Shown here in pieces: positions 1 to 64,000 of a DNA stretch of 64,000 nucleotides. The stretch lies in assembly GCA_944381315.1 (NCBI GenBank), contig CALWKR010000027.1, positions 16,353-80,352 of the forward strand, in the 5' to 3' direction. How positions within the stretch are numbered: the stretch's first letter is position 1; each line of letters opens with the position of its first letter. The notes under the pieces are model-generated. The model saw only the letters and a list, made by a program, of their open reading frames with translations, made no database searches and was not told where the DNA came from. A program made the translations under genes and the position numbers. The DNA is from an uncultured Christensenellaceae bacterium (GTDB taxonomy: Bacteria; Bacillota; Clostridia; Christensenellales; UBA3700).

Positions 1-1010
1 AGCTGTGTGCTGCTTGTCGGCATTGTGGTGAAGTCGGCAATGTCGCCGTTCGTCGTTTCCCAATGCATGAATTTGTAGTTGGTGCGTGTGGGAGTGGGGA
101 GCGAGATCGTGGTGTTGGCATGCGCGATGACCGCTGTGGAGCCCTCTCCGCCGTTGAGATCGAGATCTATGATGGGAGCCCACTCGGCGGCATAGAGCAC
201 CAAGTTGTCGGTGACTTTGCCGTTGAATATCTGTTCTCCGTTCTGCGTCTTGGACCAAGAGAGAACGGCGTAGCCCTGCTCGTTGCGCGTATTGGGGACC
301 ACTTCAGAGATGGGAGTGCCATATGCAGCATCGACCTCTTCGGGCTGCATGCCGTTGCCGAAGTTGAATGTGACGGTGAATTTTTGAGCGTCAAAGCCTG
401 CGTACAGCGTGATATATTCGGAGCTGAGATCGAAGTTGTCGGAGTTGACGACCGAAACGACGGGGAGCAATCCGTATGCGTCCGCTACTTTGGTCCCGCC
501 TGCGTTCGGCTCGGTGTACCAGCCGCTGAATGTGCTGTGATCGAGCGAGAGATTTTTGGGGAGTTCGGGCAGCTTTTCGCCATAATTCACTGCGAACTCT
601 CTTTCGCCGGTTACGGCAGCGTCGCCGTAATCGAGAACGACGGTATATTGCTTGGGAGCGAATTGAGGGAAGAGCACAATGTTCTTTTTGTCGGTGAACG
701 GCGACAGTGCAGAGCCGTTCGATGCGACATATTGAGTGCCGCCCACTTGCGCGTCAAACAAGCCGAGGAATTCATAGCCGTCGCGTTGGGGTATGACTTC
801 CAGCGCATAGAGGTCGCCGCCCTTTACGGTGATGGTGTGAGTCCCCGAGTCGTCGGTGTATTGGATCGTGTACTCTGACGGCGTGTTGTTCGGCTCATCG
901 ATGTTTTCGTCTTCGTCATCGCCTCCAAAGAGATCGCAGGCGGTCATTGTGAAACAAATTGCGATCGTCAACGCGATCGTGCACAAAAGGATCAAATTTC
1001 GCTTTTTCAT
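1..1010 (-). CDS. Surface lipoprotein with Listeria-Bacteroides (InlB B-type/Flg_new) repeats; 3' end cut by window edge
   Basis: Absent from the ORF track because it runs off the window. Reverse-strand ATG at 1010-1008, with GGAGG (rc of 1017-1021) upstream. Translation starts MKKRNLILLCTIALTIAICFTMTAC (signal peptide plus lipobox Cys). Repeated GYxFxGW...LYA.W units follow (RDGYEFLGLFD, HSTFSGWYTEPN, GYAVLSWSK, TNYKFMHWETT). The 63..878 + ORF is its antisense shadow. Confidence 0.8.
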   Translation of the reverse strand, partial: MKKRNLILLCTIALTIAICFTMTACDLFGGDDEDENIDEPNNTPSEYTIQYTDDSGTHTITVKGGDLYALEVIPQRDGYEFLGLFDAQVGGTQYVASNGSALSPFTDKKNIVLFPQFAPKQYTVVLDYGDAAVTGEREFAVNYGEKLPELPKNLSLDHSTFSGWYTEPNAGGTKVADAYGLLPVVSVVNSDNFDLSSEYITLYAGFDAQKFTVTFNFGNGMQPEEVDAAYGTPISEVVPNTRNEQGYAVLSWSKTQNGEQIFNGKVTDNLVLYAAEWAPIIDLDLNGGEGSTAVIAHANTTISLPTPTRTNYKFMHWETTNGDIADFTTMPTSSTQ

Positions 1011-1557
1011 ATCGTTCCTCCGATTTTGTTTTGTTGTTGTATGCGCTTGCGCGCAGTTGTTGTTTAGGTCGAATCGGAACACAAATATGCCCAAGGAGCC
1101 GCTATGGCTCAAAAGGCGATTCATGTTCCGCTTTTGATGAACAACTCTTTGCCTAAATGTTCATCGAATATGATAATTGGTGCACTTTTTTGATCTTACA
1201 AATTAATTTTTATATTCGGTTGTATTCCATAAGAAAGCGCGCGACAGAGAGCGATCGCTTGGTTTGCGTCAAAAGAGCTTTGCAACAGATAGCAGTACGT
1301 CGGAAGTTTTGGCTTTGGACGCATGAGGGCTTTTGCCGAGGAATTTTGGCTTGGGCTATTAGCAATAGATCGCAAGACATTGCGGAAAATGTTTTGCGTC
1401 AGATAGCCGTTTTGCTTGGACCGAGGCCTTGCGACTGCTCGGGCGGCGGTTTGGCAAATACTTGTCGGCAGACAAACAGGATTTTGCGCAATTTGATCGA
1501 TATTGTCCGTCAAAGCGCAAACCGATGGGCGCGCAGCTTATTTGCGCTCTCCGAATG

Positions 1558-1586
1558 TTGCGCGCGGCGTGAGCGCGTGATATAAT
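1558..1586 (+). promoter_or_regulatory. Sigma-A type promoter of the CDF transporter gene
   Basis: TTGCGC (1558-1563), 17-nt spacer, TATAAT (1581-1586). SD GAGGTGGAG lies just before ATG 1610. Confidence 0.55.
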
Positions 1587-1609
1587 GAATAGACTATCAG
1601 AGGTGGAGC

Positions 1610-2773
1610 ATGGGAAGATTGTTGGTTAAATTGTTTGTCAAAGACAGTGAAAACGTCGAGTCCGAAAAGGTGCGCGGCGCATATGGCATGCTTGCCGGCG
1701 TGGTCGGCATCGTGATCAACGTGCTGTTGGCTGTCGGCAAGATCTGCGTGGGTACGATCTTTGGCGCGCTGTCCGTGACTGCGGACGGATTCAACAATCT
1801 GACAGATTGCGGGAGCAACGTCGTGTCCGTGATCGGCTTCAAGGTCGCCGGCAAGCCTGCCGACAAGGAGCATCCTTACGGACATCAGCGGATGGAGTAC
1901 GTCGCGGCGATGATCGTGTCCTTCATCGTGCTCGTCGTGGCGATCGAGCTGGCTGTGGAGTCGGTGCAGAAATTGATCGAACCGCAGCCGTCGGAATTCT
2001 CCGTCGTCACGATCGTCGTGCTCGCCGTGTCCGTGCTGTGCAAGCTGTGGATGTTCTTGTTCAACCGCTCGCTCGCGAAACGCATCGGCTCTACGGCGCT
2101 CAAAGCCACCGCAACGGACAGCATAAGCGACGCCGCCGCGACCACTGCGGTCATCGTCGCTCTCGTCATATCGCACTTTACGTCCGTCGATCTGGACGGA
2201 GTGATGGGACTTGTCGTCGCGGTGCTGATCGCTGCCGCAGGCGTCGGGATCTTCAAATCTACGCTGAGCCAATTGCTCGGCAAGGCTCCCGATCGCGCCG
2301 TCATAGAGGACATAAAGCAGCGAGTGCTCGGCTTTGACGGAGTGCTGAGATTGCACGATCTCAATGTGCACAGCTATGGCAAAAAGCTCTATGCGTCCGT
2401 GCACGTCGAGGTCGACGAGAGAATGAGCATCGTCCAAGGACACGATCTTGCCGACAGCATAGAGCGCGACTTTGCCGCGCATACCGAAGTCGTTATGGTC
2501 GTGCACGTCGATCCCGTGTCGGTGGACGATCCCGTCGTAGAGAGATATCGCGACATGACGCTCGGCGTCGTGCAGGCGATCGATCCGTCCTATTCGATAC
2601 ACGATTTCAGGATCGTCAACGGCGTCAGCAGAGTCAATCTGATCTTTGACGTCGCGATCCCGTATGAGAGCAAGCTGGACGAACAACAAGTGAAAGAACG
2701 CATCATCAAGGCGTTTGAGTCGATCGACAAGAGATTGTGTCCGATGCCGACGGTCGAAAAACAATTGGGATAG
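1610..2773 (+). CDS. Cation diffusion facilitator (CDF) family metal efflux transporter
   Basis: 387 aa. N-terminal multi-TM region with ...SVTADGFNNLTDC...HPYGHQRMEY... typical of CDF proteins, plus a C-terminal cytoplasmic domain. Good SD. Confidence 0.85.
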   Translation: MGRLLVKLFVKDSENVESEKVRGAYGMLAGVVGIVINVLLAVGKICVGTIFGALSVTADGFNNLTDCGSNVVSVIGFKVAGKPADKEHPYGHQRMEYVAAMIVSFIVLVVAIELAVESVQKLIEPQPSEFSVVTIVVLAVSVLCKLWMFLFNRSLAKRIGSTALKATATDSISDAAATTAVIVALVISHFTSVDLDGVMGLVVAVLIAAAGVGIFKSTLSQLLGKAPDRAVIEDIKQRVLGFDGVLRLHDLNVHSYGKKLYASVHVEVDERMSIVQGHDLADSIERDFAAHTEVVMVVHVDPVSVDDPVVERYRDMTLGVVQAIDPSYSIHDFRIVNGVSRVNLIFDVAIPYESKLDEQQVKERIIKAFESIDKRLCPMPTVEKQLG

Positions 2774-2780
2774 GGGAAAT

Positions 2781-3377
2781 ATGACAGAAAAAGAAAAGGC
2801 AGCCATGGGTATGCTCTATGACGGCAATTATGAGCCGACGATGGCAAAGGAGCGCGCCGACTGCAAAGCGTCGTGCTTTGAGCTCAACTCCACGTCTCCC
2901 GCCATGCGCGAAAAGCGCGCCGAGATCTTCAAGCGCATTGTCGGCAAAAGCGGAGAGAACGTGCTCGTCGAGTCGCCGTTTTGGTGCGACTACGGATACA
3001 ACATTGAGATCGGCGAAAATTTTTATGCTAACCACGGCCTCGTCATTCTCGATCCGGCAAAAGTCAAGTTCGGCGACAACGTGTTCATTGCGCCCAATTG
3101 CGGATTCTATACCGCAGGGCATCCTCTCGTGAAAGACGAGCGCAACCTCGGCTTGGAGTACGCGTTGCCGATCACTGTCGGGAGCGACGTGTGGATAGGC
3201 GGCAACGTCGTCGTGCTGCCCGGAGTGTCGATAGGCGACGGGGCGGTCATAGGCGCCGGCAGCGTAGTGACCAAGGACGTAGGCGCGAATATGCTTGCCT
3301 ACGGCAATCCCTGCCGAGAGATCCGCAAGATCACCGAAGAGGACAGGGGGAAGATCCCTTGTCAAAAGAAGAGATGA
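2781..3377 (+). CDS. Sugar O-acetyltransferase (maltose/galactoside acetyltransferase family, left-handed beta-helix)
   Basis: Start moved to ATG 2781 (MTEKEKAAMGMLYDGNY). Hexapeptide repeats and ...FWCDYGYNIEIGENFYANHGLVILD...GGNVVVLPGVSIGDGAVIGAGSVV... resemble Maa/LacA. Confidence 0.85.
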   Translation: MTEKEKAAMGMLYDGNYEPTMAKERADCKASCFELNSTSPAMREKRAEIFKRIVGKSGENVLVESPFWCDYGYNIEIGENFYANHGLVILDPAKVKFGDNVFIAPNCGFYTAGHPLVKDERNLGLEYALPITVGSDVWIGGNVVVLPGVSIGDGAVIGAGSVVTKDVGANMLAYGNPCREIRKITEEDRGKIPCQKKR

Positions 3378-3454
3378 GGTCGGCGTCTGTATTTCTGTTT
3401 TAATGAATAATAATTGAAATACATTGATAATAATTGGCGAAAGGAGAATGAACG

Positions 3455-4189
3455 GTGACGGAGGAATTTGAAGGAAGAGTTTTCGGGCTGGCGAGCGCGG
3501 ACGGCATAGACTGCAAAGTCTGCGAGCTGCTGTTTGACAGCGGCGCGGCTTTCGTCGGCTTTTCGGACATAAGCTCCGTGCGTGAAAATCAAGGATATCC
3601 GTACTGTATCACCGTGGCGTTCCGTCTTTTTGACGGCATTTTGAGAGGCATCGACGGTGCGCCGACATATCAATATTTTCACCATTACCGCACCGTGAAC
3701 GCCGCGCTCGACAACATGACTTTGCGCGCAGCCGCATACTTGAATTCCAAAGGCTTTGACAGCGTCTGCATTCCCGCAAGTCAATCGTCGGACTCAGATC
3801 CTTTTCGCGGAGCGTTTCCTCACAAGACGGGCGCAAGATCGTGCGGCGCAGGATATATAGGCAAAAACGCGCTGTTTGTCAGCCGCGATCACGGCAGCAA
3901 GGTGCGCTTGGCAAGCATATTGACGGACAAGCACTTCGATCTTTCCGGAGAGCTGTGCGACGAGGATTGCGGGGAGTGCGAGATCTGCAAGAAGGCTTGC
4001 CCTGCCGGCGCGATCTTCGGAGTGAACTATTCCGAAGGGATGCAAGTCGGGGACTTGGTCGACGTCGCCAAGTGCAGCGCGCATATGAAGGCCGCCTACA
4101 AGAACATCGGGCGAGGAGCCGTCTGCGGCATATGTATCGCCGAGTGTCCGAAGAACGGGCTTAGGAAAGGCAAAGGCTCTTCCGTATGA
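3455..4189 (+). CDS. QueG-like 4Fe-4S dicluster protein (short epoxyqueuosine-reductase-like family)
   Basis: GTG start after AAAGGAG. C-terminal CxxCxxCxxxCP (CGECEICKKACP) and CGICIAECP ferredoxin motifs. The N-terminal region resembles the QueG/RdhA-like fold. At 244 aa it is shorter than canonical QueG. Confidence 0.65.
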   Translation: MTEEFEGRVFGLASADGIDCKVCELLFDSGAAFVGFSDISSVRENQGYPYCITVAFRLFDGILRGIDGAPTYQYFHHYRTVNAALDNMTLRAAAYLNSKGFDSVCIPASQSSDSDPFRGAFPHKTGARSCGAGYIGKNALFVSRDHGSKVRLASILTDKHFDLSGELCDEDCGECEICKKACPAGAIFGVNYSEGMQVGDLVDVAKCSAHMKAAYKNIGRGAVCGICIAECPKNGLRKGKGSSV

Positions 4190-4226
4190 CGCGCTAACGG
4201 GAGAATATCGAAGATCTTGCATTTTG

Positions 4227-4255
4227 CGTCCGCGAGTTTGCGGACGTATTTTTTT
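4227..4255 (+). terminator. Rho-independent terminator
   Basis: Stem CGTCCGC (4227-4233) / GCGGACG (4240-4246), followed by a T-run at 4249-4255. Confidence 0.75.
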
Positions 4256-4549
4256 GCCGAGATGTATCTGCGGCGATCGTGAGGCAGCGGCGGCAACAAG
4301 GTCGAGCCGTCGACTATGCGGCTTGCGGCGCAGGAGAGATCGGGTGATTTTCGGATGTTAGAAAATTGATAATAATTGATACTAATGTATAGTAATTGAT
4401 ACTAATTGATTCGCGAACACCACAAGGAAAATTGTGTAAAGAGGGGCGCAAAATTTCGTCAATATTTTGCAAAATCTGTGGTAGATTACTTGTTTTTAAT
4501 CAAAAATAATGTTATCATATAGTTACGGCAAAAGCCGCGGAGGCAAATT

Positions 4550-4975
4550 ATGATAGAAGACGATATTTCCGAATTGATGTTGAGGATAGAGGCTTTGGAG
4601 AGCAGACTCGACAAGTTGGAGACGCTGGTCGAGAAGCGCGTCGCCGAAGCGCCGCCCCAACCGCGTCAGGTCAAGACGAGAGAGAAGCAGCCGGTCTATG
4701 AGATCGGCATCAAGGGCAAATATCGCTTTTTGGCAGACTTTCTGCACGAGCACGGCGGAGACACGATCACGCTTTCGTTCGAGCAGATCGAGAGCCTTGT
4801 CGGAGACAAGCTGCCGCCGTCGGCATACAACTACCGCGCTTATTGGAGCAACACCGACACGCACACGATCTCGCGCGCATGGATGAAGGCAGGCTATATG
4901 ACCACCTACGTCAACCTGCTTGCCAAGAAGGTGACTTTCGAGAAGAGGCGCAGTTACGATTCCGCTTCCAAGTGA
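4550..4975 (+). CDS. Hypothetical protein (N-terminal coiled coil, conserved-looking C-terminal domain)
   Basis: 141 aa. SD GGAGG is 8 nt upstream, and the gene has its own promoter and terminator. The motif GKYRFLADFLHEHGGDTITLSFEQIESLVGDKLPPSAYNYRAYWSN looks like a conserved small domain. I cannot name the family. Confidence 0.6.
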   Translation: MIEDDISELMLRIEALESRLDKLETLVEKRVAEAPPQPRQVKTREKQPVYEIGIKGKYRFLADFLHEHGGDTITLSFEQIESLVGDKLPPSAYNYRAYWSNTDTHTISRAWMKAGYMTTYVNLLAKKVTFEKRRSYDSASK

Positions 4976-4989
4976 GATATAGACATCAA

Positions 4990-5017
4990 GGCTCGGCAGA
5001 TCGCCGAGCCTTTTTTT
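4990..5017 (+). terminator. Rho-independent terminator
   Basis: GGCTCGGC (4990-4997) / GCCGAGCC (5003-5010), followed by T7 at 5011-5017. Confidence 0.85.
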
Positions 5018-5094
5018 GCGTTATGTTTTCAAGACAGCATCGCAAATCACGGCGTGTCTGCCAATGACTCGCCGTTTTTTTGTTTGCAAGACAT

Positions 5095-5505
5095 GCGCAA
5101 AGCAATATTGTCGATAGTATCGTCGCATAGCTTTGTGAGTTGCATGATAAGATCAAAGCAATTGCGGTCGACGGCTGTTGATCTACTATCGTTCGACAGG
5201 CGAAGTCGCAAAGACGCGCACAAGGAACGACGCGCTCAAAGCAAATATTGGCGATAGTGCCGTCGCATGATCGTGCGTCGAATGACGCGGCAAAGCGGTT
5301 GCGATCGAGACTGTCGACGAGCTATCGTCGGATAGGAGCTGTCACAAAGTTGCGCGGAGGAACGACCGGCTCAAAGCCATTGTTGCAGACAGTCGCCGCC
5401 GCATGACGTGCGGCGTACGATACGCCCAAATCGGATATGATCGACAGTTGCTCGTCGCATGTTTGTCGATCGATATGCGCAATGCAAGCAGGTCGAGCAG
5501 AGCGT
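5095..5505. repeat. Three degenerate tandem repeats, period about 135-139 bp, non-coding
   Basis: Units start near 5095, 5232 and 5367. Each opens with GC(G)C(T)CAAAGC and contains CGATAGT..CGTCGCAT. Units 1 and 2 both end in GGAACGAC (ends at 5231 and 5366). Unit 3 is more diverged. The period is not a multiple of 3, and no convincing ORF is present. Confidence 0.7.
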
Positions 5506-5556
5506 AGTGAGTTCCGTCGGATACGACGCCGACTCGATCTAATGCGGCAAAATCGC

Positions 5557-5595
5557 AAAAAAATACAGCGTTCGCGAGCGAACGCTGTGTTTTTG
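5557..5595. terminator. Bidirectional rho-independent terminator (serves glyQS)
   Basis: A-run at 5557-5564, stem ACAGCGTTCG (5565-5574) / CGAACGCTGT (5579-5588), T-run at 5590-5594. Confidence 0.85.
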
Positions 5596-5603
5596 CAATA
5601 TAC

Positions 5604-6992
5604 TCAATATTCCAATGCGTTGGAGAGATAGGCGTCGAGCTCGCCGATCGGGATGCGGATCTGCGACATCGTGTCGCGCTCGCGGACGGTGATCGTGCCG
5701 TTCTCGACCGTCTCGAAGTCGACGGTGACGCAATAGGGCGTGCCGATCTCGTCTTGGCGGCGATAGCGCTTGCCTATGCTGCCCGTCTCGTCGTATGTGG
5801 CGGAGAACTTCGTTGCCAGATCGCGATAGATCTTCTCTGCCTCTTCGCCGAGCGCTTTCTTTTGGAGCGGCAGCACGGCGACTTTGTAAGGAGCGATCGC
5901 GGGGTGCAGATGCATGACCACGCGCGAGTCGCCGTCTTCGAGCTCTTCTTCCTCATAGGCGTTGCACAGCAGTGCGAGCACCATTCTCTCGACGCCGAGC
6001 GAGGGCTCGATGACGTAGGGGACATATCTCTCGTTGGTAGCCGGATCGAGGTAGTCCAAGTTCTTGCCGCTGGTCTTCATATGCGCTTTGAGGTCGTAGT
6101 CGGTGCGGTCCGCGACGCCCCACAGCTCGCCCCAGCCGAACGGGAATTTGAATTCGAAGTCGGTCGTCGCGTTGGAATAGAAGGCAAGCTCTTCGGGATC
6201 GTGGTCGCGGAGCTTGAGGTTTTCCTCTTTTATGCCAAGGCCGAGCAGCCACTCTTTGCAGAAGTTCTTCCAATAGTTGAACCATTCCAAGTCGGTGCCG
6301 GGCTTGCAGAAGAATTCGAGCTCCATCTGTTCGAACTCACGGACGCGGAAGATGAAGTTGCCGGGCGTGATCTCGTTGCGGAAGCTCTTGCCGATCTGTC
6401 CGATGCCGAAGGGCACTTTGAGCCTCGAAGTGCGCTGCACGTTGAGGAAGTTGACGAAGATGCCTTGCGCGGTCTCGGGGCGCAGATAGAGGGTGCTGAC
6501 CGTGTCTTCGGTCACGCCCTGGAAGGTCTTGAACATCAAGTTGAATTGTCTCACGCCGGTGAAGTCGCTCTTGCCGCAGACGGGGCAGGGGATCTTGTGG
6601 TCGGCGATGTACTTTTCCATCTTCGCGTTGTCCCAACCGGCGATGCTCTCTTCGATGCCTTTGCGGCGCATATAGTCTTCGATGAGGTCGTCGGCGCGGT
6701 GACGGGATTTGCAATTCTTGCAATCCATAAGCGGATCGGAGAAGCCTCCGACGTGTCCGCTCGCCACCCATACGTTGGGGTTCATCAAGATCGCGCAGTC
6801 GACGCCCGTGTTGAGAGGATTCTCTTGCACGAATTTCTTCCACCAGGCGCGCTTGACGTTGTTTTTGAGCTCCACGCCCAACGGGCCGTAGTCCCAAGTG
6901 TTGGCGAGACCGCCGTAGATCTCGCTGCCGGGGAAGATGAAACCTCTGCTCTTGCAGAGGGCTACCAATTTGTCCATTGTCAGTTGTGCCAT
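5604..6992 (-). CDS. glyQS: Glycine--tRNA ligase (alpha2 homodimeric type)
   Basis: 462 aa. [45 protein letters not shown]... is an unmistakable GlyQS N-terminus. SD GAAGGAAG upstream. Confidence 0.97.
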
Positions 6993-7162
6993 ATGTACTT
7001 CCTTCGCGCTGTGTGCGCGGCATTGTCAAATCGTATAAATGATTATAAGTTGTTTGGCGGCGATTGTCAATTGATTTGGTCATCAGGAACACTTTGCGCG
7101 CGTTTTGCGTATTGTGAATTAGCAAGGGCGTGAAAACGCCCAATCATACGGGAGGTCTCAAT

Positions 7163-7327
7163 ATGAACAATTTCAACGAATGCGGATTTGGCGGCAACGA
7201 TTGCCTCTGGATCATCTTGCTCATGCTCTGCTGCGGAGGGTGCAAGGGCGGCTGCGGCTGCAACAACATCATCCCCGTGCTCGTCGCTCTGAGCTGCTGC
7301 GGCGGCAGCGATTGCGGCTGCAAATAA
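7163..7327 (+). CDS. Cys/Gly-rich 54-aa micro-protein with two short hydrophobic segments
   Basis: GGAGG at 7151-7155, 7 nt before ATG 7163. Sequence: MNNFNECGFGGNDCLWIILLMLCCGGCKGGCGCNNIIPVLVALSCCGGSDCGCK (11 Cys, 11 Gly). A terminator hairpin follows. Confidence 0.65.
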   Translation: MNNFNECGFGGNDCLWIILLMLCCGGCKGGCGCNNIIPVLVALSCCGGSDCGCK

Positions 7328-7355
7328 TACATACCGCAGGGCGGATCAGCCGATG

Positions 7356-7386
7356 GCGGCAAGGCTCGACGCTTTGCCGCTTTTTC
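7356..7386 (+). terminator. Rho-independent terminator
   Basis: GCGGCAAG (7356-7363) pairs with CTTTGCCGC (7372-7380), followed by T5 at 7381-7385. Confidence 0.65.
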
Positions 7387-7397
7387 GCGCCCGTCAA

Positions 7398-7426
7398 TTG
7401 ACAGGAGCGCCGCGCGGTGGTATCAT
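7398..7426 (+). promoter_or_regulatory. Promoter giving a probable leaderless mRNA
   Basis: TTGACA (7398-7403), 17-nt spacer, TATCAT (7421-7426). Only 6 nt (AGAGCT) separate it from ATG 7433, and there is no SD. Confidence 0.6.
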
Positions 7427-7432
7427 AGAGCT

Positions 7433-7705
7433 ATGAAAAAGTACAACTTCGTCACTTGGTGGCTCGATCTCGATCCCAAACCGCTGCCGTACAAGATCTG
7501 GAAGATGATCATCACTCCGATCATGTTCATCGCCTGGGTCACGTTCGTGGCGGTCTATCCCGATCAATATTGGACCTTTACGCTGTGCGCGGTGCTGCCC
7601 GTGGCGATCGTCGACACGGCGTGGGAAGCGTTCAATTTCCGCAATTATCGCAAAAAGCTCGCGGATAGCGGCGAGGCAGGCAAGGACGACGAAGGAGCGC
7701 GCTGA
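7433..7705 (+). CDS. Small membrane protein, hypothetical
   Basis: 90 aa. Two predicted TM helices (MIITPIMFIAWVTFVAV, FTLCAVLPVAIV) and a charged C-terminal tail. Confidence 0.6.
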   Translation: MKKYNFVTWWLDLDPKPLPYKIWKMIITPIMFIAWVTFVAVYPDQYWTFTLCAVLPVAIVDTAWEAFNFRNYRKKLADSGEAGKDDEGAR

Positions 7706-7748
7706 GCGCTTCTTTTTTTGCGCGCAAAGCCAATGTGTGCTTAATCGG

Positions 7749-7777
7749 TTGAAAGTTGTGCAAAATTTTGATACAAT
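7749..7777 (+). promoter_or_regulatory. Promoter of the ECF-S/coaX operon (extended -10)
   Basis: TTGAAA (7749-7754), 17-nt spacer, TGaTACAAT (7769-7777). It leaves a leader of about 80 nt. Confidence 0.55.
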
Positions 7778-7864
7778 ATTCAAAACGGCGATAGCTATAC
7801 GCGTCGCACGCGCATTATCATTACGACTTGATGGGTATTGCTCCGCAAGCTCAAGCGAGGGAAT

Positions 7865-8470
7865 ATGAAGAGATCGAAGAGGATCGCGATCACGGCGATA
7901 GGGCTTGCGCTCATCGTCATTTTCGGACTTATGCCGATCAGTTTCGGCACCGCAACGATAGCGTTGACGCTGCTGCCCGTGCTGGTCTTGGCTCTGACGC
8001 AAGATTGGAAGATCACCGCCGTGGCAGGGCTGTTCATGGGCTTGGTGTCGCTCATCGGCGCGTTCACGACGGGAGCCGGCAACGTCACGGCGCCGCTGTT
8101 CCGCAATCCGCTCGTGTCGGTGCTGACGCGAGTGATAGCGCCTCTCGTCGCCCACGGCGTCCAAAAGCTGCTGCTTCTCGCCGAGAGGCGGGGCAAAGAG
8201 CAAGGACATCGTCCGCCCAAGGCCGCCAAGCTGGCGATCGACGCGGTCTCGTCCGCGGTGGGAGTGGTCTCCAACACCGCGCTCGTGCTCGGCATGATCT
8301 GGTTGCTCTACGGCGGCAAGACGGTCGGCGACAGCGCGATCACTCCCGAGTTTATGTCCGCAATGATCTCGATAAACTTTGTCATAGAATTGATCGCGTT
8401 CACGCTGCTTACGCCGCCGATAGTGTTTGCGATCGGTGCGCAGGAGGGCAAAAATGCTTCTGGTAATTGA
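7865..8470 (+). CDS. ECF transporter S component, possibly pantothenate-specific (PanT-like) by context
   Basis: Start moved to ATG 7865 (MKRSKRIAITAIGLALIVIFG), after GCGAGGGA. The protein is multi-TM and overlaps coaX by 17 nt. The substrate assignment is context inference only. Confidence 0.65.
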   Translation: MKRSKRIAITAIGLALIVIFGLMPISFGTATIALTLLPVLVLALTQDWKITAVAGLFMGLVSLIGAFTTGAGNVTAPLFRNPLVSVLTRVIAPLVAHGVQKLLLLAERRGKEQGHRPPKAAKLAIDAVSSAVGVVSNTALVLGMIWLLYGGKTVGDSAITPEFMSAMISINFVIELIAFTLLTPPIVFAIGAQEGKNASGN

Positions 8471-9296
8471 CGTCGGCAACACCAACATCAAGATGGGCGT
8501 CTACAACGGCTCCAAGATGATCCAGTCTTGGCGCATTTCCGTCAAGGTAGAGCGCACATCCGACGAGTTCGGCGCGACGATGAGCACGCTGTTTGCGGGC
8601 AAGAACATCACGTTCGGCGACATCGACGGAGTCATCATGTCCAGCGTCTGCCCGTCGGTCAACTATACGATCGAGCACGCTTGCGAGTACTACATCGGCA
8701 TCAAACCCATCGCCGTCGGCATGGGCATAAAGACGGGGCTCGACGTCAAGTACACCAATCCGCATGAAGTCGGCGCGGATCGCATAGTCAACAGCGTCGC
8801 CGCCTACAAGCTGTACGGAGGCCCGTGCATCGTCGTCGACTTCGGCACCGCGACGACGTTCAATCTCATATCCGCAAAGGGCGAGTTCCTCGGCGGATGC
8901 ATCGCCCCGGGCATCAAGTCCGCTATGGAGTCTCTCGTCAACAACACGGCGAGATTGACCAATGTCGAGCTCGTGCGTCCCGAGAGCATAGTCGGCAAGA
9001 CCACCGAAGCCAACTTGCAGGCAGGCATCATTTACGGCTTCACCGGGCTCGTCAAATACATCATCGCCAAGCTCAGGAGCGACAGCGGACTTGAAGACGC
9101 AAAAGTCGTCGCGACGGGCGGACTCAGCCAGCTCGTTCAATCGGGCGGAGAGAAGATCTTGGACATCGTCGACAGATCGCTCACGTTGAAGGGGCTCAAG
9201 ATCTTGTACGACGCCAACGCCGCGAATATGCCGCAGCACCCCAAAAGACATCAAAGTGCCGATCATCAACACAGGCACGAAAATAATGCGAACTGA
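8454..9296 (+). CDS. coaX: Type III pantothenate kinase
   Basis: MLLVIDVGNTNIKMGVYNG...GADRIVNSVAAYKLYGGPCIVVDFGTATTF...GIIYGF are classic CoaX motifs. Confidence 0.93.
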   Translation: MLLVIDVGNTNIKMGVYNGSKMIQSWRISVKVERTSDEFGATMSTLFAGKNITFGDIDGVIMSSVCPSVNYTIEHACEYYIGIKPIAVGMGIKTGLDVKYTNPHEVGADRIVNSVAAYKLYGGPCIVVDFGTATTFNLISAKGEFLGGCIAPGIKSAMESLVNNTARLTNVELVRPESIVGKTTEANLQAGIIYGFTGLVKYIIAKLRSDSGLEDAKVVATGGLSQLVQSGGEKILDIVDRSLTLKGLKILYDANAANMPQHPKRHQSADHQHRHENNAN

Positions 9297-9344
9297 TCGC
9301 AGATCATCGAAATAATTTTGCCGCAAGGCGCAAAGGAGAAATAT

Positions 9345-10616
9345 ATGAAGAAAGCAGGAGTCGCTATCCTCGGACTCGGAGTGGTCGGAGGCGGTACGCT
9401 CGAAATCCTTCTCGAGAAGAAAAAGCAGATAGCCGAAGAGTACGGCGTGGACCTCACGGTCGTCGCCGTGTTGGACAAGTACAAGGACAAGGTGCTGAAA
9501 TACGGCCTCGATATGGGCATCGTCGCCGACAGCATAGACGATATTTGCGACAATCCCGACGTCGACATCGTCGTCGAGTGCATGGGCGGACTCGAACCGG
9601 CAAAGACCTTCCTCACCAAGGCTTTGGAAGCCGGCAAGAGCATCGTCACTTCCAACAAAGAGATGTTCGCCAAGAGCTGGGTCGACCTCGAAAAGGCTGC
9701 CGCAAAGACGGGAGCAGGGCTCTATTATGAGGCGACGACGGGCGGCGGCATGCCCATCATCCGCGTGATGACGCAGGCAATGCAAGCCAATTCCATCCTC
9801 GAGATCAAAGCCATCATCAACGGCACGACCAACTATATCCTCAGCAAGATGACCCAAGAAGGCGCGGACTATGCCGACGTGCTCAAAGACGCTCAGGCGC
9901 TCGGCTATGCCGAGGCAAATCCGGTCGCGGACGTCGAGGGATATGATTCCAGTTACAAGCTGTCCATCCTCTCGTCGCTCGCGTTCAACAAGCGTCTGCC
10001 CGTCGAACTCATCTCGCGCGAAGGCATCACGGGCATCACCAAAGAGGACATTGCGGTCGCTTCGGATCTGGGCTTTGTCGTCAAGCTGCTCGCGATCGCG
10101 AAGCGCCACGGCGACAAGATCGAGGCGCGCGTCACCCCCGTCTTCCTTGACAAGAACCATCCTCTCGCCAACGTCAACGACTCGTTCAATGCCGTCTTCC
10201 TCGTCGGCGACAACGTCGGAGACATCATGCTCTACGGCAGAGGCGCCGGCGCGCTCCCGACGGGCAGCGCGATCGTCAGCGACATCGTGTTCTGCGCAAG
10301 ACAGGACAAGCATGCGCGCTATTCCGAGATGAACGTCAGCATGACCGAGTCGGACATCGAATACAACTATGAGAGCGACTACTACATCAGGCTCGACGTA
10401 CACGACGTCGTCGGTGTGATCGCGGACATCGCCGCCGTGTTCAAAAAACACAAGGTGTCTATCAGCCAGATGCGCCAGGCGGACAGCAAGGAGATCATTC
10501 CCGTCGTCTTCATCACGCACAAGACCAAGGAGTTCGATATGCGCAGCGCGATCGAGGAGATCGGCAAGCTCAACAATGTCATCGGCGTGCGCAACGTCAT
10601 CCGCGTGGAAAGATAA
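9345..10616 (+). CDS. hom: Homoserine dehydrogenase (with C-terminal ACT domain)
   Basis: Start at ATG 9345, after AAAGGAG. Motifs include MKKAGVAILGLGVVGGG...ATTGGGMPIIRV...NGTTNYILSKM.... Confidence 0.93.
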   Translation: MKKAGVAILGLGVVGGGTLEILLEKKKQIAEEYGVDLTVVAVLDKYKDKVLKYGLDMGIVADSIDDICDNPDVDIVVECMGGLEPAKTFLTKALEAGKSIVTSNKEMFAKSWVDLEKAAAKTGAGLYYEATTGGGMPIIRVMTQAMQANSILEIKAIINGTTNYILSKMTQEGADYADVLKDAQALGYAEANPVADVEGYDSSYKLSILSSLAFNKRLPVELISREGITGITKEDIAVASDLGFVVKLLAIAKRHGDKIEARVTPVFLDKNHPLANVNDSFNAVFLVGDNVGDIMLYGRGAGALPTGSAIVSDIVFCARQDKHARYSEMNVSMTESDIEYNYESDYYIRLDVHDVVGVIADIAAVFKKHKVSISQMRQADSKEIIPVVFITHKTKEFDMRSAIEEIGKLNNVIGVRNVIRVER

Positions 10617-10636
10617 AATCGGGGCATAATCAAGAC

Positions 10637-11089
10637 ATGACACAAGACGCGCTCACACTTCTCGATCGCCTCTGCGACAGTATCGCCGCCGACAAATACG
10701 CGGTGCTGGACAAGTCCGACATCGACGCAGCCGTCCATGGCGACGGCTCCGCCGCGATGCTCGAACTCGTGTCGGGAGGCCATGTGATCAAGAAGTACGA
10801 CGACGGCGAAGAAGTCTGCCTCACCGTCACAGTTAAAGGGCGCAATCTCAATGAAGAGCTCAAAGCCATGTCCCTGCACAGCGACAAAGATTCTACGGTC
10901 GTCCGCACAGACGCGGCGGGCAGGCCGGTCGTCGTCATCGACAACGGGGACAAGGGCTTTGAAAAGCAGATAAAGAAGATCGCAGGCAGCGGAAAGGCGG
11001 CGTTGGTATTCGGGCTGATAGGCGGCTTGATAGGCGGCATCGTCGGCGGCGTCATCGTCGCGTTGATCATGCATTTCGCGCTTGCATAG
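10637..11089 (+). CDS. Hypothetical membrane-anchored protein (wHTH-like N-domain, C-terminal TM)
   Basis: 150 aa. C-terminal AALVFGLIGGLIGGIVGGVIVALIMHF helix. The N-domain resembles that of the next ORF. Confidence 0.55.
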   Translation: MTQDALTLLDRLCDSIAADKYAVLDKSDIDAAVHGDGSAAMLELVSGGHVIKKYDDGEEVCLTVTVKGRNLNEELKAMSLHSDKDSTVVRTDAAGRPVVVIDNGDKGFEKQIKKIAGSGKAALVFGLIGGLIGGIVGGVIVALIMHFALA

Positions 11090-11097
11090 GAGGTAAC

Positions 11098-11454
11098 GTG
11101 CTCAGCAAAAAAGAGACGATGATCATGAAGGCGATCTACTTCAAGGCGATCAAGTCCGAGGGCAAGTGTTTGATGACGCCCACGGAGCTTCTCGAAAAGA
11201 TCCCTTTCAGCAAGAGTTTCAATCGCGAAGATCTGGAACCGTGCCTCAAAACTCTCGTGCTCGAAGATTATTTCGAGCTGATCGACACCGAGAGGAAGGG
11301 GGAGCGCGTCTTTTGCTTCACCCTGCATCAAAACGGCTACGCTTTCGCCCGTCAGATCGAGAGCGAGCAGCGCATGATCAAGCTCAAGATCATTCTCGTC
11401 GTCTTGGGCGCGATAGCTTCCGCCATCTTGACGAGGATAATCGCGGCGATCTGA
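11098..11454 (+). CDS. Hypothetical membrane-anchored protein (wHTH-like N-domain, C-terminal TM), paralog-like to the previous ORF
   Basis: 118 aa, GTG start after GGAGG. C-terminal [21 protein letters not shown] helix. Confidence 0.55.
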
Positions 11455-11459
11455 CGACT

Positions 11460-13448
11460 ATGTTCGAACTTCACAGCAAATTCAAGCCCTGCGGCGATCA
11501 GCCGCAGGCGATAGAACAGCTCGTCCGGGGCGTCAAGGACGGACTTAGGACGCAAGTGCTTTTGGGCGTCACGGGCAGCGGCAAGACTTTCACTATGGCG
11601 AACGTCATCGCGCAGCTCGACCGCCCGGCTCTCGTCATCGCTCACAACAAAACTCTCGCCGCGCAGCTCTGCAACGATTTTCGCGAATTTTTTCCCAACA
11701 ATAGAGTAGAGTATTTCGTCTCCTATTACGATTATTATCAGCCCGAGGCGTACATTCCGCGCACGGATACCTATATCGAGAAGGATTTGTCAATCAATGA
11801 CGAGATAGACAAGCTGCGCCACTCCGCTACGGGCGCGCTCTGCGAGAGCCGCAACGTCATCGTCGTCGCGTCGGTATCGTGCATCTACGGCCTCGGCGCG
11901 CCTCTCGAATATTATTCGCTCGCGATCTCGCTCCGCCCCGGCATGACGATGGACAGAGAAGAGCTCATCGACAGACTGATCGACATCCAGTACAAACGCA
12001 GCGACATCGAGTTCGAGCGCGCGAGCTTTCGCGTCAGGGGCGACGTCGTCGAGGTATTCCCCGTCGACAGCTCCGAGATAGCGGTGCGCATAGAGTTCTG
12101 GGGCGACGAGATAGACAAGATCGTCCAATTCGATCCTCTGACCGCCAAGCCGATAAGCGAGCTCAAACACATCAACCTCTTCCCGGCGAGCCACTATGTC
12201 GTCGAAAAGTCCAAGAAGGAGCAGGCGCTCGATCAGATCGGCAAAGACATGGTCGAGTGCGTCAAGCAGTTCGAGACCCAGGGCAAGCTCCTCGAAGCGC
12301 AGCGCCTCAAAGAGCGCGTCAGCTACGATATAGAGATGATCCGCGAGATGGGTTATTGCAGCGGGATAGAGAACTATTCGCGCTACTTCGACGGCCGCAA
12401 GCCCGGTCAGCCGCCCTACACGCTGCTCGACTTCTTCCCCAAAGATTTCATTCTGTTCGTCGACGAGAGCCATATGACGTTGCCGCAGCTGCGCGCCATG
12501 TACAACGGCGATCTTGCGCGCAAAGTCAACCTCGTCGACTACGGCTTCCGACTGCCGTCTGCATACGACAATCGTCCGCTGCGCTTTGAGGAATTCGACG
12601 CGCGCGTGGGACAGATGATCTGCGTGTCGGCGACGCCGGGACCATACGAACTCAAAGAGGCGGGGCAGGTGGTGGAGCAGCTCATACGTCCGACGGGACT
12701 GCTCGATCCGCCCGTCACGATACGTCCCGTCGAAGGACAAATTGACGACCTGTTGTCGGAAATCAACGTCCAAACGGCGAAAAAGGGCAGAGTGCTCGTC
12801 ACGACTTTGACAAAGAAGATGGCGGAGAGTTTGACTCAATATCTCGCCGAGCAACACGTCAAAGTCAAGTATATGCACTCCGACGTCGATACGCTCGACC
12901 GCATAGAGATCATCTCGGGATTGCGCAGAGGCGACTTCGACGTGCTCGTAGGGATAAACTTGCTCAGAGAGGGGCTGGATCTGCCCGAAGTTACGCTCGT
13001 CGCCATTCTCGACGCGGACAAAGAGGGATTTTTGCGCAGCGAGACGTCGCTGATCCAGACGATAGGCAGAGCGGCGCGCAACAGCGAGGCGCGCGTCATA
13101 ATGTATGCCGACACGATCACGGGCTCTATGCGCCGCGCGATAGACGAGACGGAGCGCAGACGCGAGAAACAGAGCGCGTACAACGCAGAGCACCACATTA
13201 CGCCGCGCACGATCGTCAAGTCCGTCACCAATACGCTCGAGATCACCAAGAAGCTTTCGGACGAGCCCAAGAAGGGCAAGACGTCGGCGGCGGAGCTGTA
13301 CAAGGAGCTGGACAGGGTGCAGAGCGCAATGAAAGTCGCCGCGTCGTCGCTCGATTTCGAGCTGGCGATCAGGTACCGCGAACAGGCGGCGGAGATCAAA
13401 AAACAGATAGCCGCGCTAGGCAAAAAGGGCGGCTCCAAAAACGCTTGA
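11460..13448 (+). CDS. uvrB: Excinuclease ABC subunit B
   Basis: True start is ATG 11460 ([28 protein letters not shown]...[10 protein letters not shown]), inside the longer 11166 ORF. The UVR domain is at the C-terminus. Confidence 0.97.
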
Positions 13449-13473
13449 CTTTTTCGGGAGCGAAAGGTATCAT
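13445..13473 (+). promoter_or_regulatory. Internal promoter for uvrA, near-leaderless
   Basis: TTGACT (13445-13450), 17-nt spacer, TATCAT (13468-13473). ATG 13482 lies 8 nt downstream with no SD. Confidence 0.5.
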
Positions 13474-13481
13474 TCAAAAAT

Positions 13482-16295
13482 ATGAGAGAAGATATATTCG
13501 TAAAGGGAGCGAGGGTGCACAACCTCAAAAACATCGACGTGTCCATTCCGCGCGACAAGCTGGTCGTATTCACGGGTCTGAGCGGATCGGGAAAGTCGTC
13601 GCTCGCCTTTGACACGATCTTTGCCGAAGGGCAGAGGCGCTACATCGAGAGCCTCTCTTCGTATGCGCGCCAATTCTTGGGGCAGATGGACAAGCCCGAC
13701 GTCGACTACATCGACGGACTTTCGCCCGCCATTTCGATAGATCAAAAGACTACGTCCAACAACCCTCGGTCCACCGTCGGCACGGTCACCGAGATCTATG
13801 ACTATCTCAGATTGCTCTATGCGCGAGTGGGCGAGGTGCATTGCCCGGTCTGCGGCAAGAAGATAGAGCAGCAGACAGTCGACCAGATCGCCGATCGCAT
13901 CCTCGCGTCGCCGCAGGGGAGCAAGGTCAGGATCGTCGCGCCGATCGTCCGCGGACGCAAGGGCGAATATTCCAAACAGCTGGAACAGCTGCACAAAAAC
14001 GGATATATGCGCGCGATCGTAGACGGCACGGACTACGAGCTCGGCGAAGAGATCAAGCTCGACAAAAACAAAAAGCACAACATCGGCATCGTCGTGGACA
14101 GGCTCGTCGTCAAGGACGGGATAACGCGCCGACTTGTCGACAGTTTGGAGAATGCGCTCAAACTCGCCGACGGTCTCGTCGAAGCGGAGACGGACGGCGT
14201 CATGACGCTCTATTCCACGCTCTACGCCTGCCCCGACTGCGACGTCAGCATCGAGGAGCTGACGCCGAGACTGTTCTCGTTCAACTCGCCCTACGGCGCA
14301 TGCCCCAAGTGCGGAGGCCTCGGCTTTACGCAAGAGATCGACATCAACAAAGTCGTCAAGTGGGACAAGTCCCTCGCCGACGGCGCGGTCGACGTCAGCG
14401 GCTGGTTCATAGATTCGGGCAAGGTGTCGCGCGAGGCTCTCGGAGCGCTCAGCCGCAAGTACGGTTTCAGTCTTCACACCCCCTTCCGCGAGCTGCCCGA
14501 GCAGGTGCAGAACGTCATCCTCTACGGCGACAGCACCAAGATCGAGTACAAGTTCAATACCGCCAACTTCAAGGCGTCGTTCACAAGGAGCTTCGAAGGA
14601 GTCATCAACAACCTCGCGCGCCGCTATCGCGAGACGTCGTCGGACAACGTCAGAATGGACATCGAGAGATATATGCACGACGTTCCGTGCACCGTCTGCC
14701 ACGGCAAAAGGCTCAAGCCCGAGGCGCTGTCGGTCTATGTCGGAGGCAAAAATATCTGGGAGATCTGCAACCTCTCGATCGTCAAATTGGCGGAGTTTTT
14801 CGACAAGCTCAAATTGGGCAAGAGCGAGAGCATCATCGCCGATCAGATCCTCAAAGAGATCTCCGCAAGGCTCAACTTTTTGCTCAACGTCGGACTCGGC
14901 TATCTGTCTCTCGGCAGATCGGCAGGGACGTTGTCGGGCGGCGAGGCGCAGCGCATCAGGCTCGCGACGCAGATAGGCAGCGGCTTGATGGGAGTGCTAT
15001 ATATCCTCGACGAACCCAGCATAGGACTGCACCAGCGCGACAACGACAAGCTGCTCGCGACGCTGTGCAGGCTGCGAGATCTCGGCAACACGCTCATCGT
15101 CGTCGAGCACGATGAAGAGACTATGGAGCGCGCGGATTGGATCGTCGACATCGGCCCCGGCGCAGGAGTGAACGGCGGCGAAGTCGTCGTCTGCGGCACT
15201 CCCGAGGACGTCAAGAATTGTCCGCGCTCGATTACGGGCGCCTATCTGTCGGGCAGAGAGAAGATCGCGGTGCCGAGCGTCAGACGCGCCGGCAACGGCG
15301 AATTCATCACTATCCGCGGCGCGCGCAAAAACAATCTCAAAAACATAGACGTCAAGATCCCTCTCGGCAAGTTCGTCGCGATCACGGGCGTATCGGGCAG
15401 CGGAAAGAGCAGCCTCATCAACGAGATCCTCTATCCCGAACTCGCCGAAAAGCTCAACGGCGCGCGCTATACCGCGATCGAGTGCGACGGCATCGACGGA
15501 GTGGAACATCTCGACAAGGTCATCCGCATCGATCAAAGCCCGATCGGGCGCACTCCGCGCTCCAACCCTGCGACATATACGGGAGTGTTCACCGCGATCA
15601 GAGAGCTGTTCGCCAAGACTCCCGAAGCAAAGGCGCGCGGCTATCAGGCAGGCAGATTTTCGTTCAACGTCAAGGGCGGACGCTGCGAGCATTGCAGCGG
15701 AGACGGCATCCGCAAGATAGAGATGCACTTCCTCTCCGACGTCTACGTTCCGTGCGAAGTCTGCGGCGGCAAGCGCTACAATCGCGAAACGCTGCAAGTC
15801 AAGTACAAGGGCAAGAGCATCTATGACGTGCTCGAAATGAGCGTCGAGGAGGCATGCGACTTCTTTGCCAACATTCCGCAGATCTACAACAAGATCAAGA
15901 CTCTCAACGACGTCGGACTGTCCTATATCAAACTCGGTCAGCCCGCAACTACGCTGTCGGGCGGCGAGGCGCAGCGCGTCAAACTGGCGACAGAGCTGTC
16001 CAAGCGCAGTACGGGCAAGACGATATATATCCTCGACGAGCCCACGACGGGCTTGCATACCCATGACGTAAAGAAACTGATCGCGATCTTGCAGAAGTTC
16101 GCCGACAACGGCAACACCGTCGTAGTCATCGAACACAATCTCGACGTCATCAAGGTCGCCGATCACATCATAGATCTCGGGCCTGAGGGCGGCGACGCAG
16201 GCGGTACGATCGTCGCGCAAGGCACTCCCGAAGAAGTCGCGGCGGATCCGCACAACGAGACGGGCAAGTATCTAAGACCTCGGCTGGGGCTTTGA
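13482..16295 (+). CDS. uvrA: Excinuclease ABC subunit A
   Basis: 937 aa. [46 protein letters not shown]..., with two ABC modules. Confidence 0.98.
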
Positions 16296-16308
16296 GGGCA
16301 AAGTTTTG

Positions 16309-16341
16309 CGGGCACGAATTTTTGTGCCCGTGTTTGTTTTT
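16309..16341 (+). terminator. Rho-independent terminator
   Basis: CGGGCAC (16309-16315) / GTGCCCG (16324-16330), followed by TGTTTGTTTTT. Confidence 0.8.
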
Positions 16342-16346
16342 CGCAT

Positions 16347-16760
16347 TTACAAGATATTTTTCCATTTGAAGGAGAGCAGATTTTTGCTGTTCTCTGCAAG
16401 CGCGGCGATCATCTTTGCGCGAGCCACCGCGTCGTCATCGAGCTGCGCCTGCAAGTCTCCCGACAATTCGCCCAACTGGGGCATTATGTCCTTGACGTCG
16501 GCATTGGGATACATGAATTCGAGTACGTCGCGCGTGTGCGCCCATTGCTCGCGCATTGCGTCCGCGAGCTCCAAAGCGGCTGCGTCGTCGCCTTCGTTTA
16601 TCGCGGCTATCACGCGGTCGCATTGATCGCATATGTCGTCAAAGGCGTCATTCATATAGACCTCTTCCGCGATCCCGAACGCGAGGATCGCCGCCGTCAG
16701 CCCGAGCGCTATCGTCAGCTTGATCCAAAAAAAGTAGTTGGGCTTGGTGCCGCACCTCAT
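16347..16760 (-). CDS. DUF4363 family protein
   Basis: 137 aa, N-terminal TM. It forms the typical partnership (here a 4-nt overlap) with a DUF421 protein. Confidence 0.7.
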   Translation of the reverse strand: MRCGTKPNYFFWIKLTIALGLTAAILAFGIAEEVYMNDAFDDICDQCDRVIAAINEGDDAAALELADAMREQWAHTRDVLEFMYPNADVKDIMPQLGELSGDLQAQLDDDAVARAKMIAALAENSKNLLSFKWKNIL

Positions 16761-17419
16761 TGCGCGCTCTCCACAAGGAATTTGCCGCGGCGCGGCTGCA
16801 AGTAGTATTCGCCGTTGCCGAGGTCGGTCATCAACAGCACTTGCTTGGGCGAAAGTTCGTGGCGGCTCAATACGCTGCGCAGCTTGGCTTCGTCAAAGCC
16901 GCTCTTGTCCAAGTTGTCGTTCATCAATTTGCCGTCGCAGATGAGAGTGTAGGGGATGTCGCGCGGAGCGGGGCGCTCGTCGTCCGTGATCACGGACAGA
17001 TCGCCGTTGGTCTCGACGATCGCATAGCGCACGCAGTCGGGCGAGAATACATCCTTGCTGCGCAGAGCCTCGTTGAGATCGCCGGCAGTCATTTCGAGCT
17101 TGTCGAGAGCGTCGCCGTCGATGCCGTCGGGAGTGATCACGATGACGGGCTTGCCGTTTATCGCACGGCGGAGCTTGACGGACTTCTTGACCATGATCGT
17201 GATCGCGACTTCGGCAATGAACAGCGCGAATATCGGCACGAGACCGTAGACGATCGGCACCTGCGTGTCCGACATCGGGATGCACGCGAGATCTGCCGCG
17301 ACCAACGTGATCGCGAGCTCGAAAGGCTGCAATTCGCCGAGCTGCTTTTTGCCCATAAGCCTAAGTATGATAAGCAAAAACGCATATATTATCAATGTTC
17401 TCACAAACGCCGTCAGCAT
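16757..17419 (-). CDS. DUF421 (YetF-like) membrane protein
   Basis: MLTAFVRTLIIYAFLLIILRLMGKKQLGELQPFELAI... is a typical DUF421 N-terminus. I prefer ATG 17419 over the upstream GTG 17443. Confidence 0.8.
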   Translation of the reverse strand: MLTAFVRTLIIYAFLLIILRLMGKKQLGELQPFELAITLVAADLACIPMSDTQVPIVYGLVPIFALFIAEVAITIMVKKSVKLRRAINGKPVIVITPDGIDGDALDKLEMTAGDLNEALRSKDVFSPDCVRYAIVETNGDLSVITDDERPAPRDIPYTLICDGKLMNDNLDKSGFDEAKLRSVLSRHELSPKQVLLMTDLGNGEYYLQPRRGKFLVESAQ

Positions 17420-17480
17420 ACCGATATTGTGCGCCTGCCGCACGCTTGTATGCGAATTTTCGGCGAGTGGGCGAAAACGA

Positions 17481-17509
17481 GTGACAAACCGACGCCGCTG
17501 TGCTATTAT
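17481..17509 (+). promoter_or_regulatory. Promoter preceding the THF riboswitch
   Basis: GTGACA (17481-17486), 17-nt spacer, TATTAT (17504-17509). Confidence 0.55.
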
Positions 17510-17512
17510 GAT

Positions 17513-17609
17513 AGCGGCAGAGTAAATACGATGCGTTAAGTGTTGAGGGATGGGATGTCGCCCTCAAACGAAAAGCGAAAGCTTGCGGTATCGTGTTGCG
17601 TCCGCTGCG
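17513..17609 (+). promoter_or_regulatory. THF (tetrahydrofolate) riboswitch, folT motif
   Basis: AGCGGCAGAGUAAAUACGAUGCGUUAAGUGUUGAGGGAUGGGAUGUCGCCCUCAAACGAAAAGCGAAAGCUUGCGGUAUCGUGUUGCGUCCGCUGC. The conserved core (AGAGUA, GCGUUAAGUG, AUGGGAUGUCG, AACGAA, GCGGU, UCCGCU) matches my recollection of the THF-I aptamer. The helices co-vary (UUGAGGG/CCCUCAA, ACGAU/AUCGU). It sits upstream of an ECF S component. Confidence 0.88.
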
Positions 17610-17667
17610 AATACAAGCCATTGTTTTTCGTCGGCTCTCTGCCGTATCAATTATTCGGAGGTGCATT

Positions 17668-18333
17668 ATGCGCAGCAAAACTCAACGAATAGCTGATATG
17701 GCAATTTTTGTGGCACTCGGAGTGGTGCTGAATCTTTGCTCATTTCCGTCATTCGGTACTTATCTCGGCAGGATCAGTCTCGTCTATCTGTTCTGCTATC
17801 TCTCGGGATTCATCTTGGGCCCGTGGCAGGGATTTGCGGTCGCTTTCATAGCCGATCTCATTCCCGGACTCGTGTTCCCTCAAGGACCGTATTCCGTCAT
17901 CATCGGGCTGTCCAACGCCGTCATGGCGATGATCGCAGGGCTCTTCAATCGCTATACGTCGTGGAAGACGATCTACAAGCTGCTCGCGACGATGGGAGCC
18001 TGCTTTGTCGTTTGCACTCTCGGACTGACGGCGCTCGGAGAGACGACGAGCATCTTCATCATCCCGATCGGCGACTACGAAGCCGCAAGCCTCTATTCGC
18101 TCTATCCGTACACGCTCGCAAAAGTCGTGATCGGCGAGGGCTGGGGAGTGAGCGAGCCGTATTTGCAGATGATGCTGTCCAAGATGATCTCGCAGCCGCT
18201 GTGGATCGTGCTCAACGGTTTGCTCACATATTTGGTATACGGCAGGCTGACGTCGCTGCTCGAAAAGTCGGGCTACATCAAACCGCGCAAGAAAGAGCCG
18301 TCGGACGGCGAAAAAGCCAGACCGGCGGTCTGA
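17668..18333 (+). CDS. folT: ECF transporter S component, folate family
   Basis: Start at ATG 17668, after GGAGG. The protein is multi-TM. Its placement behind a THF riboswitch supports the folate assignment. Confidence 0.8.
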   Translation: MRSKTQRIADMAIFVALGVVLNLCSFPSFGTYLGRISLVYLFCYLSGFILGPWQGFAVAFIADLIPGLVFPQGPYSVIIGLSNAVMAMIAGLFNRYTSWKTIYKLLATMGACFVVCTLGLTALGETTSIFIIPIGDYEAASLYSLYPYTLAKVVIGEGWGVSEPYLQMMLSKMISQPLWIVLNGLLTYLVYGRLTSLLEKSGYIKPRKKEPSDGEKARPAV

Positions 18334-18346
18334 GTCAAGACATCTG

Positions 18347-18379
18347 TGCGGCGCCGCGATTGCGGCGCCGCATTTTTTT
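18347..18379 (+). terminator. Rho-independent terminator
   Basis: TGCGGCGCCGC (18347-18357) / GCGGCGCCGCA (18362-18372), followed by T7. Confidence 0.85.
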
Positions 18380-18409
18380 GACCTGTATTCGAAAATTCGG
18401 CTTTTTGCA

Positions 18410-19900
18410 CTACTTTCGCAACAGTGCGGCGACGTCGCGGCGCGTGATCGTACCGCTCAGCACGATGTAGAGCGCACAGAAGATCAAAGCGACCACGCCC
18501 GTCACGGCGATCGGCACGAGCGGATGCAGCCGAGACATCAGCGAGGACAGTTGGGACAGCGCAAAAGCCGTGATCGCTGCAAACAAGATCAGCGCCGCGA
18601 GCTGTATCGTCGTTTCGGAAGGGAGATGCGAGTATTTGTGCATAAACAGCAGGTAGGCGCCGAGCGACAGCGTCTGCGCGGCGAGCATCGCGATGAAATA
18701 AGCGTAGATTCCGCAGCTCGAGACGAGCGCCGCCATCAATGCGGCGAGCAACAGCGAGCTTGCCGTACCGGTCGCGAAAGTCAGGCTTTCCTTGCCCAAA
18801 GAGTTGAGCACGGACGTGCAAATGCCGTTGAGGCACATAGGGATCATCGCCGCGCTGGCGACGGAAAGATATTTGCCGGCTGTCGCGTCGTCATAGAGCA
18901 GATTGCCGATCTGCTCGCCGCACGCACAGAAGACAACGAAGAAGAATGCGCTGACGCAGGCGGCGAATTTGACTGCCATTGCGCTCGTGCGCGCGATCTC
19001 GGCGTTGTTGCCCGTTGCGCTCATCGACGCAAGCTCGGGGATCATCACTACGGCGAGGGAGCCTGTCAGCGAAGACGGGATGAACAGCAGAGGCATGACC
19101 ATGCCGCTCGCTCTTCCGAATTCCGCAGTCGCCTGCGCTGCCGTCAAGCCGCAAAGCGAGACGAGCAGAGCAGGAAGGAGAAGAGAGTTGAGAGTGCCTA
19201 TGCCGCTGCCGACGACTCGTGCCGCAGTGAGGGGCGCGGCAGAGGCGAGCACCTTGCGCGCTCCGTGCGGCTTGGCGATCTTGCCGCCTGCGGCGAAATA
19301 GCATACGACGAGCACTGCGACGACGACTACGTCGCCTCCGACAAGCGCGTAGGCATAGGCGGAGTTGTCGGCAAATGCAATGCCCAAACCGCTGATAAAC
19401 AACACGGACAGGATAATTTTGGAGATTTCGTCCAGCAGTTCGGTCGCCGCGAAGACAGCGTAATTCCTCTCGCCCCAAAAACGTCCGCGCAGCGTCGCAT
19501 AGATCGAAGTCGTCGCGAGCAGCGGCAGGCAGGCATAGAACACGGGCACGCATCGGCGATCGGAGAAGATCGCCGAGATCGCGTCGGGAAAGGCGAGCGC
19601 GGCAAGAGTGAGGGCAAGCGCGGCGCCGGAAGATATGAGCAGGCACAGCGACGTCAGACTGTCGCTGCGGCGAGTGTCGCCGAGAGCTTTGTTCTCGGCA
19701 GAGAGGCGCGATAGCGTCACCGGCAGGCCGCTGCTGCCTATGCACGACATCAGCGACAGCACGGACAGGGCGATCTGATAGAGTCCGAGGACTTCGGCGC
19801 CTAGCTCGCGCGAGAGATAGATCTTGAAGAAGAAGGACATCAGCCGCGTAGCCACCGACACGGCGGTGACCAGCGCGAATGCCTTGACGACGCGTTTCAT
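18410..19900 (-). CDS. MOP-superfamily polysaccharide/lipid II flippase (SpoVB/MurJ-like)
   Basis: About 496 aa with many TM helices. MKRVVKAFALVTAVSVATRLMSFFFKIYLSRELGAEVLGLYQIALSV... is typical of polysaccharide biosynthesis proteins and SpoVB. Confidence 0.8.
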   Translation of the reverse strand: MKRVVKAFALVTAVSVATRLMSFFFKIYLSRELGAEVLGLYQIALSVLSLMSCIGSSGLPVTLSRLSAENKALGDTRRSDSLTSLCLLISSGAALALTLAALAFPDAISAIFSDRRCVPVFYACLPLLATTSIYATLRGRFWGERNYAVFAATELLDEISKIILSVLFISGLGIAFADNSAYAYALVGGDVVVVAVLVVCYFAAGGKIAKPHGARKVLASAAPLTAARVVGSGIGTLNSLLLPALLVSLCGLTAAQATAEFGRASGMVMPLLFIPSSLTGSLAVVMIPELASMSATGNNAEIARTSAMAVKFAACVSAFFFVVFCACGEQIGNLLYDDATAGKYLSVASAAMIPMCLNGICTSVLNSLGKESLTFATGTASSLLLAALMAALVSSCGIYAYFIAMLAAQTLSLGAYLLFMHKYSHLPSETTIQLAALILFAAITAFALSQLSSLMSRLHPLVPIAVTGVVALIFCALYIVLSGTITRRDVAALLRK

Positions 19901-19905
19901 ACGCA

Positions 19906-19935
19906 ATTATATGACTTGCGGCGAGCGCCTATGAA
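19906..19935 (-). promoter_or_regulatory. Promoter giving a probable leaderless mRNA (flippase)
   Basis: Read on the minus strand: TTCATA, 18-nt spacer, TATAAT (rc of 19906-19911), then TGCGT, then ATG at 19900. No SD. Confidence 0.45.
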
Positions 19936-19985
19936 AGGCGCGTTCTATCCGCGATCGGCGCGCGTATGTTATAGTGGAGGCAAAC

Positions 19986-20285
19986 ATGAAATATTTTGTA
20001 CATACCGTGCGCGAGGGCGAAGATCTGCATTCCGTCGCGCGCAAGTACGCTGTCTCTGAGCGCGAGATCGCGCGCGACAACAATATAGCCGCGGGAGAAA
20101 AACTGTTTTGCGGCATGAAGCTCGCGATCGTGCGCCGCGACGGCGAATATTATATTGTCAAGCCGTTCGACACCCTGCAAAGCATAGCCGCCGCGCACGG
20201 CGTCGATCCCGACAAGCTCGCCGCGCTCAACGGCATAGAGGGCGGCGCCGTCTTCTTGGGACAGAGCATCTATATCGAAAAATGA
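19986..20285 (+). CDS. LysM-domain protein (two LysM repeats)
   Basis: MKYFVHTVREGEDLHSVARKYAVSEREIARDNNI... and YIVKPFDTLQSIAAAHGVDPDKLAALNGI.... SD GGAGG upstream. Confidence 0.8.
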   Translation: MKYFVHTVREGEDLHSVARKYAVSEREIARDNNIAAGEKLFCGMKLAIVRRDGEYYIVKPFDTLQSIAAAHGVDPDKLAALNGIEGGAVFLGQSIYIEK

Positions 20286-20299
20286 CGAAAGATCGATCA

Positions 20300-20337
20300 T
20301 TGTAACGCTTGACTTTACAACGTTCGAGCGCTATAAT
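20300..20337 (+). promoter_or_regulatory. rrf2 promoter with an overlapping inverted-repeat operator
   Basis: TTGTAA (20300-20305), N9, TTACAA (20315-20320). The repeat spans the -35 TTGACT (20309-20314). The -10 TATAAT lies at 20332-20337. Confidence 0.65.
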
Positions 20338-20356
20338 AGCGGCGAACGGAGGAAAG

Positions 20357-20779
20357 ATGCAGATCTCGTCAAGACTAACGATCGCCACTCACATCTTGTT
20401 GGCGATAGAATATTTCAAGGACAAGTGCAAGACCACGTCCGACTTTCTCGCTTCGAGCGTGCACGTCAATCCCGTGGTCATACGCAGGATATTGCTTCAA
20501 CTGCGCGACGCAGGAATGATCGAGGTCGCGCGCGGCAGCGGCGGCGCGTCGCTCAAAGTCGATCCTTCGCAGATCACTATGCTGGACGTCTATCGAGCAG
20601 TCGACTGTGTGGAGAAGAAGGGCTTGTTCCACTTCCACGAGTCGCCTGATCGCAACTGCCCCGTCGGCAGACGCATCCATGACGTGCTCGACGGCAGGCT
20701 TCAAGCGGCGCAGGCGGCGATGGAGCATTCTCTCGCGTCGACCACGCTCGCGGAACTGCTTGCGGAATTGAAGGACTGA
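20357..20779 (+). CDS. Rrf2 family transcriptional regulator
   Basis: MQISSRLTIATHILLAIEYF...SSVHVNPVVIRRILLQLRDAGMIEVARGSGGASL is the Rrf2 wHTH signature. Only one Cys-containing stretch (CPVG) is seen, so cluster ligation is uncertain. Confidence 0.88.
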   Translation: MQISSRLTIATHILLAIEYFKDKCKTTSDFLASSVHVNPVVIRRILLQLRDAGMIEVARGSGGASLKVDPSQITMLDVYRAVDCVEKKGLFHFHESPDRNCPVGRRIHDVLDGRLQAAQAAMEHSLASTTLAELLAELKD

Positions 20780-20812
20780 GGCGCTTTGCGGCATAGGAAT
20801 TGCGCCCTTGTT

Positions 20813-20837
20813 CGCGGCCGAGCGCCGCGATTTTTTT
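20813..20837 (+). terminator. Rho-independent terminator (copy 1)
   Basis: CGCGGC / GCCGCG stem followed by T7 at 20831-20837. Confidence 0.7.
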
Positions 20838-20907
20838 GCGTTCGCGGAATTGCTTGCCGAGTTGAAAGAGACCGAGGAGCTTTGCGGCATAGGGATCGCG
20901 TTTCGTT

Positions 20908-20932
20908 CGCGGCCGAGCGCCGCGATTTTTTT
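20908..20932 (+). terminator. Rho-independent terminator (copy 2)
   Basis: Identical CGCGGCCGAGCGCCGCG hairpin followed by T7 at 20926-20932. Confidence 0.7.
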
Positions 20933-20958
20933 GCAGAAAAAATTTTTCGAAAAAATTT

Positions 20959-21023
20959 GTTGTAACGCTTGACATTACAACATTGGTACGCTATACTGTC
21001 GTTGTAATCGATAAGGTTACAAC
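20959..21023 (+). promoter_or_regulatory. Promoter of the redox/macro/sirtuin operon with two inverted-repeat operators
   Basis: GTTGTAA-CGCTTGACA-TTACAAC (20959-20981) overlaps the -35 TTGACA (20969-20974). The -10 TATACT lies at 20992-20997. A second GTTGTAA-TCGATAAGG-TTACAAC lies at 21001-21023, around the expected +1. Confidence 0.7.
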
Positions 21024-21052
21024 AAAAAAACAACAATTCGGAGGATACAAAA

Positions 21053-21682
21053 ATGAGCAAAAAGATCGCAGTAGTTTGCGCAAACGGCAGAGTGGGACAG
21101 CTTGTCGTCAAAGAGGCAAAGGACAGAGGCATGGACGTCACGGCGTTCGTCAGGGGCGAGAACAAGACCGTCGCAGACAAGGTCGTCGTCAAGGATCTGT
21201 TCGACATCACCAAGGAAGATCTGAAGGGCTATGACGCTGTCGTCGACGCTTTCGGAGCATGGAAGGAAGAGGATCTGCACCTGCACAGCGAGACGTTGAA
21301 GCATCTGTGCGACTTGCTGTCCGGTTCCGAGACCAGACTCATCTATGTCGGCGGTGCGGGCAGCCTGTACGTCGCTCCCGGGAAGATGCTCTATCAGACG
21401 CCTGAATTCCCCGACGTGTTTCGTCCCCTTGCGAGCGCTCAGGTCAAGACCTATTTTGAGCTCAAAGAGAGGAATGACGTCAAGTGGACATTCGTCAGCC
21501 CTGCCGCAGATTTCCGTGCAGACGGCGCCAGAACGGGCAAGTATCTGCTCGGCGGAGACCAACTCATCGTCGGTTCCAAGGGCGAAAGCGTGATCAGCTA
21601 TGCAGATTATGCGATCGCGGTCGTCGACGAGATCGAAAAGGGCGATCACATCCGCGAGAGGATCAGCGTAGTCGAAGCATGA
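21053..21682 (+). CDS. NAD(P)H-binding atypical SDR / NmrA-like oxidoreductase
   Basis: MSKKIAVVCANGRVGQLVVKEA... (Rossmann GxxGxxG variant). 209 aa, of the YwnB-like type. Confidence 0.8.
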   Translation: MSKKIAVVCANGRVGQLVVKEAKDRGMDVTAFVRGENKTVADKVVVKDLFDITKEDLKGYDAVVDAFGAWKEEDLHLHSETLKHLCDLLSGSETRLIYVGGAGSLYVAPGKMLYQTPEFPDVFRPLASAQVKTYFELKERNDVKWTFVSPAADFRADGARTGKYLLGGDQLIVGSKGESVISYADYAIAVVDEIEKGDHIRERISVVEA

Positions 21683-22107
21683 CGGCTCGGGATTGTTTTG
21701 AGCTGTTGACGCACAAGATACACACGGTCGTCGCCGCCACTTCGGACGGCGGCGATCCCGTGACTTGCGCGATCGACATCATGGACTGCGACGACGGCGG
21801 ACTGTATATTTTGACTGCAAAGAGCAAGAATTTCTACCGCAGGCTCAAAGCTCGTCCGACGATCTCGTTGACGGGCGTATGCGGACGCGACACGATGTCG
21901 AGCGTCGCGATCACGGTCAGGGGCAAAGTGCGCGAGATCGGCGAGTCCGCAGTGCCGCGGCTGTTTCAAAAAAATAGATATATGTACGAGATCTATCCCG
22001 ACGCACGATCGCAGAGCGCGCTGAGCGCGTTCTACATCTGCGAGGGGAGCATAGACGTGTTCGACTTGTCGGTCAAGCCGATCGAGACGCGTCACATAGA
22101 GTGGTGA
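21679..22107 (+). CDS. Pyridoxamine 5'-phosphate oxidase-like (FMN-binding split barrel) protein
   Basis: Start at ATG 21679, overlapping the previous stop (ATGA). The 142-aa size and ...GGLYILTAKSKNFYRRLKARPTISLTG... suggest the PNPOx-like family. Confidence 0.65.
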   Translation: MTARDCFELLTHKIHTVVAATSDGGDPVTCAIDIMDCDDGGLYILTAKSKNFYRRLKARPTISLTGVCGRDTMSSVAITVRGKVREIGESAVPRLFQKNRYMYEIYPDARSQSALSAFYICEGSIDVFDLSVKPIETRHIEW

Positions 22108-22110
22108 AAC

Positions 22111-22917
22111 ATGACCCAGCGACAGAGAAGAGAATATTTGATTGCGGCGCTGCTTGCCGAAGATCCGCGCTTTCGCGGCATAAAGACGCCCGAAAGCGAC
22201 GATGAAGCAAAGCAATTGCTGAGAGCGCTGTTCAACGTCAGAGCTCCGCGTCCCGTCGACGCGGAATTTTTGTGTATCCAGGACGAATATCTCAGGGCGG
22301 AGACAGAGGCAAAGGGCATCGTCTCGATCGACGATCTGACGCCTGTCGGAGAGAGGATATATCTGTGGCAGGGAGACATCACGCGGCTAAAATGCGACGC
22401 GATCGTCAATGCCGCCAACTCGCAAATGCTGGGATGTTTTGTCCCGTGTCACGGCTGCATAGACAACGCCATACACACATATGCCGGAGTGCAGCTGAGA
22501 GCAGAATGCGCAAAGATCATGCGCGAGCAAGGGCATGAAGAGCCGACGGGCCGAGCCAAGATCACCGCTGCATACGATCTGCCGTGCAGATATGTGCTGC
22601 ACACCGTAGGCCCGATCGTGAGAGGCAGAGCGCCGAGCAAGCGCGACTGCGAGCTGCTTGCGTCGTGTTATCGCTCATGTTTGGAGCTCGCGCAAGAGGA
22701 AGGTTTGCACAGCATAGCGTTTTGTTGCATTTCAACGGGGGAGTTCGGTTTTCCCAACGAGGCGGCGGCGAGGATCGCCGTCGACACCGTCAGCGATTTT
22801 GTTGCCGCCGATGACAGCGGCATGGAGGTGATCTTCGATGTTTACAAAGACAGGGACGCTCAGATCTACTCCTCAATATTGGGAGCAGACGCAGAGAGTG
22901 CGCAACGCGATCGATGA
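22111..22917 (+). CDS. Macrodomain protein (protein ADP-ribose hydrolase, sirtuin-linked type)
   Basis: WQGDITRLKCDAIVNAANSQMLGCFVPCHGCIDNAIHTYAGVQLR...HTVGP...AFCCISTGEFGFP. This is the macro signature with a Cys/His-containing insertion. Confidence 0.85.
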   Translation: MTQRQRREYLIAALLAEDPRFRGIKTPESDDEAKQLLRALFNVRAPRPVDAEFLCIQDEYLRAETEAKGIVSIDDLTPVGERIYLWQGDITRLKCDAIVNAANSQMLGCFVPCHGCIDNAIHTYAGVQLRAECAKIMREQGHEEPTGRAKITAAYDLPCRYVLHTVGPIVRGRAPSKRDCELLASCYRSCLELAQEEGLHSIAFCCISTGEFGFPNEAAARIAVDTVSDFVAADDSGMEVIFDVYKDRDAQIYSSILGADAESAQRDR

Positions 22918-23716
22918 CGCCGACGCGATCTTGATCGGCGCCGGCGCAGGGCTTTCGACGTCGGCAGGATTGACATATTCGGGCGAGAGGTTCCGCAAAT
23001 ATTTCGGCGACTTTGCCGACAAATACGGCATAAGAGACATATATTCGGGCGGATTTTATCCATTCGAGGATGAGGAATCCTATTGGGCATGGTGGTCGCG
23101 CCACATATATTACAATCGCTACGACGTGCCTGCCGGCAAGCCCTATCTCGACTTGCTCGCGCTGGTCGAAGGCAAAAACTATTTCGTCTTGACGACCAAC
23201 GTCGATCACCAATTCAGACTCGCCGGCTGCGACAAGGCGCGGCTCTTTTACACGCAGGGCGACTATGGGCTGTTTCAATGCAGCGTTCCGTGCTGCGAGA
23301 AGACGTTCGACAACGAGCAGTCCGTGCGTGCGATGGTAGCCGCGCAGCGCGATATGCGCGTGCCGAGCGCGCTCATACCGCGCTGTCCCGTATGCGGCGC
23401 TCCCGTGGTCCCCAACCTCAGATCGGACGACAAATTCGTCGAGGACGAAGGATGGCACGCCGCTACGTCACGCTATGAGGACTTTGTGCAAAAGTATGGC
23501 GGCGGCAAGCTTGTACTGCTTGAACTCGGTGTGGGAGCCAATACCCCGGGCATAATCAAATTCCCGTTTTGGCGGATCGCGGCGCAGAACAAAAATGCGC
23601 TGTATTGTTGCGTCAACAAGGGCGAAGCGTTCGCTCCCGACGCGATAGCGGACAGGGCGGTGTGCCTTGACGCAGACATAGGCGAGGCGATCGCGGACAT
23701 AGCTCGCCGAGGATGA
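22838..23716 (+). CDS. SIR2-family protein, class M-like sirtuin (candidate protein ADP-ribosyltransferase)
   Basis: ILIGAGAGLSTSAG, VLTTNVDHQF and QGDYGLFQC (Q where canonical sirtuins carry the HG histidine). Zn-ribbon Cys pairs CSVPCC and CPVCG. The ATG overlaps the macro gene by 80 nt; an alternative GTG lies at 22898. Confidence 0.8.
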   Translation: MFTKTGTLRSTPQYWEQTQRVRNAIDDADAILIGAGAGLSTSAGLTYSGERFRKYFGDFADKYGIRDIYSGGFYPFEDEESYWAWWSRHIYYNRYDVPAGKPYLDLLALVEGKNYFVLTTNVDHQFRLAGCDKARLFYTQGDYGLFQCSVPCCEKTFDNEQSVRAMVAAQRDMRVPSALIPRCPVCGAPVVPNLRSDDKFVEDEGWHAATSRYEDFVQKYGGGKLVLLELGVGANTPGIIKFPFWRIAAQNKNALYCCVNKGEAFAPDAIADRAVCLDADIGEAIADIARRG

Positions 23717-23757
23717 CAAAAAAAAGAAGGGCGCGGCTTGATGCCGCGCCCTTTTTG
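23717..23757. terminator. Bidirectional rho-independent terminator between convergent genes
   Basis: A-run at 23717-23725, AGGGCGCGGC (23728-23737) / GCCGCGCCCT (23743-23752), T-run at 23752-23756. Confidence 0.85.
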
Positions 23758-23769
23758 TTGCGTTGACCG

Positions 23770-26700
23770 TCAGCGCTTGTCGCCGCCGGAATTGTTGTCG
23801 CTTCTCCTGTCGTTGGATCTGTTGACGGGAGCGGTCTGCTTCTTGCGGGTGGTGAACTTGCGGCTGTGCGTGTACTTCTTGACGAGCACGACGATGACGA
23901 CCACAAGCAGGATCACGCCGATGACGCCGGTGGTGATCCACACCCAGATCAGATCGGAGCCTGTCGGTTCCTCGGTCGGGTCGGTCTCTTCGGGTTCTTC
24001 TTCTGCGTCGGCGTCTTCTTGAGTGAATGTGATCGACCAATTGTTGCCGACTGCCATATCCTCGCCGGTCGCCGCGGTGAATTCTTCCTCGGTGATCTTG
24101 TCGATCGAGAAGTTGTCGAAGAACGCATATCCGTCGATCATCGCGCCGTCAAAGCCGAGCTGCGCGGTCATCGTTGCGGTGGGGGTGACTCCCTCTTCGG
24201 TGTGCAGATAGAAGGTGTAGCACTTCCAGTCTCCGACAGTTTCGGCGCCGTCTTCGGAATAGGTCGACGTGTTGATCTTGCGATCTGCGTCGTTGTCGTC
24301 GACATTGTTCTGTCTGCCGAAGGTGTAGGACAAGTTGTTGAGCTTGAGGGACAGGGTGGCGGTCTCGTCTTGGTCAAGTCCGTATGTCAGCACCCAGATG
24401 CTCACCTTGTAATAGGTGTCGCCCTCGAGAGTGACGCTGTCCGAAGTGAACGCATATGCGCCGTCGATCTTGTTGTTGATGACGAGCACGTTGTCGCCGA
24501 GCACGCTGTCGCCGAGCTTGGTGCTCGCTTCGAGCTTGTTAGCGATCGCAGATTGTTCGGCGCTGTCGGGATCGATGCCGAGCAGCGACCAGTCGCCCTC
24601 GCGCTGATTGAATATGCCGCCGACAAAGTCGTCGTCCGCAGTGCTTGCGTCTTCGTCCACTGTCGCGCCCGTCCAGTTGTCGGGAGCGGAGATCTCGGCG
24701 AGATCGGATGAGCTGTCAAACGAGTCGATGACGAAAGACTTGACGGTGTTGTAGTCGGTCTCCGTGTCAGCGCTCTGCGCCGCGTCGAATGCCGATTCGG
24801 TGATCGCGGCATAGTTGGCGATCGCGAAGTATGCGGTGTTGAACGAACCGGAGGAGGAACTCGTACCTACTCCTACCGTCATCGTGACGTCGACGGAAGT
24901 GAAGCCCGTTCTGACATAGAATGCATAGAAGTGCCAATTGCTGTCGGTGGGTGCGAAGGTGGTCATCTCCGCACTGTCGGTGGACGCGTCGAGAGATACC
25001 GTGATCGTGCTCTTGCCGTCAGTCTTTGCCCAAATGCCGAGCAAGTAGTACGAGGACGCGGACAGCGAGACGCTGTCGCTCTCATATGTCACATAGTCCG
25101 CGCTGCGGACAGCGAGCACGTTGGGATAGGTATCCGTGTCGGCTCCGACAATGCCGATCGAGTCGTAGAAGAGATCGGGATCGATCGTGTCGAAGGCGCC
25201 GGTGATGTTGGAGCTGTCGAGCTGAGCGGAGTTGCCGAGATCGAGGACGCCGGCGACGGTCTGACCGTCGGTGAGGGCGGAGGACTTGTTGATCGTCCAG
25301 CCGTCGGGCACGCCGAGGTAATCGACGAGATCGCCGTTGTCGCCAAAGACGGTTTTGCCCTCTTCCGCCGCAACGTCGGCATATGCCGACTGAGTGGCGG
25401 CGACGTCGATGAACTCAAAGTAGCCGTTGGAGGACAGCTCTGCGCTGCCGCTGCTGCCGAGCAGCGAGACAGACTTGACGACCGTGCTCGTCGAGACGGA
25501 AGAGTACTCGCTGTATTCGATGGGCTCGATCGTGATCGTGGATACGAATGCATAGCCGGACAGCATCGTCGTCGGCGACATTGCGGTGCCGCTACCGAAG
25601 CCGATGTCGAGACCGACTTGGGTGGGACCGTCGTTGGCGCCTTTGATCACGAATCTGAATTCGGTATAATCGTTGTTGCCCTCGCTGCGGTAGTCCTCGA
25701 GATCTTCGGTGTTGATCGATGTGAACGACGAGAGCTGAGTCTTGCGCTCGTCCTCTTTCGCGCTCTCGTCATAGGAGAACAGCGCGAGAGTGACGCCCGA
25801 ACCCGACGGGATGTCTTGGGTCTTGACCCAGACGGAGATGATGTAGCAGCGGTTGCGTTCGATCGTATAGGTCGCGTTGGTGTCTTCTCCGACTGTGGAC
25901 AGAGAGAAGGACGACGGCTTGTAGTTGTTGATCACAAGCACGCTCGAGTCCCAAGCGGGGACGGGAGCGCCCGGATTTTCGAGCCCCGGGAAGAGCTCGG
26001 GAGCCGTCCAAGTTTCGCCTTCCGCTACGGAAGTGTCGACGGTCTGCCAATTGGTGCGGTCTGCGATCAAGTTGTCGTTGTCCGCAACGCTGAACGAGCC
26101 GACAGTCAAAGAGTCGCGGTCAAGCTCGTCTTCGTCGGTGAGGAATGACACGGTGTTTTCTTCGTCGGCCGCGTCGTCGTAGGTCGCTTTGTCGATGGTC
26201 TGCAAGGTCACGCCGTCGAAGAACGCGACGCCCGTGACGTGCGTATCGGTGTTGTCGGCGCCGCCTCTGCCCAGCCACAGCTCAAGATAGACGTCCGTGG
26301 AACGGAATTGGTTGGCGGCGACAAAGATCTCGATCGTCGACCATTCGCCGTTCGTGACGATGTTGCCCTTTTCGAAATAAGGAACGCTCGTATTGGAGCC
26401 GTCGGTGAGGGCGACGGTCACGCCGTTGCCGACGATGTTTGCGGTGCGGACCTTGACGGAGACTTTGTAGTAGCTGTCATTGCCGCCCATCAAGCGCATA
26501 GCCGCAGAGCTGCGGTAGCCGTATGCGGTCGCGCGTCTGTTGTTGATCATCAGCATCTTGGTGCCGACGGTGCCGGGAGCGACCGTGACTTGGACGTCGG
26601 TCCCATCGGCCGCTTCGACCGAAGTCGTGACGGTGGAATCGATGATGCCCTTGCTGGCATAGGTGGAAGAGGAGGGCGCGTTGTCGCCGTCGCCTCTGCC

Positions 26701-27582
26701 TGCGACGCCCGTCCACTTGGACGCGGTGTACGGAGCCGAGGTCGTCGTCGAGTAGTCAAACTCGCCGTCCGAGACCTTCATAGTATATTTGGCGGTCGTG
26801 TCGTCCGCGGTGATCGCCGCGAAGTCTTCGGCAGTGAATTCTTCTTCGCCGTCTTCGACGTCGGAGAGATTTTCGAGCTTGACGTCGTCAAAGTAGGCAT
26901 AGCCCTGCGTCAGCGCGCCGCCCGAAAGATTGCCGTCGCCCAAAGAGAGTACCACGGTGATGCTCTGCGACGAGATGTCGGACGTCTCGATGTAGACGGT
27001 GTATTGAGTCCACTCGCGTTCGGTGTCGATCGCCTTGAACGCCGCATACGCCGCGCCGTTGACATAGATGTATGCGCCGCTCTTGTCGGTGAAGTCCTCT
27101 GCCTCGTCGTCAATGTCGGTATATACCCAGACCGTCAGCTTGTAATAGGACGAGGTCGCGAGCGATACAGACGCAGAAGTGTACTTGTAGACCGTGGGCA
27201 CTTTGTTGTACAACATCAAGATGTTGTCGTCCTCGACGCCTTCCGGTTTGGAAGGATTGGCTACGTTGCCGTAGGTACCCCTGTTGTCGCTGTACACGTC
27301 GGGATCGACGCTTATGACGCCTGCGATGAGGTTGTCGGAGCCGCTCGGAGTGGCGTTGGAGCCGCTGGAGCTGCCGCGAGAACCCGTCCAGTTGGTCGGG
27401 GTAAGGGGGTAGGTATTGCCCGTTGTGCTGCCGAACGTGCCGTTGGTGAAAAGTCCGTTCTCGGTCTCGGCGCTGGGAATGTCGGCAGGAGTCTCGGGAT
27501 CGCACGCCGCGACGCCGATGACAAGAGCGACACAGAGCATCAGAGATACCAATGCAAGGCACAGTCGTCTTTTTGTGTTCAT
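23770..27582 (-). CDS. 1270-aa cell-surface protein: lipoprotein signal, five tandem CBM-like jelly-roll modules, acidic linker, C-terminal TM anchor
   Basis: MNTKRRLCLALVSLMLCVALVIGVAAC. Five modules of about 200-240 aa each carry NWTG/W.., (L/V)(M/V)INN, S.SV.L....SYYK(L/V)(T/S)VWV.T and GYA(Y/F)FD(D/N). The C-terminus reads DLIWVWITTGVIGVILLVVVIVVLVKKYTHSRK.... SD AAAGGTGG upstream. Confidence 0.85.
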   Translation of the reverse strand: MNTKRRLCLALVSLMLCVALVIGVAACDPETPADIPSAETENGLFTNGTFGSTTGNTYPLTPTNWTGSRGSSSGSNATPSGSDNLIAGVISVDPDVYSDNRGTYGNVANPSKPEGVEDDNILMLYNKVPTVYKYTSASVSLATSSYYKLTVWVYTDIDDEAEDFTDKSGAYIYVNGAAYAAFKAIDTEREWTQYTVYIETSDISSQSITVVLSLGDGNLSGGALTQGYAYFDDVKLENLSDVEDGEEEFTAEDFAAITADDTTAKYTMKVSDGEFDYSTTTSAPYTASKWTGVAGRGDGDNAPSSSTYASKGIIDSTVTTSVEAADGTDVQVTVAPGTVGTKMLMINNRRATAYGYRSSAAMRLMGGNDSYYKVSVKVRTANIVGNGVTVALTDGSNTSVPYFEKGNIVTNGEWSTIEIFVAANQFRSTDVYLELWLGRGGADNTDTHVTGVAFFDGVTLQTIDKATYDDAADEENTVSFLTDEDELDRDSLTVGSFSVADNDNLIADRTNWQTVDTSVAEGETWTAPELFPGLENPGAPVPAWDSSVLVINNYKPSSFSLSTVGEDTNATYTIERNRCYIISVWVKTQDIPSGSGVTLALFSYDESAKEDERKTQLSSFTSINTEDLEDYRSEGNNDYTEFRFVIKGANDGPTQVGLDIGFGSGTAMSPTTMLSGYAFVSTITIEPIEYSEYSSVSTSTVVKSVSLLGSSGSAELSSNGYFEFIDVAATQSAYADVAAEEGKTVFGDNGDLVDYLGVPDGWTINKSSALTDGQTVAGVLDLGNSAQLDSSNITGAFDTIDPDLFYDSIGIVGADTDTYPNVLAVRSADYVTYESDSVSLSASSYYLLGIWAKTDGKSTITVSLDASTDSAEMTTFAPTDSNWHFYAFYVRTGFTSVDVTMTVGVGTSSSSGSFNTAYFAIANYAAITESAFDAAQSADTETDYNTVKSFVIDSFDSSSDLAEISAPDNWTGATVDEDASTADDDFVGGIFNQREGDWSLLGIDPDSAEQSAIANKLEASTKLGDSVLGDNVLVINNKIDGAYAFTSDSVTLEGDTYYKVSIWVLTYGLDQDETATLSLKLNNLSYTFGRQNNVDDNDADRKINTSTYSEDGAETVGDWKCYTFYLHTEEGVTPTATMTAQLGFDGAMIDGYAFFDNFSIDKITEEEFTAATGEDMAVGNNWSITFTQEDADAEEEPEETDPTEEPTGSDLIWVWITTGVIGVILLVVVIVVLVKKYTHSRKFTTRKKQTAPVNRSNDRRSDNNSGGDKR

Positions 27583-27848
27583 TTAACCACCTTTATGTTG
27601 ATTATTTGTCTATTATAATATTTTCCTTTTATTATAACAAAAACATTATAATCAATGCGCGCGAAAAAATCAATTAAATACGACTGAAAAAATAAGATAA
27701 GACAGCAATTTGGTTTTCGGCGGCACGCGGCGCGGCTGCGGCGATCGCGGCTTTGCCGCATGCGTCGGAGCCCGAAAGCCGTCGGGCATAGAGTCTCGAT
27801 CGACATTCGAAATCGCAAAAATCTGCGACCTGTATGCGGTTTTCGCCA

Positions 27849-28286
27849 TTATTTTTGCGGCATAGAATACGGAAGATCGCGCCTTATGATCGCTAGGACG
27901 GCGAGCCTCAGCTTGTCTTTGAGCATTGCGAGCGCGTCAAAGATCATCATCGCCGCCCCGAGGACCGCCAAGAATATGCCGAAGCCGCGCGACAACATTC
28001 GGTCGTCGGAGCCGATCGCTATCAGCGAAAATACCGCGCAGACTGCCGCCGCAGGGATCGCAAACTCGGTGATCCTGTCCTTTTGGAGCAAGCCGTTTTT
28101 TGCATGCGAGATCAGCGCGATCGCCGCCATCGGGACAAATCCGATCAAGTTGATCGCCGCCGCAGTCTTTTGCGGCACTCCGGCAAAGAGAGTCATCAGC
28201 GGTATCAGCAGCGTCCCTCCGCCGAGCCCCATACCTCCCAATATGCCGCCGACAACTCCGATCGCTATCAGTGCGAAAGTTTTCAT
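27849..28286 (-). CDS. TauE/SafE family anion exporter, C-terminal-half-like subunit
   Basis: MKTFALIAIGVVGGILGGMGLGGGTLLIPLM.... 145 aa, 4 TM helices. Its start overlaps the upstream stop (ATGA at 28283-28286). Confidence 0.7.
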   Translation of the reverse strand: MKTFALIAIGVVGGILGGMGLGGGTLLIPLMTLFAGVPQKTAAAINLIGFVPMAAIALISHAKNGLLQKDRITEFAIPAAAVCAVFSLIAIGSDDRMLSRGFGIFLAVLGAAMMIFDALAMLKDKLRLAVLAIIRRDLPYSMPQK

Positions 28287-28657
28287 AGCGCGAGCTTGAG
28301 CCCCGCCGCGATCATCAAAACGTAGAAGATGTGCGTCAGCAGCGTCGAATTTATTTTTTTGAGCAGCAGCGCGCCCAGAACTCCGCCTGCGATTATCCCT
28401 GCGCACGACGGCAGCGCGACTTGGATCGGCGCGGCTCCCTTCGCAAAATAGATCGCTCCGCTGATCAGCGTCAGCGGCAAGATGACTGCGACTGCGGTCG
28501 CGTGCGCCTTCTTTGGCTCGACCCTCGAGAGCGTGAGGGCAGGGACGGCGATCATCCCTCCGCCGCCTCCGAACAGTCCGCCGACTATCCCGACGGCGAT
28601 CCCGGCGAGCACGGAAAAGACTTTGACAGACCTGCGATATTTTGCGACGACTTGCAT
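28283..28657 (-). CDS. TauE/SafE family anion exporter, N-terminal-half-like subunit
   Basis: Start moved to ATG 28657 (MQVVAKYRRSVKVFSVLAGIAVGIVGGLFGGGGGMIAVPAL...). 124 aa. Confidence 0.7.
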   Translation of the reverse strand: MQVVAKYRRSVKVFSVLAGIAVGIVGGLFGGGGGMIAVPALTLSRVEPKKAHATAVAVILPLTLISGAIYFAKGAAPIQVALPSCAGIIAGGVLGALLLKKINSTLLTHIFYVLMIAAGLKLAL

Positions 28658-28740
28658 GACGATAGTGTGGCACGCTGCGGCGGATCTATCCGCTGCGATC
28701 ACTTGCGGCGATATGCGTCTTTGTTCATTGATTTTTTCGG

Positions 28741-28856
28741 CATATGAGCGAATGCGCAGACGTGTGCGCGCACATATGCCGATATGGACATATGGCGAGA
28801 CGCCGACGGAGCGTTTGCGCATATGCGCTTGCCGTCATTGAAAAGCGGAGCATATG
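28741..28856. repeat. Cluster of five CATATG hexamers in a divergent intergenic region
   Basis: CATATG at 28741, 28773, 28789, 28820 and 28851, plus a GATATG at 28781. The palindrome TGTGCGCGCACA lies at 28762-28773. Confidence 0.6.
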
Positions 28857-28938
28857 TCCGTGCGAGTATTTTGCGTAATTATTCCGAGCCTTTGAGAATA
28901 TCGTATAGAGAGATCGCGGTTCGGACGCCGCAATTGAG

Positions 28939-29202
28939 GTGGAGATGGAAGAGATGACGACGCGCGCCCGTGAAGAGGCGCGCTACATATCGGAGACAGG
29001 GTGTACGCTGAGAGCTTGCGCCGCCGTGTTCGGAGTCGGCAAAAGCACCGTGCATACCGACGTGACCAAGCGGCTCAAAGACGTCGATCCCGTGCTGTAC
29101 GCCCAAGTCGAGCAGGTGCTGGGAGCCAATCTTGCGGACAGACATCTGCGCGGAGGGCGCAGTACAAAGCTCAAATATCTGAGAGAGAAAAAACAGAGTT
29201 AA
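28939..29202 (+). CDS. spoIIID: Sporulation transcriptional regulator SpoIIID
   Basis: ...ISETGCTLRACAAVFGVGKSTVHTDVTKRLKDVDPVLYAQVEQVL...RHLRGGRSTKLKY matches the SpoIIID HTH and basic tail. The start is ambiguous (GTG 28939, ATG 28945 or ATG 28954). Confidence 0.9.
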   Translation: MEMEEMTTRAREEARYISETGCTLRACAAVFGVGKSTVHTDVTKRLKDVDPVLYAQVEQVLGANLADRHLRGGRSTKLKYLREKKQS

Positions 29203-29221
29203 CGAACACGGGTACCAAAAA

Positions 29222-29956
29222 TCAATCGTCGGCGGGGCGCTGCCACAAGTTGTTGCGTTCGGGGTGAAAAAGCGCCGAGAGCATCAGTTTTTTTGCGTTG
29301 GGAGAGACGCTTTCGGCCGCCTCGACGATGCGCTTGACGTCCTCTCTGCCGGTGTGTTTGTCGCTGGGGCAGGGATTGAAGACGACGGGGAGAGACAGCC
29401 TGCGGCATATCCCGGCCAGATACTTTTCTTCGACATAGATGAACGGGCGGATCAGTGTGATCCCCGTGCGGCTCATCTGCGACACGGGCGAGAAGGTGGA
29501 CAGCCTGCCCTCAAAGACTAGCGAGAGCAAGAAGGTGCCCAGCACGTCGTCGGCGTGGTGCGCGAGCGCGAGCTTGTTGCACCCGTTCTCGATAGCGGCG
29601 GAGTTGAGCGCGCCGCGGCGCATCTTGGAGCACAGGCTGCACGGAGACGACTCTTTGCGCCTGTCAAAGATGATCTCGGCGATGTCGGTCCCGACGATCG
29701 TCAGCGGAACTTCGATCTTGTCGCACCACGCGCGGAAGGCGTCCACTTCCGCCTTGTCCGTCTCGGCGAATCCCATGTCTATGTTGATCGCGTGCAGGTC
29801 GAATCTCTGCGGTGAAAATTTGCGATAGGCGGCGAGCACGGCAAGCAGAGCGGTGCTGTCTTTGCCTCCGCTCACTCCGACGGCGATCTTGTCGCCGTCC
29901 TCGATCATTCGGTAGTCGTTGATCGCCTTGCGCGCCAACGCGAGTAATTTTTGCAT
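29222..29956 (-). CDS. PP-loop ATPase, TtcA-like tRNA 2-thiolation family
   Basis: KIAVGVSGGKDSTALL (SGGxDS PP-loop), CSLCSKMRRG, ALAHHADD, NPCP. Confidence 0.82.
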   Translation of the reverse strand: MQKLLALARKAINDYRMIEDGDKIAVGVSGGKDSTALLAVLAAYRKFSPQRFDLHAINIDMGFAETDKAEVDAFRAWCDKIEVPLTIVGTDIAEIIFDRRKESSPCSLCSKMRRGALNSAAIENGCNKLALAHHADDVLGTFLLSLVFEGRLSTFSPVSQMSRTGITLIRPFIYVEEKYLAGICRRLSLPVVFNPCPSDKHTGREDVKRIVEAAESVSPNAKKLMLSALFHPERNNLWQRPADD

Positions 29957-29962
29957 ATCCGT

Positions 29963-29992
29963 ATTTTAGCCCAAAGTGCGCCTGCGTTGCAA
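29963..29992 (-). promoter_or_regulatory. Promoter giving a probable leaderless mRNA (ttcA-like)
   Basis: Read on the minus strand: TTGCAA (29992-29987), 18-nt spacer, TAAAAT (29968-29963), then ACGGAT, then ATG at 29956. No SD. Confidence 0.5.
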
Positions 29993-30002
29993 TGATTTTG
30001 CG

Positions 30003-30032
30003 CAAAAAATATCCGACGGACGAGCCGTCGGA
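30003..30032 (-). terminator. Rho-independent terminator of degV-family gene
   Basis: TCCGACGG (30012-30019) / CCGTCGGA (30025-30032). The A6 at 30004-30009 becomes the T-run on the minus strand. Confidence 0.75.
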
Positions 30033-30037
30033 CGATC

Positions 30038-30925
30038 TCAGCGATAGTTGCGGTCCGTGCCCGAGAATATCAGCGCGAGCATCCCTGCGCCGACGTGGGT
30101 GCCGATCACCGTCCCTACGTCAAAAATGATGACGTTGTCGAAGCCCGTCTCCGCGACGACCTCGTCGCGCAGCGCCTTTGCGTCGTCGAGAGCGTCGGCG
30201 TGACCGATCGCGATCAGCGGCTGTTCGCTTGCGGGGAGCATCTTCTTCTTCATCATACCGAGCAGATAGCGCATTGCCTTTTTGCGCGAGATGACTTTCG
30301 CGAACGGGATGAGATGTCCCTCATCGTCCACCGTCAATATGGGCTTGATGTGCAGAGTGCCGCCGATGAACGCTTCCGCTTTGCTCACTCTGCCGGTGCG
30401 CTGCAAATGTGCGATGTCGTCTATCGTGAAGTAACCGCAGCAGTGCGGGACGATCTCTTTTATGTACGCGATGCACTCGTCATAGCTTGCGCCCGCGTCG
30501 CGGCGCAGCAACGCGCAATAGGCGACAAGTCCCTCGATGAAACACGCCGACTTGGAGTCGATCACGGTGATGCGCCTGTCGGGGAATTCTTGCGCGAGGT
30601 TGCGTTCCGCAATGCGGAGCTGATCGAGAGTACCCGACAGCGCCGCGGTAAAGCCGATGTGGATGACGTCGTGCCCTGCTTGGAGTATCGGGCGGAAAAA
30701 CTCTTCAGCCTGATATGCCGTGACCATCGAGGTGGACGGAAGATCTTCTGCGGTTTTTGCCTCGCGGCAGGCGTCGTAGAATTGTTTGGGTGAGAGCTTG
30801 CGGTCTTTGCCGTCGTAGAATTCGCCCTTTACGGTGTAGGACATCGGGATGATCGCGAAGTCCTCGCGCATCAGATTTTCGGGATAGTCCGCCGTCGCTT
30901 CCGTGGTGATGAAATATTTGCTCAT
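30038..30925 (-). CDS. DegV family fatty-acid-binding protein
   Basis: 295 aa. MSKYFITTEATADYPENL...STSMVT...ALSGT... is typical DegV. SD AGGAGA upstream. Confidence 0.88.
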   Translation of the reverse strand: MSKYFITTEATADYPENLMREDFAIIPMSYTVKGEFYDGKDRKLSPKQFYDACREAKTAEDLPSTSMVTAYQAEEFFRPILQAGHDVIHIGFTAALSGTLDQLRIAERNLAQEFPDRRITVIDSKSACFIEGLVAYCALLRRDAGASYDECIAYIKEIVPHCCGYFTIDDIAHLQRTGRVSKAEAFIGGTLHIKPILTVDDEGHLIPFAKVISRKKAMRYLLGMMKKKMLPASEQPLIAIGHADALDDAKALRDEVVAETGFDNVIIFDVGTVIGTHVGAGMLALIFSGTDRNYR

Positions 30926-31023
30926 AATTTCTCCTGTGTTTTGCGAGCGCTATGTCGTGTGCTACGACAATATAGTATAAGATTTTGCGAGTTCTGTCAA
31001 GAGGTTTGACGTTAGGGTACCCG

Positions 31024-31052
31024 TTGACCGTTCCGATTTATTATGATAAAAT
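31024..31052 (+). promoter_or_regulatory. Promoter giving a probable leaderless mRNA (sulfatase)
   Basis: TTGACC (31024-31029), 17-nt spacer, TAAAAT (31047-31052), then AATAAT, then ATG 31059. No SD. Confidence 0.5.
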
Positions 31053-31058
31053 AATAAT

Positions 31059-32387
31059 ATGGACAAAAAGAGACCCAATATAGTGGTGTTTTTCACCGAT
31101 CAACAGCGATGGGACACGATCGACGAGCGCGTCGCTCCCAACCTCTGCGCGATGGCGTCGGAGGGCACGACGTTTGACGACGCGTTCACCTGCCAGCCCG
31201 TATGCGGACCGGCTCGGGCTTGCATCCAGACCGGAGTCTATGCGACGCGCAACGGCTGCATCACCAACGCCGTTCCTCTCGACGAGGACGCGGATACGAT
31301 CGCAAAGATATTGGGGCGCAACGGCTATGATACCGCATATGTGGGCAAGTGGCACCTCGCGTCGGGACAGACGGAGAGCGAGGGGAGATACGAGACGACC
31401 GCCGTCCCCGAGCGCAGACGCGGAGGCTATCGCTATTGGCGCGCTGCCGACGTGCTCGAATATACGTCGGACGGCACGGGCGGCTTTGTGTTCGACGAAG
31501 ACGGCAACAAGCTCACGTTCGAGGGCTGCCGCGCCGACAGGCTGACCGACTATGCCGTCGAATATATCGAGCAGACCGATCGGGACAAGCCATTCTTTCT
31601 CTTCGTCTCGTACTTGGAGCCGCATCACCAAAACACGAGCGGCAGATTTGAATGTATGCCCGACGACAGACGCGCGGTCGAACAGGTCCCCGTGCCGCCC
31701 GATCTGCTGCCGTTCAAGGGCAATTATGAAGACAACTATACCGATTATCTCGGCTGCTGTCACGGGCTCGACCGCAACTTCCGCCGCGTCGTCGACGCGC
31801 TCAAAGCCAACGGCGCCTATGACGACACAGTCATCTTTTTCACGTCCGATCACGGCTGTCACTTCATGACTCGCAACGGCGAATACAAGCGCTCTTGCCA
31901 CGAGGCGAGCATACACATCCCGATGTTCGCTTTCGGCGGCGCCTATCCCAAAGGGGAGAAGAGCGGCGCGCTTGTCAGCCTGCTCGATCTGCCTGCGTCC
32001 GTCGTTGCCGCCGCAGGCGTCGAAGTCCCGAGCTACTTTGACGGCAAGGATATGGCAAAGATATGCGCGGGACAGGACTCGCGCGACGCAGTCTACATCC
32101 AGATCAGCGAGGACAAACTCGGCAGGGCGGTCCGCACCGAGCGCTACACCTATGCGATAAAGTCGCCGCGCAAGTCGGACGCGTGGGGCACGCCGTATTC
32201 GGACGTCTATGTCGAGGACTATCTCTATGACCTCGACGTCGATCCGTGCGAGACGCGCAATCTCATCCATGACCGCAACTATCAATCGGTCAAGGCAGAG
32301 CTCGCCGCCACGCTCAAAAGGTGCGCAGCAAAAGCAGGAGAGCCGCCGTTCAAGATCAGGTACAGACTGATCGCTCCCAAGAAGTAA
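31059..32387 (+). CDS. Cys-type sulfatase (arylsulfatase family)
   Basis: PNIVVFFTDQQRWD...QPVCGPARACIQTG (C-x-P-x-R formylglycine motif)...GKWHL...FTSDHG. Confidence 0.9.
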   Translation: MDKKRPNIVVFFTDQQRWDTIDERVAPNLCAMASEGTTFDDAFTCQPVCGPARACIQTGVYATRNGCITNAVPLDEDADTIAKILGRNGYDTAYVGKWHLASGQTESEGRYETTAVPERRRGGYRYWRAADVLEYTSDGTGGFVFDEDGNKLTFEGCRADRLTDYAVEYIEQTDRDKPFFLFVSYLEPHHQNTSGRFECMPDDRRAVEQVPVPPDLLPFKGNYEDNYTDYLGCCHGLDRNFRRVVDALKANGAYDDTVIFFTSDHGCHFMTRNGEYKRSCHEASIHIPMFAFGGAYPKGEKSGALVSLLDLPASVVAAAGVEVPSYFDGKDMAKICAGQDSRDAVYIQISEDKLGRAVRTERYTYAIKSPRKSDAWGTPYSDVYVEDYLYDLDVDPCETRNLIHDRNYQSVKAELAATLKRCAAKAGEPPFKIRYRLIAPKK

Positions 32388-32551
32388 ATTGCGACAAAAT
32401 GCACGAGTTTATGGACAAATCGGGCGAATATGTTCGAAAACCGTATCTTTTTGCCGCAGATTTTTTGTGTAATTTTACTTGATTTTTACATTACACTATT
32501 ATAGAATATAGAAAAACGGCAATTTAGTCGTAAATGAAAAAGGAGAAAGAT

Positions 32552-33577
32552 ATGAAGAAAATCGCAATGATCGCAGTCGTGTGCGTTATCGCAGCAGTGA
32601 CCGCATTCTCGTTTTCGGCATGCAATCCGGACGAATTGAGCCTCAGCAATGAAGTTGTGACTCAACAACCTAATGTTACGCCTACTGCAACACTTGATGA
32701 TAGCATGAGTGCGATCGAGATGTTGGAAGTCGGCATGGAGAACTATTACGGCTCAGATTTTGCAGTTGCAAGAACGACCGGAGCCCTTGTCACTGATGTT
32801 TTGTCGATGAAACTTACGCAGTTTGTTAAATCCGTTACGCTCAGAGAGGGTGCTGCCGATGAAGACAACAAGCTGTTCTATCAAAATATGTCCGGTACAG
32901 CGCCGTCCGGCTTGCTTGGATCTGCCATCGTCATCAAGATCTGGGAAGAGACCGACTATGAGAAGACCGGAAACACCGAGGATATTTATTTCCGCGGAGC
33001 AGACACCGACAAACTTAACATCGATAAACACGAAGAAAATGGCGTCATCACCGACGCTTGGCTCGAGTGGCAAGATGGCGTCGTGAGCTTTATGCCGACC
33101 GAGCAATATAACGATCTCACGACCTATGTAAAAGAAAAAGCTTCCGATCCCACCAAGATGTGGATGTACGACATCAACGAGAACACCATTCTTTCCGACA
33201 AGACGGTCGCTCCCACATACAACGAAGAGGGTGGTTATTATGAGTTCTCCGTCTCCGGCAATGTGGACGCAAACAGCCCCAACTATTCGGTCGAAGAGTA
33301 TGAGAAACAGATGCTCTACATGCTTCAGAGCCAAGGTCAGAAACCGTCCAAATTCTACTTCACCGAGATCACTCTCGATGTGCAGATTTGGCCCAATGGT
33401 TTCTTGCGTCAGGTCGAAGTTACCGAGTCTTATATGATGGTCTTGATGGGCTTTGTAAACTCGGAAGTCACTCTTGAGTCGACCAAGGCGTTCTTCTTTG
33501 AGGAAGATAGCCTTCCCGAAGATGAAGCTTTTGATCTCGACCAGATCGGTTCCGTCAAGGCTACTTACAGCGCTTGA
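32552..33577 (+). CDS. Lipoprotein of unknown function, A/T-richer codon usage than neighbours
   Basis: MKKIAMIAVVCVIAAVTAFSFSAC, with AAGGAG SD and its own promoter and terminator. No family recognised. Confidence 0.7.
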   Translation: MKKIAMIAVVCVIAAVTAFSFSACNPDELSLSNEVVTQQPNVTPTATLDDSMSAIEMLEVGMENYYGSDFAVARTTGALVTDVLSMKLTQFVKSVTLREGAADEDNKLFYQNMSGTAPSGLLGSAIVIKIWEETDYEKTGNTEDIYFRGADTDKLNIDKHEENGVITDAWLEWQDGVVSFMPTEQYNDLTTYVKEKASDPTKMWMYDINENTILSDKTVAPTYNEEGGYYEFSVSGNVDANSPNYSVEEYEKQMLYMLQSQGQKPSKFYFTEITLDVQIWPNGFLRQVEVTESYMMVLMGFVNSEVTLESTKAFFFEEDSLPEDEAFDLDQIGSVKATYSA

Positions 33578-33594
33578 TAAATGATCGCAGATCA

Positions 33595-33623
33595 AGCCAC
33601 CGAGTTCGCTCGGTGGCTTTTTT
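33595..33623 (+). terminator. Rho-independent terminator
   Basis: AAGCCACCGAG / CTCGGTGGCTT followed by T6 at 33618-33623. Confidence 0.88.
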
Positions 33624-33717
33624 CGTGTTTTGAGCGCATTTTGCGACACGTTTGTCGCCTATTTTCGGACGCGCATACGCAGGCGCGCACATATGCTCGC
33701 GAGTATGGACAAAAAGG

Positions 33718-33746
33718 TTGCATAGCGCGCGCAGATGTATTATAAT
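33718..33746 (+). promoter_or_regulatory. Promoter of the PAP2 cassette
   Basis: TTGCAT (33718-33723), 17-nt spacer, TATAAT (33741-33746). Confidence 0.6.
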
Positions 33747-33778
33747 AATTATATATAAACTATGAGAAGGAGCTTTTG

Positions 33779-34681
33779 ATGTCAAGGATAAAGCCAACAT
33801 CAGCCATGATTGCCAACATTGTCGCACTGCTGTGCTTTGTCGCGGCGATGGCTGTCGCGAGCGTCTACGACCTTCAGATCAGTCGAGCTTTGTCCGACGG
33901 AGACTCCTTCTTTGCGCAATTTTTCGCCGTGTTCGGCGAGTATCCCGCCTATCTCGTCCTGCCCGTCGCAGGAGTCATCATTTCATACAACTACGACCTG
34001 TTTACCTCTGTCGGTGCAAGGGCGGCGGTCCGCGTCGTCGGCGCTGCGCTGTCGGTGGGCGGATGGATATTTTTCGGCTTTCAGGGCACCAAGCTGACCG
34101 AAGTGCCTCATCTTGCCGGCTTTGCGATAGTGTTCGGCGTCTTGCTCGGCGCTCTCGGCTTGTGGCTGGGATCTCTGATCGAGCGCGAAAAGATGCACAG
34201 GCTGTTCAAGTTCGCCGTTTTTGCAGTTGCGTTCACCCTTGTCTCCGTCGTCGTTATGCAGGTGATGAAGCACATTTGGTGCCGCATGCGCTACCGCGAT
34301 ATGCTCAAAGCAGGCAGCGAGGACGGCTTTACTCCGTGGTACAAGATCATGCTCGGCAGAGATCAGGTCGAGGGCTTTGACTATACTTCTTTTCCGTCGG
34401 GACACACTTCGAGCGCGGCGCACATATTTTTGCTTGCCGCGCTTTGCGATATCATCCCGTCGTGGCGCAAGAAGGGCGTGCGCGTCGCCGTAAACGCCGT
34501 CTGCGTCGTGTTCACCGTCGTGGTCGCGCTTTCGCGCATAGTCGCCAACGCTCACTTCTTGTCCGACGTGCTTGTCGGCGGCTATTTGACATATTTGATC
34601 TATCTGGCTTTGAAGAAGGTCTTTTTCGGCAAGGGCAAATACAACTTCGCGATAGCCGAAGGGATCGGGGGAGAGGAATGA
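33779..34681 (+). CDS. PAP2 superfamily membrane phosphatase (copy 1)
   Basis: KHIWCRMRY (K-x6-R-Y instead of K-x6-RP), PSGHTS, SRIVANAHFLSD (SR-x5-H-x3-D). N-terminal multi-TM extension. Confidence 0.82.
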   Translation: MSRIKPTSAMIANIVALLCFVAAMAVASVYDLQISRALSDGDSFFAQFFAVFGEYPAYLVLPVAGVIISYNYDLFTSVGARAAVRVVGAALSVGGWIFFGFQGTKLTEVPHLAGFAIVFGVLLGALGLWLGSLIEREKMHRLFKFAVFAVAFTLVSVVVMQVMKHIWCRMRYRDMLKAGSEDGFTPWYKIMLGRDQVEGFDYTSFPSGHTSSAAHIFLLAALCDIIPSWRKKGVRVAVNAVCVVFTVVVALSRIVANAHFLSDVLVGGYLTYLIYLALKKVFFGKGKYNFAIAEGIGGEE

Positions 34682-35544
34682 GGACGAAGAACATCATCTT
34701 TTCTTTGGCATTTTTGGGCGGAGCGGCGTTCGTGTTCTTTGCGATCGGCTCGTTGACCGACGACAAGTTTGCCGCCGAGTTCTACATCGGCGCCAACGCG
34801 TTCGGCGATATGTACGAGGCGATAGGCAAGATGCCTGCGTTCGTATTGCTGTCCGTCGCCTGCGGACTCTGCGCCCAATATTTTTTGCGCGTTTGGCGCA
34901 ACAGGATCTTCGCGGCGCTGTTCTATGTCGCGATGTTCGCCGCCGCGGCGATCAATTTCAAGGACTTGACGGACCTGCTCACGGACAGCGCGCTGTTTTC
35001 GCTCGCAGGCTGCGCCGTGCTCGGCGCCATGCTCGCGACCGTCATCGGCTTCGCGACGGCGAGGACGGACGCGTCGAGGCTCCCGGCGTACTTCAAGTGG
35101 TCTGTCGCAGTCGCGGTCGCGGTGGTCGTCATCGCGGTCGCGGTCTTTGCGGCCAAAGAGATATTTTCACGCGCGCGCTATATCGACGTTCTCAACGGCA
35201 GCGCCCAATATGCGCCGTGGTATGACTTCGTGCGCGTGGACGGCGGCGATTCGATGCCGTCGGGGCATACGGCGTTTACGGCGACATTGCTGATGCTGCT
35301 GCCTCTGTGCGCATTTCATCCGCGCTTTGTCGGCAAGGAGAAGGCCGTGGCGGTGCTCGCGGCGGCGGCGATGGCGCTCACGGCGCTGGCCCGCATCAGC
35401 GACGGACATCACTATCTTTCGGACGTATCGGCGGCGGCGTTCATAGCTGTCGCGGTGCAGACGGCAGTCATCTTCATAATGTACGGCAAGCACACCGACA
35501 AGCCCACGTTTGCGAAGTTCTTTGTGCCGAGGAGCGAGAGATGA
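34678..35544 (+). CDS. PAP2 superfamily membrane phosphatase (copy 2, paralog)
   Basis: ATG 34678 overlaps the previous stop (ATGA). KEIFSRARY, PSGHTA, ARISDGHHYLSD. Confidence 0.8.
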   Translation: MRTKNIIFSLAFLGGAAFVFFAIGSLTDDKFAAEFYIGANAFGDMYEAIGKMPAFVLLSVACGLCAQYFLRVWRNRIFAALFYVAMFAAAAINFKDLTDLLTDSALFSLAGCAVLGAMLATVIGFATARTDASRLPAYFKWSVAVAVAVVVIAVAVFAAKEIFSRARYIDVLNGSAQYAPWYDFVRVDGGDSMPSGHTAFTATLLMLLPLCAFHPRFVGKEKAVAVLAAAAMALTALARISDGHHYLSDVSAAAFIAVAVQTAVIFIMYGKHTDKPTFAKFFVPRSER

Positions 35545-37151
35545 CGATCGACACTTCTATGTATCAATACTTCTGCGACGGGACGGCGCATCTGCCGCGC
35601 ACCAACAAGACGATCTCGTTTTTCGGGCGCAATCTCACGCTCGGCGAGGTGCTCGCGCAGATAGACGGCTTTGCCGGCAGGCTCGTCCAAGAGGGCGTGG
35701 GCAAAGGCGACAACGTGATAGTCTGTCTCGGCAACATTCCCGACGCGGTGATAGCCTTTTATGCGATCAACAAGACGGGCGCCGTCGCCAATCTCGTGCA
35801 TCCGCTCGTCACCGCGGACAGGCTCGTCGCGATAGCGAAGAATATGCACAGCAAGGCGGCAGTGCTGTTCGACGAATTTTACGGCGGTTACGACGGCTGG
35901 AAGCAGCTGGGGATCAAGACGTTCATCGCGTCCGCGGCGGACTATCTGCCGCGCAAACTCGCGCCGTTCTATCGCATTGCTAAGCTGCGCGCGGCTGTCG
36001 CTTGCAGAGGCGAAGAGAAGTTCAAAGACGCGGTGGCGCGAGGCTCCGAAGTCGGCTTCGCTCCCGTCGAGATCGGCGGCGAAGACATCGCGCTGTATAT
36101 GCACAGCGGAGGGACGACGGGCACGCCCAAGAGCGTGGAATTGTCCAACCGCGCCTTCAATGCGCTCGCGCACAACCTGCTCGCGCTGATCGGCGGCAAG
36201 CCCGTCGACGACCGCGACTCCATGCTCATGGTGCTGCCGCTGTTCCACAACTTCGGACTCGGAGTCTGCATGCATACGAGTTTGAGCGCAGGGGGCAGGA
36301 TCGTGCTGATGCCGCGATTCAACGCCAAGGGCGCATGCAAGCTGTGCCGCGACAACGGGATCACCTTCATCTGCGGAGTGCCCAATATGTACGGCAAGAT
36401 GCTCGATTCGGGAGCTTTCGGCGAAGACATAATGCGCAAGCTCAAATATTGCTATTGCGGCGGCGACAGATTGTCGGACAGCATTCGTCGCAAGTTCGAG
36501 CAGCTCGGCGAGCGCGCCGGCAACCCGATCAAGCTATATGAGGGTTACGGACTCACCGAGGCGGGGATATGCTGCGTAAACATGAAGGGCCGAGAGCGTG
36601 AAGGCTCGATCGGCAAGCCCGTTGCCAACACTTGGTTCGAGGCTTTCGGCGAGGACGGGCAGCCCGTTCCGCGCGGCACGGACGGCGAGCTGTGCGTCAG
36701 CACCGATATGGCGATGACGCGCTATTACGGCGATCCCCAAGCCACGGCGGCGGTGTTTTTCGATCACGGCGGCAAGCGCTGGATCAAGACGGGCGACATA
36801 GGCAGGCTCGACGAGGATGGTTTTGTCTATTTCGTCGATCGCAAAAAGAGGATGATCAAGATCTCGGGACACAACGTGTTCCCTCAAGAAATAGAGAACG
36901 TAGTCAACAAAGTCGCAGGAGTCAAGCGTTGCTGCGTAGTCGCAGCGGAGGACGACGGCAAGCCTGCGGTCAAGCTGTTCATTCAGAAGGACGACGACGC
37001 GGACGAAGAGCAAGTCCGCAATGCCGCGCGCGACGCCATCGCCGCGAAATTGATGAAGTACAGCATGCCTCGCTATATCGTTTTTGTTGACAAGTTGCCG
37101 CTGACACAGATAGGCAAGGTGGATTACAGAAAGCTGGAGGAAGACAGATGA
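35541..37151 (+). CDS. AMP-binding enzyme (acyl-CoA synthetase / fatty-acid--CoA ligase family)
   Basis: ATG 35541 overlaps the previous stop (ATGA). YMHSGGTTGTPKSV (AMP-binding P-loop), YGLTEAG, GDIGRLDEDGFVYFVDRKKRMIKISG. Confidence 0.88.
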   Translation: MTIDTSMYQYFCDGTAHLPRTNKTISFFGRNLTLGEVLAQIDGFAGRLVQEGVGKGDNVIVCLGNIPDAVIAFYAINKTGAVANLVHPLVTADRLVAIAKNMHSKAAVLFDEFYGGYDGWKQLGIKTFIASAADYLPRKLAPFYRIAKLRAAVACRGEEKFKDAVARGSEVGFAPVEIGGEDIALYMHSGGTTGTPKSVELSNRAFNALAHNLLALIGGKPVDDRDSMLMVLPLFHNFGLGVCMHTSLSAGGRIVLMPRFNAKGACKLCRDNGITFICGVPNMYGKMLDSGAFGEDIMRKLKYCYCGGDRLSDSIRRKFEQLGERAGNPIKLYEGYGLTEAGICCVNMKGREREGSIGKPVANTWFEAFGEDGQPVPRGTDGELCVSTDMAMTRYYGDPQATAAVFFDHGGKRWIKTGDIGRLDEDGFVYFVDRKKRMIKISGHNVFPQEIENVVNKVAGVKRCCVVAAEDDGKPAVKLFIQKDDDADEEQVRNAARDAIAAKLMKYSMPRYIVFVDKLPLTQIGKVDYRKLEEDR

Positions 37152-38704
37152 AAGACAACAAGCTCGTATTGGTCTTCGACGTAGGCACGCAGAGCACTCG
37201 CGCGCTTGCCTTCGACTGCAGCGGCGAGCTCGTGGAAAAGACGAAAAGGGCGGAGCCTCCTTACATTTCCAAAAACGATAACAGGGCGGAAAAAGACATC
37301 AACGAACTTTGGCACGGCATCTGCGCCGTCTCGCAAGAGCTCAAAGCCAAGATGGGAGACAGATGGGACGACATCGTCGCCGTAACGGTGACGAGCATCC
37401 GCAACTCGCTGTTCTTCCTGGATCGCGACGGCAATCCCACGCGCGACGCCATCCTGTGGATGGACAAGCGCGAAGTCGAATGTCCCGATCCTCTGCCGCT
37501 GTGGAAGAGATTTATCTATTCGGCAGTCGGCATGGGCGAGGCGGTACGCGTCCAGCGCCGCACGAGCTACACCAATTGGGTCAGAGTCAATCAGCCCGAG
37601 ATATGGCAGCGCACCGCCAAGGTCGTCATGCCGACCGCATGGTACAACTTCAAGCTGACGGGCAGACTCGCCGATTCGACGGCGGGACAGGCGGCAAAGT
37701 TCCCCTATGACTACAAAAATCGCAAGTGGATGACCAAGCGCTCGCTCAACTATTGCATCTTCGGCTGTCCGATCGACAAGATGTGCGAGCTCGTCCATCC
37801 GGGCGACGTGATAGGCAAGATCACAGCCGAGGCGAGCGCAGAGACGGGGATAAAGCAGGGCTTGCCGCTGATCGCGACGGGCGCGGACAAAGTCTGCGAG
37901 ACGGTCGGCAACGGCGCCGCGGCGTCCGACATCGCGAGCATATCTTTGGGTACGGCGGCTTCTGTCGAAGTCACGACGTCGCGCTATGTCGAGCCCGAGA
38001 CGTTCATGCCCGCCTACACCGCGGTCGTCAAAGGCAAATACAATCCCGAGATCCAGATCTTCCGCGGATTTTGGATGGTCTCGTGGTTCAAAGAGCAGTT
38101 TGCGTTTTTTGAGCAATACGAAGCGGAGCGCACCGGCGTCCCTGCCGAGAAACTGCTCGACGATCTTCTGAACACGGTACCCGTATGCAGCAACGGTCTT
38201 CTCGTCCAGCCCTATTGGGGCCCCGGGCTCAAAACGCCGCAGGCAAAGGGCGTGATGATAGGATTCAACGACGTGCACACGCGCGCGCATATCTACCGCG
38301 CGATAATCGAAGGCTTGGGCTATGCGCTGTTCGACGGATTGGAGAACTTGATCCGCCGCACAGGCAACCGCATCTCCAAGGTCGCCGTGTCGGGCGGAGG
38401 CTCGCAGAGCGAGATCGTCTGCAAGATCATGGCCGACATCATCGGCTTGCCCGTCTACAAGGTGCAGACTTATGAAACGAGCGGTTTGGGATGCGCGGTC
38501 GTGGCGTTTACTTCGCTCGGCGTGTACGGCAGCGTGGACGAGGCGACGGCGGCTATGGTGCGCGTCGCGAAAGAATACAAGCCCGATGCCGCCAATCATG
38601 ACAGGTATATGCAGTTCTACAGCCGCGTATATAAGAAGATATATCGCTGCAATTTGCCTATCTACAATGAGCTGTATTCGCTGCTTGCGGCGGACAGATA
38701 CTAA
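37148..38704 (+). CDS. FGGY family carbohydrate kinase (substrate unknown)
   Basis: ATG 37148 overlaps the previous stop (ATGA). LVFDVGTQSTRALAFD...ILWMDKR...GADKVCETVG...VSGGGSQSEI... are FGGY N- and C-domain signatures. Confidence 0.85.
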   Translation: MKDNKLVLVFDVGTQSTRALAFDCSGELVEKTKRAEPPYISKNDNRAEKDINELWHGICAVSQELKAKMGDRWDDIVAVTVTSIRNSLFFLDRDGNPTRDAILWMDKREVECPDPLPLWKRFIYSAVGMGEAVRVQRRTSYTNWVRVNQPEIWQRTAKVVMPTAWYNFKLTGRLADSTAGQAAKFPYDYKNRKWMTKRSLNYCIFGCPIDKMCELVHPGDVIGKITAEASAETGIKQGLPLIATGADKVCETVGNGAAASDIASISLGTAASVEVTTSRYVEPETFMPAYTAVVKGKYNPEIQIFRGFWMVSWFKEQFAFFEQYEAERTGVPAEKLLDDLLNTVPVCSNGLLVQPYWGPGLKTPQAKGVMIGFNDVHTRAHIYRAIIEGLGYALFDGLENLIRRTGNRISKVAVSGGGSQSEIVCKIMADIIGLPVYKVQTYETSGLGCAVVAFTSLGVYGSVDEATAAMVRVAKEYKPDAANHDRYMQFYSRVYKKIYRCNLPIYNELYSLLAADRY

Positions 38705-38734
38705 ATTATCGGCAAAAGCCGAGAGGAGAGGAAA

Positions 38735-41356
38735 ATGGAGAACCACAGCAGGGACAGACAAGAATTAATGTTTGAGCTGCGCACCGATCCCAAGGTCGGA
38801 TTGTCTTCTTTGGAGGCGAAAAAGCGCCTCGAAGAAGTGGGGGAAAACAAACTTGCCGAAAAGAAGAAAAAGAGCCTTTTCGTGCGTTTTCTCGAGCAGT
38901 TCAAGGATGTGATGATCATCATCCTCATCATCGCCGCGATAATCTCGCTGGTCGTCGCTTGTTTCGGCGACGATCCGATGGAATTTATCGAGCCGGCGTT
39001 GATCTTCTTGATCGTGATCCTCAATGCGATCATGGGACTCGTGCAGGAGAACAAGGCGGAAAAAGCGCTCGACGCGCTCAAAAACATGTCCGCTCCGCAC
39101 GCCAAAGTCATACGCGACGGCAAGGAGGCGATCATCTCGTCCACAGAGGTCGTTCCCGGCGACATCATCAAGCTCGAAGCGGGCGACTTTGTGCCTGCCG
39201 ACGCAAGGCTCGTGGAGAGCGCCAATCTCAAATCCGAAGAATCTGCGCTGACAGGCGAATCCGTGCCGTCCGAGAAGGACGCCGAGGCGGTCGTCGAGGA
39301 CAAGGCTCCGATCGGCGACAGGCGCAATATGGTGTTCTCGGGCTGTTCGGTGACATACGGCAGGGCGCTCGCCGTCGTGACCGGCACGGGCATGAATACC
39401 GAGATGGGCAAGATCGCCAATCTGCTCGCAGGGGAGAAAGAAGAGCGCACGCCTTTGCAAGAAAAGCTCGCCAAGCTGGGCAAGTGGCTGGGACTGATCG
39501 CGCTTGCCGCTTGCGTCGTGGTGTTCATCGTCGGACTGATCGACAAGATCCCCGTGCTGGAGATCTTTATGATCGCGGTTTCGCTCGCCGTATCCGCGAT
39601 CCCCGAGGGACTGCCTGCGATCATCACGATCGTGCTTTCGATCGGCGTGACGCGAATGGTCAAGAAGAACGCGATCATCAAGCGTCTTCCTGCCGTCGAG
39701 ACGCTGGGCAGCGCGTCGGTCATATGTTCGGACAAGACGGGCACTGTGACCCAAAACAGAATGACGCTCGTCGAGACATACGTCGACGGCGGCGAGGTCA
39801 AAGATCTCGACGCAAGCGCAGTCGGCGACGACGTGCGCAAGTTGCTCGATATGGGCGCGCTGTGCTGTGACGGTTCCGTCACTGTCGAAAACGGCAAAGA
39901 AGTGCACATCGGCGATCCCACCGAGACGGCGATAGTGCTTGCGGCGACCAAGGCGGGCGACGACAAGCAAAAACTCAATGCCAAGTATCCGCGCGTCGCG
40001 GAAGTGCCTTTCGACTCCGACCGCAAACTTATGACGACAGTCCACGACATGGACGGCAAACTCGTCGCGATCGTCAAGGGCGCGTTCGACGTCATGGCGT
40101 CGCGCTGCATAGCGGGCGATCTGGACAAGGCGCGCGCAGCCAACGAGGAGATGAGCCGCGACGCGTTGCGCGTGCTCGCCGTCGGATATCGCGTGCTCGA
40201 CAAGCTCCCCGAGGAGATCTCGCCCGACACGCTCGAAAAAGACTTGACTTTCATAGGACTTGTGGGCATGATAGATCCTCCGCGCCCCGAGGCCGCCGAG
40301 GCGGTCAAGGTGTGCCGCGAGGCAGGCATCAAGCCCGTGATGATCACAGGCGATCACGTCACCACCGCACAGGCGATCGCGCGTCAGCTCGACATCTTCC
40401 GCGACGGTGACATGGCGCTTACGGGACCTCAGCTCGACGAGATGAGCGATGAGGAATTGGACGCCAATGTCGAACATATCTCCGTCTATGCCCGAGTTTC
40501 GCCCGAGAACAAGATCCGCATCGTCAAGGCGTGGCAGAAGAAGGGCAAGGTCGTGTCGATGACAGGCGACGGAGTCAACGACGCTCCCGCGCTCAAAGCC
40601 GCGGACATCGGCTGCGCTATGGGCATCACCGGCCCCGACGTCGCCAAGGGCGCCGCGGACATCACTCTGACGGACGACAACTTTGCGACGATCGTGGACG
40701 CCGTCCGCGAGGGCAGAGGCATCTTTGCCAACATCAAGAAAGTCGTCGGATTTTTGCTCAGCACCAACATCAGCGAGATATTGTCCGTCTTCTTCGCGAT
40801 CTTGATCTGGCGCGAGTCGCCGTTCATCTCGATCCAGCTGCTGTGGATCAACCTCGTGACCGACTCTCTGCCGGCGATCGCTCTCGGCATGGAAGCGGTC
40901 GAGACCGACGTCATGAAGCATCCGCCGCGTCCCAAGAACGAGGGGCTCTTCGCGCACAAGTTCGGCCTCTTGATAGGCTTGCAGGGCGCAATGTTCTCGG
41001 TGCTCGTGCTGTGCTCGTACATCATCGGCACTACGATCACCGGAGGCAACCACGCAGGAGGCAGCACGCTCGCGTTCTTGACGCTGTCGCTGTCGCAGAT
41101 CGTTCACGCCTACAATATGCGCTCCGACAGATCGCTGTTCAAGATCGGTCCGTTCAGCAACAGACGCATGAATCTCGTCGCGCTGATCTCCGTCGCACTG
41201 ATCGCCTTCGTGCTGTTCGTGCCCGGCGTCGTCACCGCTTTCGGCATGATGTATGTGCCGTGGTACGGCTATCTGATCGCAGTCGCGTTCTCGTTCGTCT
41301 CCGTCGTCGTCATGGAGATCGTCAAGGCGACCGGCAAAGTCAAGTACGGCAACTGA
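38735..41356 (+). CDS. P-type ATPase, Ca2+-transporting (type IIA/IIB-like)
   Basis: 873 aa. GLSSLEAKKRLEEVGENKL, TGES, ICSDKTGTVTQN, MITGD, TGDGVNDAPALK. It lies only 30 nt after the FGGY gene. Confidence 0.92.
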   Translation: MENHSRDRQELMFELRTDPKVGLSSLEAKKRLEEVGENKLAEKKKKSLFVRFLEQFKDVMIIILIIAAIISLVVACFGDDPMEFIEPALIFLIVILNAIMGLVQENKAEKALDALKNMSAPHAKVIRDGKEAIISSTEVVPGDIIKLEAGDFVPADARLVESANLKSEESALTGESVPSEKDAEAVVEDKAPIGDRRNMVFSGCSVTYGRALAVVTGTGMNTEMGKIANLLAGEKEERTPLQEKLAKLGKWLGLIALAACVVVFIVGLIDKIPVLEIFMIAVSLAVSAIPEGLPAIITIVLSIGVTRMVKKNAIIKRLPAVETLGSASVICSDKTGTVTQNRMTLVETYVDGGEVKDLDASAVGDDVRKLLDMGALCCDGSVTVENGKEVHIGDPTETAIVLAATKAGDDKQKLNAKYPRVAEVPFDSDRKLMTTVHDMDGKLVAIVKGAFDVMASRCIAGDLDKARAANEEMSRDALRVLAVGYRVLDKLPEEISPDTLEKDLTFIGLVGMIDPPRPEAAEAVKVCREAGIKPVMITGDHVTTAQAIARQLDIFRDGDMALTGPQLDEMSDEELDANVEHISVYARVSPENKIRIVKAWQKKGKVVSMTGDGVNDAPALKAADIGCAMGITGPDVAKGAADITLTDDNFATIVDAVREGRGIFANIKKVVGFLLSTNISEILSVFFAILIWRESPFISIQLLWINLVTDSLPAIALGMEAVETDVMKHPPRPKNEGLFAHKFGLLIGLQGAMFSVLVLCSYIIGTTITGGNHAGGSTLAFLTLSLSQIVHAYNMRSDRSLFKIGPFSNRRMNLVALISVALIAFVLFVPGVVTAFGMMYVPWYGYLIAVAFSFVSVVVMEIVKATGKVKYGN

Positions 41357-41378
41357 AACGCGCGATATGCGCAGACAG

Positions 41379-41402
41379 AGGAGGGCGCGAGCCCTCCTTT
41401 TT
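41379..41402 (+). terminator. Rho-independent terminator
   Basis: AGGAGGG (41379-41385) / CCCTCCT (41392-41398) followed by T-run. Confidence 0.8.
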
Positions 41403-41404
41403 GC

Positions 41405-41434
41405 AACAAAAAAGCGGGCGCGTCTGCGTCCGCT
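41405..41434 (-). terminator. Rho-independent terminator of spoVG
   Basis: Hairpin AGCGGGCGC...GCGTCCGCT (41413-41434). The plus-strand A-run at 41406-41413 becomes the T-run on the minus strand. Confidence 0.65.
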
Positions 41435-41455
41435 CGTTTGTCGCCCATGGCGAGG

Positions 41456-41725
41456 TCATTGCGCGTTCTTCAATTCGTTCTCATATTCTTTGAGGATCGT
41501 ATCGGAGAAGAGCTCGCGTGTCTCCGTGTCGAGGGGATGCGCGATGTCGCGATAGTGTCCCTCCGGAGTTTTGCGGCTGGGCATCGAGATGAAGAGCCCT
41601 GCCTTTCCTTGGATGATCTTGATGTCATGAAGGACAAAGCATCCGTCGATCACGACCGAAGCGACCGCTTTGAGCAGTTCGTTGTCCTTTGTCACCAACC
41701 TTATCTTTACGTCACTGAGTTGCAT
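41456..41725 (-). CDS. spoVG: Septation/sporulation regulator SpoVG
   Basis: MQLSDVKIRLVTKDNELLKAVASVVIDGCFVLHDIKIIQGKAGLFISMPSRKTPEGHYRDIAHPL. The start is placed at ATG 41725, after GGGAG. Confidence 0.93.
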   Translation of the reverse strand: MQLSDVKIRLVTKDNELLKAVASVVIDGCFVLHDIKIIQGKAGLFISMPSRKTPEGHYRDIAHPLDTETRELFSDTILKEYENELKNAQ

Positions 41726-42027
41726 ATACACACTCCCAAAAATTAATTATCTTAATTATATTATGATGTCATTTTTTTGGCAAGGATTTTGGCGTCAAAA
41801 ATCAAAAATTTCGTAAATTTGCGTGCAAACAACGCATTTGCGACAAAAAAGGTACTTTGTTTGTACCTCACATGGCGACCGTTTTGTGCATAAGTGTTGC
41901 CGAACGTACAAACATTGCCGCCCCGAGCGCGCCCTTTTTGACAAAAGCTTGCGATATCGGCGCTCGGGATCCGAGCAAGCGCGCCGTCCGACGGTACAAC
42001 GCGCGTTCGACGCGCATATAATAGAGT

Positions 42028-43380
42028 ATGTTGCATGACTATCCCGACGTACATTTCATAGGCATAGGCGGAGTGAGCATGAAGTCGCTCGCCCTCTATT
42101 GCAAGCAAAGAGGTTTGAGCGTCAGCGGTTCGGATATCGCCGACTGCCCCGTCCTGCGTGCGCTCGCGGAGCAGGGGATACGCGCCTATGTCGGACACGA
42201 TCCCGACTTCGCGGCGACGCGTTCGCTCGCCGTCTATACGGCGGCGATCCCGAGCGATGATCCCGAGCTGTCCGCGGCGCGCGCCGCCAAAGTCCTCTGC
42301 ATGGAGCGCAAGGCGTTCCTCGCGCTCGTCGCGTCCGAGTTCGACAAGGTGGCGGCTGTCGCCGGATCGCATGGCAAGACCACGGTGACCGCCATGCTCT
42401 GCGCGATACTGCGCAGTGCCGGGGCAAAGTTCGTCGGGCACATCGGCGGCGACTGCATAGGCGGCGAATGCGACAGCACGGGAGGCACCGAGCTGTTCGT
42501 GACCGAGGCGTGCGAATACAACCGCACTTTTCTCGCGCTGAGACCCGACGTCGCGCTCGTGCTCGACATCGCGTTCGATCATCCCGACTGCTACCGCGAC
42601 GTGGACGAGATGAGGGACGCCTTTCGCGCGTTTTGTTCCAACATCGCGGACGGCGGCGTGCTGATCGTCGACAACGCCGACGCCGACTTGCCGCTGCGCA
42701 GGGGGCGGAGGCGAGTGACGTTCGGCTACACTTCGGGAGACTTCTGTGCCGCCGACGTGGGATACGCCGACGGGACTTACTCGTTCACGGTCGTGAGGGG
42801 GAGGGAGAAGATCGCGCGGTGTCGCCTTGCCGTCAGGGGCAAACACAACATCCTCAACGCTTTGGCGGCTATCGCCGCGGCGGCGGAGCTGGGGATAGAG
42901 CCGAGCGTGTCGGCGCGCGCGATCGAGGGCTTTTGCGGCGTCAAGCGCAGGTTCGAAAAAGTATGCGACCTCGCGTCGGGAGCGCAAGTCTTTTGCGACT
43001 ACGCGCATCACCCCGACGAGATAGCGGCGGCGATAGATACCGCGCGCGTGATGACGCGCGGCAGGATAACGGCAGTGTTCGAGCCGCATACATACAGCCG
43101 CACCAAGTCGCTGATGGACGAGTTTTCGGAGGCGTTTTTTTGGGCGGACGAAGTGCTGATCCTGCCGACTTACGCCGCGCGCGAAAAGCCGTCGGACGGC
43201 GCTAGCGCATACGAGCTTTGGCGCAGACTCAGGCGCCGCCGTTCGGAGTGTCTCTATCTCGAAGGCTATCGGGAGGCGAGAGATTGCATACTCGCCCATG
43301 CGCACGCAGGAGATACGGTGCTGCTGCTGGGGGCCGGGAGCATAGGCACGGAGCTGTCGGAGCTGTTGAAAGGGCAATAA
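42028..43380 (+). CDS. murC: UDP-N-acetylmuramate--L-alanine ligase
   Basis: VHFIGIGGVSMKSLA...VAGSHGKTTVTAM...DYAHHPDEI.... TATAAT at 42017-42022 lies only 5 nt before the ATG, so the mRNA is probably leaderless. Confidence 0.95.
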   Translation: MLHDYPDVHFIGIGGVSMKSLALYCKQRGLSVSGSDIADCPVLRALAEQGIRAYVGHDPDFAATRSLAVYTAAIPSDDPELSAARAAKVLCMERKAFLALVASEFDKVAAVAGSHGKTTVTAMLCAILRSAGAKFVGHIGGDCIGGECDSTGGTELFVTEACEYNRTFLALRPDVALVLDIAFDHPDCYRDVDEMRDAFRAFCSNIADGGVLIVDNADADLPLRRGRRRVTFGYTSGDFCAADVGYADGTYSFTVVRGREKIARCRLAVRGKHNILNALAAIAAAAELGIEPSVSARAIEGFCGVKRRFEKVCDLASGAQVFCDYAHHPDEIAAAIDTARVMTRGRITAVFEPHTYSRTKSLMDEFSEAFFWADEVLILPTYAAREKPSDGASAYELWRRLRRRRSECLYLEGYREARDCILAHAHAGDTVLLLGAGSIGTELSELLKGQ

Positions 43381-43400
43381 AAAAGCCCCCTTTCGGGGGC
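43379..43400 (-). terminator. Terminator hairpin between convergent murC and dehydrogenase genes
   Basis: GCCCCC (43385-43390) / GGGGGC (43395-43400). The A-run at 43379-43384 gives the T-run on the minus strand. Confidence 0.7.
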
Positions 43401-43405
43401 GAATA

Positions 43406-44374
43406 TCAAAAACGTATCAAAGTTTTTTTGCCGGGCGTCGGCGTTTGGGCGAGTTTTTCGAACACTGCGGGGACATCCGAAAATTCTTCGAGAGAGGCGA
43501 CGAGTTTGTCCACCTTGACGATCTCGGTGGCGAGCATGTTGATCGCCGTTTCGAGTTCGCCGTCGCCGCTGTTGACGCCGTAGACTTCGAGCTTGGAGGC
43601 GACGATCTCCGAGATCGGGGCGCTCGCCTTGGTGGGCATGCCGCCCATGCCGCAGATAGCCGCTTTGCCGCCGTGTTTGAGACAGGGGAGCAGCTTGCCG
43701 GCTTCGGGGAAGAAGTCCGCGTCGACCGCCAGGCAGTCGCACATCGCTCCGCAAGTCAGCTCCTTGATCTTTTCGAAGACGTCCTCTTCGTCGGGATTGG
43801 CGGTGAAGTAGACGCCCATGTCCTCGGCGAGTTCGAGCATATCGCGGCGTTTGTCGACGATGATGGGGATGGCTTGATAGTAGATCGCGAGCTGGGCGAT
43901 GATGAAGTTGAGCACCGTGCAGCCGCTGAGCAAAATGTATTGAGTCTTGGAGATGTCGAGCTTTTCGAGCACATTGACGGCGAGAGCGATGTCTTCGACA
44001 AAGACGATCGCCTCGTCGGATATGCCTTCGGGCATGACGTAGATCTCGGACAAGGGGCAGGCGATGAAGTCGGACAGATAGCCGTCGCAGTCCACGCCGC
44101 GGACGAGGACGCCCTTCTCGGTGTGATGATAGGGCGACAGCATGACGCGCTGACCGATCTTGAGAGTGATGTCGTTGCTCTCGCCGACCAATCCCATGGC
44201 TATGCGGCAGGGGACGATCGGAGTTTTGCCCGATTTGCCGCAATAGGCGGCGATGTCGGACGGCGAGACCGCGGCTCTTGCAAGACGTATGCGCGCCTTG
44301 TCGTGCGACAGAGCTTCGTCCTCGGACGGAGTCAGAGTCATCTCGCGGGCTTTGTTGAGTATCCAAGATTTCAT
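43406..44374 (-). CDS. Medium-chain dehydrogenase/reductase (zinc-ADH-like) family protein, atypical
   Basis: Start at ATG 44374, after AAGGAGAG (MKSWILNKAREMTL...). The fold-level pattern is MDR-like, but the usual GxGxxG is degenerate (LLSGCTVLNF). Confidence 0.65.
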   Translation of the reverse strand: MKSWILNKAREMTLTPSEDEALSHDKARIRLARAAVSPSDIAAYCGKSGKTPIVPCRIAMGLVGESNDITLKIGQRVMLSPYHHTEKGVLVRGVDCDGYLSDFIACPLSEIYVMPEGISDEAIVFVEDIALAVNVLEKLDISKTQYILLSGCTVLNFIIAQLAIYYQAIPIIVDKRRDMLELAEDMGVYFTANPDEEDVFEKIKELTCGAMCDCLAVDADFFPEAGKLLPCLKHGGKAAICGMGGMPTKASAPISEIVASKLEVYGVNSGDGELETAINMLATEIVKVDKLVASLEEFSDVPAVFEKLAQTPTPGKKTLIRF

Positions 44375-44596
44375 AAACTCTCCTTGCTTGCTCATACAGT
44401 ATAGCACACGGCGGAGCGAAATGCAACCGCTGTTTTGCTCGATCTCGGTGCGCCGAAAACGCATTCGGGAAGGCGAAAAAAGCAAAAATACGCGCGTTCG
44501 CCGCACAGAAATGCTCCGACAGATCTCGGCGTCAAAATATTTTGCGGCTCTTTGGCGCGGCGAGGAGCGGCGTTTTGCGCAATGCGGCGCTATCGC

Positions 44597-44625
44597 TTGC
44601 GCGCGGCGCGCGTATATGCTATAAT
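44597..44625 (+). promoter_or_regulatory. asnS promoter
   Basis: TTGCGC (44597-44602), 17-nt spacer, TATAAT (44620-44625), preceded by TGC. Confidence 0.6.
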
Positions 44626-44663
44626 TTGCATTATTGAAAATCGTTTGATATCAGAGGCACAAG

Positions 44664-46055
<1,392 letters not shown>

Positions 46056-46059
46056 CGTG

Positions 46060-46087
46060 AACGGCGCCTTATCGGGCGCCGTTTTTT
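46060..46087 (+). terminator. Rho-independent terminator
   Basis: AACGGCGCC / GGCGCCGTT followed by T6 at 46082-46087. Confidence 0.88.
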
Positions 46088-46105
46088 CGCCTTGGGGCGA
46101 AAGAG

Positions 46106-46134
46106 TTGACAGTTCTCTGCGGCTGTGTCACAAT
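46106..46134 (+). promoter_or_regulatory. Promoter of the MFS gene, near-leaderless
   Basis: TTGACA (46106-46111), 17-nt spacer, CACAAT (46129-46134). ATG 46144 lies 9 nt downstream with no SD. Confidence 0.5.
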
Positions 46135-46143
46135 ATTACCGCT

Positions 46144-47355
46144 ATGGCACGACTATCTTACAAGCACACGCTTGCCGCGTGTTTCATCGGTTACATCACA
46201 CAGGCGATAATCAACAATTTCGCGCCTTTGCTTTTCCTCACTTTTCAGACGGAGTTCGAGATCGGATTGGACAAGATAACCATGCTCGTCACGATCAACT
46301 TTTTGACTCAGTTGCTCGTCGACATGATCTCCGCCAAGGCTGTGGACAGGATAGGTTACAAGCCCAGCATAATCTTTGCGCACATATGCTGTGCCGTGGG
46401 ACTTGTCGGGCTTGCCGTATTCCCGTCGGCAGGCGATCCCTATGTCGGACTCGTCGTCGCCGTTGTCATCTATGCGATAGGCGGCGGCTTGATCGAGGTG
46501 TTGATCAGCCCCATCGCGCAGGCTTGCCCGACCGACGACAAGACGGGCGCGATGAGCCTGCTCCATTCCTTTTTCTGCTGGGGCAGCGCGGCCGTGATCC
46601 TGCTCTCGACTTTGATCTTGGCGGCAGTGGGACAGAGCAATTGGCGCTGGCTCTCGATCGCGTGGGCTGTCGTGCCTATCTTCAATGCGATCTACTTTGT
46701 GCTCGTCCCCGTCAACAAGCTGCCCGAAGAAGAGGGCGGAGTCAAGCTGACCAAGCTGCTCGGTTCGGGGATCTTTTGGCTGCTGCTGCTGATGATGGTA
46801 TGCTCGGGCGCGTCGGAACTTGCGATGAGCCAATGGGCGTCCGCGTTCGCGGAGAGCGGACTCGGCGTCTCCAAGGCGATGGGAGACCTGTTCGGCCCCT
46901 GCTTGTTCGCGGTGCTTATGGGCATTGCGCGCGTGCTGTATGCGCGCTTCGGCGCAAGGCTCAACGCTCCGATCACGATCGCGTGCAGCTGCGCTCTGTG
47001 CGTGATCTCCTATGTCCTCGCCGCGTTCGCGCCGATACCCGTCGTCGGACTCATCGGCTGCGCTCTATGCGGCTTTTCGGTCGGCATATTTTGGCCGGCG
47101 ACGTTCAGTCTCGGGATAGGGCGGCTGCCCAAAGGCGGCACCGCGCTCTTTGCGCTGCTTTCCCTTGCCGGCGACTTGGGTTGTACGGGCGGTCCCACTC
47201 TCGTCGGACTGATCTCCGACGCCGAGGGCGGCAGCCTTTCGAGCGGACTCGCTTTCGCCATGATCTTCCCGATACTGCTTGCGATATGTTCGTTCGTATT
47301 GCTTGCGATCTCGCGCAGAGAGAAAAAGCGTGCGCTCTCAGACGGTCTGAAATGA
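46144..47355 (+). CDS. MFS transporter
   Basis: Start at ATG 46144 (MARLSYKHTLAACFIGYITQAIINNFAPLLF...). About 12 TM helices. Confidence 0.85.
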   Translation: MARLSYKHTLAACFIGYITQAIINNFAPLLFLTFQTEFEIGLDKITMLVTINFLTQLLVDMISAKAVDRIGYKPSIIFAHICCAVGLVGLAVFPSAGDPYVGLVVAVVIYAIGGGLIEVLISPIAQACPTDDKTGAMSLLHSFFCWGSAAVILLSTLILAAVGQSNWRWLSIAWAVVPIFNAIYFVLVPVNKLPEEEGGVKLTKLLGSGIFWLLLLMMVCSGASELAMSQWASAFAESGLGVSKAMGDLFGPCLFAVLMGIARVLYARFGARLNAPITIACSCALCVISYVLAAFAPIPVVGLIGCALCGFSVGIFWPATFSLGIGRLPKGGTALFALLSLAGDLGCTGGPTLVGLISDAEGGSLSSGLAFAMIFPILLAICSFVLLAISRREKKRALSDGLK

Positions 47356-47385
47356 GTGAAAGTTCAGATGAATTGCCAAACAAAG

Positions 47386-47414
47386 AGCGGCGCTCCCGAT
47401 TCGGGAGCGCCGCT
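47386..47414. terminator. 13-bp hairpin between convergent genes (probable terminator)
   Basis: AGCGGCGCTCCCG (47386-47398) / CGGGAGCGCCGCT (47402-47414). The flanking U/A tracts are weak. Confidence 0.5.
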
Positions 47415-47445
47415 TCGATTTGCGCCTTTATCGACACGGACGCCA

Positions 47446-47946
47446 TTATTCTTTGACGTAGACGTGCTCTATCTCCGCGATGTACATATCGTGGAAGTCG
47501 CTGTTAGGATAGGCGTTTGCGACGACGCTTTTGTCGATGAAGCAGTCCTTGTCGATCGTCTGCCTGTACAGCTTGCGGCAGATCAGCGTCATCTGCGCTC
47601 TGTCAAAGACGGGCGCGCCGCCGCTGTTTTGGACTTTGAGTCCGCTGTGCGCGATCTTGTCCTCGTTGGCTCCCGACGCCTTGCCCATATAGCCGAGCAT
47701 GCCCCTTTCCTCTTCTCCGAAGAAGGAGAGCGAGAACACGGGTGCGGCGTCTATCAATTTTTTGGTGAATCGCTGCGGACGTATGAATACGAAGGCGACG
47801 GGCTTGTTCCACAACACGCCCATTCCTCCCCAAGACGCAGTCATCGCGTTGGTCCTCTCGCCGTCGATCGCTCCGACGAGCATCCATTGCTTGCCGATCG
47901 CGTCGAACACGTTTTTGTCGATCATTTCGGGTCTTATCTCTTTCAT
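47446..47946 (-). CDS. Flavin reductase-like (flavoredoxin) domain protein
   Basis: Start at ATG 47946, after GGAGGTGA. ...GERTNAMTASWGGMGVLWNKPVAFVFIRPQRFT.... Confidence 0.8.
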   Translation of the reverse strand: MKEIRPEMIDKNVFDAIGKQWMLVGAIDGERTNAMTASWGGMGVLWNKPVAFVFIRPQRFTKKLIDAAPVFSLSFFGEEERGMLGYMGKASGANEDKIAHSGLKVQNSGGAPVFDRAQMTLICRKLYRQTIDKDCFIDKSVVANAYPNSDFHDMYIAEIEHVYVKE

Positions 47947-48034
47947 GATTTCACCTCCGCCGATATTGTACCGCATCGCGGCACAAAAATCAAGGGCGCG
48001 GCATATACTTCAAGTACGGCGACAGGGGGTGAAT

Positions 48035-48646
48035 ATGAATATTATCGATCCAAAGAGCGCGTTCGTTTCGCAGAACGCGAAGATAGCCGACGACGCGACG
48101 ATATGTCCGTTTGTCAGCATAGAGGGCGAGTGCGAGATAGGCTCGGGCGCGGTGATAGGGCCGCACAGCGTCGTCAGAGACAGCGTTGTCGGCGCAGGCA
48201 CGCAGGTGATCTCGTCCGTGCTCGTCGGCGCAAAGATAGGGGAGCGCTGTACGGTGGGGCCGTTCGCGTATATGCGCGCCGGCAGCGCCGTGGGCAACGG
48301 CTGCCGCGTCGGGGACTTCGTCGAGATCAAGAACGCGACGATAGGCGACGGGACCAAGGTCGCGCATTTGACTTATGTCGGCGACTGCACGATAGGCAGA
48401 GATTGCAATGTGGGCTGCGGCGTCGTCTTCGTAAACTACGACGGCAGACAAAAGCATCGCTCCGTTGTCGGAGACAAGTGCTTCATCGGCAGCAATTGCA
48501 ATATTATCGCGCCCGTGTCGATAGGAAGCGAAAGTTACATAGCAGCAGGCACGACCGTGACGCAGTCGATCGAGGGCGGAGATCTTGTCGTAGGCAGATC
48601 GCATCAGGTCGTCAAACACGGCAGAGGGAGGGGGAGATATCAATGA
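48035..48646 (+). CDS. Stand-alone GlmU C-terminal-type acetyltransferase (left-handed beta-helix), lacking the uridylyltransferase domain
   Basis: 203 aa from ATG 48035, after GGGGG. ...VGPFAYMRAGSAVGNGCRVGDFVEIKNATIGDGTKVAHLTYVGDCTIGRDCNVGCGVVFVNYDGRQKH...IAAGTTVT... aligns by eye with the GlmU acetyltransferase half. No N-terminal LxxGxGTRM region is present. Confidence 0.8.
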   Translation: MNIIDPKSAFVSQNAKIADDATICPFVSIEGECEIGSGAVIGPHSVVRDSVVGAGTQVISSVLVGAKIGERCTVGPFAYMRAGSAVGNGCRVGDFVEIKNATIGDGTKVAHLTYVGDCTIGRDCNVGCGVVFVNYDGRQKHRSVVGDKCFIGSNCNIIAPVSIGSESYIAAGTTVTQSIEGGDLVVGRSHQVVKHGRGRGRYQ

Positions 48647-49920
48647 GATTCGGCACCGACGGGATAAGAGGCATCTATCCCGATCAACTCAATGAAAGTA
48701 CCGCGCGCGAGCTCGCCGCCGCAATGACGGCGGTGTGTCCCGGATGCGTCGCCGTCGTCGGCAGAGATACGCGCGTATCGGGAGAGACTTTGGCGCAAGC
48801 GGTTTGCGAGGGCTTGGCGCGGCGCGGCGGCATCGCCGTCGACGTCGGGATAATCCCGACCGCCGCAGTCGCCTATTTGACGGCGCGCTACGGCGCAGAC
48901 TTCGGAGTCGTCGTCAGCGCGTCGCACAATCCGCCCGAGTTCAACGGGCTGAAAGTCTTCCGCAATGGCGGATGCAAGCTGTCCGACGACGAGGAGAGGG
49001 CGATCGAGAACGCCGTCCCCTCCGATCGCGAAGTCAACGGCGGCAGAGTCATTCGCGCGCCGTTTGCCGCAGACGCCTATTGCGCGATGCTTTCGGACGG
49101 CAGAGATCTTCGCGGGATGCGCGTGCTTCTCGACTGCGCGCACGGTGCGGCTTGTACCGTCGCGGCGCGAGCGTTCGAGGCGGCGGGCGCGTCGGTGACG
49201 GCGAAGAATTCGAGTGCAAAAGGGGAGAAGATAAACGAAAACTGCGGCGCTCTTTATGCCCAACGCCTTGCCGCTGCCGCGGCAGACTATGACGTCGCGT
49301 TTGCTTTTGACGGCGACGCGGACAGAGTGATCGCGCTGCGCCCTGACGGCGCCGTAGTGAACGGCGATCACATCGTCGCGATACTCGCCGCCGATATGCA
49401 CAAAAGCGGACAGCTTGCGCACGATACGGCTGTCGGCACGATCATGACCAACACCGGTGTGGAACGCACGCTTGCGCGCAAAGGCGTCAGTCTTGTCCGC
49501 ACCGCAGTCGGGGATAAGTATGTCTTGCAGGCAATGATCGAAGGCGGCTATTGTCTGGGCGGAGAGCAGGCAGGGCACGTCATACTGTCCGACATCTTGC
49601 CGACAGGCGACGGGATCTTGACGGCGCTCAGCCTGTGCGGAGTGATGAAAAGGCGCGTCAAAACGCTGTTCGAACTCGACGACGCGCGCGATCTGCCGCA
49701 GTGCGAGCTCAATATTCCGATCGCACGAGAACGCGTTTTTGAGCCTAAATTCGTTGTTTTGTGTGACAAAATACGCGCCGCGCGTCCCGATTGCCGCATT
49801 GTCGTGCGCCCATCGGGGACGGAGCCCGTCGTGCGAATACTTGCCGAATGCGAGGACGCGGCGAGGGCTGCCGAGGCGGCGGAGGAGATAGCCGCGGCGC
49901 TCAGATCGGGCAAGGCATGA
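48643..49920 (+). CDS. glmM: Phosphoglucosamine mutase
   Basis: ATG 48643 overlaps the previous stop (ATGA). MRFGTDGIRG...VVVSASHNPPEFNGLK...FDGDADR.... This is only the C-terminal 425 aa of the 854-aa track ORF. Confidence 0.93.
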   Translation: MRFGTDGIRGIYPDQLNESTARELAAAMTAVCPGCVAVVGRDTRVSGETLAQAVCEGLARRGGIAVDVGIIPTAAVAYLTARYGADFGVVVSASHNPPEFNGLKVFRNGGCKLSDDEERAIENAVPSDREVNGGRVIRAPFAADAYCAMLSDGRDLRGMRVLLDCAHGAACTVAARAFEAAGASVTAKNSSAKGEKINENCGALYAQRLAAAAADYDVAFAFDGDADRVIALRPDGAVVNGDHIVAILAADMHKSGQLAHDTAVGTIMTNTGVERTLARKGVSLVRTAVGDKYVLQAMIEGGYCLGGEQAGHVILSDILPTGDGILTALSLCGVMKRRVKTLFELDDARDLPQCELNIPIARERVFEPKFVVLCDKIRAARPDCRIVVRPSGTEPVVRILAECEDAARAAEAAEEIAAALRSGKA

Positions 49921-50326
49921 CGTCAAGCCTTGGCGGCGCGGCACACGGCAGATACATAATTGATGAGGTTACAATCGCGCGCCTGCACACGCCTATATAG
50001 AGGTGCGCGCGAGCTCATCTTTTTTGCGTTCTGCGGAGCTTGGAGCGCGGTGCAGAGTTAGGCATTGATTGTTCAACAAATAGGAAAATTATGGACAAAA
50101 CGGTTGTGGCTAATTTTTCGAAATTCATTCTCGGATCAAGTCGCAATGTGGCTAAATTAATTTTATATTTCACGATTTGGGCGAAATTATACGTTTTGGA
50201 GTGAAATTTTACATATTTTTTACATAAAAGTATTGCTAATGCCTCGGATTGGTGGTATGATGTAATAGAAGAACTATACGGGCACTCGTGCGCGTATAGA
50301 ACAAAAATCTTTTGGAGGAAAAGGTT

Positions 50327-53278
50327 ATGAGGAAGAACAAGCTTCTGCTTTGCGTAGTCGTCGCTCTCGTGCTGACTATGCTCACGGCGATGTTTGTTGG
50401 CTGCAATGACGACGGCTCCAAGACCGTGGTCACGCCTCCCGATCCCGACAAGACGATCGACGGCGGCAGCAATACCGAAGACGGAGGCGGCGACTCCACC
50501 ACCGGCGGAGGTATAGTTATCAACAACGGCAACGGAGGTACCGCAGACGGTTCCACCGTGTTGCTCAACGGTGTTTCTGCACAGACCAGCTTCCAGGTCA
50601 CAGCGAAAGGCAAGGGCGATGTCCAAGTCTTCAACGGCTCCAGCCTTGTCCAAGGCTATCAAGTCGTCGCTGCCGCCGAAGAAGACGGTCTGTTTTTCGT
50701 CAACGCACCCACTGCGGGATGGCCGTCCGGCAGCAAGCTGACGCTCAAGCTTTACAACGGCGCCAAGCTCGTTGACTATCCCGACGCTTCCGAGTTGGTG
50801 TTCACCGTCGCGAGACCGGCTGTGTCCGACGTGCAGATGATCGACGGCATCAGAGTGTTCGACGCTTCTGCGCAGGAAATCAACGTCAACGTCACCAATA
50901 CCGATCAATACGGCGATACTTACGGCAGCGTTGCCTTCAACGGCGGCATGACCAAGGGCTTCGAGAAGGACGAGATCTTCATCATCCAAGAGGCCGACGG
51001 CACTCAGGCTGCGTTCAAGGCTCTTGCGGATGCCGATCCGACCACGGGCGGCGTGGTGCTTGTCAACTTCGTCAAGCCCGATCTGTCCGAAGTCTTCGAC
51101 AATTTCAACTACAACGAGACGACGGTGCTCGACGCCGATTCCGAGATCGTTGTGGAAGAGAATGTTGAGGCTCAGCTCCAAGACAGCGAGCTGAATATGG
51201 CGATCGTCTCCATGTTCCAAGCCAGCCCGACATTTGACGTCAACGTCGAGATGGTCGGCGACAAGCTCGTCGCGACGATCACCGTGACCGTGCCCGACGT
51301 GCTCGTCATCGAGGGCGGACTCAGATCCGACCTTGTGCTCACGCTCACCAACGAGCTGGGCGTCGCGCTGACCGCGGACATCAACAAGGATACTTTCACC
51401 GAGTATTTCAACGTCTATGCCGACATCACCAATGACATGACCGCGACCGTTTCGCTCGGCGCCAATGTCAACATCAACGAAGTCCGCAACGTGCAGGAGC
51501 TGTTCGAAAAGCTCTATACTCTCGCCAACGATTCGCAGGAGAACCCGACCGCGATCAAGCTGTTCAAGTGGACGCTTCCGATCGCCAACGGCGTTGCGAG
51601 CATCAGCTATGACGCAGATCTCGTGTTTGCGTTCAACTTCTCCGGATCCATCGATCTTCAAGCTCACGCAAATCTCGACTACCAAGTCGGCGTCGCTTAC
51701 GACAAGGATTCCGGTCTTGACGCCTATGCGACCGAGGGAGAGGACAACGGCTTCGATACCCTCGGCATCTCGATGAAGGGCTCTGCAGAGCTCAAAGTCG
51801 GCGTCGCGCAGGAGATCTCCTTCGACATCCTCGCCGGCGTGCTCGGCGTGGGCTTGCAGGCAGAACTCGGCAACTACAACAGAGTTTACGGCTACGGCGA
51901 ATCTACCAACTTGATCAATGACCAAGAAGATGCGTTCAACGGCGGCGTTTACTTCTGCGGCGGCTTCTACTATGACGTCAACTTGACCTATGGTCTCAAG
52001 CTCGGCAGCTTGCTCAACCTCGATGACAAGGCCGATATCGCCGCAGGCGAGATCCAGCTCTATGAGGCAGGCGACAGATATGTCGAGGTCGGACTTGTCC
52101 AGAGCGTCGATACCGTCGAGCTCACTTCCAGACAATCTCTCGTCCCGAGCGTCTACTTCGCAGAAGTCTATGACCTCGTGACCGGCACCGTGACCAACGA
52201 GCCGATCGACGCGTCCGAACTCGTCTTTGTCGGCGCGGACGGCAAGCTCGCGTTCACCGGCAATGTCGTCGAAGCTCTCGTCAACGAGATCAACGACACC
52301 GTCACCGTCCAATACAAAGACTTCGACGCCGTGACTACGACCTATCTGTTCTCGACTGCCAAGCCGATGCTTGACGTCAACAATACGACCGTAGACAAGG
52401 CGCAGGGCATCGTCGACAAGACCGTCACGATCACCTACAGCGGCATCGCTGCCGAGGACGTCACCGTTCAAGGACTTGACAGCGCGGCTTATTCCGTCAC
52501 CGTAGACGGAGATGAAGCGACCGTCGTTCTCGACGGCAAAGAGCTGCTCAAGCTCGCCGAGGGCGTCCACAACGTCACCTTCGTCGTAGACGGCTATGAG
52601 CTCGGCTACACGATCGACGTCAACGGCAAGGTCGGACTTTATGACTTCAAGAGCTCCGATAAAGTCTATGAGATCTTCACCGCCGACCAAGTCATAGCGC
52701 TGCTTGAAGGCTCCGATTGTGCGGGCTACACCTTCGTCGTGACTTCCGACATCGATCTCGGCGGCGCAACAGTCGCTCCGCTCGCTCAATTCAAGGGCAC
52801 GATCGACGGCGGCGATCATACGATCTCCGGCTATGTCGTCAATTCGATGAACGGCAACAACGCCGCTCTGATCGCAGTCAACAACGGCACGATCATGAAC
52901 CTCGTCCTCGACGGTACCGTCAGCGTTGAGCTGAACGGCGAGACCGGTCAGGACTATGCGGTTGCAGGTCTTGCGGCTGTCAACAACGGCACGATCTCCG
53001 GCGTCACAGTCAAGGGCTCCGTCGCAGTTTCCTCCACGAGCCTCAACGCGTTCATCGACATCAACGTCGCGCTCGTCGCGGCTGTCGACAACAGCGACGC
53101 CACCGACGCGGATGCAGAGGGCAGCGTGGACGTCACCGTCTCGTTCGACTTGCTCAATGTGACCGTCAATGCCGGCGCTATCGACAGCGACACCGCAGAT
53201 GCAGACGTCTCGATCTCGGTCGAGTGCGTCAACGGCAGCTCCGATCCCATCTTCACCAAGGTAGCGATCGCAGACTGA
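50327..53278 (+). CDS. 983-aa surface lipoprotein with C-terminal GLUG-like beta-helix repeats
   Basis: ATG 50327, after GGAGG (MRKNKLLLCVVVALVLTMLTAMFVGC lipobox). A long Thr/Asp/Val-rich beta region follows. The C-terminus reads GYTFVVTSDIDLGGATVAPLAQFKGTIDGGDHTISG...NAALIAVNNGTIMNLVLDG...VAGLAAVNNGTISGVTVKG. Confidence 0.8.
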   Translation: MRKNKLLLCVVVALVLTMLTAMFVGCNDDGSKTVVTPPDPDKTIDGGSNTEDGGGDSTTGGGIVINNGNGGTADGSTVLLNGVSAQTSFQVTAKGKGDVQVFNGSSLVQGYQVVAAAEEDGLFFVNAPTAGWPSGSKLTLKLYNGAKLVDYPDASELVFTVARPAVSDVQMIDGIRVFDASAQEINVNVTNTDQYGDTYGSVAFNGGMTKGFEKDEIFIIQEADGTQAAFKALADADPTTGGVVLVNFVKPDLSEVFDNFNYNETTVLDADSEIVVEENVEAQLQDSELNMAIVSMFQASPTFDVNVEMVGDKLVATITVTVPDVLVIEGGLRSDLVLTLTNELGVALTADINKDTFTEYFNVYADITNDMTATVSLGANVNINEVRNVQELFEKLYTLANDSQENPTAIKLFKWTLPIANGVASISYDADLVFAFNFSGSIDLQAHANLDYQVGVAYDKDSGLDAYATEGEDNGFDTLGISMKGSAELKVGVAQEISFDILAGVLGVGLQAELGNYNRVYGYGESTNLINDQEDAFNGGVYFCGGFYYDVNLTYGLKLGSLLNLDDKADIAAGEIQLYEAGDRYVEVGLVQSVDTVELTSRQSLVPSVYFAEVYDLVTGTVTNEPIDASELVFVGADGKLAFTGNVVEALVNEINDTVTVQYKDFDAVTTTYLFSTAKPMLDVNNTTVDKAQGIVDKTVTITYSGIAAEDVTVQGLDSAAYSVTVDGDEATVVLDGKELLKLAEGVHNVTFVVDGYELGYTIDVNGKVGLYDFKSSDKVYEIFTADQVIALLEGSDCAGYTFVVTSDIDLGGATVAPLAQFKGTIDGGDHTISGYVVNSMNGNNAALIAVNNGTIMNLVLDGTVSVELNGETGQDYAVAGLAAVNNGTISGVTVKGSVAVSSTSLNAFIDINVALVAAVDNSDATDADAEGSVDVTVSFDLLNVTVNAGAIDSDTADADVSISVECVNGSSDPIFTKVAIAD

Positions 53279-53291
53279 ACTCAACGACAAG

Positions 53292-53317
53292 GGGACCGCG
53301 GAATGCGGTCCCTTTTT
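53292..53317 (+). terminator. Rho-independent terminator
   Basis: GGGACCGC / GCGGTCCC followed by T5. Confidence 0.85.
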
Positions 53318-53336
53318 CATGCAAAAAAATTAACGC

Positions 53337-53365
53337 TTGACCGCGTGCGCGCGACAGTTTATAAT
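53337..53365 (+). promoter_or_regulatory. Promoter of the lipase-like lipoprotein gene
   Basis: TTGACC (53337-53342), 17-nt spacer, TATAAT (53360-53365). It is preceded by AACGC, so AACGCTTGAC spans 53332-53341. Confidence 0.65.
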
Positions 53366-53384
53366 GAAATAAAGGAAGTAAACT

Positions 53385-54509
53385 ATGAAAAAGATCTCTG
53401 TTTTGACTGTCATGCTGCTCGCGGCGCTGCTCTCGCTGTCGCTGTTTGCGGCGTGCGACAACGGCAATGACGCTCCCACCGAATATCCCGTCAACACCGA
53501 CAACACCGAATACGGCTTGTGGTGGTACGGCCCCGACGGCAGCGAAGAGGGCGTAGTGCGCGCTTCGGCGACGCTGTCGAAGGAATATTACGATCCCTCC
53601 AAGCCGACGGTCGTCTATTCGCACGGCTGGAAGATAAACGGCGAGGACGAGTCGCTCTCGCCCGTTCAAGCGTCGCGGATATTGTCCAAAGAAGGGATAG
53701 ACATAAGCGGCGACAGCTATGTCAAGCAGCTCAAAGACGCCGGCTTCAACGTCGCGTATTTCAAGTGGAACGACTATGCGAGATGGCTGATGGGCAACCA
53801 AAACATGATCTGGCTCAAGTCCTTTGACGGGAGCGGCAACATCGTCGACGCAAAGGCGGAGATAGGAGACGTCTCGCTTGCCGGCGAATTTGCGCGCGAA
53901 TTCATCACGTCCATGCAGGACTACGAGGGCGGAGCGGTCTATTTCATCGGGCATTCGTTCGGCGCTCAAATGGTGACTGCGGCGGCATATACGCTCTACA
54001 ATATGCAGGACATGGGACTCATCGCCAACGATTCCATACTGCCCGAAAGACTGCTGCTCGCCGATCCCTATCTGCCGGGCGGATCTATGGGCTACTCACT
54101 GACGGGCACTCTCGATATCGTCGGCACCTACCTCAGCGGCAAGAACAATGCGCAGATGGTCGCCGAAGCGCTGCAATTCCTCGGCGGCAAGGGAGTCGCG
54201 ACGGATATGTATTGCGCAATGGCGATGGCATACAAGATGTACGGCAATGCGCCCGAGATAGACGAGATGCTCTACGCCAATGCCAACTACGTCGTCATGG
54301 ACGGATTGACGAGCACTTACGGCTCGGCCGGCGACGTCCACAACGTCGCGCGCGACTGGGTGCTGACCGCCTTCATCGCGAGCGTCAACGGGGAGTGGGG
54401 CGACGTCTATCCCGATCCGTCCGCAAGCGCGGCGGACAGCTCCGAGTTCGGCAAATATTCGATGACGGGAGGCTTTGACTTCTCAAAGGTCAAGATCGCC
54501 AAGGCATGA
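53385..54509 (+). CDS. Lipoprotein, alpha/beta-hydrolase lipase-like
   Basis: MKKISVLTVMLLAALLSLSLFAAC. PTVVYSHGW and the nucleophile elbow YFIGHSFGAQ (GHSxG). Confidence 0.75.
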   Translation: MKKISVLTVMLLAALLSLSLFAACDNGNDAPTEYPVNTDNTEYGLWWYGPDGSEEGVVRASATLSKEYYDPSKPTVVYSHGWKINGEDESLSPVQASRILSKEGIDISGDSYVKQLKDAGFNVAYFKWNDYARWLMGNQNMIWLKSFDGSGNIVDAKAEIGDVSLAGEFAREFITSMQDYEGGAVYFIGHSFGAQMVTAAAYTLYNMQDMGLIANDSILPERLLLADPYLPGGSMGYSLTGTLDIVGTYLSGKNNAQMVAEALQFLGGKGVATDMYCAMAMAYKMYGNAPEIDEMLYANANYVVMDGLTSTYGSAGDVHNVARDWVLTAFIASVNGEWGDVYPDPSASAADSSEFGKYSMTGGFDFSKVKIAKA

Positions 54510-54516
54510 ACACGAC

Positions 54517-54549
54517 CGAGGGACGCGACGCGTCCCTCGATACTTTTTG
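54517..54549 (+). terminator. Rho-independent terminator
   Basis: CGAGGGACG / CGTCCCTCG followed by T5 at 54545-54549. Confidence 0.85.
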
Positions 54550-54565
54550 CGCAAAGCGCGGCACA

Positions 54566-54666
54566 ATTGCATAAATATTGAAAAATATTCACAATTTCTG
54601 CATAATATTGAATATTTATTGAGCATATTCGCAAATTGTTTGAATATTTATGAAAATATGCGTTCA
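54566..54666 (+). promoter_or_regulatory. ARG-box cluster (ArgR/AhrC operator array)
   Basis: ATTGCATAAATATTGAAA, TTGAAAAATATTCACAAT, TCTGCATAATATTGAATA, TTGAATATTTATTGAGCA and TTTGAATATTTATGAAAA all resemble TNTGAATWWWWATTCANW. The cluster lies directly upstream of the arg promoter. Confidence 0.75.
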
Positions 54667-54671
54667 AACGC

Positions 54672-54700
54672 TTGCTTTTGCGCGCGCATTGTAATAATAT
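54672..54700 (+). promoter_or_regulatory. arg operon promoter
   Basis: TTGCTT (54672-54677), 17-nt spacer, TAATAT (54695-54700). Confidence 0.55.
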
Positions 54701-54731
54701 ATCAATATCAACTTTTACAAGAGGTACAAAA

Positions 54732-55961
54732 ATGGCTGACAACAAGATAAAGAAAGTCGTATTGGCATATTCGGGCGGCTTGGACACGTCCATCATCATC
54801 CCGTGGCTCAAAGAGAACTATGACGGCTGCGAGGTCATCGCCGTCGCAGGCAACGTCGGACAGGGCAAGGAGCTCAAGGGCCTTGAAGAAAAGGCGATCA
54901 AGACGGGCGCCAGCAAGCTCTATATCGCCGATCTGACCGACGAGTTCGTCGACGACTACGTCTTCCCCACGCTCAAAGCGGGCGCCGTCTATGAGGGCAA
55001 ATATTTGCTGGGCACCAGCTTTGCGCGCCCCGTCATCGCCAAGAAGATCGTCGAGATCGCGCTCAAAGAGGGCGCGGACGCGATCTGCCACGGCTGCACG
55101 GGCAAGGGCAACGACCAAGTGCGTTTCGAGCTGACGATCAAGGCGTTTGCGCCCAATATGAAGATCATCGCGCCGTGGCGTATTTGGGATCTCAAATCGC
55201 GTGACGAAGAGATCGACTACGCCGAGGCTCACAACGTCCCCCTCGCGATCAGCAGGGAGACCAATTACAGCAAGGACAAGAACTTGTGGCACCTCTCGCA
55301 CGAGGGCTTGGATCTCGAAGATCCCGCCAACGAGCCCGATTATGACAAGATCTTGGAGCTCGGAGTCAGCCCCGAGAAGGCGCCCGACGTGCCGACTTAT
55401 GTCACGATCTCGTTCGAGAAGGGCGTGCCCGTCGCCGTCGACGGCGTCAAGATGAAGGGCAGCGACATCGTTGCCAAACTCAACGAGCTTGGTGGAGCCA
55501 ACGGCATCGGCATCGTCGATATCGTCGAGAATCGTCTTGTCGGAATGAAGTCGCGCGGCGTCTATGAGACCCCCGGCGGCACCATCCTCTATCACGCTCA
55601 CGACGTCTTGGAGACTCTGTGCCTTGACAAGGAGACGATGCACTTCAAGCAGCACGTCGCCGTCAAGTTCGCAGATCTCGTCTACAATGGTCAGTGGTTC
55701 ACGCCGCTGCGCGAGGCGCTCTCCGCGTTCGTGGACAGCACCCAGCAGACCGTGACCGGCGACGTCAAGCTCAAGCTCTACAAGGGCAACATCATCAACG
55801 CCGGCGTCAAGTCCCCGTATTCGCTCTATGACGAGGACATCGCGACTTTTGCAGAGGACGACGTCTACGATCAAAAGGACAGCGCAGGCTTCATCAACCT
55901 GTTCGGATTGCCGATCAAGGTACAGGCGATGATGAAACAGCGCAACAAGGACAACAAATAA
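54732..55961 (+). CDS. argG: Argininosuccinate synthase
   Basis: [20 protein letters not shown]...[13 protein letters not shown].... Confidence 0.97.
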
Positions 55962-57352
55962 TGGCAAAACTCTGGAAGGGCAGATTTTCCAAAGAGCTCG
56001 ACGAGCGAGTCAACGACTTCAACAGCTCGATCTCTTTTGACAGCGCGATGTTCCGCGAGGACATCACGGGCAGCATCGCCCATGTGATGATGCTCGGCAA
56101 GCAGGGGATCGTCACTCAGGACGAGGCGGCGAAGATAGCCAAAGAGCTCGCCGCGATCTCGGACGACATCGAGGACGGCAAGCTCGCGATCGATCCCGAG
56201 GCGGAAGACATCCATATGTTCGTCGAAGAGGAGCTGACCAAGCGCCTCGGCGATCTCGGCAAAAAACTGCACACCGCAAGGTCTCGCAACGACCAAGTCG
56301 CCGTCGATCTCAGGATCTTTTTGCGCAAGCGCATCGACGAGATCGTCGGCATGCTGCGCAAGCTGATCGCGACGCTCGTCTCGATCGCGGAAAAGAACTT
56401 GCACACCGTCATGCCCGGCTACACGCATCTCCAACGCGCTCAGCCGATCACTCTCGCGCATCACATGATGGCGTATGTCGAGATGTTCAAGCGCGACATG
56501 ACGAGGATGTTCAACTGCTTCCGACTGCTCAACGAGTGTCCTCTCGGCAGCGGCGCTCTCGCGACGACGACCTATCCGATAGACAGAGAATACACGGCGA
56601 AGATGCTCGGTTTCGACGCGCCGTGTTCCAACAGTCTGGACGGCGTCTCCGACCGCGACTATTGCGTGGAATTCTGTGCGGCGGCGGCATTGACGATGGT
56701 GCATCTTTCGCGACTTTCCGAAGAGATCGTCGCGTGGTGCAGCTGGGAGTTCAAGTTTGTGGAGCTGGACGACGCATACGCGACGGGCAGCAGCATAATG
56801 CCGCAAAAGAAGAATCCCGACATCTGCGAGCTCATACGCGGCAAGACGGGCAGAGAGATCGGCGATCTCACGACGATGCTGACGATGCTCAAAGGCTTGC
56901 CTCTCGCCTACAACAAGGATATGCAGGAGGACAAGGAGGCGGTATTTGACAGCGTCAAAACGCTCAAACAATGCCTGTCTATCATCGTCCCCATGCTCGA
57001 AACGGCGCGTTTCAACAAGGAGAACATGCTCGCGGCAGGCAAGCGCGGATTCATCAACGCGACCGACTGCGCCGACTATCTGGTCAAGAAGGGTATGCCT
57101 TTCCGCGACGCCTACGGCGTTGTCGGCAGACTTGTCGCCAAGTGCGTGCAAAAGGGCGCGACGCTCGACGAGCTGTCCTTGGACGACTATCGCGCGGAGA
57201 GCGAGTTGTTCGACGAGGACGTCTACAAGGCGATAGACTTGATCGAGTGCGTCAAAGGACGCAAAGCGATCGGCGGCCCCGCCCCGGAAGCGGTGCAAAA
57301 ACACATAGACAAGATCAAAGAGACAGTGCTCAAAGATTGGAGCGAACAATGA
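55961..57352 (+). CDS. argH: Argininosuccinate lyase
   Basis: [27 protein letters not shown]...GSSIMPQKKNPD.... Confidence 0.97.
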   Translation: MAKLWKGRFSKELDERVNDFNSSISFDSAMFREDITGSIAHVMMLGKQGIVTQDEAAKIAKELAAISDDIEDGKLAIDPEAEDIHMFVEEELTKRLGDLGKKLHTARSRNDQVAVDLRIFLRKRIDEIVGMLRKLIATLVSIAEKNLHTVMPGYTHLQRAQPITLAHHMMAYVEMFKRDMTRMFNCFRLLNECPLGSGALATTTYPIDREYTAKMLGFDAPCSNSLDGVSDRDYCVEFCAAAALTMVHLSRLSEEIVAWCSWEFKFVELDDAYATGSSIMPQKKNPDICELIRGKTGREIGDLTTMLTMLKGLPLAYNKDMQEDKEAVFDSVKTLKQCLSIIVPMLETARFNKENMLAAGKRGFINATDCADYLVKKGMPFRDAYGVVGRLVAKCVQKGATLDELSLDDYRAESELFDEDVYKAIDLIECVKGRKAIGGPAPEAVQKHIDKIKETVLKDWSEQ

Positions 57353-58380
57353 TAAAAGCAGGAATAGTCGGAGCGACCGGCTATGCCGGCGCAGAGCTTG
57401 CGAGGTTGCTTTGCACGCATCCCGAGGCTTGCGTCGCCGCCGTGTCGTCCGTATCTTTTGAGGGCAAAAAGCTCAGCGACGTCTATCCCAATCTGTACGG
57501 GATCTGCGACCTCGTGCTCGGCAACGAGGACGATGTGATCGCGGCGAGCGACGTCGTGTTCACCTCGCTGCCCCACGGGCTCAGCGAGGCTTTGGCAGGC
57601 AAGTGCGTCGATCAGGGCAAAAAGATCATCGATCTCGGCGCAGACTTCCGTCTCGACAGCGAAGAGGACTATGCCAAGTGGTACGGCAAGTCCTATACGC
57701 GCCCCGATCTGCACGCCAAGGCGCTCTATTGCATCCCCGAACTGCATCGTTCGCTCTATCGCGGACAGCCGATCATAGGCAATCCGGGATGCTATCCGAC
57801 CTCGGTCGCGCTCGGCGCGGCGCCGCTGCTCAAAGCCGGCGTTGCGGAGAGCGACATCGTCGTCGACAGCAAGTCGGGCGTGACGGGTTCGGGCAGAGGA
57901 CTGTCCGACACCACGCATTATCCCAACTGCAACGAGGCGTTTTCGGCATACAAAGCCGCCGCGCACAGGCATACGCCCGAGATGGAGCAGACGCTCTCGG
58001 CGCTCGCAGGCGAGCCGATCATGGTGACTTTCGTGCCGCATCTGCTGCCCGTCAACAGAGGGATAGAGACGACGATGTACGCCAAGCTGACCGCGCCATG
58101 CACGGCGGAGGAATTGCACAAGTTGTACGTCGACTTCTACAAGGACGAAAAATTCGTGCGCGTGCTGCCTCTCGGCGTCGCCGCCAACATCCGCGACGTC
58201 AGGATGTCCAATTATTGCAACATCGGCGTCTTTGTCGACGAGCACGCAGGCAAGGCGGTGATCACGAGCGCGATAGACAACATGGTCAAGGGGGCTGCCG
58301 GTCAGGCGATCCAGAACATGAATCTCATGTTCGGCAAAAAGGAGGACTGCGGATTGGACTTCGTTCCGCCCGCGTTTTGA
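57349..58380 (+). CDS. argC: N-acetyl-gamma-glutamyl-phosphate reductase
   Basis: ATG 57349 overlaps the argH stop (ATGA). MIKAGIVGATGYAGAELARLL...GNPGCYPTS.... Confidence 0.96.
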   Translation: MIKAGIVGATGYAGAELARLLCTHPEACVAAVSSVSFEGKKLSDVYPNLYGICDLVLGNEDDVIAASDVVFTSLPHGLSEALAGKCVDQGKKIIDLGADFRLDSEEDYAKWYGKSYTRPDLHAKALYCIPELHRSLYRGQPIIGNPGCYPTSVALGAAPLLKAGVAESDIVVDSKSGVTGSGRGLSDTTHYPNCNEAFSAYKAAAHRHTPEMEQTLSALAGEPIMVTFVPHLLPVNRGIETTMYAKLTAPCTAEELHKLYVDFYKDEKFVRVLPLGVAANIRDVRMSNYCNIGVFVDEHAGKAVITSAIDNMVKGAAGQAIQNMNLMFGKKEDCGLDFVPPAF

Positions 58381-58381
58381 G

Positions 58382-59596
58382 ATGAAGGATATAGCAAACG
58401 GAGTGTGCGCGCCGCAGGGATTCAGTGCGGCAGGCGTACATTGTGGGATCAGGAAAAACAAGAGCAAGCGCGATCTCGCGCTGATAGTCAGCGACCGCCG
58501 TGCGGCGGCTGCCGGCGTTTATACGCGCAACAAGGTCAAGGGCGCGCCGATCGCGGTGACCAAAGAGCACATCGCGGACGGCTATGCCCGCGCGATCGTC
58601 TGCAACAGCGGCAACGCCAACACCTGCAACGCCGACGGCGTACAAAAGGCGAGGGCAATGTGCGAGCTCGTCATGCGCGATACGGGGATAGACGCGTCCG
58701 ATGTCATCGTCGCCTCGACGGGAGTGATCGGTCAAGTCTTGCCGATCGAGCCCATCGACGCGGCTATGCCGTCTTTGGCGGCGGCGCTCTCGCGCGACGG
58801 CAGCGCGGACGCAGCGGAGGCGATCATGACCACCGACACGGTGCGCAAAGAGTTCGCCTGCGAATTCGAGCTGGGCGGCAAGACGTGCCGCATAGGCGCG
58901 ATCGCCAAGGGCAGCGGCATGATCCATCCCAACATGGCGACATTGTTGTGCTTTGTCACCAGCGACGCGGCGATCTCGCCCGAGATGCTCTCCAAGGCGC
59001 TCAAAGCCGCGATCGACGACACTCTCAACATGGTCAGCATCGACGGCGACAGCTCCACCAACGACATGGCTCTCGTCATCGCCAACGGCGCGGCGGGCAA
59101 TGCGGAGATAACAGAGGACGGCGAAGATATGCGCGTCTTTTGCGAGGCGCTCAAATACATCCTCACCAAGATATCGCGCGCGATCGCCAAGGACGGCGAG
59201 GGCGCGACGCGTCTGATAGAGTGCAAGGTGAGCGGCGCCGCAGATACGGCTTCCGCCAAGGCGATCGCCAAGAGCGTGGTCTGCAGCTCGCTGCTCAAAG
59301 CCGCGATGTTCGCCGCCGACGCGAATTGGGGGCGCATACTTTGCGCCATCGGCTATGCGGACGCTCGGCTCGACATAGACAAAGTGGACGTCAGCCTCTG
59401 CTCGCGCGCGGGCAAAGTGGACGTATGCAAGGACGGCAACGGCATTGAGTTCTCCGAGGACGAAGCCAAGAAGGTGCTGTCCCAAGACGAGGTGACGATC
59501 GACGTGACCTGCGGCGACGGCACGGCAAGCGCCGTTGCGTGGGGCTGCGATCTCACATACGACTATGTAAAAATAAATGCAGATTACAGGACCTGA
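58382..59596 (+). CDS. argJ: Bifunctional glutamate N-acetyltransferase / amino-acid acetyltransferase
   Basis: GFSAAGVHCGIRKN...GMIHPNMATLLCFVTSDA (autoprocessing ATLL site). Confidence 0.96.
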   Translation: MKDIANGVCAPQGFSAAGVHCGIRKNKSKRDLALIVSDRRAAAAGVYTRNKVKGAPIAVTKEHIADGYARAIVCNSGNANTCNADGVQKARAMCELVMRDTGIDASDVIVASTGVIGQVLPIEPIDAAMPSLAAALSRDGSADAAEAIMTTDTVRKEFACEFELGGKTCRIGAIAKGSGMIHPNMATLLCFVTSDAAISPEMLSKALKAAIDDTLNMVSIDGDSSTNDMALVIANGAAGNAEITEDGEDMRVFCEALKYILTKISRAIAKDGEGATRLIECKVSGAADTASAKAIAKSVVCSSLLKAAMFAADANWGRILCAIGYADARLDIDKVDVSLCSRAGKVDVCKDGNGIEFSEDEAKKVLSQDEVTIDVTCGDGTASAVAWGCDLTYDYVKINADYRT

Positions 59597-59597
59597 T

Positions 59598-60446
59598 ATG
59601 GATATCGCAAGCAAGGCGCGCGTTCTCAGCGACGCGCTTCCGTACATCAAAAAATATAGCGGCAAAGTCGTCGTCATCAAGTATGGCGGCAACGCGATGC
59701 TGTCCGACGAGCTCAAACACGCCGTGATGAGCGACATCGTCATGCTGTCGCTGATCGGCGTCAAAGTCGTGCTCGTGCACGGCGGCGGACCCGAGATCTC
59801 GGAGATGCTGCGCCGCGTGGGAAAGACGACTCAATTCATCGGAGGCTTGCGCTATACGGACAAGGAGACTGCCGAGATCGTCCAAATGGTGCTCGCAGGC
59901 AAGATCAACAAAAATCTCGTGATGATGCTCGGCGAGAGCGGCGGCAAAGCGCTCGGACTGTCCGGCATTGACGGCGGCATGCTCAAATGCGAAAAGCACA
60001 AAGAGACCGACCTCGGCTTTGTCGGCGACATAGTCGACGTGGACGCGGCTCCGATCGTCGATGCGCTCGACGGCGGCTATATCCCCGTCGTCGCGACCGT
60101 GGGCACGGACGGCGACGGCAACGTCTACAACATCAACGCCGACACCGCGGCGGCGAGGATAGCCGCTGAGATGAATGCGGAGAACCTCTTCTTGATGACG
60201 GACATCCGCGGACTGCTGCGCGACAAGGACGACGAGAGCACGCTCATCCCCGAAGTCTACGTCTCCGACGTCCCTTCGCTCAAAAAGAAGGGCATCATCG
60301 GCGGCGGAATGATTCCCAAGGTAGATTGCTGCGTCGAGGCGGTGCGCCGCGGCGTGAAACAGTCGATCATCATCGACGGCAGGATCAAACACTCGATCTT
60401 GATCGAGATGCTCACCAGCGAAGGCGTGGGCACGTTATTCAAGTGA
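59598..60446 (+). CDS. argB: Acetylglutamate kinase
   Basis: Start at ATG 59598 (MDIASKARVLSDALPYIKKYSGKVVVIKYGGNAM...VHGGGP...). Confidence 0.96.
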   Translation: MDIASKARVLSDALPYIKKYSGKVVVIKYGGNAMLSDELKHAVMSDIVMLSLIGVKVVLVHGGGPEISEMLRRVGKTTQFIGGLRYTDKETAEIVQMVLAGKINKNLVMMLGESGGKALGLSGIDGGMLKCEKHKETDLGFVGDIVDVDAAPIVDALDGGYIPVVATVGTDGDGNVYNINADTAAARIAAEMNAENLFLMTDIRGLLRDKDDESTLIPEVYVSDVPSLKKKGIIGGGMIPKVDCCVEAVRRGVKQSIIIDGRIKHSILIEMLTSEGVGTLFK

Positions 60447-60447
60447 T

Positions 60448-61611
60448 ATGGACGACATCAAGGCGATAGACAGTCAATACGTCATGCACACCTATGCTCG
60501 ATTCGATCTTTTGATCGAGAGCGGCAAGGGCGCCGTGTGCCGTGACGACAAGGGCAAAGAATACATCGACTTCACCAGCGGCATAGGCGTCAATTGCCTC
60601 GGCTGGTGCGACGACGATTGGGCGGCGGCGGTCGCAAAGCAGGCGGCCACGCTCTCGCATACGTCCAACTTGTTCTACACGCGTCCGTGCGCGTTGCTCG
60701 CGCGCAAGCTGTGCGAACGCACCGGCTATGCCAAAGTCTTTTTCGGCAACTCGGGCGCGGAGGCGAACGAGGGCGCGATCAAGCTCGCGCGCAAATATTC
60801 GTTCGACAAATACGGCGAAGGCAGATCCAAGGTGGTCACACTCGTCAATTCCTTCCACGGCAGGACGATCAGCACCCTTTCGGCGACGGGACAGGATGGC
60901 TACCACAAGTGGTTCTTCCCGTTCACCGGCGGATTCGCCTATGTCGCGGCAGGCGATCTCGACGCGCTCGAGCGAGAGCTCGACGACGCATGCGCTCTGA
61001 TCGTCGAGTTCGTGCAGGGCGAGGGCGGAGTCGTCGCTCTCGACCGCGATTTCGCGATCAAGGCATACGAGATGTGCAAGAGCCGCGACGTGCTCTTCAT
61101 CGCGGACGAAGTCCAGACGGGCATGGGCAGGACGGGCGCGTTGCTCGCGTCCGAGCTGTACGGAGTCAAGCCCGACGTAACCACTCTCGCCAAGGGGCTC
61201 GGCGGAGGCTTGCCGATAGGCGCCGTGCTCGCGGACAAGGCTGTGGCAGACACTCTCGGCGCAGGGATGCACGGCAGCACCTTTGGCGGCAATCCCGTCG
61301 TCGCCGCAGGAGCCAACGTCGTGATGGACAAGCTGACCGACGAGCTGCTCGCTGACGTCAGGCGCAAGGGCGACTTGATCCGAGCGCGTCTTGACGGAGC
61401 GGACGGAGTGGCGTCCGTCAGCGGTCTCGGCATGATGGTAGGCATTCTGCCGACGCACAAAAAGGCTGCGGACATAGCGCGCGAAGCGATCGCGGGCGGC
61501 TTGCTCGTGCTCACCGCAAAGGACAGGGTGAGACTGCTGCCGCCGCTCACGATAGACGACGATACGCTTGCCGCAGGCATGGATATATTGATCCGAATAT
61601 TGAGAGGCTAA
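60448..61611 (+). CDS. argD: Acetylornithine aminotransferase
   Basis: YIDFTSGIGVNCLG...NSGAEANEGAIKLARKY...DEVQTGMGRTG... Confidence 0.95.
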   Translation: MDDIKAIDSQYVMHTYARFDLLIESGKGAVCRDDKGKEYIDFTSGIGVNCLGWCDDDWAAAVAKQAATLSHTSNLFYTRPCALLARKLCERTGYAKVFFGNSGAEANEGAIKLARKYSFDKYGEGRSKVVTLVNSFHGRTISTLSATGQDGYHKWFFPFTGGFAYVAAGDLDALERELDDACALIVEFVQGEGGVVALDRDFAIKAYEMCKSRDVLFIADEVQTGMGRTGALLASELYGVKPDVTTLAKGLGGGLPIGAVLADKAVADTLGAGMHGSTFGGNPVVAAGANVVMDKLTDELLADVRRKGDLIRARLDGADGVASVSGLGMMVGILPTHKKAADIAREAIAGGLLVLTAKDRVRLLPPLTIDDDTLAAGMDILIRILRG

Positions 61612-61612
61612 C

Positions 61613-62518
61613 ATGAAACATTTACTCAAAATGGCGGACTTGAACGACAAGGACATTCTGTCCATCCTCAATCTCGCCGATCAGCTCAAATACGAGCAAA
61701 AACACGGCATTCCGCACAGAATGCTCGAGGGCAAGACCCTGGGCATGATCTTCCAAAAATCGTCCACGCGCACGCGCGTGTCATTTGAGGTCGGGATGTA
61801 TCAATTGGGCGGTTCCGCGCTCTTTTTGTCCTCGTCCGATCTGCAGATCGGCAGGGGCGAACCCATCTGCGATACCGCGCGCGTGCTGTCGAGATACCTC
61901 GACGGCATCATGATCCGCACATTCAAACAGAGCGACCCCGAGGATCTCGCCAAGTACGGCAGCATCCCGATCATCAACGGATTGACCGACTATGCTCATC
62001 CGTGCCAAGTCCTCGCCGACTTGATGACGATAAGGGAGCAAAAAGGCGCTTTCGACGCGCTCAAATTCTGCTATGTCGGCGACGGCAACAATATGGCAAA
62101 CTCGCTGATCGTGGGCTGTCTGACGATGGGCATGTCCGTCGCGATCGCCTGCCCGGACGGCTATCATCCCGACAAGACGGTGCTCGACTTTGCCGCCAAA
62201 TACGGCGACAAGTTTTTGCTGACGGCGTCGCCCAAAGAGGCGGCTGCGGACGCCGACGTCGTTTATACCGACGTGTGGGCGTCTATGGGGCAAGAAAAAG
62301 AAGCCGAGATCCGCAGACAGGCGTTCAAGGGCTACTGCGTGGACGCGGAGCTGATGAAGTGCGCCAAGAGCGACGCGATGGTGCTGCATTGTCTGCCGGC
62401 ACACAGAGGCGAAGAGATATCCGCAGACGTCATCGAGGCTCATCCCGAGATCTTTGACGAGGCGGAGAACAGACTGCACGCCCAAAAAGCTGTGCTCGTC
62501 AAACTGCTCGCCCAATGA
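61613..62518 (+). CDS. argF: Ornithine carbamoyltransferase
   Basis: FQKSSTRTRVSFE...HPCQVLAD...HCLPAHRGEE.... Confidence 0.96.
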   Translation: MKHLLKMADLNDKDILSILNLADQLKYEQKHGIPHRMLEGKTLGMIFQKSSTRTRVSFEVGMYQLGGSALFLSSSDLQIGRGEPICDTARVLSRYLDGIMIRTFKQSDPEDLAKYGSIPIINGLTDYAHPCQVLADLMTIREQKGAFDALKFCYVGDGNNMANSLIVGCLTMGMSVAIACPDGYHPDKTVLDFAAKYGDKFLLTASPKEAAADADVVYTDVWASMGQEKEAEIRRQAFKGYCVDAELMKCAKSDAMVLHCLPAHRGEEISADVIEAHPEIFDEAENRLHAQKAVLVKLLAQ

Positions 62519-63186
62519 CGGAAAACACATCTTCATTCAGAGTCGAAAGACTCGACTCGGGAGATTATGAAGAGGAGCGCGCCTTCCTGACACGTTGCAG
62601 GAAGGCGTTGCCTCGCAAAGTCTTTTTCTATCCCTATACCGACGAACAGCTTCGCGCCGTGATGGACGGCGGCGAGGCGTTCGCAATCAGGATAGGGGGC
62701 AAGCTCGCCGCGACGTTCAACATCGACCTCGACGCTGACTATGCCGCGCAGCTCGCCGCAGGGATAGCGGAGTGTACTTCCGCGGTGAGCACGGACGCAT
62801 GCTTTGAGGCGAGCGGGCTTATGGTCGACGCAAAATACCGCGGCAAAGGGCTTGCAGGCAAGCTCGCCGACGCCGTCGTCGCAAGGGCGGAGGAGCTCGG
62901 GATAGACCTGTGCGGAGTCGTCCATCACCTCAATATCGCGAGTCTCAACACGTTTTTGAGCCGAAAATTCGTCGTCGCAGGCGTTTTTGAGCTGAACAAA
63001 CGATATATTTTCTTGTATTTGTTGAAAAAGTGCGAATTTTCCTTTGAAATTGTTGAAGAATGTGCTAAAATAAATATAGCGAATATCGAAGGCATCCGCG
63101 AACAGCTTAGGCGCGGCAACGTGGGGATCGGATCGGATGGCGAAGATTTATTGTTTTCGAAAATAAGACCTCGTGTCTTAAAATAA
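62515..63186 (+). CDS. GNAT family N-acetyltransferase (last gene of the arg operon)
   Basis: ATG 62515 overlaps the argF stop (ATGA). Motif A-like MVDAKYRGKGLAGKLADAVVARAEELG. The last 60 or so codons are A/T-rich and carry the hup promoter, so the true C-terminus is uncertain. Confidence 0.7.
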   Translation: MTENTSSFRVERLDSGDYEEERAFLTRCRKALPRKVFFYPYTDEQLRAVMDGGEAFAIRIGGKLAATFNIDLDADYAAQLAAGIAECTSAVSTDACFEASGLMVDAKYRGKGLAGKLADAVVARAEELGIDLCGVVHHLNIASLNTFLSRKFVVAGVFELNKRYIFLYLLKKCEFSFEIVEECAKINIANIEGIREQLRRGNVGIGSDGEDLLFSKIRPRVLK

Positions 63187-63216
63187 ATCAAGGGCACAGG
63201 CCCGAGGAGGAAATTT

Positions 63217-63486
63217 ATGAACAAAAGCGAATTGATCGCTGCAGTCGCCGAAAAGGCCGGAGTCGCCAAGAGCGTTGCCGACAACACCGTCAACGCGGTC
63301 CTCGAAGCTATCGCAGGAGCGCTCAAGGATGGAGACAAGGTCGCCATTGCAGGATTCGGCAACTTCGAAGTGAAGGAGAGAGCCGCCAGAGAGGGACGCA
63401 ATCCCGCTACCGGCGAGACCATCACCATTGCGGCGAGCAAGGCTGTCGCCTTCAAGGCGAGCAAGGCGCTCAAAGAGAGCATCTGA
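63217..63486 (+). CDS. hup: DNA-binding protein HU
   Basis: MNKSELIAAVAEKAGVAKSVADNTVNAVLEAIAGALKDGDKVAIAGFGNFEVKERAAREGRNPATGETI.... Confidence 0.97.
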   Translation: MNKSELIAAVAEKAGVAKSVADNTVNAVLEAIAGALKDGDKVAIAGFGNFEVKERAAREGRNPATGETITIAASKAVAFKASKALKESI

Positions 63487-63500
63487 GTTTTTGTCAGAGA

Positions 63501-63528
63501 AAGGGCGAGGTTTTCCCTCGCCTTTTTT
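63501..63528 (+). terminator. Rho-independent terminator
   Basis: GGCGAGG (63504-63510) / CCTCGCC (63516-63522) followed by T6. Confidence 0.85.
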
Positions 63529-63721
63529 CGTGCGCAAAAATTGTCGAAAAGGCGGCGCGAGAGGATGGATCTCGGCACCGATTGTGTGTGCTTTCGGGCA
63601 GGGTACAAGATATTGCGGTGTCATACAAAAATTCTGCGACTTTTCGTGCAAATGCAACAATCGTCAAATTTCTTTGTCAATATATTGTGGTGCAAATTGC
63701 AAAAAAACTATGCAAAAGCCG

Positions 63722-63750
63722 TTGCATTTTGCGCGCGCCTATGCTATCAT
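63722..63750 (+). promoter_or_regulatory. pflB promoter
   Basis: TTGCAT (63722-63727), 17-nt spacer, TATCAT (63745-63750). It leaves a leader of about 137 nt. Confidence 0.6.
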
Positions 63751-63765
63751 AATAATGCAATATAC

Positions 63766-63871
63766 GAGTGCCGTGCGCGACTGACGGTTTTACATAGGTC
63801 ACTATGGTGGAGTGTGCGGAGTATGAGTCGACCGTCTGGGCACAAAATAAACAATGCCGAGGCGGTATTTT
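63766..63871 (+). promoter_or_regulatory. ZTP riboswitch (pfl motif) with terminator expression platform
   Basis: P1 is CCGUGCG (63771-63777) / UGUGCGG (63813-63819). CGACUGACGG lies at 63778-63787. P2 is CAUAG/CUAUG (63793-63806). GUGGAG lies at 63807-63812. The 3' box CGACCGUCUGGGCA lies at 63829-63842. The pseudoknot GACGG (63783-63787) / CCGUC (63832-63836) carries a compensatory change relative to the usual GGCG/CGCC. The competing terminator pairs ACCGUCUGGGC (63831-63841) with GCCGAGGCGGU (63856-63866), followed by AUUUU. Confidence 0.72.
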
Positions 63872-63893
63872 AATGCTTCGGGAGGAGAACAAA

Positions 63894-64000
63894 ATGAGAG
63901 AAGAGTGGCAAGGCTTCCGTGAGGGCAAGTGGTGCGACGCCGTTGACGTCAGAGACTTCATCGTGTCCAACTATACGCCGTACACGGGCGACGCGTCTTT
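63894..64000 (+). CDS. pflB: Formate C-acetyltransferase (pyruvate formate-lyase), 5' end only
   Basis: GGAGGAG SD, then MREEWQGFREGKWCDAVDVRDFIVSNYTPYTGDASF. This matches the PflB N-terminus (..W.GF..G.W...V.VRDFI..NYTPY.GD.SF). It runs off the window. Confidence 0.88.
   Translation, partial: MREEWQGFREGKWCDAVDVRDFIVSNYTPYTGDAS

Follow-up and report, generated by a model that had tools for sequence, protein, structure and literature searches.

Within the window, by which we mean the whole 64-kb stretch of DNA analyzed, the genes for a DUF7662 protein and for a class II aminoacyl-tRNA synthetase (GlyRS, glyQS type) converge on a gap of 628 bp, measured from the stop codon of the former (4975) to that of the latter (5604). 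An earlier note on this DNA had described a non-coding gap of ~590 bp between convergent genes, with a terminator on each flanking gene, and both descriptions hold (Table 1). The annotated neighbors (cation efflux, acetyltransferase, Fer4, DUF7662, GlyRS, CoaX, homoserine dehydrogenase, UvrB, and UvrA) are of housekeeping type or of unknown function; another, named an ECF-S gene in the earlier note, weakly matches a thiamine-transporter family. The DUF7662 gene is small and of unknown function, and its synteny is kept across the clade. The exact DUF7662 protein occurs on 17 metagenome contigs, and searches for DUF7662 in PADLOC and in the literature returned nothing. The GlyRS protein shares 85% identity with its counterpart in the closest GTDB genome, its orthologs contain a GlyRS_ins_1 domain, and an exact-protein lookup found it not on record. 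Separately, a 10-bp unit, AATTGATACT, is repeated in 4.7 copies upstream of the DUF7662 gene.

The array described below sits in a pocket closed by intrinsic terminators, two on the + strand at the left and a bidirectional one at the right. In alignments with sister lineages, nothing of the spacer but the T1 hairpin can be matched. T2, which the earlier note had not listed, has one stem mismatch in this window (5055) and a perfect stem in five of seven same-species contigs; in one such contig, the terminator scan reports a 10-bp stem with a T-run behind it. The T3 stem comprises 10 bp (5565–5588). The sequences following the two left-hand terminators, T1j and T2j, resemble each other (z=4.8–5.4; score reached by 2 of 1000 shuffles), and both resemble the junctions between repeat modules; T2j does so with z=5.4–6.1 against A1/B1, C1/A2, and A4/A5.

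Table 1. Features of the convergent-gene gap and its flanks, in window coordinates.
Feature	Position	Strand	Remarks
DUF7662 protein gene, 141 aa, upstream flank	4550–4975	+	Pfam PF24698, E=2e-19
T1, intrinsic terminator of the DUF7662 gene	4988–5017	+	10-bp stem (stem-loop 4988–5012), 5-nt loop, then T-run
T1j, post-terminator junction module (TTATGTTTTCAAGACAGCATCGCAAATCA)	5013–5052	+	Homologous to T2j
T2, second intrinsic terminator (CGGCG[T/A]GTC TGCCAAT GACTCGCCG T7)	5050–5081	+	Same-species alignment and terminator scan
T2j, post-terminator junction module (TTTTGTTTGCAAGACATGCGCAAAGCAAT) leading into unit 1	5076–5110	+	Like inter-module junctions
Tandem unit 1	5092–5230	+	Modules A1 (5091–5146), B1 (5147–5201), C1 (5202–5229)
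Tandem unit 2	5231–5366	+	Modules A2 (5230–5283), B2 (5284–5337), C2 (5338–5364)
Tandem unit 3	5367 to about 5510–5527	+	A-type modules A3 (5365–5419), A4 (5420–5472), decayed A5 (5473–5527)
T3, bidirectional intrinsic terminator, 3′ end of the GlyRS gene	5559–5594	both	17-nt inverted repeat, A-run before, T-run after
Class II aminoacyl-tRNA synthetase gene (GlyRS, glyQS type), 462 aa, downstream flank	5604–6992	−	Pfam tRNA-synt_2b and HGTP_anticodon

The three degenerate tandem repeats of ~137 bp in this gap are real. Units 1 and 2 align with a local score of 70, compared to 16.7±2.4 in dinucleotide shuffles (z=22), and share 71% identity over the whole unit; units 2 and 3 align with z=11, limited to the first ~78 nt, and units 1 and 3 with z=2.9. 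In a self-comparison by blastn, the region matches itself with an offset of 139 bp and 71% identity (E=1.6e-18). The three aligning units reported in the earlier note are thus confirmed well beyond the level of shuffled sequence. Tandem Repeats Finder, run on positions 4500–6200 down to a score of 30, reported nothing. As this tool misses copies less than ~70% alike and those in the array are too degenerate for it, this result is not evidence against the repeat.

Each unit is built from a basic module of ~55 bp that opens with CAAAGC. Units 1 and 2 have the order A-B-C (A1/A2 z=15, B1/B2 z=10, C1/C2 z=4.4), and unit 3 has the order A-A-A (A2/A3 z=16; A4 against A2, z=6.5; A5 against A1, z=4.8). 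A profile of the A module recovers all five A copies, and the repeat cores and modules are 65–88% identical. Unit 3 had previously been called more decayed; its module A5 is decayed, but the unit is a run of three A-type modules and not simply a decayed A-B-C block. The composite pattern CAAAGC..RTTG..GAYAGT..CGYCGCAT occurs exactly three times in the window, always within the array, and never in 100 shuffles.

Ten CAAAG-type motifs (5043, 5098, 5154, 5209, 5237, 5291, 5345, 5372, 5427, and 5480) are spaced 55, 56, 55, 28, 54, 54, 27, 55, and 53 bp apart, so that the recurrence noticed earlier takes computed values of 53–56 and 27–28 bp. CAAAG itself appears seven times in 540 bp, its highest density in the window, with seven occurrences on the + strand and one on the − strand. 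Other shared strings are GGAACGAC (5224 and 5359), CGATAGT (5112 and 5252), CTATCGT (5186 and 5322), and ACTATCG, which is present as first described but begins at 5185, one base away from the position then given. This strand-specific CAAAGC lattice is striking but is largely accounted for by the shared ancestry of the modules. Regular motif spacing and shared inverted repeats arise automatically by tandem duplication and are not to be taken for evidence of function.

The region is non-coding, as the earlier note had stated, finding no credible ORF and a period not divisible by 3. The period ranges from 136 to 139 bp, indels separate the units, and the ORFs are short; a strain indel at 5129, found in five of seven contigs, falls inside the ORFs at 5054–5257 (+) and 5047–5223 (−).

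To our profiles of the unit and of the A module, searched with nhmmer, no other copy was visible in the 64-kb window, and none outside the species in the sister-lineage loci or in 80 GlyRS loci from GTDB. DNA pattern scans gave 0 hits in a viral collection and, with the strict pattern, 0 hits in the JGI metagenome collection; relaxing the pattern brought up 120 single hits in the latter that match over the pattern stretch alone, and these we attribute to chance. Blastn against plasmid and phage collections produced no match. A similarity at 7787–7808, described earlier as weak and perhaps accidental, is indeed of that kind: the string is present at chance level, the window having 11 occurrences of GGCGATAG and 16 of CGTCGCA, and no profile matches there.

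Seven full-length same-species contigs carry the array at 98–100% identity; they belong to a set of ten loci from metagenome samples such as ERR14146971 and SRR24164677. All eight copies, including that of the window, contain three units; no copy-number polymorphism is seen among them, and the array is not visibly unstable. Variability within the species amounts to 1.4–1.8% in the spacer, compared to 0.2–1.8% in the flanking genes. Four of the six polymorphisms in the repeats fall in the best-conserved core, that of A1, where CAAAGC and GATAGT are destroyed. Mismatches between units 1 and 2 are evenly spread, and the most similar 35-nt window is no outlier (permutation p=0.33).

In sister lineages, the DUF7662 protein is 83–88% identical and the flanking DNA 80–85% identical, and the spacers at the same site are unalignable; these are 230, 516, 611, and 108 bp long, the last two being accompanied by a methyltransferase gene. 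In more distant relatives (62% identity), the synteny is retained around another, unrelated spacer of 650 bp. The array is absent from the ten sister-lineage loci and three more distant loci compared, and from the GlyRS loci of GTDB species (0/80). The earlier note had named absence from close relatives, or lack of conservation in them, alongside a lack of transcription, as speaking against its reading, and the first of these is what the sister, distant, and GTDB loci display. GCAAA is overrepresented in the sister spacers (14 observed, 2.3 expected) and was considered as a strand-specific site; the complement, TTTGC, shows equal enrichment (16 compared to 3.1), which we read as a compositional or terminator-flank effect.

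Taken together, the evolutionary evidence points to neutrality, with no sign of purifying selection: the same three units recur in the seven contigs, polymorphisms strike the best-conserved motifs, mismatches are even, and the sister spacers cannot be aligned. With a probability of roughly 70%, judged from sequence comparison, we interpret the array as the fossil left by several successive tandem duplications in this lineage, within a spacer that separates two convergent housekeeping genes, evolves fast, and is probably not transcribed. We hypothesize that the duplications arose by replication slippage or unequal recombination. A ~55-bp module opening with (G)C-CAAAGC, and akin to the stretch downstream of the DUF7662 terminator, would first have been copied in tandem. 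The resulting A-B-C block of 136–139 bp may then have been duplicated to give units 1 and 2, with A-type modules recopied into unit 3. Amplification would since have ended, leaving the copies to diverge as point mutations and small indels accumulate; units 1 and 2 now differ by ~29%. Most likely, the array has no sequence-specific function and serves at most as passive spacer DNA between terminators.

The array might instead encode a lineage-specific noncoding RNA of ~0.5 kb, running on the + strand from ~5083, just after T2, to the bidirectional terminator at 5594. Its repeated ~55-nt modules, each displaying CAAAGC or a small hairpin, could then form a protein sponge like CsrB or RsmZ, or a tandem small RNA. 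The strand bias of CAAAG and the ability of T3 to end a + strand transcript are consistent with this idea, as is a marginal three-unit consensus fold with z=−2.1 on the + strand (11 of 500 column shuffles as good) compared to −1.2 on the − strand, in which 90.8% of predicted pair cells are paired and three pairs have changed on both sides. The z-score of single-unit folds, however, spans −1.6 to +0.1, and the whole region without its terminator reaches −2.0 (+) and −1.55 (−), so the signal is not strand-specific. The consensus energy (−20.5 kcal/mol) is ~0.44 of the single-unit mean (about −46), and the covariation term, from three independent sequences, is about 0. The CGATAGT/ACTATCG helix, raised in the earlier note as a hint of a hairpin recurring along an RNA, can form in each of the three units, where 39 of 42 cells are paired and unit 3 shows one compensatory change, but 89 of 500 column shuffles reach the same level, RNAalifold pairs CGATAGT with a different partner, and an A-to-T change at 5114 breaks the unit 1 helix in five of the seven same-species contigs; these comparisons lend the proposal no support. 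By our reading, and as a point against the neutral interpretation, the two C-to-T polymorphisms in unit 2 would yield G·U pairs in the predicted + strand fold of that unit. A consensus scan of 4400–6000 found no + strand promoter-like site, its only hit being a weak − strand site in unit 1. Rfam gave no family match for 5083–5555 at E up to 10, just noise and hits to terminators, and on the whole window at gathering thresholds it returned the THF and ZTP riboswitches alone, both elsewhere. As polymorphisms in most strains destroy both the CAAAGC and the helix of unit 1, and the array is missing from every sister lineage, we consider such an RNA unlikely. It would resemble CsrB and RsmZ in repeating a short motif many times over a few hundred nucleotides, and differ from them in having no GGA-in-loop motifs, promoter, Rfam match, or conservation beyond one species. 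A more specific version, in which a species-specific, modular + strand RNA of ~0.5 kb, such as a sponge for an RNA-binding protein, was recently born by terminator-adjacent tandem duplication, seems to us quite improbable, but if true it would offer a rare view of a noncoding RNA arising de novo.

Proteins could also recognize the array as DNA, with CAAAGC modules bound cooperatively, possibly by the DUF7662 protein, in the manner of iterons, centromeres, or nucleoid-protein sites. The ten motifs on a regular ~27/55-bp lattice would suit such a role, as would the adjoining gene with its clade-wide synteny and the separate 10-bp repeat upstream of it; the lattice, however, is the automatic outcome of module duplication, and its spacings of 27.3 and 55 bp (2.6 and 5.2 turns) are out of helical phase. 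The modules are no more than 65–88% identical and, as we read them, keep no dyad symmetry from copy to copy; inspection of the A core by eye on both strands found no promoter or dyad-symmetric operator consistent across copies. Polymorphisms strike the CAAAGC motif itself, relatives with the same DUF7662 gene have no comparable array, and the neighborhood contains no rep, par, integrase, or transposase gene, all of which makes a protein-binding array very unlikely. An iteron or centromere array of the sopC or parC type was rejected on the degeneracy of the modules, the lack of a nearby rep or par gene, and the lack of a match in the plasmid collection. There is a similarly slim chance, slightly slimmer in our estimation, that the array represents one locus of a dispersed repeat family (BOX A-B-C, STAR, REP/BIME, or MITE) with its other copies outside the window, which by our estimate spans ~2–3% of a typical genome. 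Pneumococcal BOX and enterobacterial REP/BIME elements are dispersed families of tens to hundreds of members, which fold into stable hairpins or are bound by IHF or gyrase. Like them, the array is a modular, short intergenic repeat near gene 3′ ends and terminators, and its A-B-C organization at a convergent-gene site invites the analogy; unlike them, it has no second locus in our profile, viral, metagenome, plasmid, or phage searches, and its single units do not fold significantly. Terminal inverted repeats and a target-site duplication are likewise lacking. The least credible possibility, largely refuted by tblastn and by the homology of the units, is a decayed gene or a degenerate orphan CRISPR array. 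Sister lineages do have a gene for a methyltransferase of 247–251 aa between the DUF7662 and GlyRS genes, but tblastn of both proteins against the spacer gave noise (best E 0.26, scattered on both strands), and a unit length that is not a multiple of 3, with indels between units, does not fit a coding remnant. A conserved core of ~35 nt followed by a variable stretch of ~20 nt every ~55 bp bears a superficial likeness to CRISPR; the supposed spacers, however, are homologous between units, the cores, at 65–88% identity, depart from the near-identical 23–47-bp repeats, with unique spacers of similar length between them, that characterize CRISPR, and a cas gene is lacking both from the 11 kb downstream and from the 5 kb that the window covers upstream, in line with the earlier note's dismissal of this class.

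The array is therefore most likely an ordinary fossil minisatellite. As in bacterial minisatellites and VNTRs such as the mycobacterial MIRU, direct repeats of tens to ~140 bp stand head to tail in a non-coding spacer, where slippage or unequal recombination could generate them with no required product. The array is far more diverged (~71%) and does not vary in copy number among eight same-species sequences, and we know of no dispersed family for it, unlike MIRU-type loci; for these reasons, we regard it as a fossil rather than an active VNTR. Nesting of the ~55-bp module, with its ~27-bp sublattice, inside a duplicated A-B-C unit recalls the higher-order repeats of satellite DNA, although here there are just three higher-order units, on a bacterial chromosome, with no sign of homogenization by concerted evolution.

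Since sister lineages hold a methyltransferase gene at this site, that gene was probably lost here, and the spacer would have been refilled by tandem duplication of sequence like that next to the terminators, which is now decaying. The array matters little in itself. It may serve as an example of the turnover of bacterial intergenic spacers and as a useful negative control for scans that seek structured RNAs or regulatory arrays.

Elsewhere in the window, a 95-bp sequence is duplicated in tandem (20748–20934, two copies, 86% matches), with the 3′ end of a gene and its terminator copied. Like the array, in which the + strand terminators and post-terminator sequences are also duplicates, it is a tandem repeat adjoining an intrinsic terminator; it differs in being younger, in having a single period, and in including the end of a coding sequence.

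The convergent DUF7662 and GlyRS genes are separated by a gap of 628 bp and lie among housekeeping genes. A terminator scan confirmed the terminators that the earlier note had placed at both ends of this gap; the one on the GlyRS side is bidirectional, as an A-run precedes it and a T-run follows. T2 is a second plus-strand terminator 3′ of the DUF7662 gene. Its stem has one mismatch in the window and is perfect in five of seven same-species contigs (10 bp in the scan); the weaker stem of the window, not shared by most strains, is due to a T/A polymorphism at 5055. The pocket holding the repeats is enclosed by two plus-strand terminators on one side and the bidirectional terminator on the other.

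Three tandem units (u1 to u3), as the earlier note had described, align head to tail in this pocket. The local alignment of u1 and u2 scores 70 compared to 16.7±2.4 for dinucleotide shuffles (z=22), with 71% identity over the whole unit. Similarity between u2 and u3 (z=11) is confined to the first ~78 nt, and that between u1 and u3 reaches z=2.9. In self-blastn, the region matched itself at an offset of 139 bp with 71% identity (E=1.6e-18). Tandem Repeats Finder, which had been proposed as a check, missed the array, whose copies are too degenerate for it. All motifs named in the note were found in the region by motif search, and the composite CAAAGC..RTTG..GAYAGT..CGYCGCAT occurs three times in the 64 kb, always within the array, and in none of 100 shuffles. 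CAAAG-type motifs are spaced by 55, 56, 55, 28, 54, 54, 27, 55 and 53 bp.

Cutting the region at this CAAAG lattice and comparing all pieces with one another yielded a basic module of ~55 bp. Both u1 and u2 are composed of modules A-B-C, and u3 consists of three A-type modules. Similarity is high for A1/A2 (z=15), A2/A3 (z=16) and B1/B2 (z=10), and extends to A4 (z=6.5 with A2) and A5 (z=4.8 with A1). The post-terminator stretches at 5013-5052 and at 5076-5110 share homology (z=4.8-5.4, equalled by 2 of 1000 shuffles) and also resemble module junctions. From this module structure and post-terminator homology, we conclude that hierarchically nested tandem duplications make up nearly all of the spacer between the first terminator and about 5527. 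Elsewhere, at 7700-7740, GCGCGCAAAGCCAATGTGTG follows a terminator T-run and resembles the start of an A module; with a profile E-value of 0.62, this likeness probably arose by chance or reflects the base composition of sequence flanking terminators.

Features of the DUF7662-GlyRS spacer and related loci (window positions unless a contig is named)
Feature	Position	Strand	Remarks
DUF7662 gene	4550-4975	+	141 aa
Terminator 3′ of DUF7662 gene	4988-5012, then T-run	+	terminator scan
T2, in tandem with the first, downstream of DUF7662 gene	5050-5081	+	strain alignment and terminator scan
u1	5092-5230		head-to-tail array
u2	5231-5366		head-to-tail array
u3	5367-5510		head-to-tail array
Module starts, u1	A1 5091, B1 5147, C1 5202		C1 27 bp
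Module starts, u2	A2 5230, B2 5284, C2 5338
Module starts, u3	A3 5365, A4 5420, A5 5473		A5 decayed
CGATAGT	5112, 5252
ACTATCG	5185
CTATCGT	5186, 5322
GGAACGAC	5224, 5359
ORF	5054-5257	+	unlikely to be a real gene
ORF	5047-5223	minus	unlikely to be a real gene
Terminator at GlyRS side	5565-5588	bidirectional	terminator scan
Class II aminoacyl-tRNA synthetase gene, GlyRS type	5604-6992	minus	462 aa
THF riboswitch	17516-17609	+	80.7 bits
ZMP/ZTP riboswitch	63767-63848	+	50.5 bits
Methyltransferase gene	L095 3534-4277; L098 2293-3048; L101 4043-4786

By its GlyRS matches among GTDB species genomes, the window groups with uncultured Clostridia from the gut, of Christensenellales type. The closest GlyRS shows 85% protein identity, and the repeat is present at 0 of 80 GTDB GlyRS loci. 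The exact DUF7662 protein is found on 17 metagenome contigs, seven of which span the spacer, each with three units and at 98.2-100% identity. Sister lineages (DUF7662 protein 83-88%, flanking DNA 80-85% identical) keep the gene order. The earlier note had named a lack of conservation in close relatives as grounds against its reading, and the sister spacers are indeed unalignable with that of the window. They measure 230 bp without a methyltransferase gene (contigs L091-L094), 516 bp (L099, L100), 611 bp plus a methyltransferase gene (L098) and 108 bp plus the same gene (L095-L097); among them, alignment succeeds only at the DUF7662 terminator hairpin. Distant relatives (62% identity) retain the gene order, with a long spacer between DUF7662 and GlyRS that may or may not include the methyltransferase gene; these spacers are unrelated and free of repeats. 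The DUF7662-GlyRS site is a hotspot at which genes are lost and spacers turn over. The SAM-dependent methyltransferase gene (247-251 aa), found between the two genes in several sister lineages and missing from the window, is probably ancestral and lost here, since it occupies the syntenic site in both sister and distant lineages. A methyltransferase remnant in the spacer was rejected, as tblastn shows no trace of one.

We consider the array best explained, with a probability of roughly 0.7, as a lineage-specific, multi-step tandem duplication now decaying neutrally. A ~55-bp module related to terminator-adjacent sequence would have been amplified; an A-B-C block of 136-139 bp would then have been duplicated and A modules copied again, after which amplification would have ended and the copies diverged. 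The array has the character of a fossil bacterial minisatellite with higher-order repeat structure and not that of an active VNTR, because its copy number is constant in the eight sequences examined. Mismatches between u1 and u2 are spread evenly along the unit, with no significantly conserved core (p=0.33). Within-species divergence is 1.4-1.8% in the spacer compared to 0.2-1.8% in the flanking genes. Of the six polymorphisms in the repeats, four lie in the A1 core, where CAAAGC becomes CAAAGA, GATAGT becomes GTTAGT and one base is deleted. A younger example of the proposed process in the same genome is a 95-bp x2 tandem duplication (20748-20934; 86% matches), in which the final ~30 nt of the gene at 20309-20779 and its intrinsic terminator (TCGCGGC CGAGC GCCGCGA T7) are both copied.

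That the array instead encodes a species-specific modular non-coding RNA on the plus strand seems unlikely. RNAalifold on the three units gave -20.5 kcal/mol on that strand compared to -14.1±3.0 for column-shuffled alignments (z=-2.1; 11 of 500 as good) and z=-1.2 on the minus strand, with a covariation term of ~0 and a consensus fold energy only ~0.44 times the mean for single units. Taken singly, the units are no more stable than shuffled sequence on either strand (z -1.6 to +0.1). The whole region without the terminator gave z=-2.0 (plus) and -1.55 (minus), a signal that is therefore weak and not strand-specific. The repeats that the earlier note reported stand, but its hint of a repeated RNA hairpin is not supported: the CGATAGT/ACTATCG helix (39 of 42 cells paired, one compensatory change) has a value reached by 89 of 500 shuffles, and RNAalifold pairs CGATAGT with a different partner. 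A known RNA family is ruled out, with no Rfam match in the repeats up to E=10; only THF and ZTP riboswitches, both outside the spacer, pass gathering thresholds in the window. A promoter scan predicted none on the plus strand and returned a single weak match, on the minus strand in u1.

Under the duplication reading, the CAAAG lattice and the inverted repeats common to the units would be inherited from the duplicated module and would not count as independent evidence of function. A protein-binding DNA array is quite improbable, as no dyad symmetry is conserved between module copies, module spacing is out of helical phase and relatives carrying the same DUF7662 gene have no comparable array. 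An iteron or centromere array is ruled out by the absence of rep and par genes from the neighborhood, where we also found no cas, integrase or transposase gene. Marginally less probable still is one locus of a dispersed repeat family with its other copies beyond the window. The comparison with BOX/REP-like families covers only 64 kb of the genome, and no further copy of the unit or A module occurs there; none was found in viral, plasmid or phage collections, and the JGI metagenome collection yielded nothing more than isolated chance matches. We give the least weight to a gene remnant or a degenerate CRISPR array. The earlier rejection of CRISPR held, and the base deleted in same-species contigs falls inside both ORFs, making them doubtful as genes.

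T-box leaders are common on Firmicutes glyQS genes; in the 440-bp region upstream of glyQS (6993-7432), Rfam matched no T-box up to E=10. A crude gene call (ORFs of 90 aa or longer) left further gaps of 548-1120 bp (22216-22837, 28674-29221, 54751-55870, 57350-58324 and 59765-60438), which carry neither a tRNA gene nor an Rfam family at gathering score. An AT-rich 360-bp gap (GC 0.36-0.39) immediately 5′ of the DUF7662 gene contains a 10-bp tandem repeat, AATTGATACT (4364-4410; 4.7 copies, 81% matches); in its period, one helical turn, it resembles an operator or bent promoter region. Another 10-bp repeat, ATAATAATTG, is present in 3 copies at 3407-3436, directly upstream of a Fer4-domain gene (3455-4189).

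Follow-up and report, generated by a model that had tools for sequence, protein, structure and literature searches.

Divergent from glyQS in the window (the whole 64-kb stretch of DNA analysed here) lies a 54-codon open reading frame, which raises the question of whether it encodes a genuine protein and, if so, what a peptide so small and so rich in cysteine is for. Direct counting gave 11 Cys and 11 Gly in the product, and the translation was identical to the peptide read from the ORF in an earlier note on this DNA, which had given the same counts. A longer ORF beginning at GTG 7130 is a mechanical upstream extension only, since the conserved start is MNNF. The ORF might be a chance product of GC-rich intergenic DNA, as short ORFs are common at 57% GC, or the real gene might be the antisense 72-aa ORF (7144-7362), which is likewise high in GC3. 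However, the + frame shows Nei-Gojobori dN/dS ratios of 0.06-0.27 at dS values of ~0.75-3.3, which are saturated, the ORF, its ATG, the Shine-Dalgarno (SD) sequence and the terminator are conserved on the + strand in ~14 species, and protein-level homologues occur across Clostridia. The conserved + strand signals and the purifying selection effectively refute the non-gene explanation, to which we assign almost no probability. We conclude that these 54 codons constitute a genuine gene, strongly conserved and belonging to an uncharacterised family spread across Clostridia. The features of the locus are collected in Table 1.

Table 1 Features of the micro-ORF locus, in window coordinates.
Feature	Position	Strand	Remarks
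glyQS (class II glycyl-tRNA synthetase), divergent neighbour	5604..6992	-	conserved next to the micro-ORF
glyQS promoter TTGACA-17-TATAAT, perfect	7070..7042	-	within the shared intergenic region
-35-like GGAACAC	7086..7092	+	'AC' at 7089-7090, 17 nt upstream of the -10 block
Invariant block TTTGCGTATTGTG	7104..7116	+	holds the -10-like CGTATTGTG (7108-7116)
5'-UTR hairpin GGGCG-UGAAAA-CGCCC	7126..7141	+	present in the MFE structure; ~8 nt upstream of the SD
Shine-Dalgarno GGGAGG	7150..7155	+	7 nt before the ATG; GGAGG kept in all loci
CDS, 54-aa micro-protein MNNFNECGFGGNDCLWIILLMLCCGGCKGGCGCNNIIPVLVALSCCGGSDCGCK	7163..7327	+	ATG 7163, TAA 7325-7327, 54 codons
Micro-protein repeat 1	~residues 10-33 (7190-7261)	+	from alignment
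Micro-protein repeat 2, diverged	~residues 34-54 (7262-7324)	+	from alignment
3'-UTR block TACATACCGCAG	7328..7339	+	conserved, immediately 3' of the stop codon
Rho-independent terminator	7355..7385	+	stem 7355-7380, 11 bp, 5-nt loop; U5 at 7381-7385
Next gene	7433-7705		own promoter TTGACA-17-TATCAT at 7398-7426

The protein of Ca. Ornithoclostridium faecigallinarum is ~98% identical to that of the window. An exhaustive profile search returned 11 representatives, the distant members of which carry two near-identical repeats, and a word-index profile search returned 244 matches, many of them from Lachnospiraceae, Faecalicatena, R. torques, Dorea, Roseburia and Anaerotignum. The gene is present in one copy per genome in the species scan, and the sole other weak tblastn match in the window (46762-46809) was rejected as a paralogue, being a transmembrane helix of an MFS-like transporter. 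Scanning the window protein and eight relatives against Pfam and NCBIfam with hmmscan (E ≤ 10) gave no meaningful match, including to the YjcZ, SCIFF, metallothionein, CYSTM and PF12669 models, for which the composition filters of HMMER could hide very weak matches. NCBI labels relatives as 'chorion class high-cysteine HCB protein 13' (for example WP_235249570.1 from Faecalicatena contorta and WP_412575827.1 from [Ruminococcus] torques). These bacterial entries are true homologues, belonging to the two-repeat C[IL]WIILLLxCCGGCG family, but their name was taken from an eggshell protein of the silkmoth and mirrors the Cys/Gly composition, not function. No homology of the micro-protein to insect chorion families was found (no Pfam family matched), and the phrase 'chorion class high-cysteine HCB' was found in the literature only for Bombyx mori. 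The statement in the earlier note that such proteins in Clostridia bear only spurious automatic names was thus accurate, and the Christensenellales subfamily of the window is given no name in the sources. Our search found no literature on the bacterial family, the human-microbiome small-protein catalogue included, and many MAG annotations leave the micro-ORF uncalled.

The same note had described the peptide as an internal duplication. In the distant homologues from Lachnospiraceae, Faecalicatena, [Ruminococcus] torques, Dorea and Roseburia, two clear C[IL]WIILLLxCCGGCG repeats are visible, and an alignment of 70 sequences places the repeat 2 segment 'NIIPVLVALSCCGG' on the second 'C[IL]WIILLLxCCGGCG' of these two-repeat relatives, which confirms the duplication. 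The family unit, present twice, runs from a Gly/Asn/Cys-rich linker through a very hydrophobic stretch of 9-12 residues (C-[LI]-W-I-I-L-L-L-x) to a CCGG(C)G thiol cluster, and in the Christensenellales clade of the window the second copy has diverged to NIIPVLVALSCCGG. The N-termini differ, with MNNF... in the Christensenellales subfamily versus MSDLSATN... in the two-repeat relatives. The C/G/N linkers are of low complexity and vary by indels, protein length ranging from 54 to 61 aa within the clade, which is consistent with a structural protein. AlphaFold2, run on the 70-sequence alignment, modelled two short helices, spanning residues 13-24 and residues 36-46, but with low confidence (pLDDT 53, pTM 0.26). 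The uncharged hydrophobic runs, D13-K28 and N35-D50, are ~14 residues each and short for a bilayer span. The micro-protein has only one internal Lys/Arg and would therefore be nearly invisible to tryptic proteomics, digestion with trypsin leaving only Cys-rich, hydrophobic fragments of 26-28 aa, which fits its never having been noticed. Reading the sequence directly, we found neither a lipobox ([LVI][ASTVI][GAS]C) nor a signal-peptidase I site; the residues preceding C23 are L-M-L, where position -1 of a lipobox must be G, A or S, and the N-terminus MNNFNECGFGGND is acidic or neutral and has no positively charged n-region. As the protein lacks a lipobox and a Sec signal, lipidation is unlikely.

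The position of the micro-ORF divergent from glyQS is retained in ~14 Christensenellales species, a positive outcome for the conservation check that the earlier note had proposed, and in the clade of the window it is flanked by genes with housekeeping roles (glyQS, an ECF S-component, coaX, hom and uvrB). In Lachnospiraceae, a conserved gene pair (p169/p95) follows the micro-ORF in 7-8 loci and is preceded by ACATATT-N14-CATATA.., a sigma-E-like promoter, in five of the six loci examined; such a promoter on the adjacent operon would make the Lachnospiraceae locus a small mother-cell gene cluster. In neither the window nor the Christensenellales loci did tblastn detect homologues of p169/p95.

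These neighbourhoods bear on whether the peptide is the precursor of a RiPP or bacteriocin, carrying thioether, sactionine or thiazole modifications, with the modifying and export enzymes encoded at other sites of the genome. In favour are the small size and high Cys content of the peptide, the short N-terminus MSDLSATNCGCGC conserved among the Lachnospiraceae members, and the occurrence in Clostridia of SCIFF, a ubiquitous Cys-rich RiPP precursor (10.1101/494179). Nevertheless, neither the window nor any of the more than 20 related loci, which represent two independent conserved neighbourhoods inspected over flanks of 5-6 kb, has a radical-SAM, LanM/LanBC, YcaO, peptidase-ABC exporter or immunity gene within ~6 kb; the gene thus stands alone, as the earlier note had held for this one locus, with no modification, export or immunity genes beside it. 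Whereas SCIFF always lies beside a radical-SAM maturase, matches TIGR03973 and has no hydrophobic segments, the micro-protein, although likewise a small Cys-rich peptide widespread in Clostridia, has neither the maturase nor the match, and no other precursor model in NCBIfam or Pfam matched it at E ≤ 10. Furthermore, no leader or cleavage motif is recognisable, the hydrophobic cores are the most conserved part, unlike a RiPP core, and the gene is single-copy with order-wide synteny beside housekeeping genes. We regard a RiPP precursor as very improbable.

The translation and termination signals noted earlier, a strong SD at 7-nt spacing and a terminator of the gene's own, were both borne out, the former being conserved in the related loci. 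A simple consensus scan missed the terminator, but folding recovered it, with a stem energy of -21.2 kcal/mol (z = -3.5 versus shuffles), and hairpin plus T-run terminators lie downstream of the ORF in most related loci. Because the downstream gene has its own promoter beyond this terminator, the micro-ORF appears to be monocistronic. The 5'-UTR hairpin, which would lie only a few nt from the predicted start of the transcript, keeps its pairing in related loci while the stems differ (GAGCGG/CCGCTC, CGGG/CCCG, AACGG/CCGTT, GGCG/CGCC and GGCGG/CCGTC), the stem in one locus (L033) being weak only. In the 3'-UTR, TAATACATAC(C/T)GCA is kept in the clade of the window, its counterpart in the sister clade being the related GTACAT..TAGGG(C/T)GCG. 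An Rfam scan of 6900-7500 (E ≤ 10) revealed neither a riboswitch nor a T-box nor a known sRNA, all matches being sub-threshold noise.

The small, hydrophobic product, the stand-alone position of its ORF, the structured 5'-UTR and the conserved, unexplained 3'-UTR block would also suit a type I toxin, which damages membranes and is restrained at translation by an antisense RNA or by 5'-UTR structure, and type I systems exist in Clostridia (PMC6563280). However, a scan for canonical promoters detected no sigma-70-like minus-strand promoter reading into the ORF across 7163-7700, and MFE folding left the SD free of the conserved hairpin and not sequestered. Type I toxins are also not typically conserved so deeply across orders, in single copy, in synteny and under strong purifying selection, and the peptide lacks a charged Lys-rich tail, its Cys/Gly-rich repeats being unlike known toxins. 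A toxin of this type is accordingly a highly unlikely identity for the product.

What is new here is a conserved promoter motif upstream of the micro-ORF, common to all 22 loci and set at a constant spacing from the ATG. TGCGTATTGTG is invariant across 14 species, the proteins of which are 58-98% identical to that of the window. GTAACAC/GGAACAC is present in 14/14 Christensenellales loci, with (A/C)AC(A/C) at equal spacing in the Lachnospiraceae-type loci. The combined motif AC-N16/17-C(A/G)TAnnnT(A/G) was found in 22/22 loci, beginning 57-78 nt upstream of the ATG, against a background for the relaxed motif of 0.12 per kb, or ~0.015 expected per 120-nt upstream region. At the same promoter position, the distant loci carry CATAnnnT(A/G) (7/9) or CGTAnnnTA (2/9), and canonical forms were found in 7/9, such as AC-16-CATAATATA, CATATTATG, CATATGATG and CATATAGTA. 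The sigma-K consensus has AC at -35, which is the sigma-K -35 element in C. difficile, and CATATAAT/CATATTAT at -10, while sigma-E has ATA at -35 instead (PMC3789822). By this consensus, the Lachnospiraceae micro-ORF promoter is a predicted promoter of the canonical sigma-K (late mother-cell) type. The window promoter, AC(7089)-17-CGTATTGTG(7108-7116), has two mismatches to CATAnnnTA at specified -10 positions. Sigma-H, sigma-54, sigma-F/G and sigma-E readings of the upstream block were rejected by eye, as their spacing and invariant bases fit worse than a sigma-K-like or weak sigma-A reading. Within the window the promoter sequences are not enriched: TTTGCGTATTGTG with up to 3 mismatches occurred 19 times versus 13.9 expected, and AC-N17-CGTAnnnTR occurred 2 times versus 1.5 expected.

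As the DNA of the window's clade can also be read as a weak sigma-A promoter, GTAACA-18-TATTGT, the product might instead be a vegetative small membrane protein, in which two segments form a helical hairpin in the cytoplasmic membrane and the thiol clusters buffer or sense metals or redox, or the protein acts, like many of its small counterparts in bacterial membranes, by modulating a larger membrane protein. The invariant block holds TATTGT, whose second base is A and sixth base T, and the TTGACA-like GTAACA lies 18 nt upstream; the housekeeping neighbours and the two short helices of the AlphaFold2 model also suit this explanation. In addition, sporulation is predicted to be absent from most Christensenellales MAGs, and published descriptions of Christensenella isolates call them non-spore-forming (PMC12536801, PMC11536998). 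On the other hand, the homologous position in the Lachnospiraceae-type loci holds the canonical sigma-K-type AC/CATAnnnTA with no TTGACA-like -35, and a consensus sigma-70 scan upstream of the micro-ORF detected no + strand promoter. The short uncharged runs and the lack of a match to known small-membrane-protein, metallothionein or FeoB-associated Cys-rich families likewise argue against a vegetative membrane protein, which we consider unlikely, although it is the chief competitor.

As for a sporulation context, the window encodes a full-length SpoIIID-like regulator (TIGR02844, 84 bits, E = 5e-24, below the cut-off of 111.5), a DUF4363 and YetF/DUF421 pair, and a SpoVB-like flippase with a score below the NCBI curated cut-off. 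No sigma factor genes were seen within the 64-kb window, and inspection of the regions upstream of the SpoIIID-like, SpoVB-like and DUF421 genes revealed no convincing matching promoter. In lineages that no longer sporulate, the variant promoter (CGTATTGTG) could mark a re-wiring of the gene to a vegetative role.

Since the promoter resembles those active late in spore formation, we interpret the micro-protein as most probably a small component of the spore envelope rather than the precursor of an antibiotic. In its specific form, that of a hydrophobic, thiol-rich component of late sporulation, analogous but not homologous to YjcZ, we propose it tentatively, with a probability somewhat below even. 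The earlier note had listed possible roles unranked, and of these the promoter evidence favours the spore component, while the lipidated protein loses ground through the missing lipobox and Sec signal. The gene would be transcribed from a mother-cell sigma-K-type promoter and hence expressed late in endospore formation, and its monocistronic mRNA would be highly expressed and stabilised, given the 5'-terminal hairpin, the strong SD and the terminator. We infer the sigma factor, the timing and a localisation in the outer forespore membrane, coat or exosporium, where the product would be a structural micro-protein. Its two short greasy helices would bury it in a membrane or a hydrophobic protein matrix, and, judging purely from composition, its ~11 thiols may become cross-linked through disulfides (or metal-thiolates) when the spore encounters an oxidising environment. 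Its action would then be akin to that of the Cys-rich coat and exosporium proteins and of the tiny hydrophobic, sigma-K-dependent YjcZ of Bacilli, without homology to either.

Members of the YjcZ family ('tiny_TM_bacill', TIGR01732/PF09680) combine a Gly-rich stretch with a strongly hydrophobic segment that falls short of the length of a classical transmembrane helix. They resemble the micro-protein in being stand-alone Firmicutes proteins of ~50 aa with Gly-rich and short hydrophobic parts, and Bacillus yjcZ, encoding such a tiny hydrophobic protein, has been assigned to the sigma-K regulon (PMC517825), which provides a precedent for a sporulation protein of this kind. In contrast to YjcZ, the micro-protein has no TIGR01732/PF09680 match even at E ≤ 10, its family has two hydrophobic units and ~20% Cys and occurs in Clostridia rather than Bacilli, and it is encoded once per genome, versus several YjcZ paralogues per Bacillus genome. 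The high Cys content of B. subtilis CotY/CotZ and C. difficile CdeC/CdeM is thought to cross-link the outer spore layers. The micro-protein shares with these proteins the high Cys content and, as proposed here, late mother-cell (sigma-K) expression, coat and exosporium genes being under sigma-K control (PMC3789822), but they are soluble self-assembling proteins of 15-45 kDa, whereas the micro-protein consists of hydrophobic repeats of 5-8 kDa and has no sequence similarity to them. An architecture analogous to that of the micro-protein is found in the FeoB-associated Cys-rich membrane proteins (PF12669) and in CYSTM modules (PF12734), very small proteins in which a short hydrophobic helix is joined to a Cys/Gly cluster. 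They differ in that neither HMM matches the micro-protein, that CYSTM proteins are eukaryotic and tail-anchored, and, for PF12669, that the micro-ORF is not adjacent to feoB, which is not near it in the window and lies ~2.5 kb and 3-4 genes away in the Lachnospiraceae loci.

Most gut Clostridia depend on spores to withstand oxygen and to reach new hosts, and the Christensenellales include members of interest for host metabolic health. To our knowledge, hardly any work has addressed the outer layers of the spores of Lachnospiraceae and Christensenellales commensals. The family has escaped notice through the lack of a profile model, a misleading NCBI name, absence from the gene calls of many MAGs and poor proteomic detectability. 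If the link to sporulation is wrong, a strongly selected thiol-rich membrane micro-protein beside glyQS throughout the order would still call for explanation. A wider conjecture, which is possible though somewhat unlikely, is that the two-repeat 'CxWIILLL-CCGG' proteins are a hitherto unrecognised component from which spore envelopes are built near-universally among gut Clostridia (Lachnospirales, Christensenellales and others), forming a thiol lattice embedded in membrane or coat that would harden by disulfide or metal-thiolate cross-links on meeting oxygen. If the spore-envelope interpretation is true, a protein of 5-8 kDa with ~20% Cys, shared across orders, would be a simple candidate for an oxygen-triggered cross-linker or a hydrophobic surface component, and such a component could affect spore resistance, adhesion and germination.

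The micro-ORF carries its own expression signals (Table). It has the strong Shine-Dalgarno sequence and the terminator described in the earlier note, the latter with a folding energy of -21.2 kcal/mol (z = -3.5 versus shuffles), lies divergent from glyQS, and encodes a product in which our count likewise gave 11 Cys and 11 Gly. Since the next plus-strand gene has its own promoter, the micro-ORF is a monocistronic unit. A tblastn search of the window revealed no paralogue; its single weak match falls in a membrane helix of an MFS-like transporter and was rejected. Also rejected was a 72-aa ORF of high GC3 on the antisense strand, an artefact of the mirrored coding-strand Cys/Gly codons (TGC/GGC).

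Two features of the flanking DNA were observed. A conserved 3'-UTR block directly after the stop codon, noted in the window and in loci L021/L022/L024-L026, reads TAATACATAC(C/T)GCA in the clade of the window and, in a sister clade, GTACAT..TAGGG(C/T)GCG; it could be an RNA-binding site, a processing site or a piece of a second hairpin. On the other side, the glyQS start codon is only ~50 nt from the glyQS promoter (window 6992-7070, minus strand), an arrangement kept in related loci. Firmicutes glyQS is usually under T-box leader control; Rfam found no T-box leader at this glyQS, where the short distance leaves no room for one.

Features of the micro-ORF locus, the window and the homologous loci
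Feature	Position	Strand	Remark
Micro-ORF	7163-7327	+	54 codons, MNNFNECGFGGNDCLWIILLMLCCGGCKGGCGCNNIIPVLVALSCCGGSDCGCK
Shine-Dalgarno GGGAGG	7150-7155	+	7 nt 5' of ATG
GC hairpin	7126-7141	+	between TGCGTATTGTG block and Shine-Dalgarno
Terminator	stem 7355-7380, then U5	+	11-bp stem, 5-nt loop
Post-stop block	7328-7339	+	directly after stop
glyQS	5604-6992	-	divergent from micro-ORF
glyQS promoter	7070..7042	-	perfect TTGACA-17-TATAAT
Gene 3' of micro-ORF	7433-7705	+	separate TTGACA-17-TATCAT promoter
Antisense ORF	7144-7362	-	rejected
DUF4363 + YetF/DUF421 pair	16347-17443	-	sporulation-associated families
SpoVB-like flippase	18410-19906	-	182 bits, below 372 cut-off
SpoIIID-like regulator, 87 aa	28939-29202	+	full-length TIGR02844, E = 5e-24, 84 bits, below 111.5 cut-off
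SpoVG	41456-41731	-	sporulation-associated family
Lachnospiraceae gene pair, ~170-276 aa + ~95 aa	L014 6594-7429; L015 6668-7697; also L027, L029, L030, L031, L036		3' of micro-ORF
Convergent 50-51-aa ORF	L014 6308-6460; L015/L016 6343-6498	-	matches no family

Close homologues (56-98% identity) occur in metagenomes and MAGs, and when GTDB species were scanned with one genome each, 21 loci emerged. The best two matches, both 98% identical, came from Ca. Ornithoclostridium faecigallinarum and a complete 1.8-Mb 'uncultured Christensenellaceae' chromosome, which places the window in this chicken-gut Christensenellales lineage; the same subfamily was found in ~12 further Christensenellales or Clostridia species. 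Wherever flanking DNA was present, the close homologues occupied the same glyQS-divergent site, the conservation of which the earlier note had set as a check, and shared downstream genes for a small membrane protein, an ECF/TspO-like protein, coaX, hom and uvrB. The micro-ORF is a real gene under strong selection: codon-level comparison gave dN/dS of 0.06-0.27 at dS of ~0.75-3.3, and the plus-strand ATG, Shine-Dalgarno sequence and terminator are kept across related loci, leaving a chance ORF practically no probability. Six database homologues (P0002, P0004, P0008, P0019, P0027 and P0082), in which the C-terminus is scrambled or extended or Cys gives way to Gly, Ser or Ala, were left out of the selection analysis; they resemble products of frameshifts or sequencing errors, not true isoforms, and the source assembly of P0004 is of low coverage (contig coverage 4.5).

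Only 11 proteins were retrieved when 1.8 billion representatives were searched exhaustively with a profile, the distant members being 66-106 aa long with two near-identical 'GGNNSC[IL]WIILLLxCCGGCG' units; a word-indexed profile search retrieved 244. All NCBI-named matches among the 244 are labelled 'chorion class high-cysteine HCB protein 13', in keeping with the spurious automatic names that the earlier note mentioned for such proteins in Clostridia; the carriers are Faecalicatena contorta (WP_235249570.1), [Ruminococcus] torques (WP_412575827.1), Dorea, Roseburia, Faecalimonas, Anaerotignum and unnamed Lachnospiraceae or Eubacteriales. No Pfam/NCBIfam model matched any member scanned at E <= 10, and our literature searches brought up no publication on this bacterial family, which in databases either bears this misleading name or is uncalled, and is without a profile model. 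When 70 sequences were aligned, NIIPVLVALSCCGG of the window paired with the second CxWIILLLxCCGG repeat, which shows that the protein is a two-repeat member with a diverged second repeat and confirms the internal duplication proposed before. A CCGG thiol cluster comes after each of the protein's two hydrophobic segments (D13-K28 and N35-D50), which have ~14 uncharged residues apiece, short for a bilayer span, and are joined by indel-prone C/G/N linkers. In the AlphaFold2 model, helix is confined to two short stretches (residues 13-24 and 36-46), and confidence is low (pLDDT 53).

The protein begins with an acidic or neutral N-terminus, has L-M-L before the first CC and lacks both a signal peptide and a lipobox, which speaks against the lipidated product once considered. 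Conserved neighbourhoods of the family are of two independent kinds, the glyQS side in Christensenellales and, in Lachnospiraceae, the order micro-ORF, uncharacterised conserved gene pair, truA and feoB. Radical-SAM, lanthionine synthetase, YcaO, peptidase-exporter and immunity genes are absent from both, across more than 20 loci. As the earlier note suspected, the micro-ORF does not form a RiPP or bacteriocin locus, and a RiPP precursor is highly improbable.

An upstream alignment of 14 Christensenellales loci revealed, besides the glyQS promoter, two conserved blocks: GTAACAC(T), and TGCGTATTGTG, which is invariant in 14 species despite protein identities to the window of only 58-98%. The stems of the hairpin that follows vary yet pair (GGGCG/CGCCC, GAGCGG/CCGCTC, CGGG/CCCG, AACGG/CCGTT, GGCG/CGCC and GGCGG/CCGTC). 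At the equivalent position, seven of nine distant two-repeat loci have AC-N16/17-CATAnnnT(A/G), with the -10 boxes CATAATATA, CATATTATG, CATATGATG, CATATAGTA and CATAAGTTA, and the remaining two have AC-N16-CGTAnnnTA. The relaxed motif AC-N16/17-C(A/G)TAnnnT(A/G) matched in 22/22 loci, starting 57-78 nt 5' of the ATG, against a background, measured over ~482 kb of these loci, of 0.12 per kb (an expectation of ~0.015 for each 120-nt upstream region). [quoted passage not shown] The family -35 is consistently (A/C)AC(A/C), which points to the sigma-K type, and by these motifs the family promoter is a predicted sigma-K-like one. Sigma-K is the sigma factor that acts late in the mother cell. With a start ~7 nt past the -10, the transcript would begin just 5' of the conserved hairpin, which may serve as its 5'-terminal stabiliser. 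No regulon sharing the conserved -10 block was visible within the window.

The -10 of the window's clade, CGTATTGTG, departs from CATAnnnTA at two positions, and this stretch also fits a weak sigma-A promoter, GTAACA-18-TATTGT. This reading favors the main rival, a vegetative, sigma-A-driven membrane thiol/metal/redox micro-protein, which we consider rather unlikely overall; it would be especially plausible if sporulation had been lost in this Christensenellales lineage and the promoter re-wired. Among Christensenellales MAGs, most are predicted to be non-sporulating and a minority sporulating, and Christensenella isolates are non-spore-forming (PMC12536801, PMC11536998). The SpoIIID-like gene in the window suggests that in this lineage the mother-cell sporulation programme survives at least in part; the DUF4363/YetF pair, the SpoVB-like flippase and SpoVG are not decisive for spore formation.

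In 7-8 Lachnospiraceae-type loci, the gene pair lies 3' of the micro-ORF and has no Pfam/NCBIfam domain. In five of six loci examined it is preceded by ACATATT-N14-CATATA.., a sigma-E-like promoter with an ATA-type -35, so that the micro-ORF would join a small mother-cell gene cluster, and the pair may encode unrecognised sporulation proteins. Some Lachnospiraceae also have a conserved ORF convergent with the micro-ORF, M(S/R)xKLII(D/E)GNAVYEIDE(Q/D)CML..., with a Lys/Glu-rich tail.

From promoter motifs and composition, we tentatively propose that the product is a late-sporulation, thiol-cross-linking spore-envelope micro-protein, a reading that could well prove wrong; a type I toxin is a far slimmer prospect. 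The protein would be made late and at a high level in the mother cell, lodge in the outer forespore membrane or a hydrophobic coat/exosporium matrix in the form of a helical hairpin, and cross-link through its ~11 thiols, via disulfides or metal thiolates, once the spore exits the anoxic gut. Bacillus YjcZ, a tiny hydrophobic protein placed in the sigma-K regulon (PMC517825), is by analogy a precedent for such a product. The window protein would work in the manner of YjcZ and of Cys-rich coat proteins but belongs to neither family; we provisionally group it with small or Cys-rich late-sporulation envelope proteins. Three observations are new: the predicted sigma-K-type promoter, the conserved association with a sigma-E-type operon in Lachnospiraceae, and glyQS synteny throughout the order. 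The micro-ORF family offers a clean candidate for testing in a field that has had little study.

Follow-up and report, generated by a model that had tools for sequence, protein, structure and literature searches.

The stretch of DNA we analysed, referred to here as the window, covers 64,000 nucleotides (64 kb) from an uncultured Christensenellaceae bacterium, and at 23770..27582 (-) it holds an open reading frame (ORF) of 1270 aa with the N-terminus MNTKRRLCLALVSLMLCVALVIGVAAC. The ORF listing, an alignment and the 68 homologs recovered by a homology search (E down to 0) describe a conserved gene whose product has a lipobox, five predicted jelly-roll modules, a transmembrane (TM) helix and a basic tail. 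The initial annotation of this sequence had proposed a lipoprotein signal, five modules, an acidic linker, a TM helix and a basic tail without any catalytic domain; this layout is present in the translated ORF, and domain searches and structural models found no catalytic domain in the 1270-aa protein. As far as can be judged from its sequence, the gene product is a large envelope protein that is not an enzyme, made by gut bacteria of the Christensenellales. The ectodomain is acidic (about 127 kDa, pI about 4), with 22% Thr+Ser and 15% Asp+Glu, and retains only two Cys residues once mature.

The gene occurs as one copy per locus (35 genomes, each of which gave one locus) and the order of genes at the locus is SpoIIID-like, two half-size TauE, the target gene, tandem LysM, a MurJ/SpoVB-type flippase, DUF421, DUF4363 and UvrA. 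The SpoIIID-like HTH regulator of 87 aa (28939..29202 (+); TIGR02844, 84 bits over the full model length, with the equivalog cut-off of 111.5 not reached) occupies the corresponding position in 32 loci, and the half-size TauE/TSUP pair (about 27849-28274 and 28283-28822, i.e. 27849..28822 (-); Pfam PF01925, with half of the model in each gene) adjoins the target in all 33 Christensenellales loci with upstream DNA, as well as in six distant contexts (L036, L039, L042, L044, L046 and L047). A small tandem-LysM protein of 103 aa without a signal peptide (19974..20285 (+); PF01476, 71 bits in two stretches) is encoded immediately downstream of the target in 35 loci, and a MOP-superfamily flippase (Polysacc_synt, SpoVB/MurJ-like; 18410..19906 (-); PF01943, and TIGR02900 SpoVB at 182 bits, under the cut-off) lies downstream on the same strand in 33/35 loci and in L042, L043, L046 and L047. 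The TauE pair and the flippase are not universal neighbours: both are missing at L038, L041 and L045, and TauE is also not next to the family member at L043. In the window, the target is split from the LysM and flippase genes by a 3.4-kb insertion on the opposite strand (20309..23716 (+)) which falls outside the conserved block and encodes Rrf2 regulator, NAD(P)-binding, Macro-domain and SIR2-like proteins (Pfam and NCBIfam); none of these four genes is present in any of the 47 loci we fetched. Because the insertion is on the opposite strand and the target has its own promoter and terminator, it does not form an operon with the LysM and flippase genes.

The cell-wall-themed neighbours, namely tandem LysM, the flippase, the TauE pair, DUF421 and DUF4363, are retained down to about 25% identity, and also beside relatives with other anchors. 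However, the synteny extends to unrelated housekeeping genes (UvrA, PP-loop, ECF-S and Rnf), and the neighbourhood may therefore be a matter of ancestry in gene order and not of linked function. The single copy and fixed chromosomal position of the gene are best read as indicating a housekeeping character.

The five modules are not detected as internal repeats when the protein is compared with itself by BLASTP, but hhalign matched all ten pairs of module sub-alignments at a probability of 98–100% (E = 1e-14 to 1e-44), and each module HMM recovered all five modules, with no further match in the six-frame translation of the window. These profiles indicate that the five-fold repeat of homologous modules of ~200–220 aa is real, and the motif signatures on which it was first proposed (NG.F, NWTG, (L/V)(M/V)INN, SYYK.SVWV.T and GYAFFD) were all found. 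The refined boundaries from the module HMMs give Module 1 (aa 39-240; 26863..27468 (-)), Module 2 (aa 256-469; 26176..26817 (-)), Module 3 (aa 478-692; 25507..26151 (-)), Module 4 (aa 713-935; 24778..25446 (-)) and Module 5 (aa 947-1168; 24079..24744 (-)). Per-module identity is highest in the anchor-proximal Module 1, with Module 5 second and Modules 3 and 4 lowest. We count the greater conservation of the two modules closest to the anchors in favour of an arch topology, although the fast evolution of the middle modules would also suit contact with a variable external ligand.

Structural modelling supports the assignment of the modules to the CBM4/9/22-type β-jelly-rolls. The AF2 model of Module 1 (pLDDT 89.1, pTM 0.88) had its best Foldseek matches in the PDB to CBM70, CBM4-2, CBM61, CBM16 and CBM22 (probability 1.0, TM-score up to 0.72 normalised to the target), and all five modules are β-rich in the whole-ectodomain model (1,173 residues, pLDDT 84.4, pTM 0.66). 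The predicted fold is thus a β-sandwich, and two distant family members, P0053 and P0056, pass the Pfam CBM_4_9 gathering threshold, in agreement with the fold suggested in the initial annotation. In contrast, the query itself matched no Pfam or NCBIfam model; at E<=10 there was still no hit to any Pfam model, those of the CBM families included. The modules share the β-jelly-roll fold of CBM4, CBM9, CBM16, CBM22, CBM61 and CBM70 (Pfam CBM_4_9, PF02018; galactose-binding-domain-like) and keep the CBM motif logic, with NG.F...W at the N-terminus and strands that carry Y.lS.WVkT and, at the end, G.aFFDdv. They differ from solved CBMs in having only 12–16% identity, in not being attached to any catalytic domain, and in being longer (about 200–220 compared with about 140–170 aa) because of inserted loops and one helix. 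The absence of a direct CBM HMM match for the query counts against a role in glycan binding, as does the recovery of MAM domains, Cry domains and reelin repeats amongst the structural matches, since the jelly-roll fold also has non-glycan roles.

If the modules do bind glycans, the ligand might be exogenous, as was first suggested, with the array capturing dietary or host polysaccharide or mucin for degradation, uptake or attachment. This would agree with the CBM-type fold, for which the best matches bind hyaluronan (CBM70) and xylan or glucan (CBM4) and include CBM61 and CBM16, with the gut-dwelling habit of the host organisms, with middle modules that evolve as fast as expected of environment-facing surfaces, and with a sulfatase gene 3.5 kb away in the window which is seen again in seven loci. 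The layout also recalls Bacteroides SGBP-B (PDB 7kwb), a non-catalytic protein of β-sandwiches in tandem that is lipidated at its N-terminus and lies at the cell surface, though the structural match is at the domain level only (global TM-score 0.11–0.22) and there is no sequence homology with the SGBPs. The SGBPs lack the C-terminal TM helix present here and are accompanied by utilisation genes not seen at our locus. They belong to diderms, where they sit on the outer membrane, and their genes lie beside SusC/D in polysaccharide-utilisation loci. The window annotation shows neither glycoside hydrolase nor sugar ABC transporter genes near the target, and in the ~45 contexts examined its immediate neighbours do not include genes for glycoside hydrolases, polysaccharide lyases or sugar transporters. 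Nutrient-capture CBM proteins are typically multi-copy and variable, whereas here a single copy sits at a fixed locus and keeps a constant architecture throughout an order-level clade. We also estimate that the array would reach no further than about 11 nm, or only about half its contour length because both ends are tethered, which would be a poor geometry for capture beyond a wall. Taken with these points, we regard exogenous capture as rather unlikely.

Both ends of the protein carry conserved anchors. The signal peptide (aa 1-27, ...GVAA-C27; 27502..27582 (-)) ends in a lipobox Cys27 that is invariant in 41/41 aligned homologs, preceded by A26 which is >90% conserved. The strict G+LPP pattern fits 30/41 homologs; Phe at -3 is the sole deviation in ten of the remaining 11, and the last of these, P0020, has a long N-terminal extension and probably a mis-called start. 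At the other end, Module 5 is followed by a juxtamembrane strand and acidic linker (aa 1169-1210; 23953..24078 (-); per-column consensus NN[YF]RIVFT.EDA, with the strand predicted at model residues 1154-1159), the TM helix (aa 1211-1233; 23884..23952 (-)) with a conserved stripe of W1213, I1216, G1219 and G1222, and a basic tail (aa 1234-1270; 23773..23883 (-); pI 11.4), so that the C-terminus reads ...EEEPEETDPTEEPTGSDL-IWVWITTGVIGVILLVVVIVVLV-KKYTHSRKF...GGDKR. The helix and basic tail are kept in 41/41 homologs, which supports the proposed anchoring at both ends and speaks against a simple type I membrane protein, and Cys27 would be lipidated with the tail in the cytoplasm. The export signal, C-terminal hydrophobic helix and positive tail match the C-anchored class of LocateP, none of whose seven classes combines a lipobox with a C-anchor as seen here (PMC2375117). 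Unlike C-anchored and LPxTG proteins, the family has a long tail (12–46 aa) and no LPxTG motif in any of the 41 homologs examined, and it is therefore not a sortase substrate.

The conserved TM face, together with a C-terminal cytoplasmic motif (K/R-D-x-F/Y-x-K/D) common to many family members, might also suit a single-pass accessory or sensor subunit whose helix packs on the TauE pair (4+4 TM) or the flippase whilst the ectodomain senses a ligand or gates, much as the heavy-chain subunits of eukaryotic heteromeric transporters. The adjacency to TauE survives orientation flips (co-directional or divergent) and differences in wider context. However, we know of no bacterial precedent for such an arrangement, four family members (at L038, L041, L043 and L045) have no TauE beside them, and type (b) relatives keep the TauE neighbour even though they have no C-terminal TM helix. 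A further point against it is that TSUP substrates are not predictable from sequence (PMC5840216), and we consider this role extremely unlikely.

Upstream of the gene are two overlapping σ70/σA-type promoter-like sites (TTGATT-17-TATAAT and TTGTTA-17-TATAAT; 27612..27673 (-)) identified by a consensus scan. Equivalent sites, defined as at least 10/12 matches with a 17-nt spacer and mostly with a perfect TATAAT, are found upstream of the gene in 37/44 loci compared with 1/44 in a coding control. The start codon is supported by a Shine-Dalgarno sequence, AAAGGTGG (27587..27594 (-)), 4 nt ahead of the ATG, and most orthologs are likewise preceded by a conserved AAAGGTGGT. An intrinsic-terminator-like hairpin (23727..23753 (-); an 11-bp stem with nine GC pairs followed by a T-run) begins 17 nt past the stop codon. 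Judging from these signals, growing cells probably make the protein constitutively and in abundance.

The near-consensus promoter, the strong Shine-Dalgarno sequence and the strong terminator are all conserved and suggest high expression, which, like core-gene status, would also suit a structural coat or spacer, in which the jelly rolls act as protein–protein blocks of a membrane-anchored lattice or periplasm-like spacer with no specific glycan binding. The ectodomain composition is S-layer-like, the pTM over the 1,173-residue chain may indicate a defined and rigid arrangement of modules, and the conserved TM-helix face suggests oligomerisation. Domain searches of the query, however, found no SLH or CWB2 domain and no other domain known to anchor S-layers or form their lattice, and we know of no bacterial S-layer design with a membrane anchor at both ends; such a coat seems improbable.

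The same promoter bears on a possible function in the spore envelope or cortex alongside the SpoVB-like flippase, LysM, DUF421/YetF-like and SpoIIID-like neighbours. These syntenic genes belong to families with sporulation-linked members: the Bacillus DUF421 proteins YetF and YdfS are found in the spore inner membrane (PMC10126465), and spoVB and spoIIID count amongst the conserved genes of sporulation (bioRxiv 10.1101/2022.02.25.481979). The conserved promoter is nonetheless of the vegetative σA type and not σE, σK, σF or σG, both the SpoIIID and SpoVB family scores fall under the NCBI equivalog cut-offs, and there is no unambiguous sporulation-specific gene in the 64-kb window. Cultured Christensenellaceae are also described as non-sporulating, and we find a role in spore formation very improbable.

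We tentatively favour, at somewhat less than an even chance, an abundant housekeeping envelope protein which engages wall glycan of the cell itself where membrane and wall meet, and not a nutrient-capture scaffold. After export, the protein would be lipidated on Cys27 and held by its C-terminal helix, so that the ectodomain of five CBM4/9-fold jelly rolls would form an arch stapled to the cytoplasmic membrane on its outer side. The modules may bind polysaccharide. Given the tethering at both ends and the recurring neighbours, a LysM protein and a MurJ/SpoVB-type flippase for lipid-linked glycans, we infer that nascent peptidoglycan or a wall polysaccharide would be a likelier ligand than glycans of the diet or the host. 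The protein might then organise the inner zone of the wall or act there as a multivalent scaffold. The single-copy gene, fixed locus, cell-wall-themed housekeeping genes and lack of glycoside hydrolase or sugar-transport neighbours argue against nutrient capture. Comparable wall-facing CBM-like modules on one TM helix are found in the plant CrRLK1L malectin-like ANXUR1/2, whose ectodomains are amongst the structural matches of our whole-ectodomain model, and in Clostridium thermocellum RsgI-type sensors. These receptors and sensors carry a cytoplasmic kinase or anti-sigma domain, whereas the cytoplasmic part here is only the 37-aa tail and no sigma or anti-sigma gene adjoins the target.

By sequence comparison the 1270-aa protein belongs to a large and so far unnamed family, with 1,351 clusters at 50% identity (cluster representatives, exhaustive HMMER) and public records which are all annotated as "hypothetical protein". 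The double-anchored array, described as unusual in the initial annotation, is undocumented but not rare, as hundreds of sequence clusters share the family. The type (b) relatives have other anchors, with a TM segment at the N-terminus and a coiled coil at the C-terminus; this exchange may be compatible with oligomerisation, but we count it amongst the points against an S-layer-like coat. The other large lipoproteins reported earlier in the window also exist, at 3-1010 (-), 32534-33577, 50312-53278 (+) and 53385-54509; by the module HMMs they are unrelated to the 1270-aa protein (six-frame translation of the window), and the first of them carries Flg_new repeats.

The five-module gene (23770..27582, minus strand) is an ORF of 1270 aa, and its single-copy product lacks catalytic function, being built of five CBM-fold jelly rolls and bearing conserved membrane-attachment signals at both ends. 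The five modules (M1-M5, from the N- to the C-terminus) and all of the motifs quoted in the initial annotation are present, and the repeat is supported by profile comparison. As no internal repeats were found by plain self-BLASTP of the protein, homologs were gathered (68 matches, most of them full-length and 25-74% identical), 41 were aligned, and this alignment was cut into five modules which were then compared as profiles. All 10/10 module pairs match with an hhalign probability of 98-100% (E = 1e-14 to 1e-44), and each module HMM recovers all five modules and nothing else from a six-frame translation of the window. The HMM-refined boundaries are aa 39-240 (M1), 256-469 (M2), 478-692 (M3), 713-935 (M4) and 947-1168 (M5), and the joint module alignment has the common signature NG.F ... 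P..WTG ... nvL.I.Nk ... ay.y.s.s..l....yYk.SvwvkT ... W..y.fyv ... LG.g ... G.affdn, with conserved Tyr/Ser stripes and Trp residues in the modules.

The modules had been likened to CBMs, and this holds for the fold but not for direct membership of a CBM sequence family. An AlphaFold2 model of M1 made with a 28-sequence alignment (pLDDT 89.1, pTM 0.88) is a beta-jelly-roll of 12 strands and one short helix, and the best Foldseek matches in the PDB were CBM70 (4d0q), CBM4-2 (2y64), CBM61, CBM16, CBM4 of CelK and CBM22, with a probability of 1.0. It should be noted that these matches share 12-16% identity with M1 at TM-scores of up to 0.72 relative to the target, and that MAM domains are also found among them. 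The whole ectodomain (aa 28-1200) was modelled as five beta-rich modules (pLDDT 84.4, pTM 0.66) which resemble Cry protoxins, reelin repeats, tandem CBM22, SGBP-B and ANXUR domain by domain only, with global TM-scores of about 0.1 against these tandem jelly-roll proteins. Searches of Pfam and PDB sequences with the five-module protein gave no match even at E<=10, NCBIfam likewise gave nothing meaningful, and no PDB chain was found with the M1 profile. Two distant full-length members of the family, P0053 (42.4 bits) and P0056 (30.4 bits), exceed the Pfam CBM_4_9 (PF02018) gathering cut-off of 25.9, and, judged by HMM, the link of the five-module protein to this family is transitive only, through these two proteins. 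The module family is divergent enough to escape Pfam. The absence of a catalytic domain was borne out as well, as the Pfam, NCBIfam and PDB searches found none and the five jelly rolls fill the whole ectodomain. By the CAZy definition, CBMs sit appended to a carbohydrate-active catalytic domain, whereas the five-module protein is without any. We infer that the modules bind polysaccharide. Neither the jelly-roll fold nor the concept of non-catalytic CBM arrays at the surface is new.

The N-terminal lipoprotein signal, acidic linker, TM segment (IWVWITTGVIGVILLVVVIVVLV) and basic tail are all as the initial annotation described them in the sequence. The N-terminus reads MNTKRR-LCLALVSLMLCVALVIG-VAA-C27, with a basic n-region, a hydrophobic h-region and then a lipobox whose Cys is at +1, and across 41 sequences which are otherwise 25-74% identical C27 is invariant and A26 more than 90% conserved. 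In these homologs an n-region rich in K/R and a hydrophobic core precede the lipobox Cys, which lies at position 26-30. Of the 41 sequences, 30 fit G+LPP, the strict lipobox pattern of Gram-positive bacteria, with Phe at -3 the sole deviation in ten of the remaining eleven, and the last, P0020, has a long N-terminal extension and probably a mis-called start. In the wider family, a PROSITE-like lipobox pattern fits 95/141 representatives. A C-terminal hydrophobic helix (mean hydropathy >2.2) is found in 41/41 sequences and leads into a tail 12-46 aa long that has a net charge of +2 to +14. The helix carries a stripe on one face of W1213 (93% conserved), I1216 (90%), G1219 (76%) and G1222 (66%), which suggests that it may pack specifically, beyond acting as a generic anchor.

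We rejected a sortase substrate because LPxTG precedes the C-terminal helix in 0/41 members; the five-module protein itself reads ...TEEPTGSDL-IWVW... at this point, without the L-P-x-T-G spacing, and its NCBIfam LAXTG match is at noise level only (E = 0.059). Its lipidation and membrane topology are predictions, and the predicted features (a cleaved signal at the N-terminus, a single C-terminal TM helix, a positively charged tail and the absence of LPxTG) are those of the C-anchored class of Gram-positive proteins in LocateP, none of whose seven classes adds lipid anchoring to it (PMC2375117). The putative combination of a lipid at one end and a helix at the other is a design missing from standard Gram-positive localisation schemes.

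The ectodomain (127 kDa) is very acidic, with a pI of about 4, and abounds in Thr, Ser and Asp, with two Cys only; the basic tail has a pI of 11.4. These properties bring to mind an S-layer-like structural coat or spacer which would not bind glycan, but the likeness of the five-module protein to S-layer proteins is one of composition only, no SLH, CWB2 or other recognised wall-anchoring or lattice domain was found in it with Pfam and NCBIfam, and we regard such a role as improbable. Conservation is consistently highest in M1, followed by M5, and lowest in M3 and M4. As the anchor-proximal modules are the most conserved, the pattern would fit an arch that is held at its two ends and exposes its apex, and the protein may be a membrane-stapled arch within the membrane-wall interspace. 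From five modules of about 4-5 nm each, we estimate that such an arch could reach at most about half its contour length, giving an upper limit of about 11 nm.

When the M1 profile was searched exhaustively with HMMER, 1,351 cluster representatives (clusters counted at 50% identity) passed E<=1e-3 and 444 passed E<=1e-30, and all of the public names found for family members were 'hypothetical protein'. The proteins are typically 1,000-1,800 aa long with 4-8 modules, the first of which starts from about residue 40, and the nearest genomes, among them Candidatus Ornithoclostridium (68-69% identity), are gut MAGs of uncultured Christensenellaceae/Christensenellales. Two architectures occur among the best 141 new representatives. 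The first has a lipobox, 5-8 modules, a TM helix and a basic tail as in the window protein, and both anchors were detected in 80 of the 141 using crude rules, with several others being truncated ORFs. The second is about 1,050-1,150 aa long and has four modules, with an N-terminal anchor that looks uncleaved and, at the C-terminus, a K/E-rich coiled coil replacing the TM helix. Examples of the latter are P0178 (695-4045 of the related locus L047) and the similar P0166-P0245, which come from low-GC organisms. We note that most members of the family have a cytoplasmic C-terminal motif K/R-D-x-F/Y-x-K/D (KRDQFGK, KDKYSK, DEFKD; e.g., P0020-P0062 and P0106-P0238), and that the window protein and its closest relatives end in ...GGDKR, without the aromatic residue of this motif.

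The vegetative promoter of the five-module gene is conserved, and its cell-wall-themed neighbourhood deeply so. Related loci were searched for with a 15-sequence alignment, and 35 genomes gave one locus each with one copy of the gene per locus. The order of the block is PP-loop, SpoIIID-like, TauE pair, five-module gene, tandem LysM, flippase, ECF-S, DUF421, DUF4363 and UvrA, with the PP-loop gene found in 28/35 loci, the SpoIIID-like gene in 32, the small tandem-LysM gene in 33/35 (and directly downstream of the five-module gene in 35 loci altogether), and the Polysacc_synt/MurJ-SpoVB-like MOP flippase in 33/35. In the window, the tandem-LysM gene (19974-20285, plus strand) encodes a protein of 103 aa with no signal peptide, and ORF 19929-20300 (minus strand) was rejected as its antisense shadow, gene strands having been settled by a codon-usage-scored map. 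The TauE pair (27849-28822, minus strand) consists of two half-size TauE/TSUP genes, each of which covers half of PF01925, and ORF 27849-28673 has a long spurious N-terminal extension, with the true start probably near 28274. This pair is present in all 33 Christensenellales loci having upstream DNA, co-directional with the five-module gene among the closest relatives and divergent elsewhere, and also adjoins the gene in several distant relatives.

A core of TauE, five-module gene, LysM, flippase, DUF421 and DUF4363 recurs around relatives of about 25% identity (loci L042 and L046) and around the relative with different anchors in L047; P0178 and similar proteins of the coiled-coil architecture adjoin TauE, LysM, flippase, DUF421, DUF4363 and UvrA genes as the double-anchored proteins do. 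In other lineages an Rnf operon takes the place of the upstream part. The association of neighbours is not universal, as loci L038, L041 and L045 are without TauE and several loci are without the flippase. A role as accessory subunit to the TauE-type transporter or to the flippase would fit the company of these genes, but given such absences we consider it the least probable of those weighed here, and TSUP substrates are not predictable from sequence (PMC5840216).

The initial annotation favoured exogenous glycan capture or adhesion, as an array of binding modules at the cell surface might suggest. In polysaccharide utilisation, glycan-binding proteins are encoded with glycan-degrading enzymes and transporters, and the locus of the five-module gene differs in this: no glycoside hydrolase, lyase or sugar-transporter gene adjoins it in any context examined, the neighbours across lineages being TauE, SpoIIID-like, PP-loop, DegV, LysM, MOP flippase, ECF-S, DUF421, DUF4363 and UvrA, or Rnf. 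Capture or adhesion is therefore unlikely, if quite conceivable; were host or dietary glycans bound, the protein would be a main point of contact with the gut environment, and a candidate as antigen or phage receptor. A sulfatase gene (31059-32387, plus strand; PF00884 and SGSH_C) lies 3.5 kb from the five-module gene and is found in only seven related loci, with no evident link to the TauE pair.

Upstream of the five-module gene, AAAGGTGG is found 4 nt 5' of the start codon and an AT-rich stretch contains two sigma-70-type promoter-like sites, TTGATT-17-TATAAT and TTGTTA-17-TATAAT; downstream, a GC-rich hairpin of 11 bp followed by a T-run starts 17 nt past the stop codon. Across related loci a sigmaA-type promoter lies some 45-70 nt 5' of the start; its spacer is 17 nt and its TATAAT mostly perfect, and a score of at least 10/12 matches was obtained in 37/44 loci compared with 1/44 in a coding-region control (the mean best score was 9.8 versus 8.5 for shuffles of matched composition). 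The AAAGGTGGT ribosome-binding site is likewise kept, and together with the promoter this points to probable strong vegetative expression and, we infer, to an abundant protein. An RNA leader or riboswitch near the gene was rejected. An operon with the flippase in the window genome was also rejected, given the gene's own promoter and terminator and an opposite-strand insertion between the two. This lineage-specific insertion of 3.4 kb into the conserved block (20309-23716, plus strand) carries Rrf2, NAD(P)-binding/NmrA-like, Macro-domain and SIR2-like genes, which were found in 0/47 related loci; the Macro-domain and SIR2-like ORFs overlap by 80 nt as called, and their pairing is reminiscent of the SirTM/macrodomain ADP-ribosylation modules.

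The SpoIIID-like HTH regulator (28939-29202, plus strand; 87 aa) is flanked by the PP-loop gene and the TauE pair, a position kept in 32 loci, and matches TIGR02844 over the full model length with 84 bits, below the equivalog cut-off. Together with the SpoVB-like, LysM and DUF421 neighbours it suggests a sporulation- or cortex-linked role (PMC10126465; bioRxiv 10.1101/2022.02.25.481979), but the promoter is of the sigmaA type and the spo-family scores are sub-threshold, making this very unlikely. The reading we tentatively prefer, at somewhat less than even odds, is that the five-module protein is a housekeeping envelope organiser, whose ligand would more probably be a glycan of the cell's own wall than one from outside; if so, it would be a new envelope-assembly component. 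Its wider form, which we put forward as rather doubtful, would make the protein the prototype of an unannotated Clostridia envelope family, with a stapled CBM-fold arch, LysM protein, MurJ/SpoVB-type flippase and heterodimeric half-size TauE forming an unrecognised cell-wall (or cortex-like) assembly or organisation module in thin-walled gut Firmicutes.

Whether own-wall or external glycan is bound, the module merits a Pfam/dbCAN family model with which hundreds of 'hypothetical proteins' could be annotated, and no description of the module family, the lipobox-plus-TM double anchoring or the gene neighbourhood was found in the literature searched. In the gut microbiota the Christensenellales are a prominent and heritable group, associated with health but hard to culture, and to our knowledge their envelope biology has hardly been described. 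The gene encodes a core, probably abundantly expressed, 130-kDa surface component of these bacteria that is nameless in databases.

Other features of the window include further lipoproteins, and paralogy of these with the five-module protein was rejected as the module HMMs match none of them. Two lipobox proteins of 988 aa (50312-53278, plus strand) and 374 aa (53385-54509, plus strand) have no Pfam match; the codon-usage score of the larger is very high, and ORF 50015-53320 (minus strand) was rejected as an antisense shadow of its gene. A 347-aa lipoprotein with no Pfam or NCBIfam match (32534-33577, plus strand) is followed by a PAP2 phosphatase (33776-34681, plus strand), and both are syntenic in about 20 related loci. 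SpoVG (41456-41731, minus strand; an equivalog-level match) and MurC (42028-43380, plus strand) belong to families which are also paired near distant family members in loci L038, L042 and L046. A THF riboswitch (17516-17609, plus strand; Rfam RF01831, 80.7 bits) lies directly 5' of the folate-family ECF S-component gene, and as the called start of the latter at 17593 overlaps the riboswitch, the true start is probably further downstream. A ZMP/ZTP riboswitch (63767-63848, plus strand; RF01750, 50.5 bits) is located near the end of the window.
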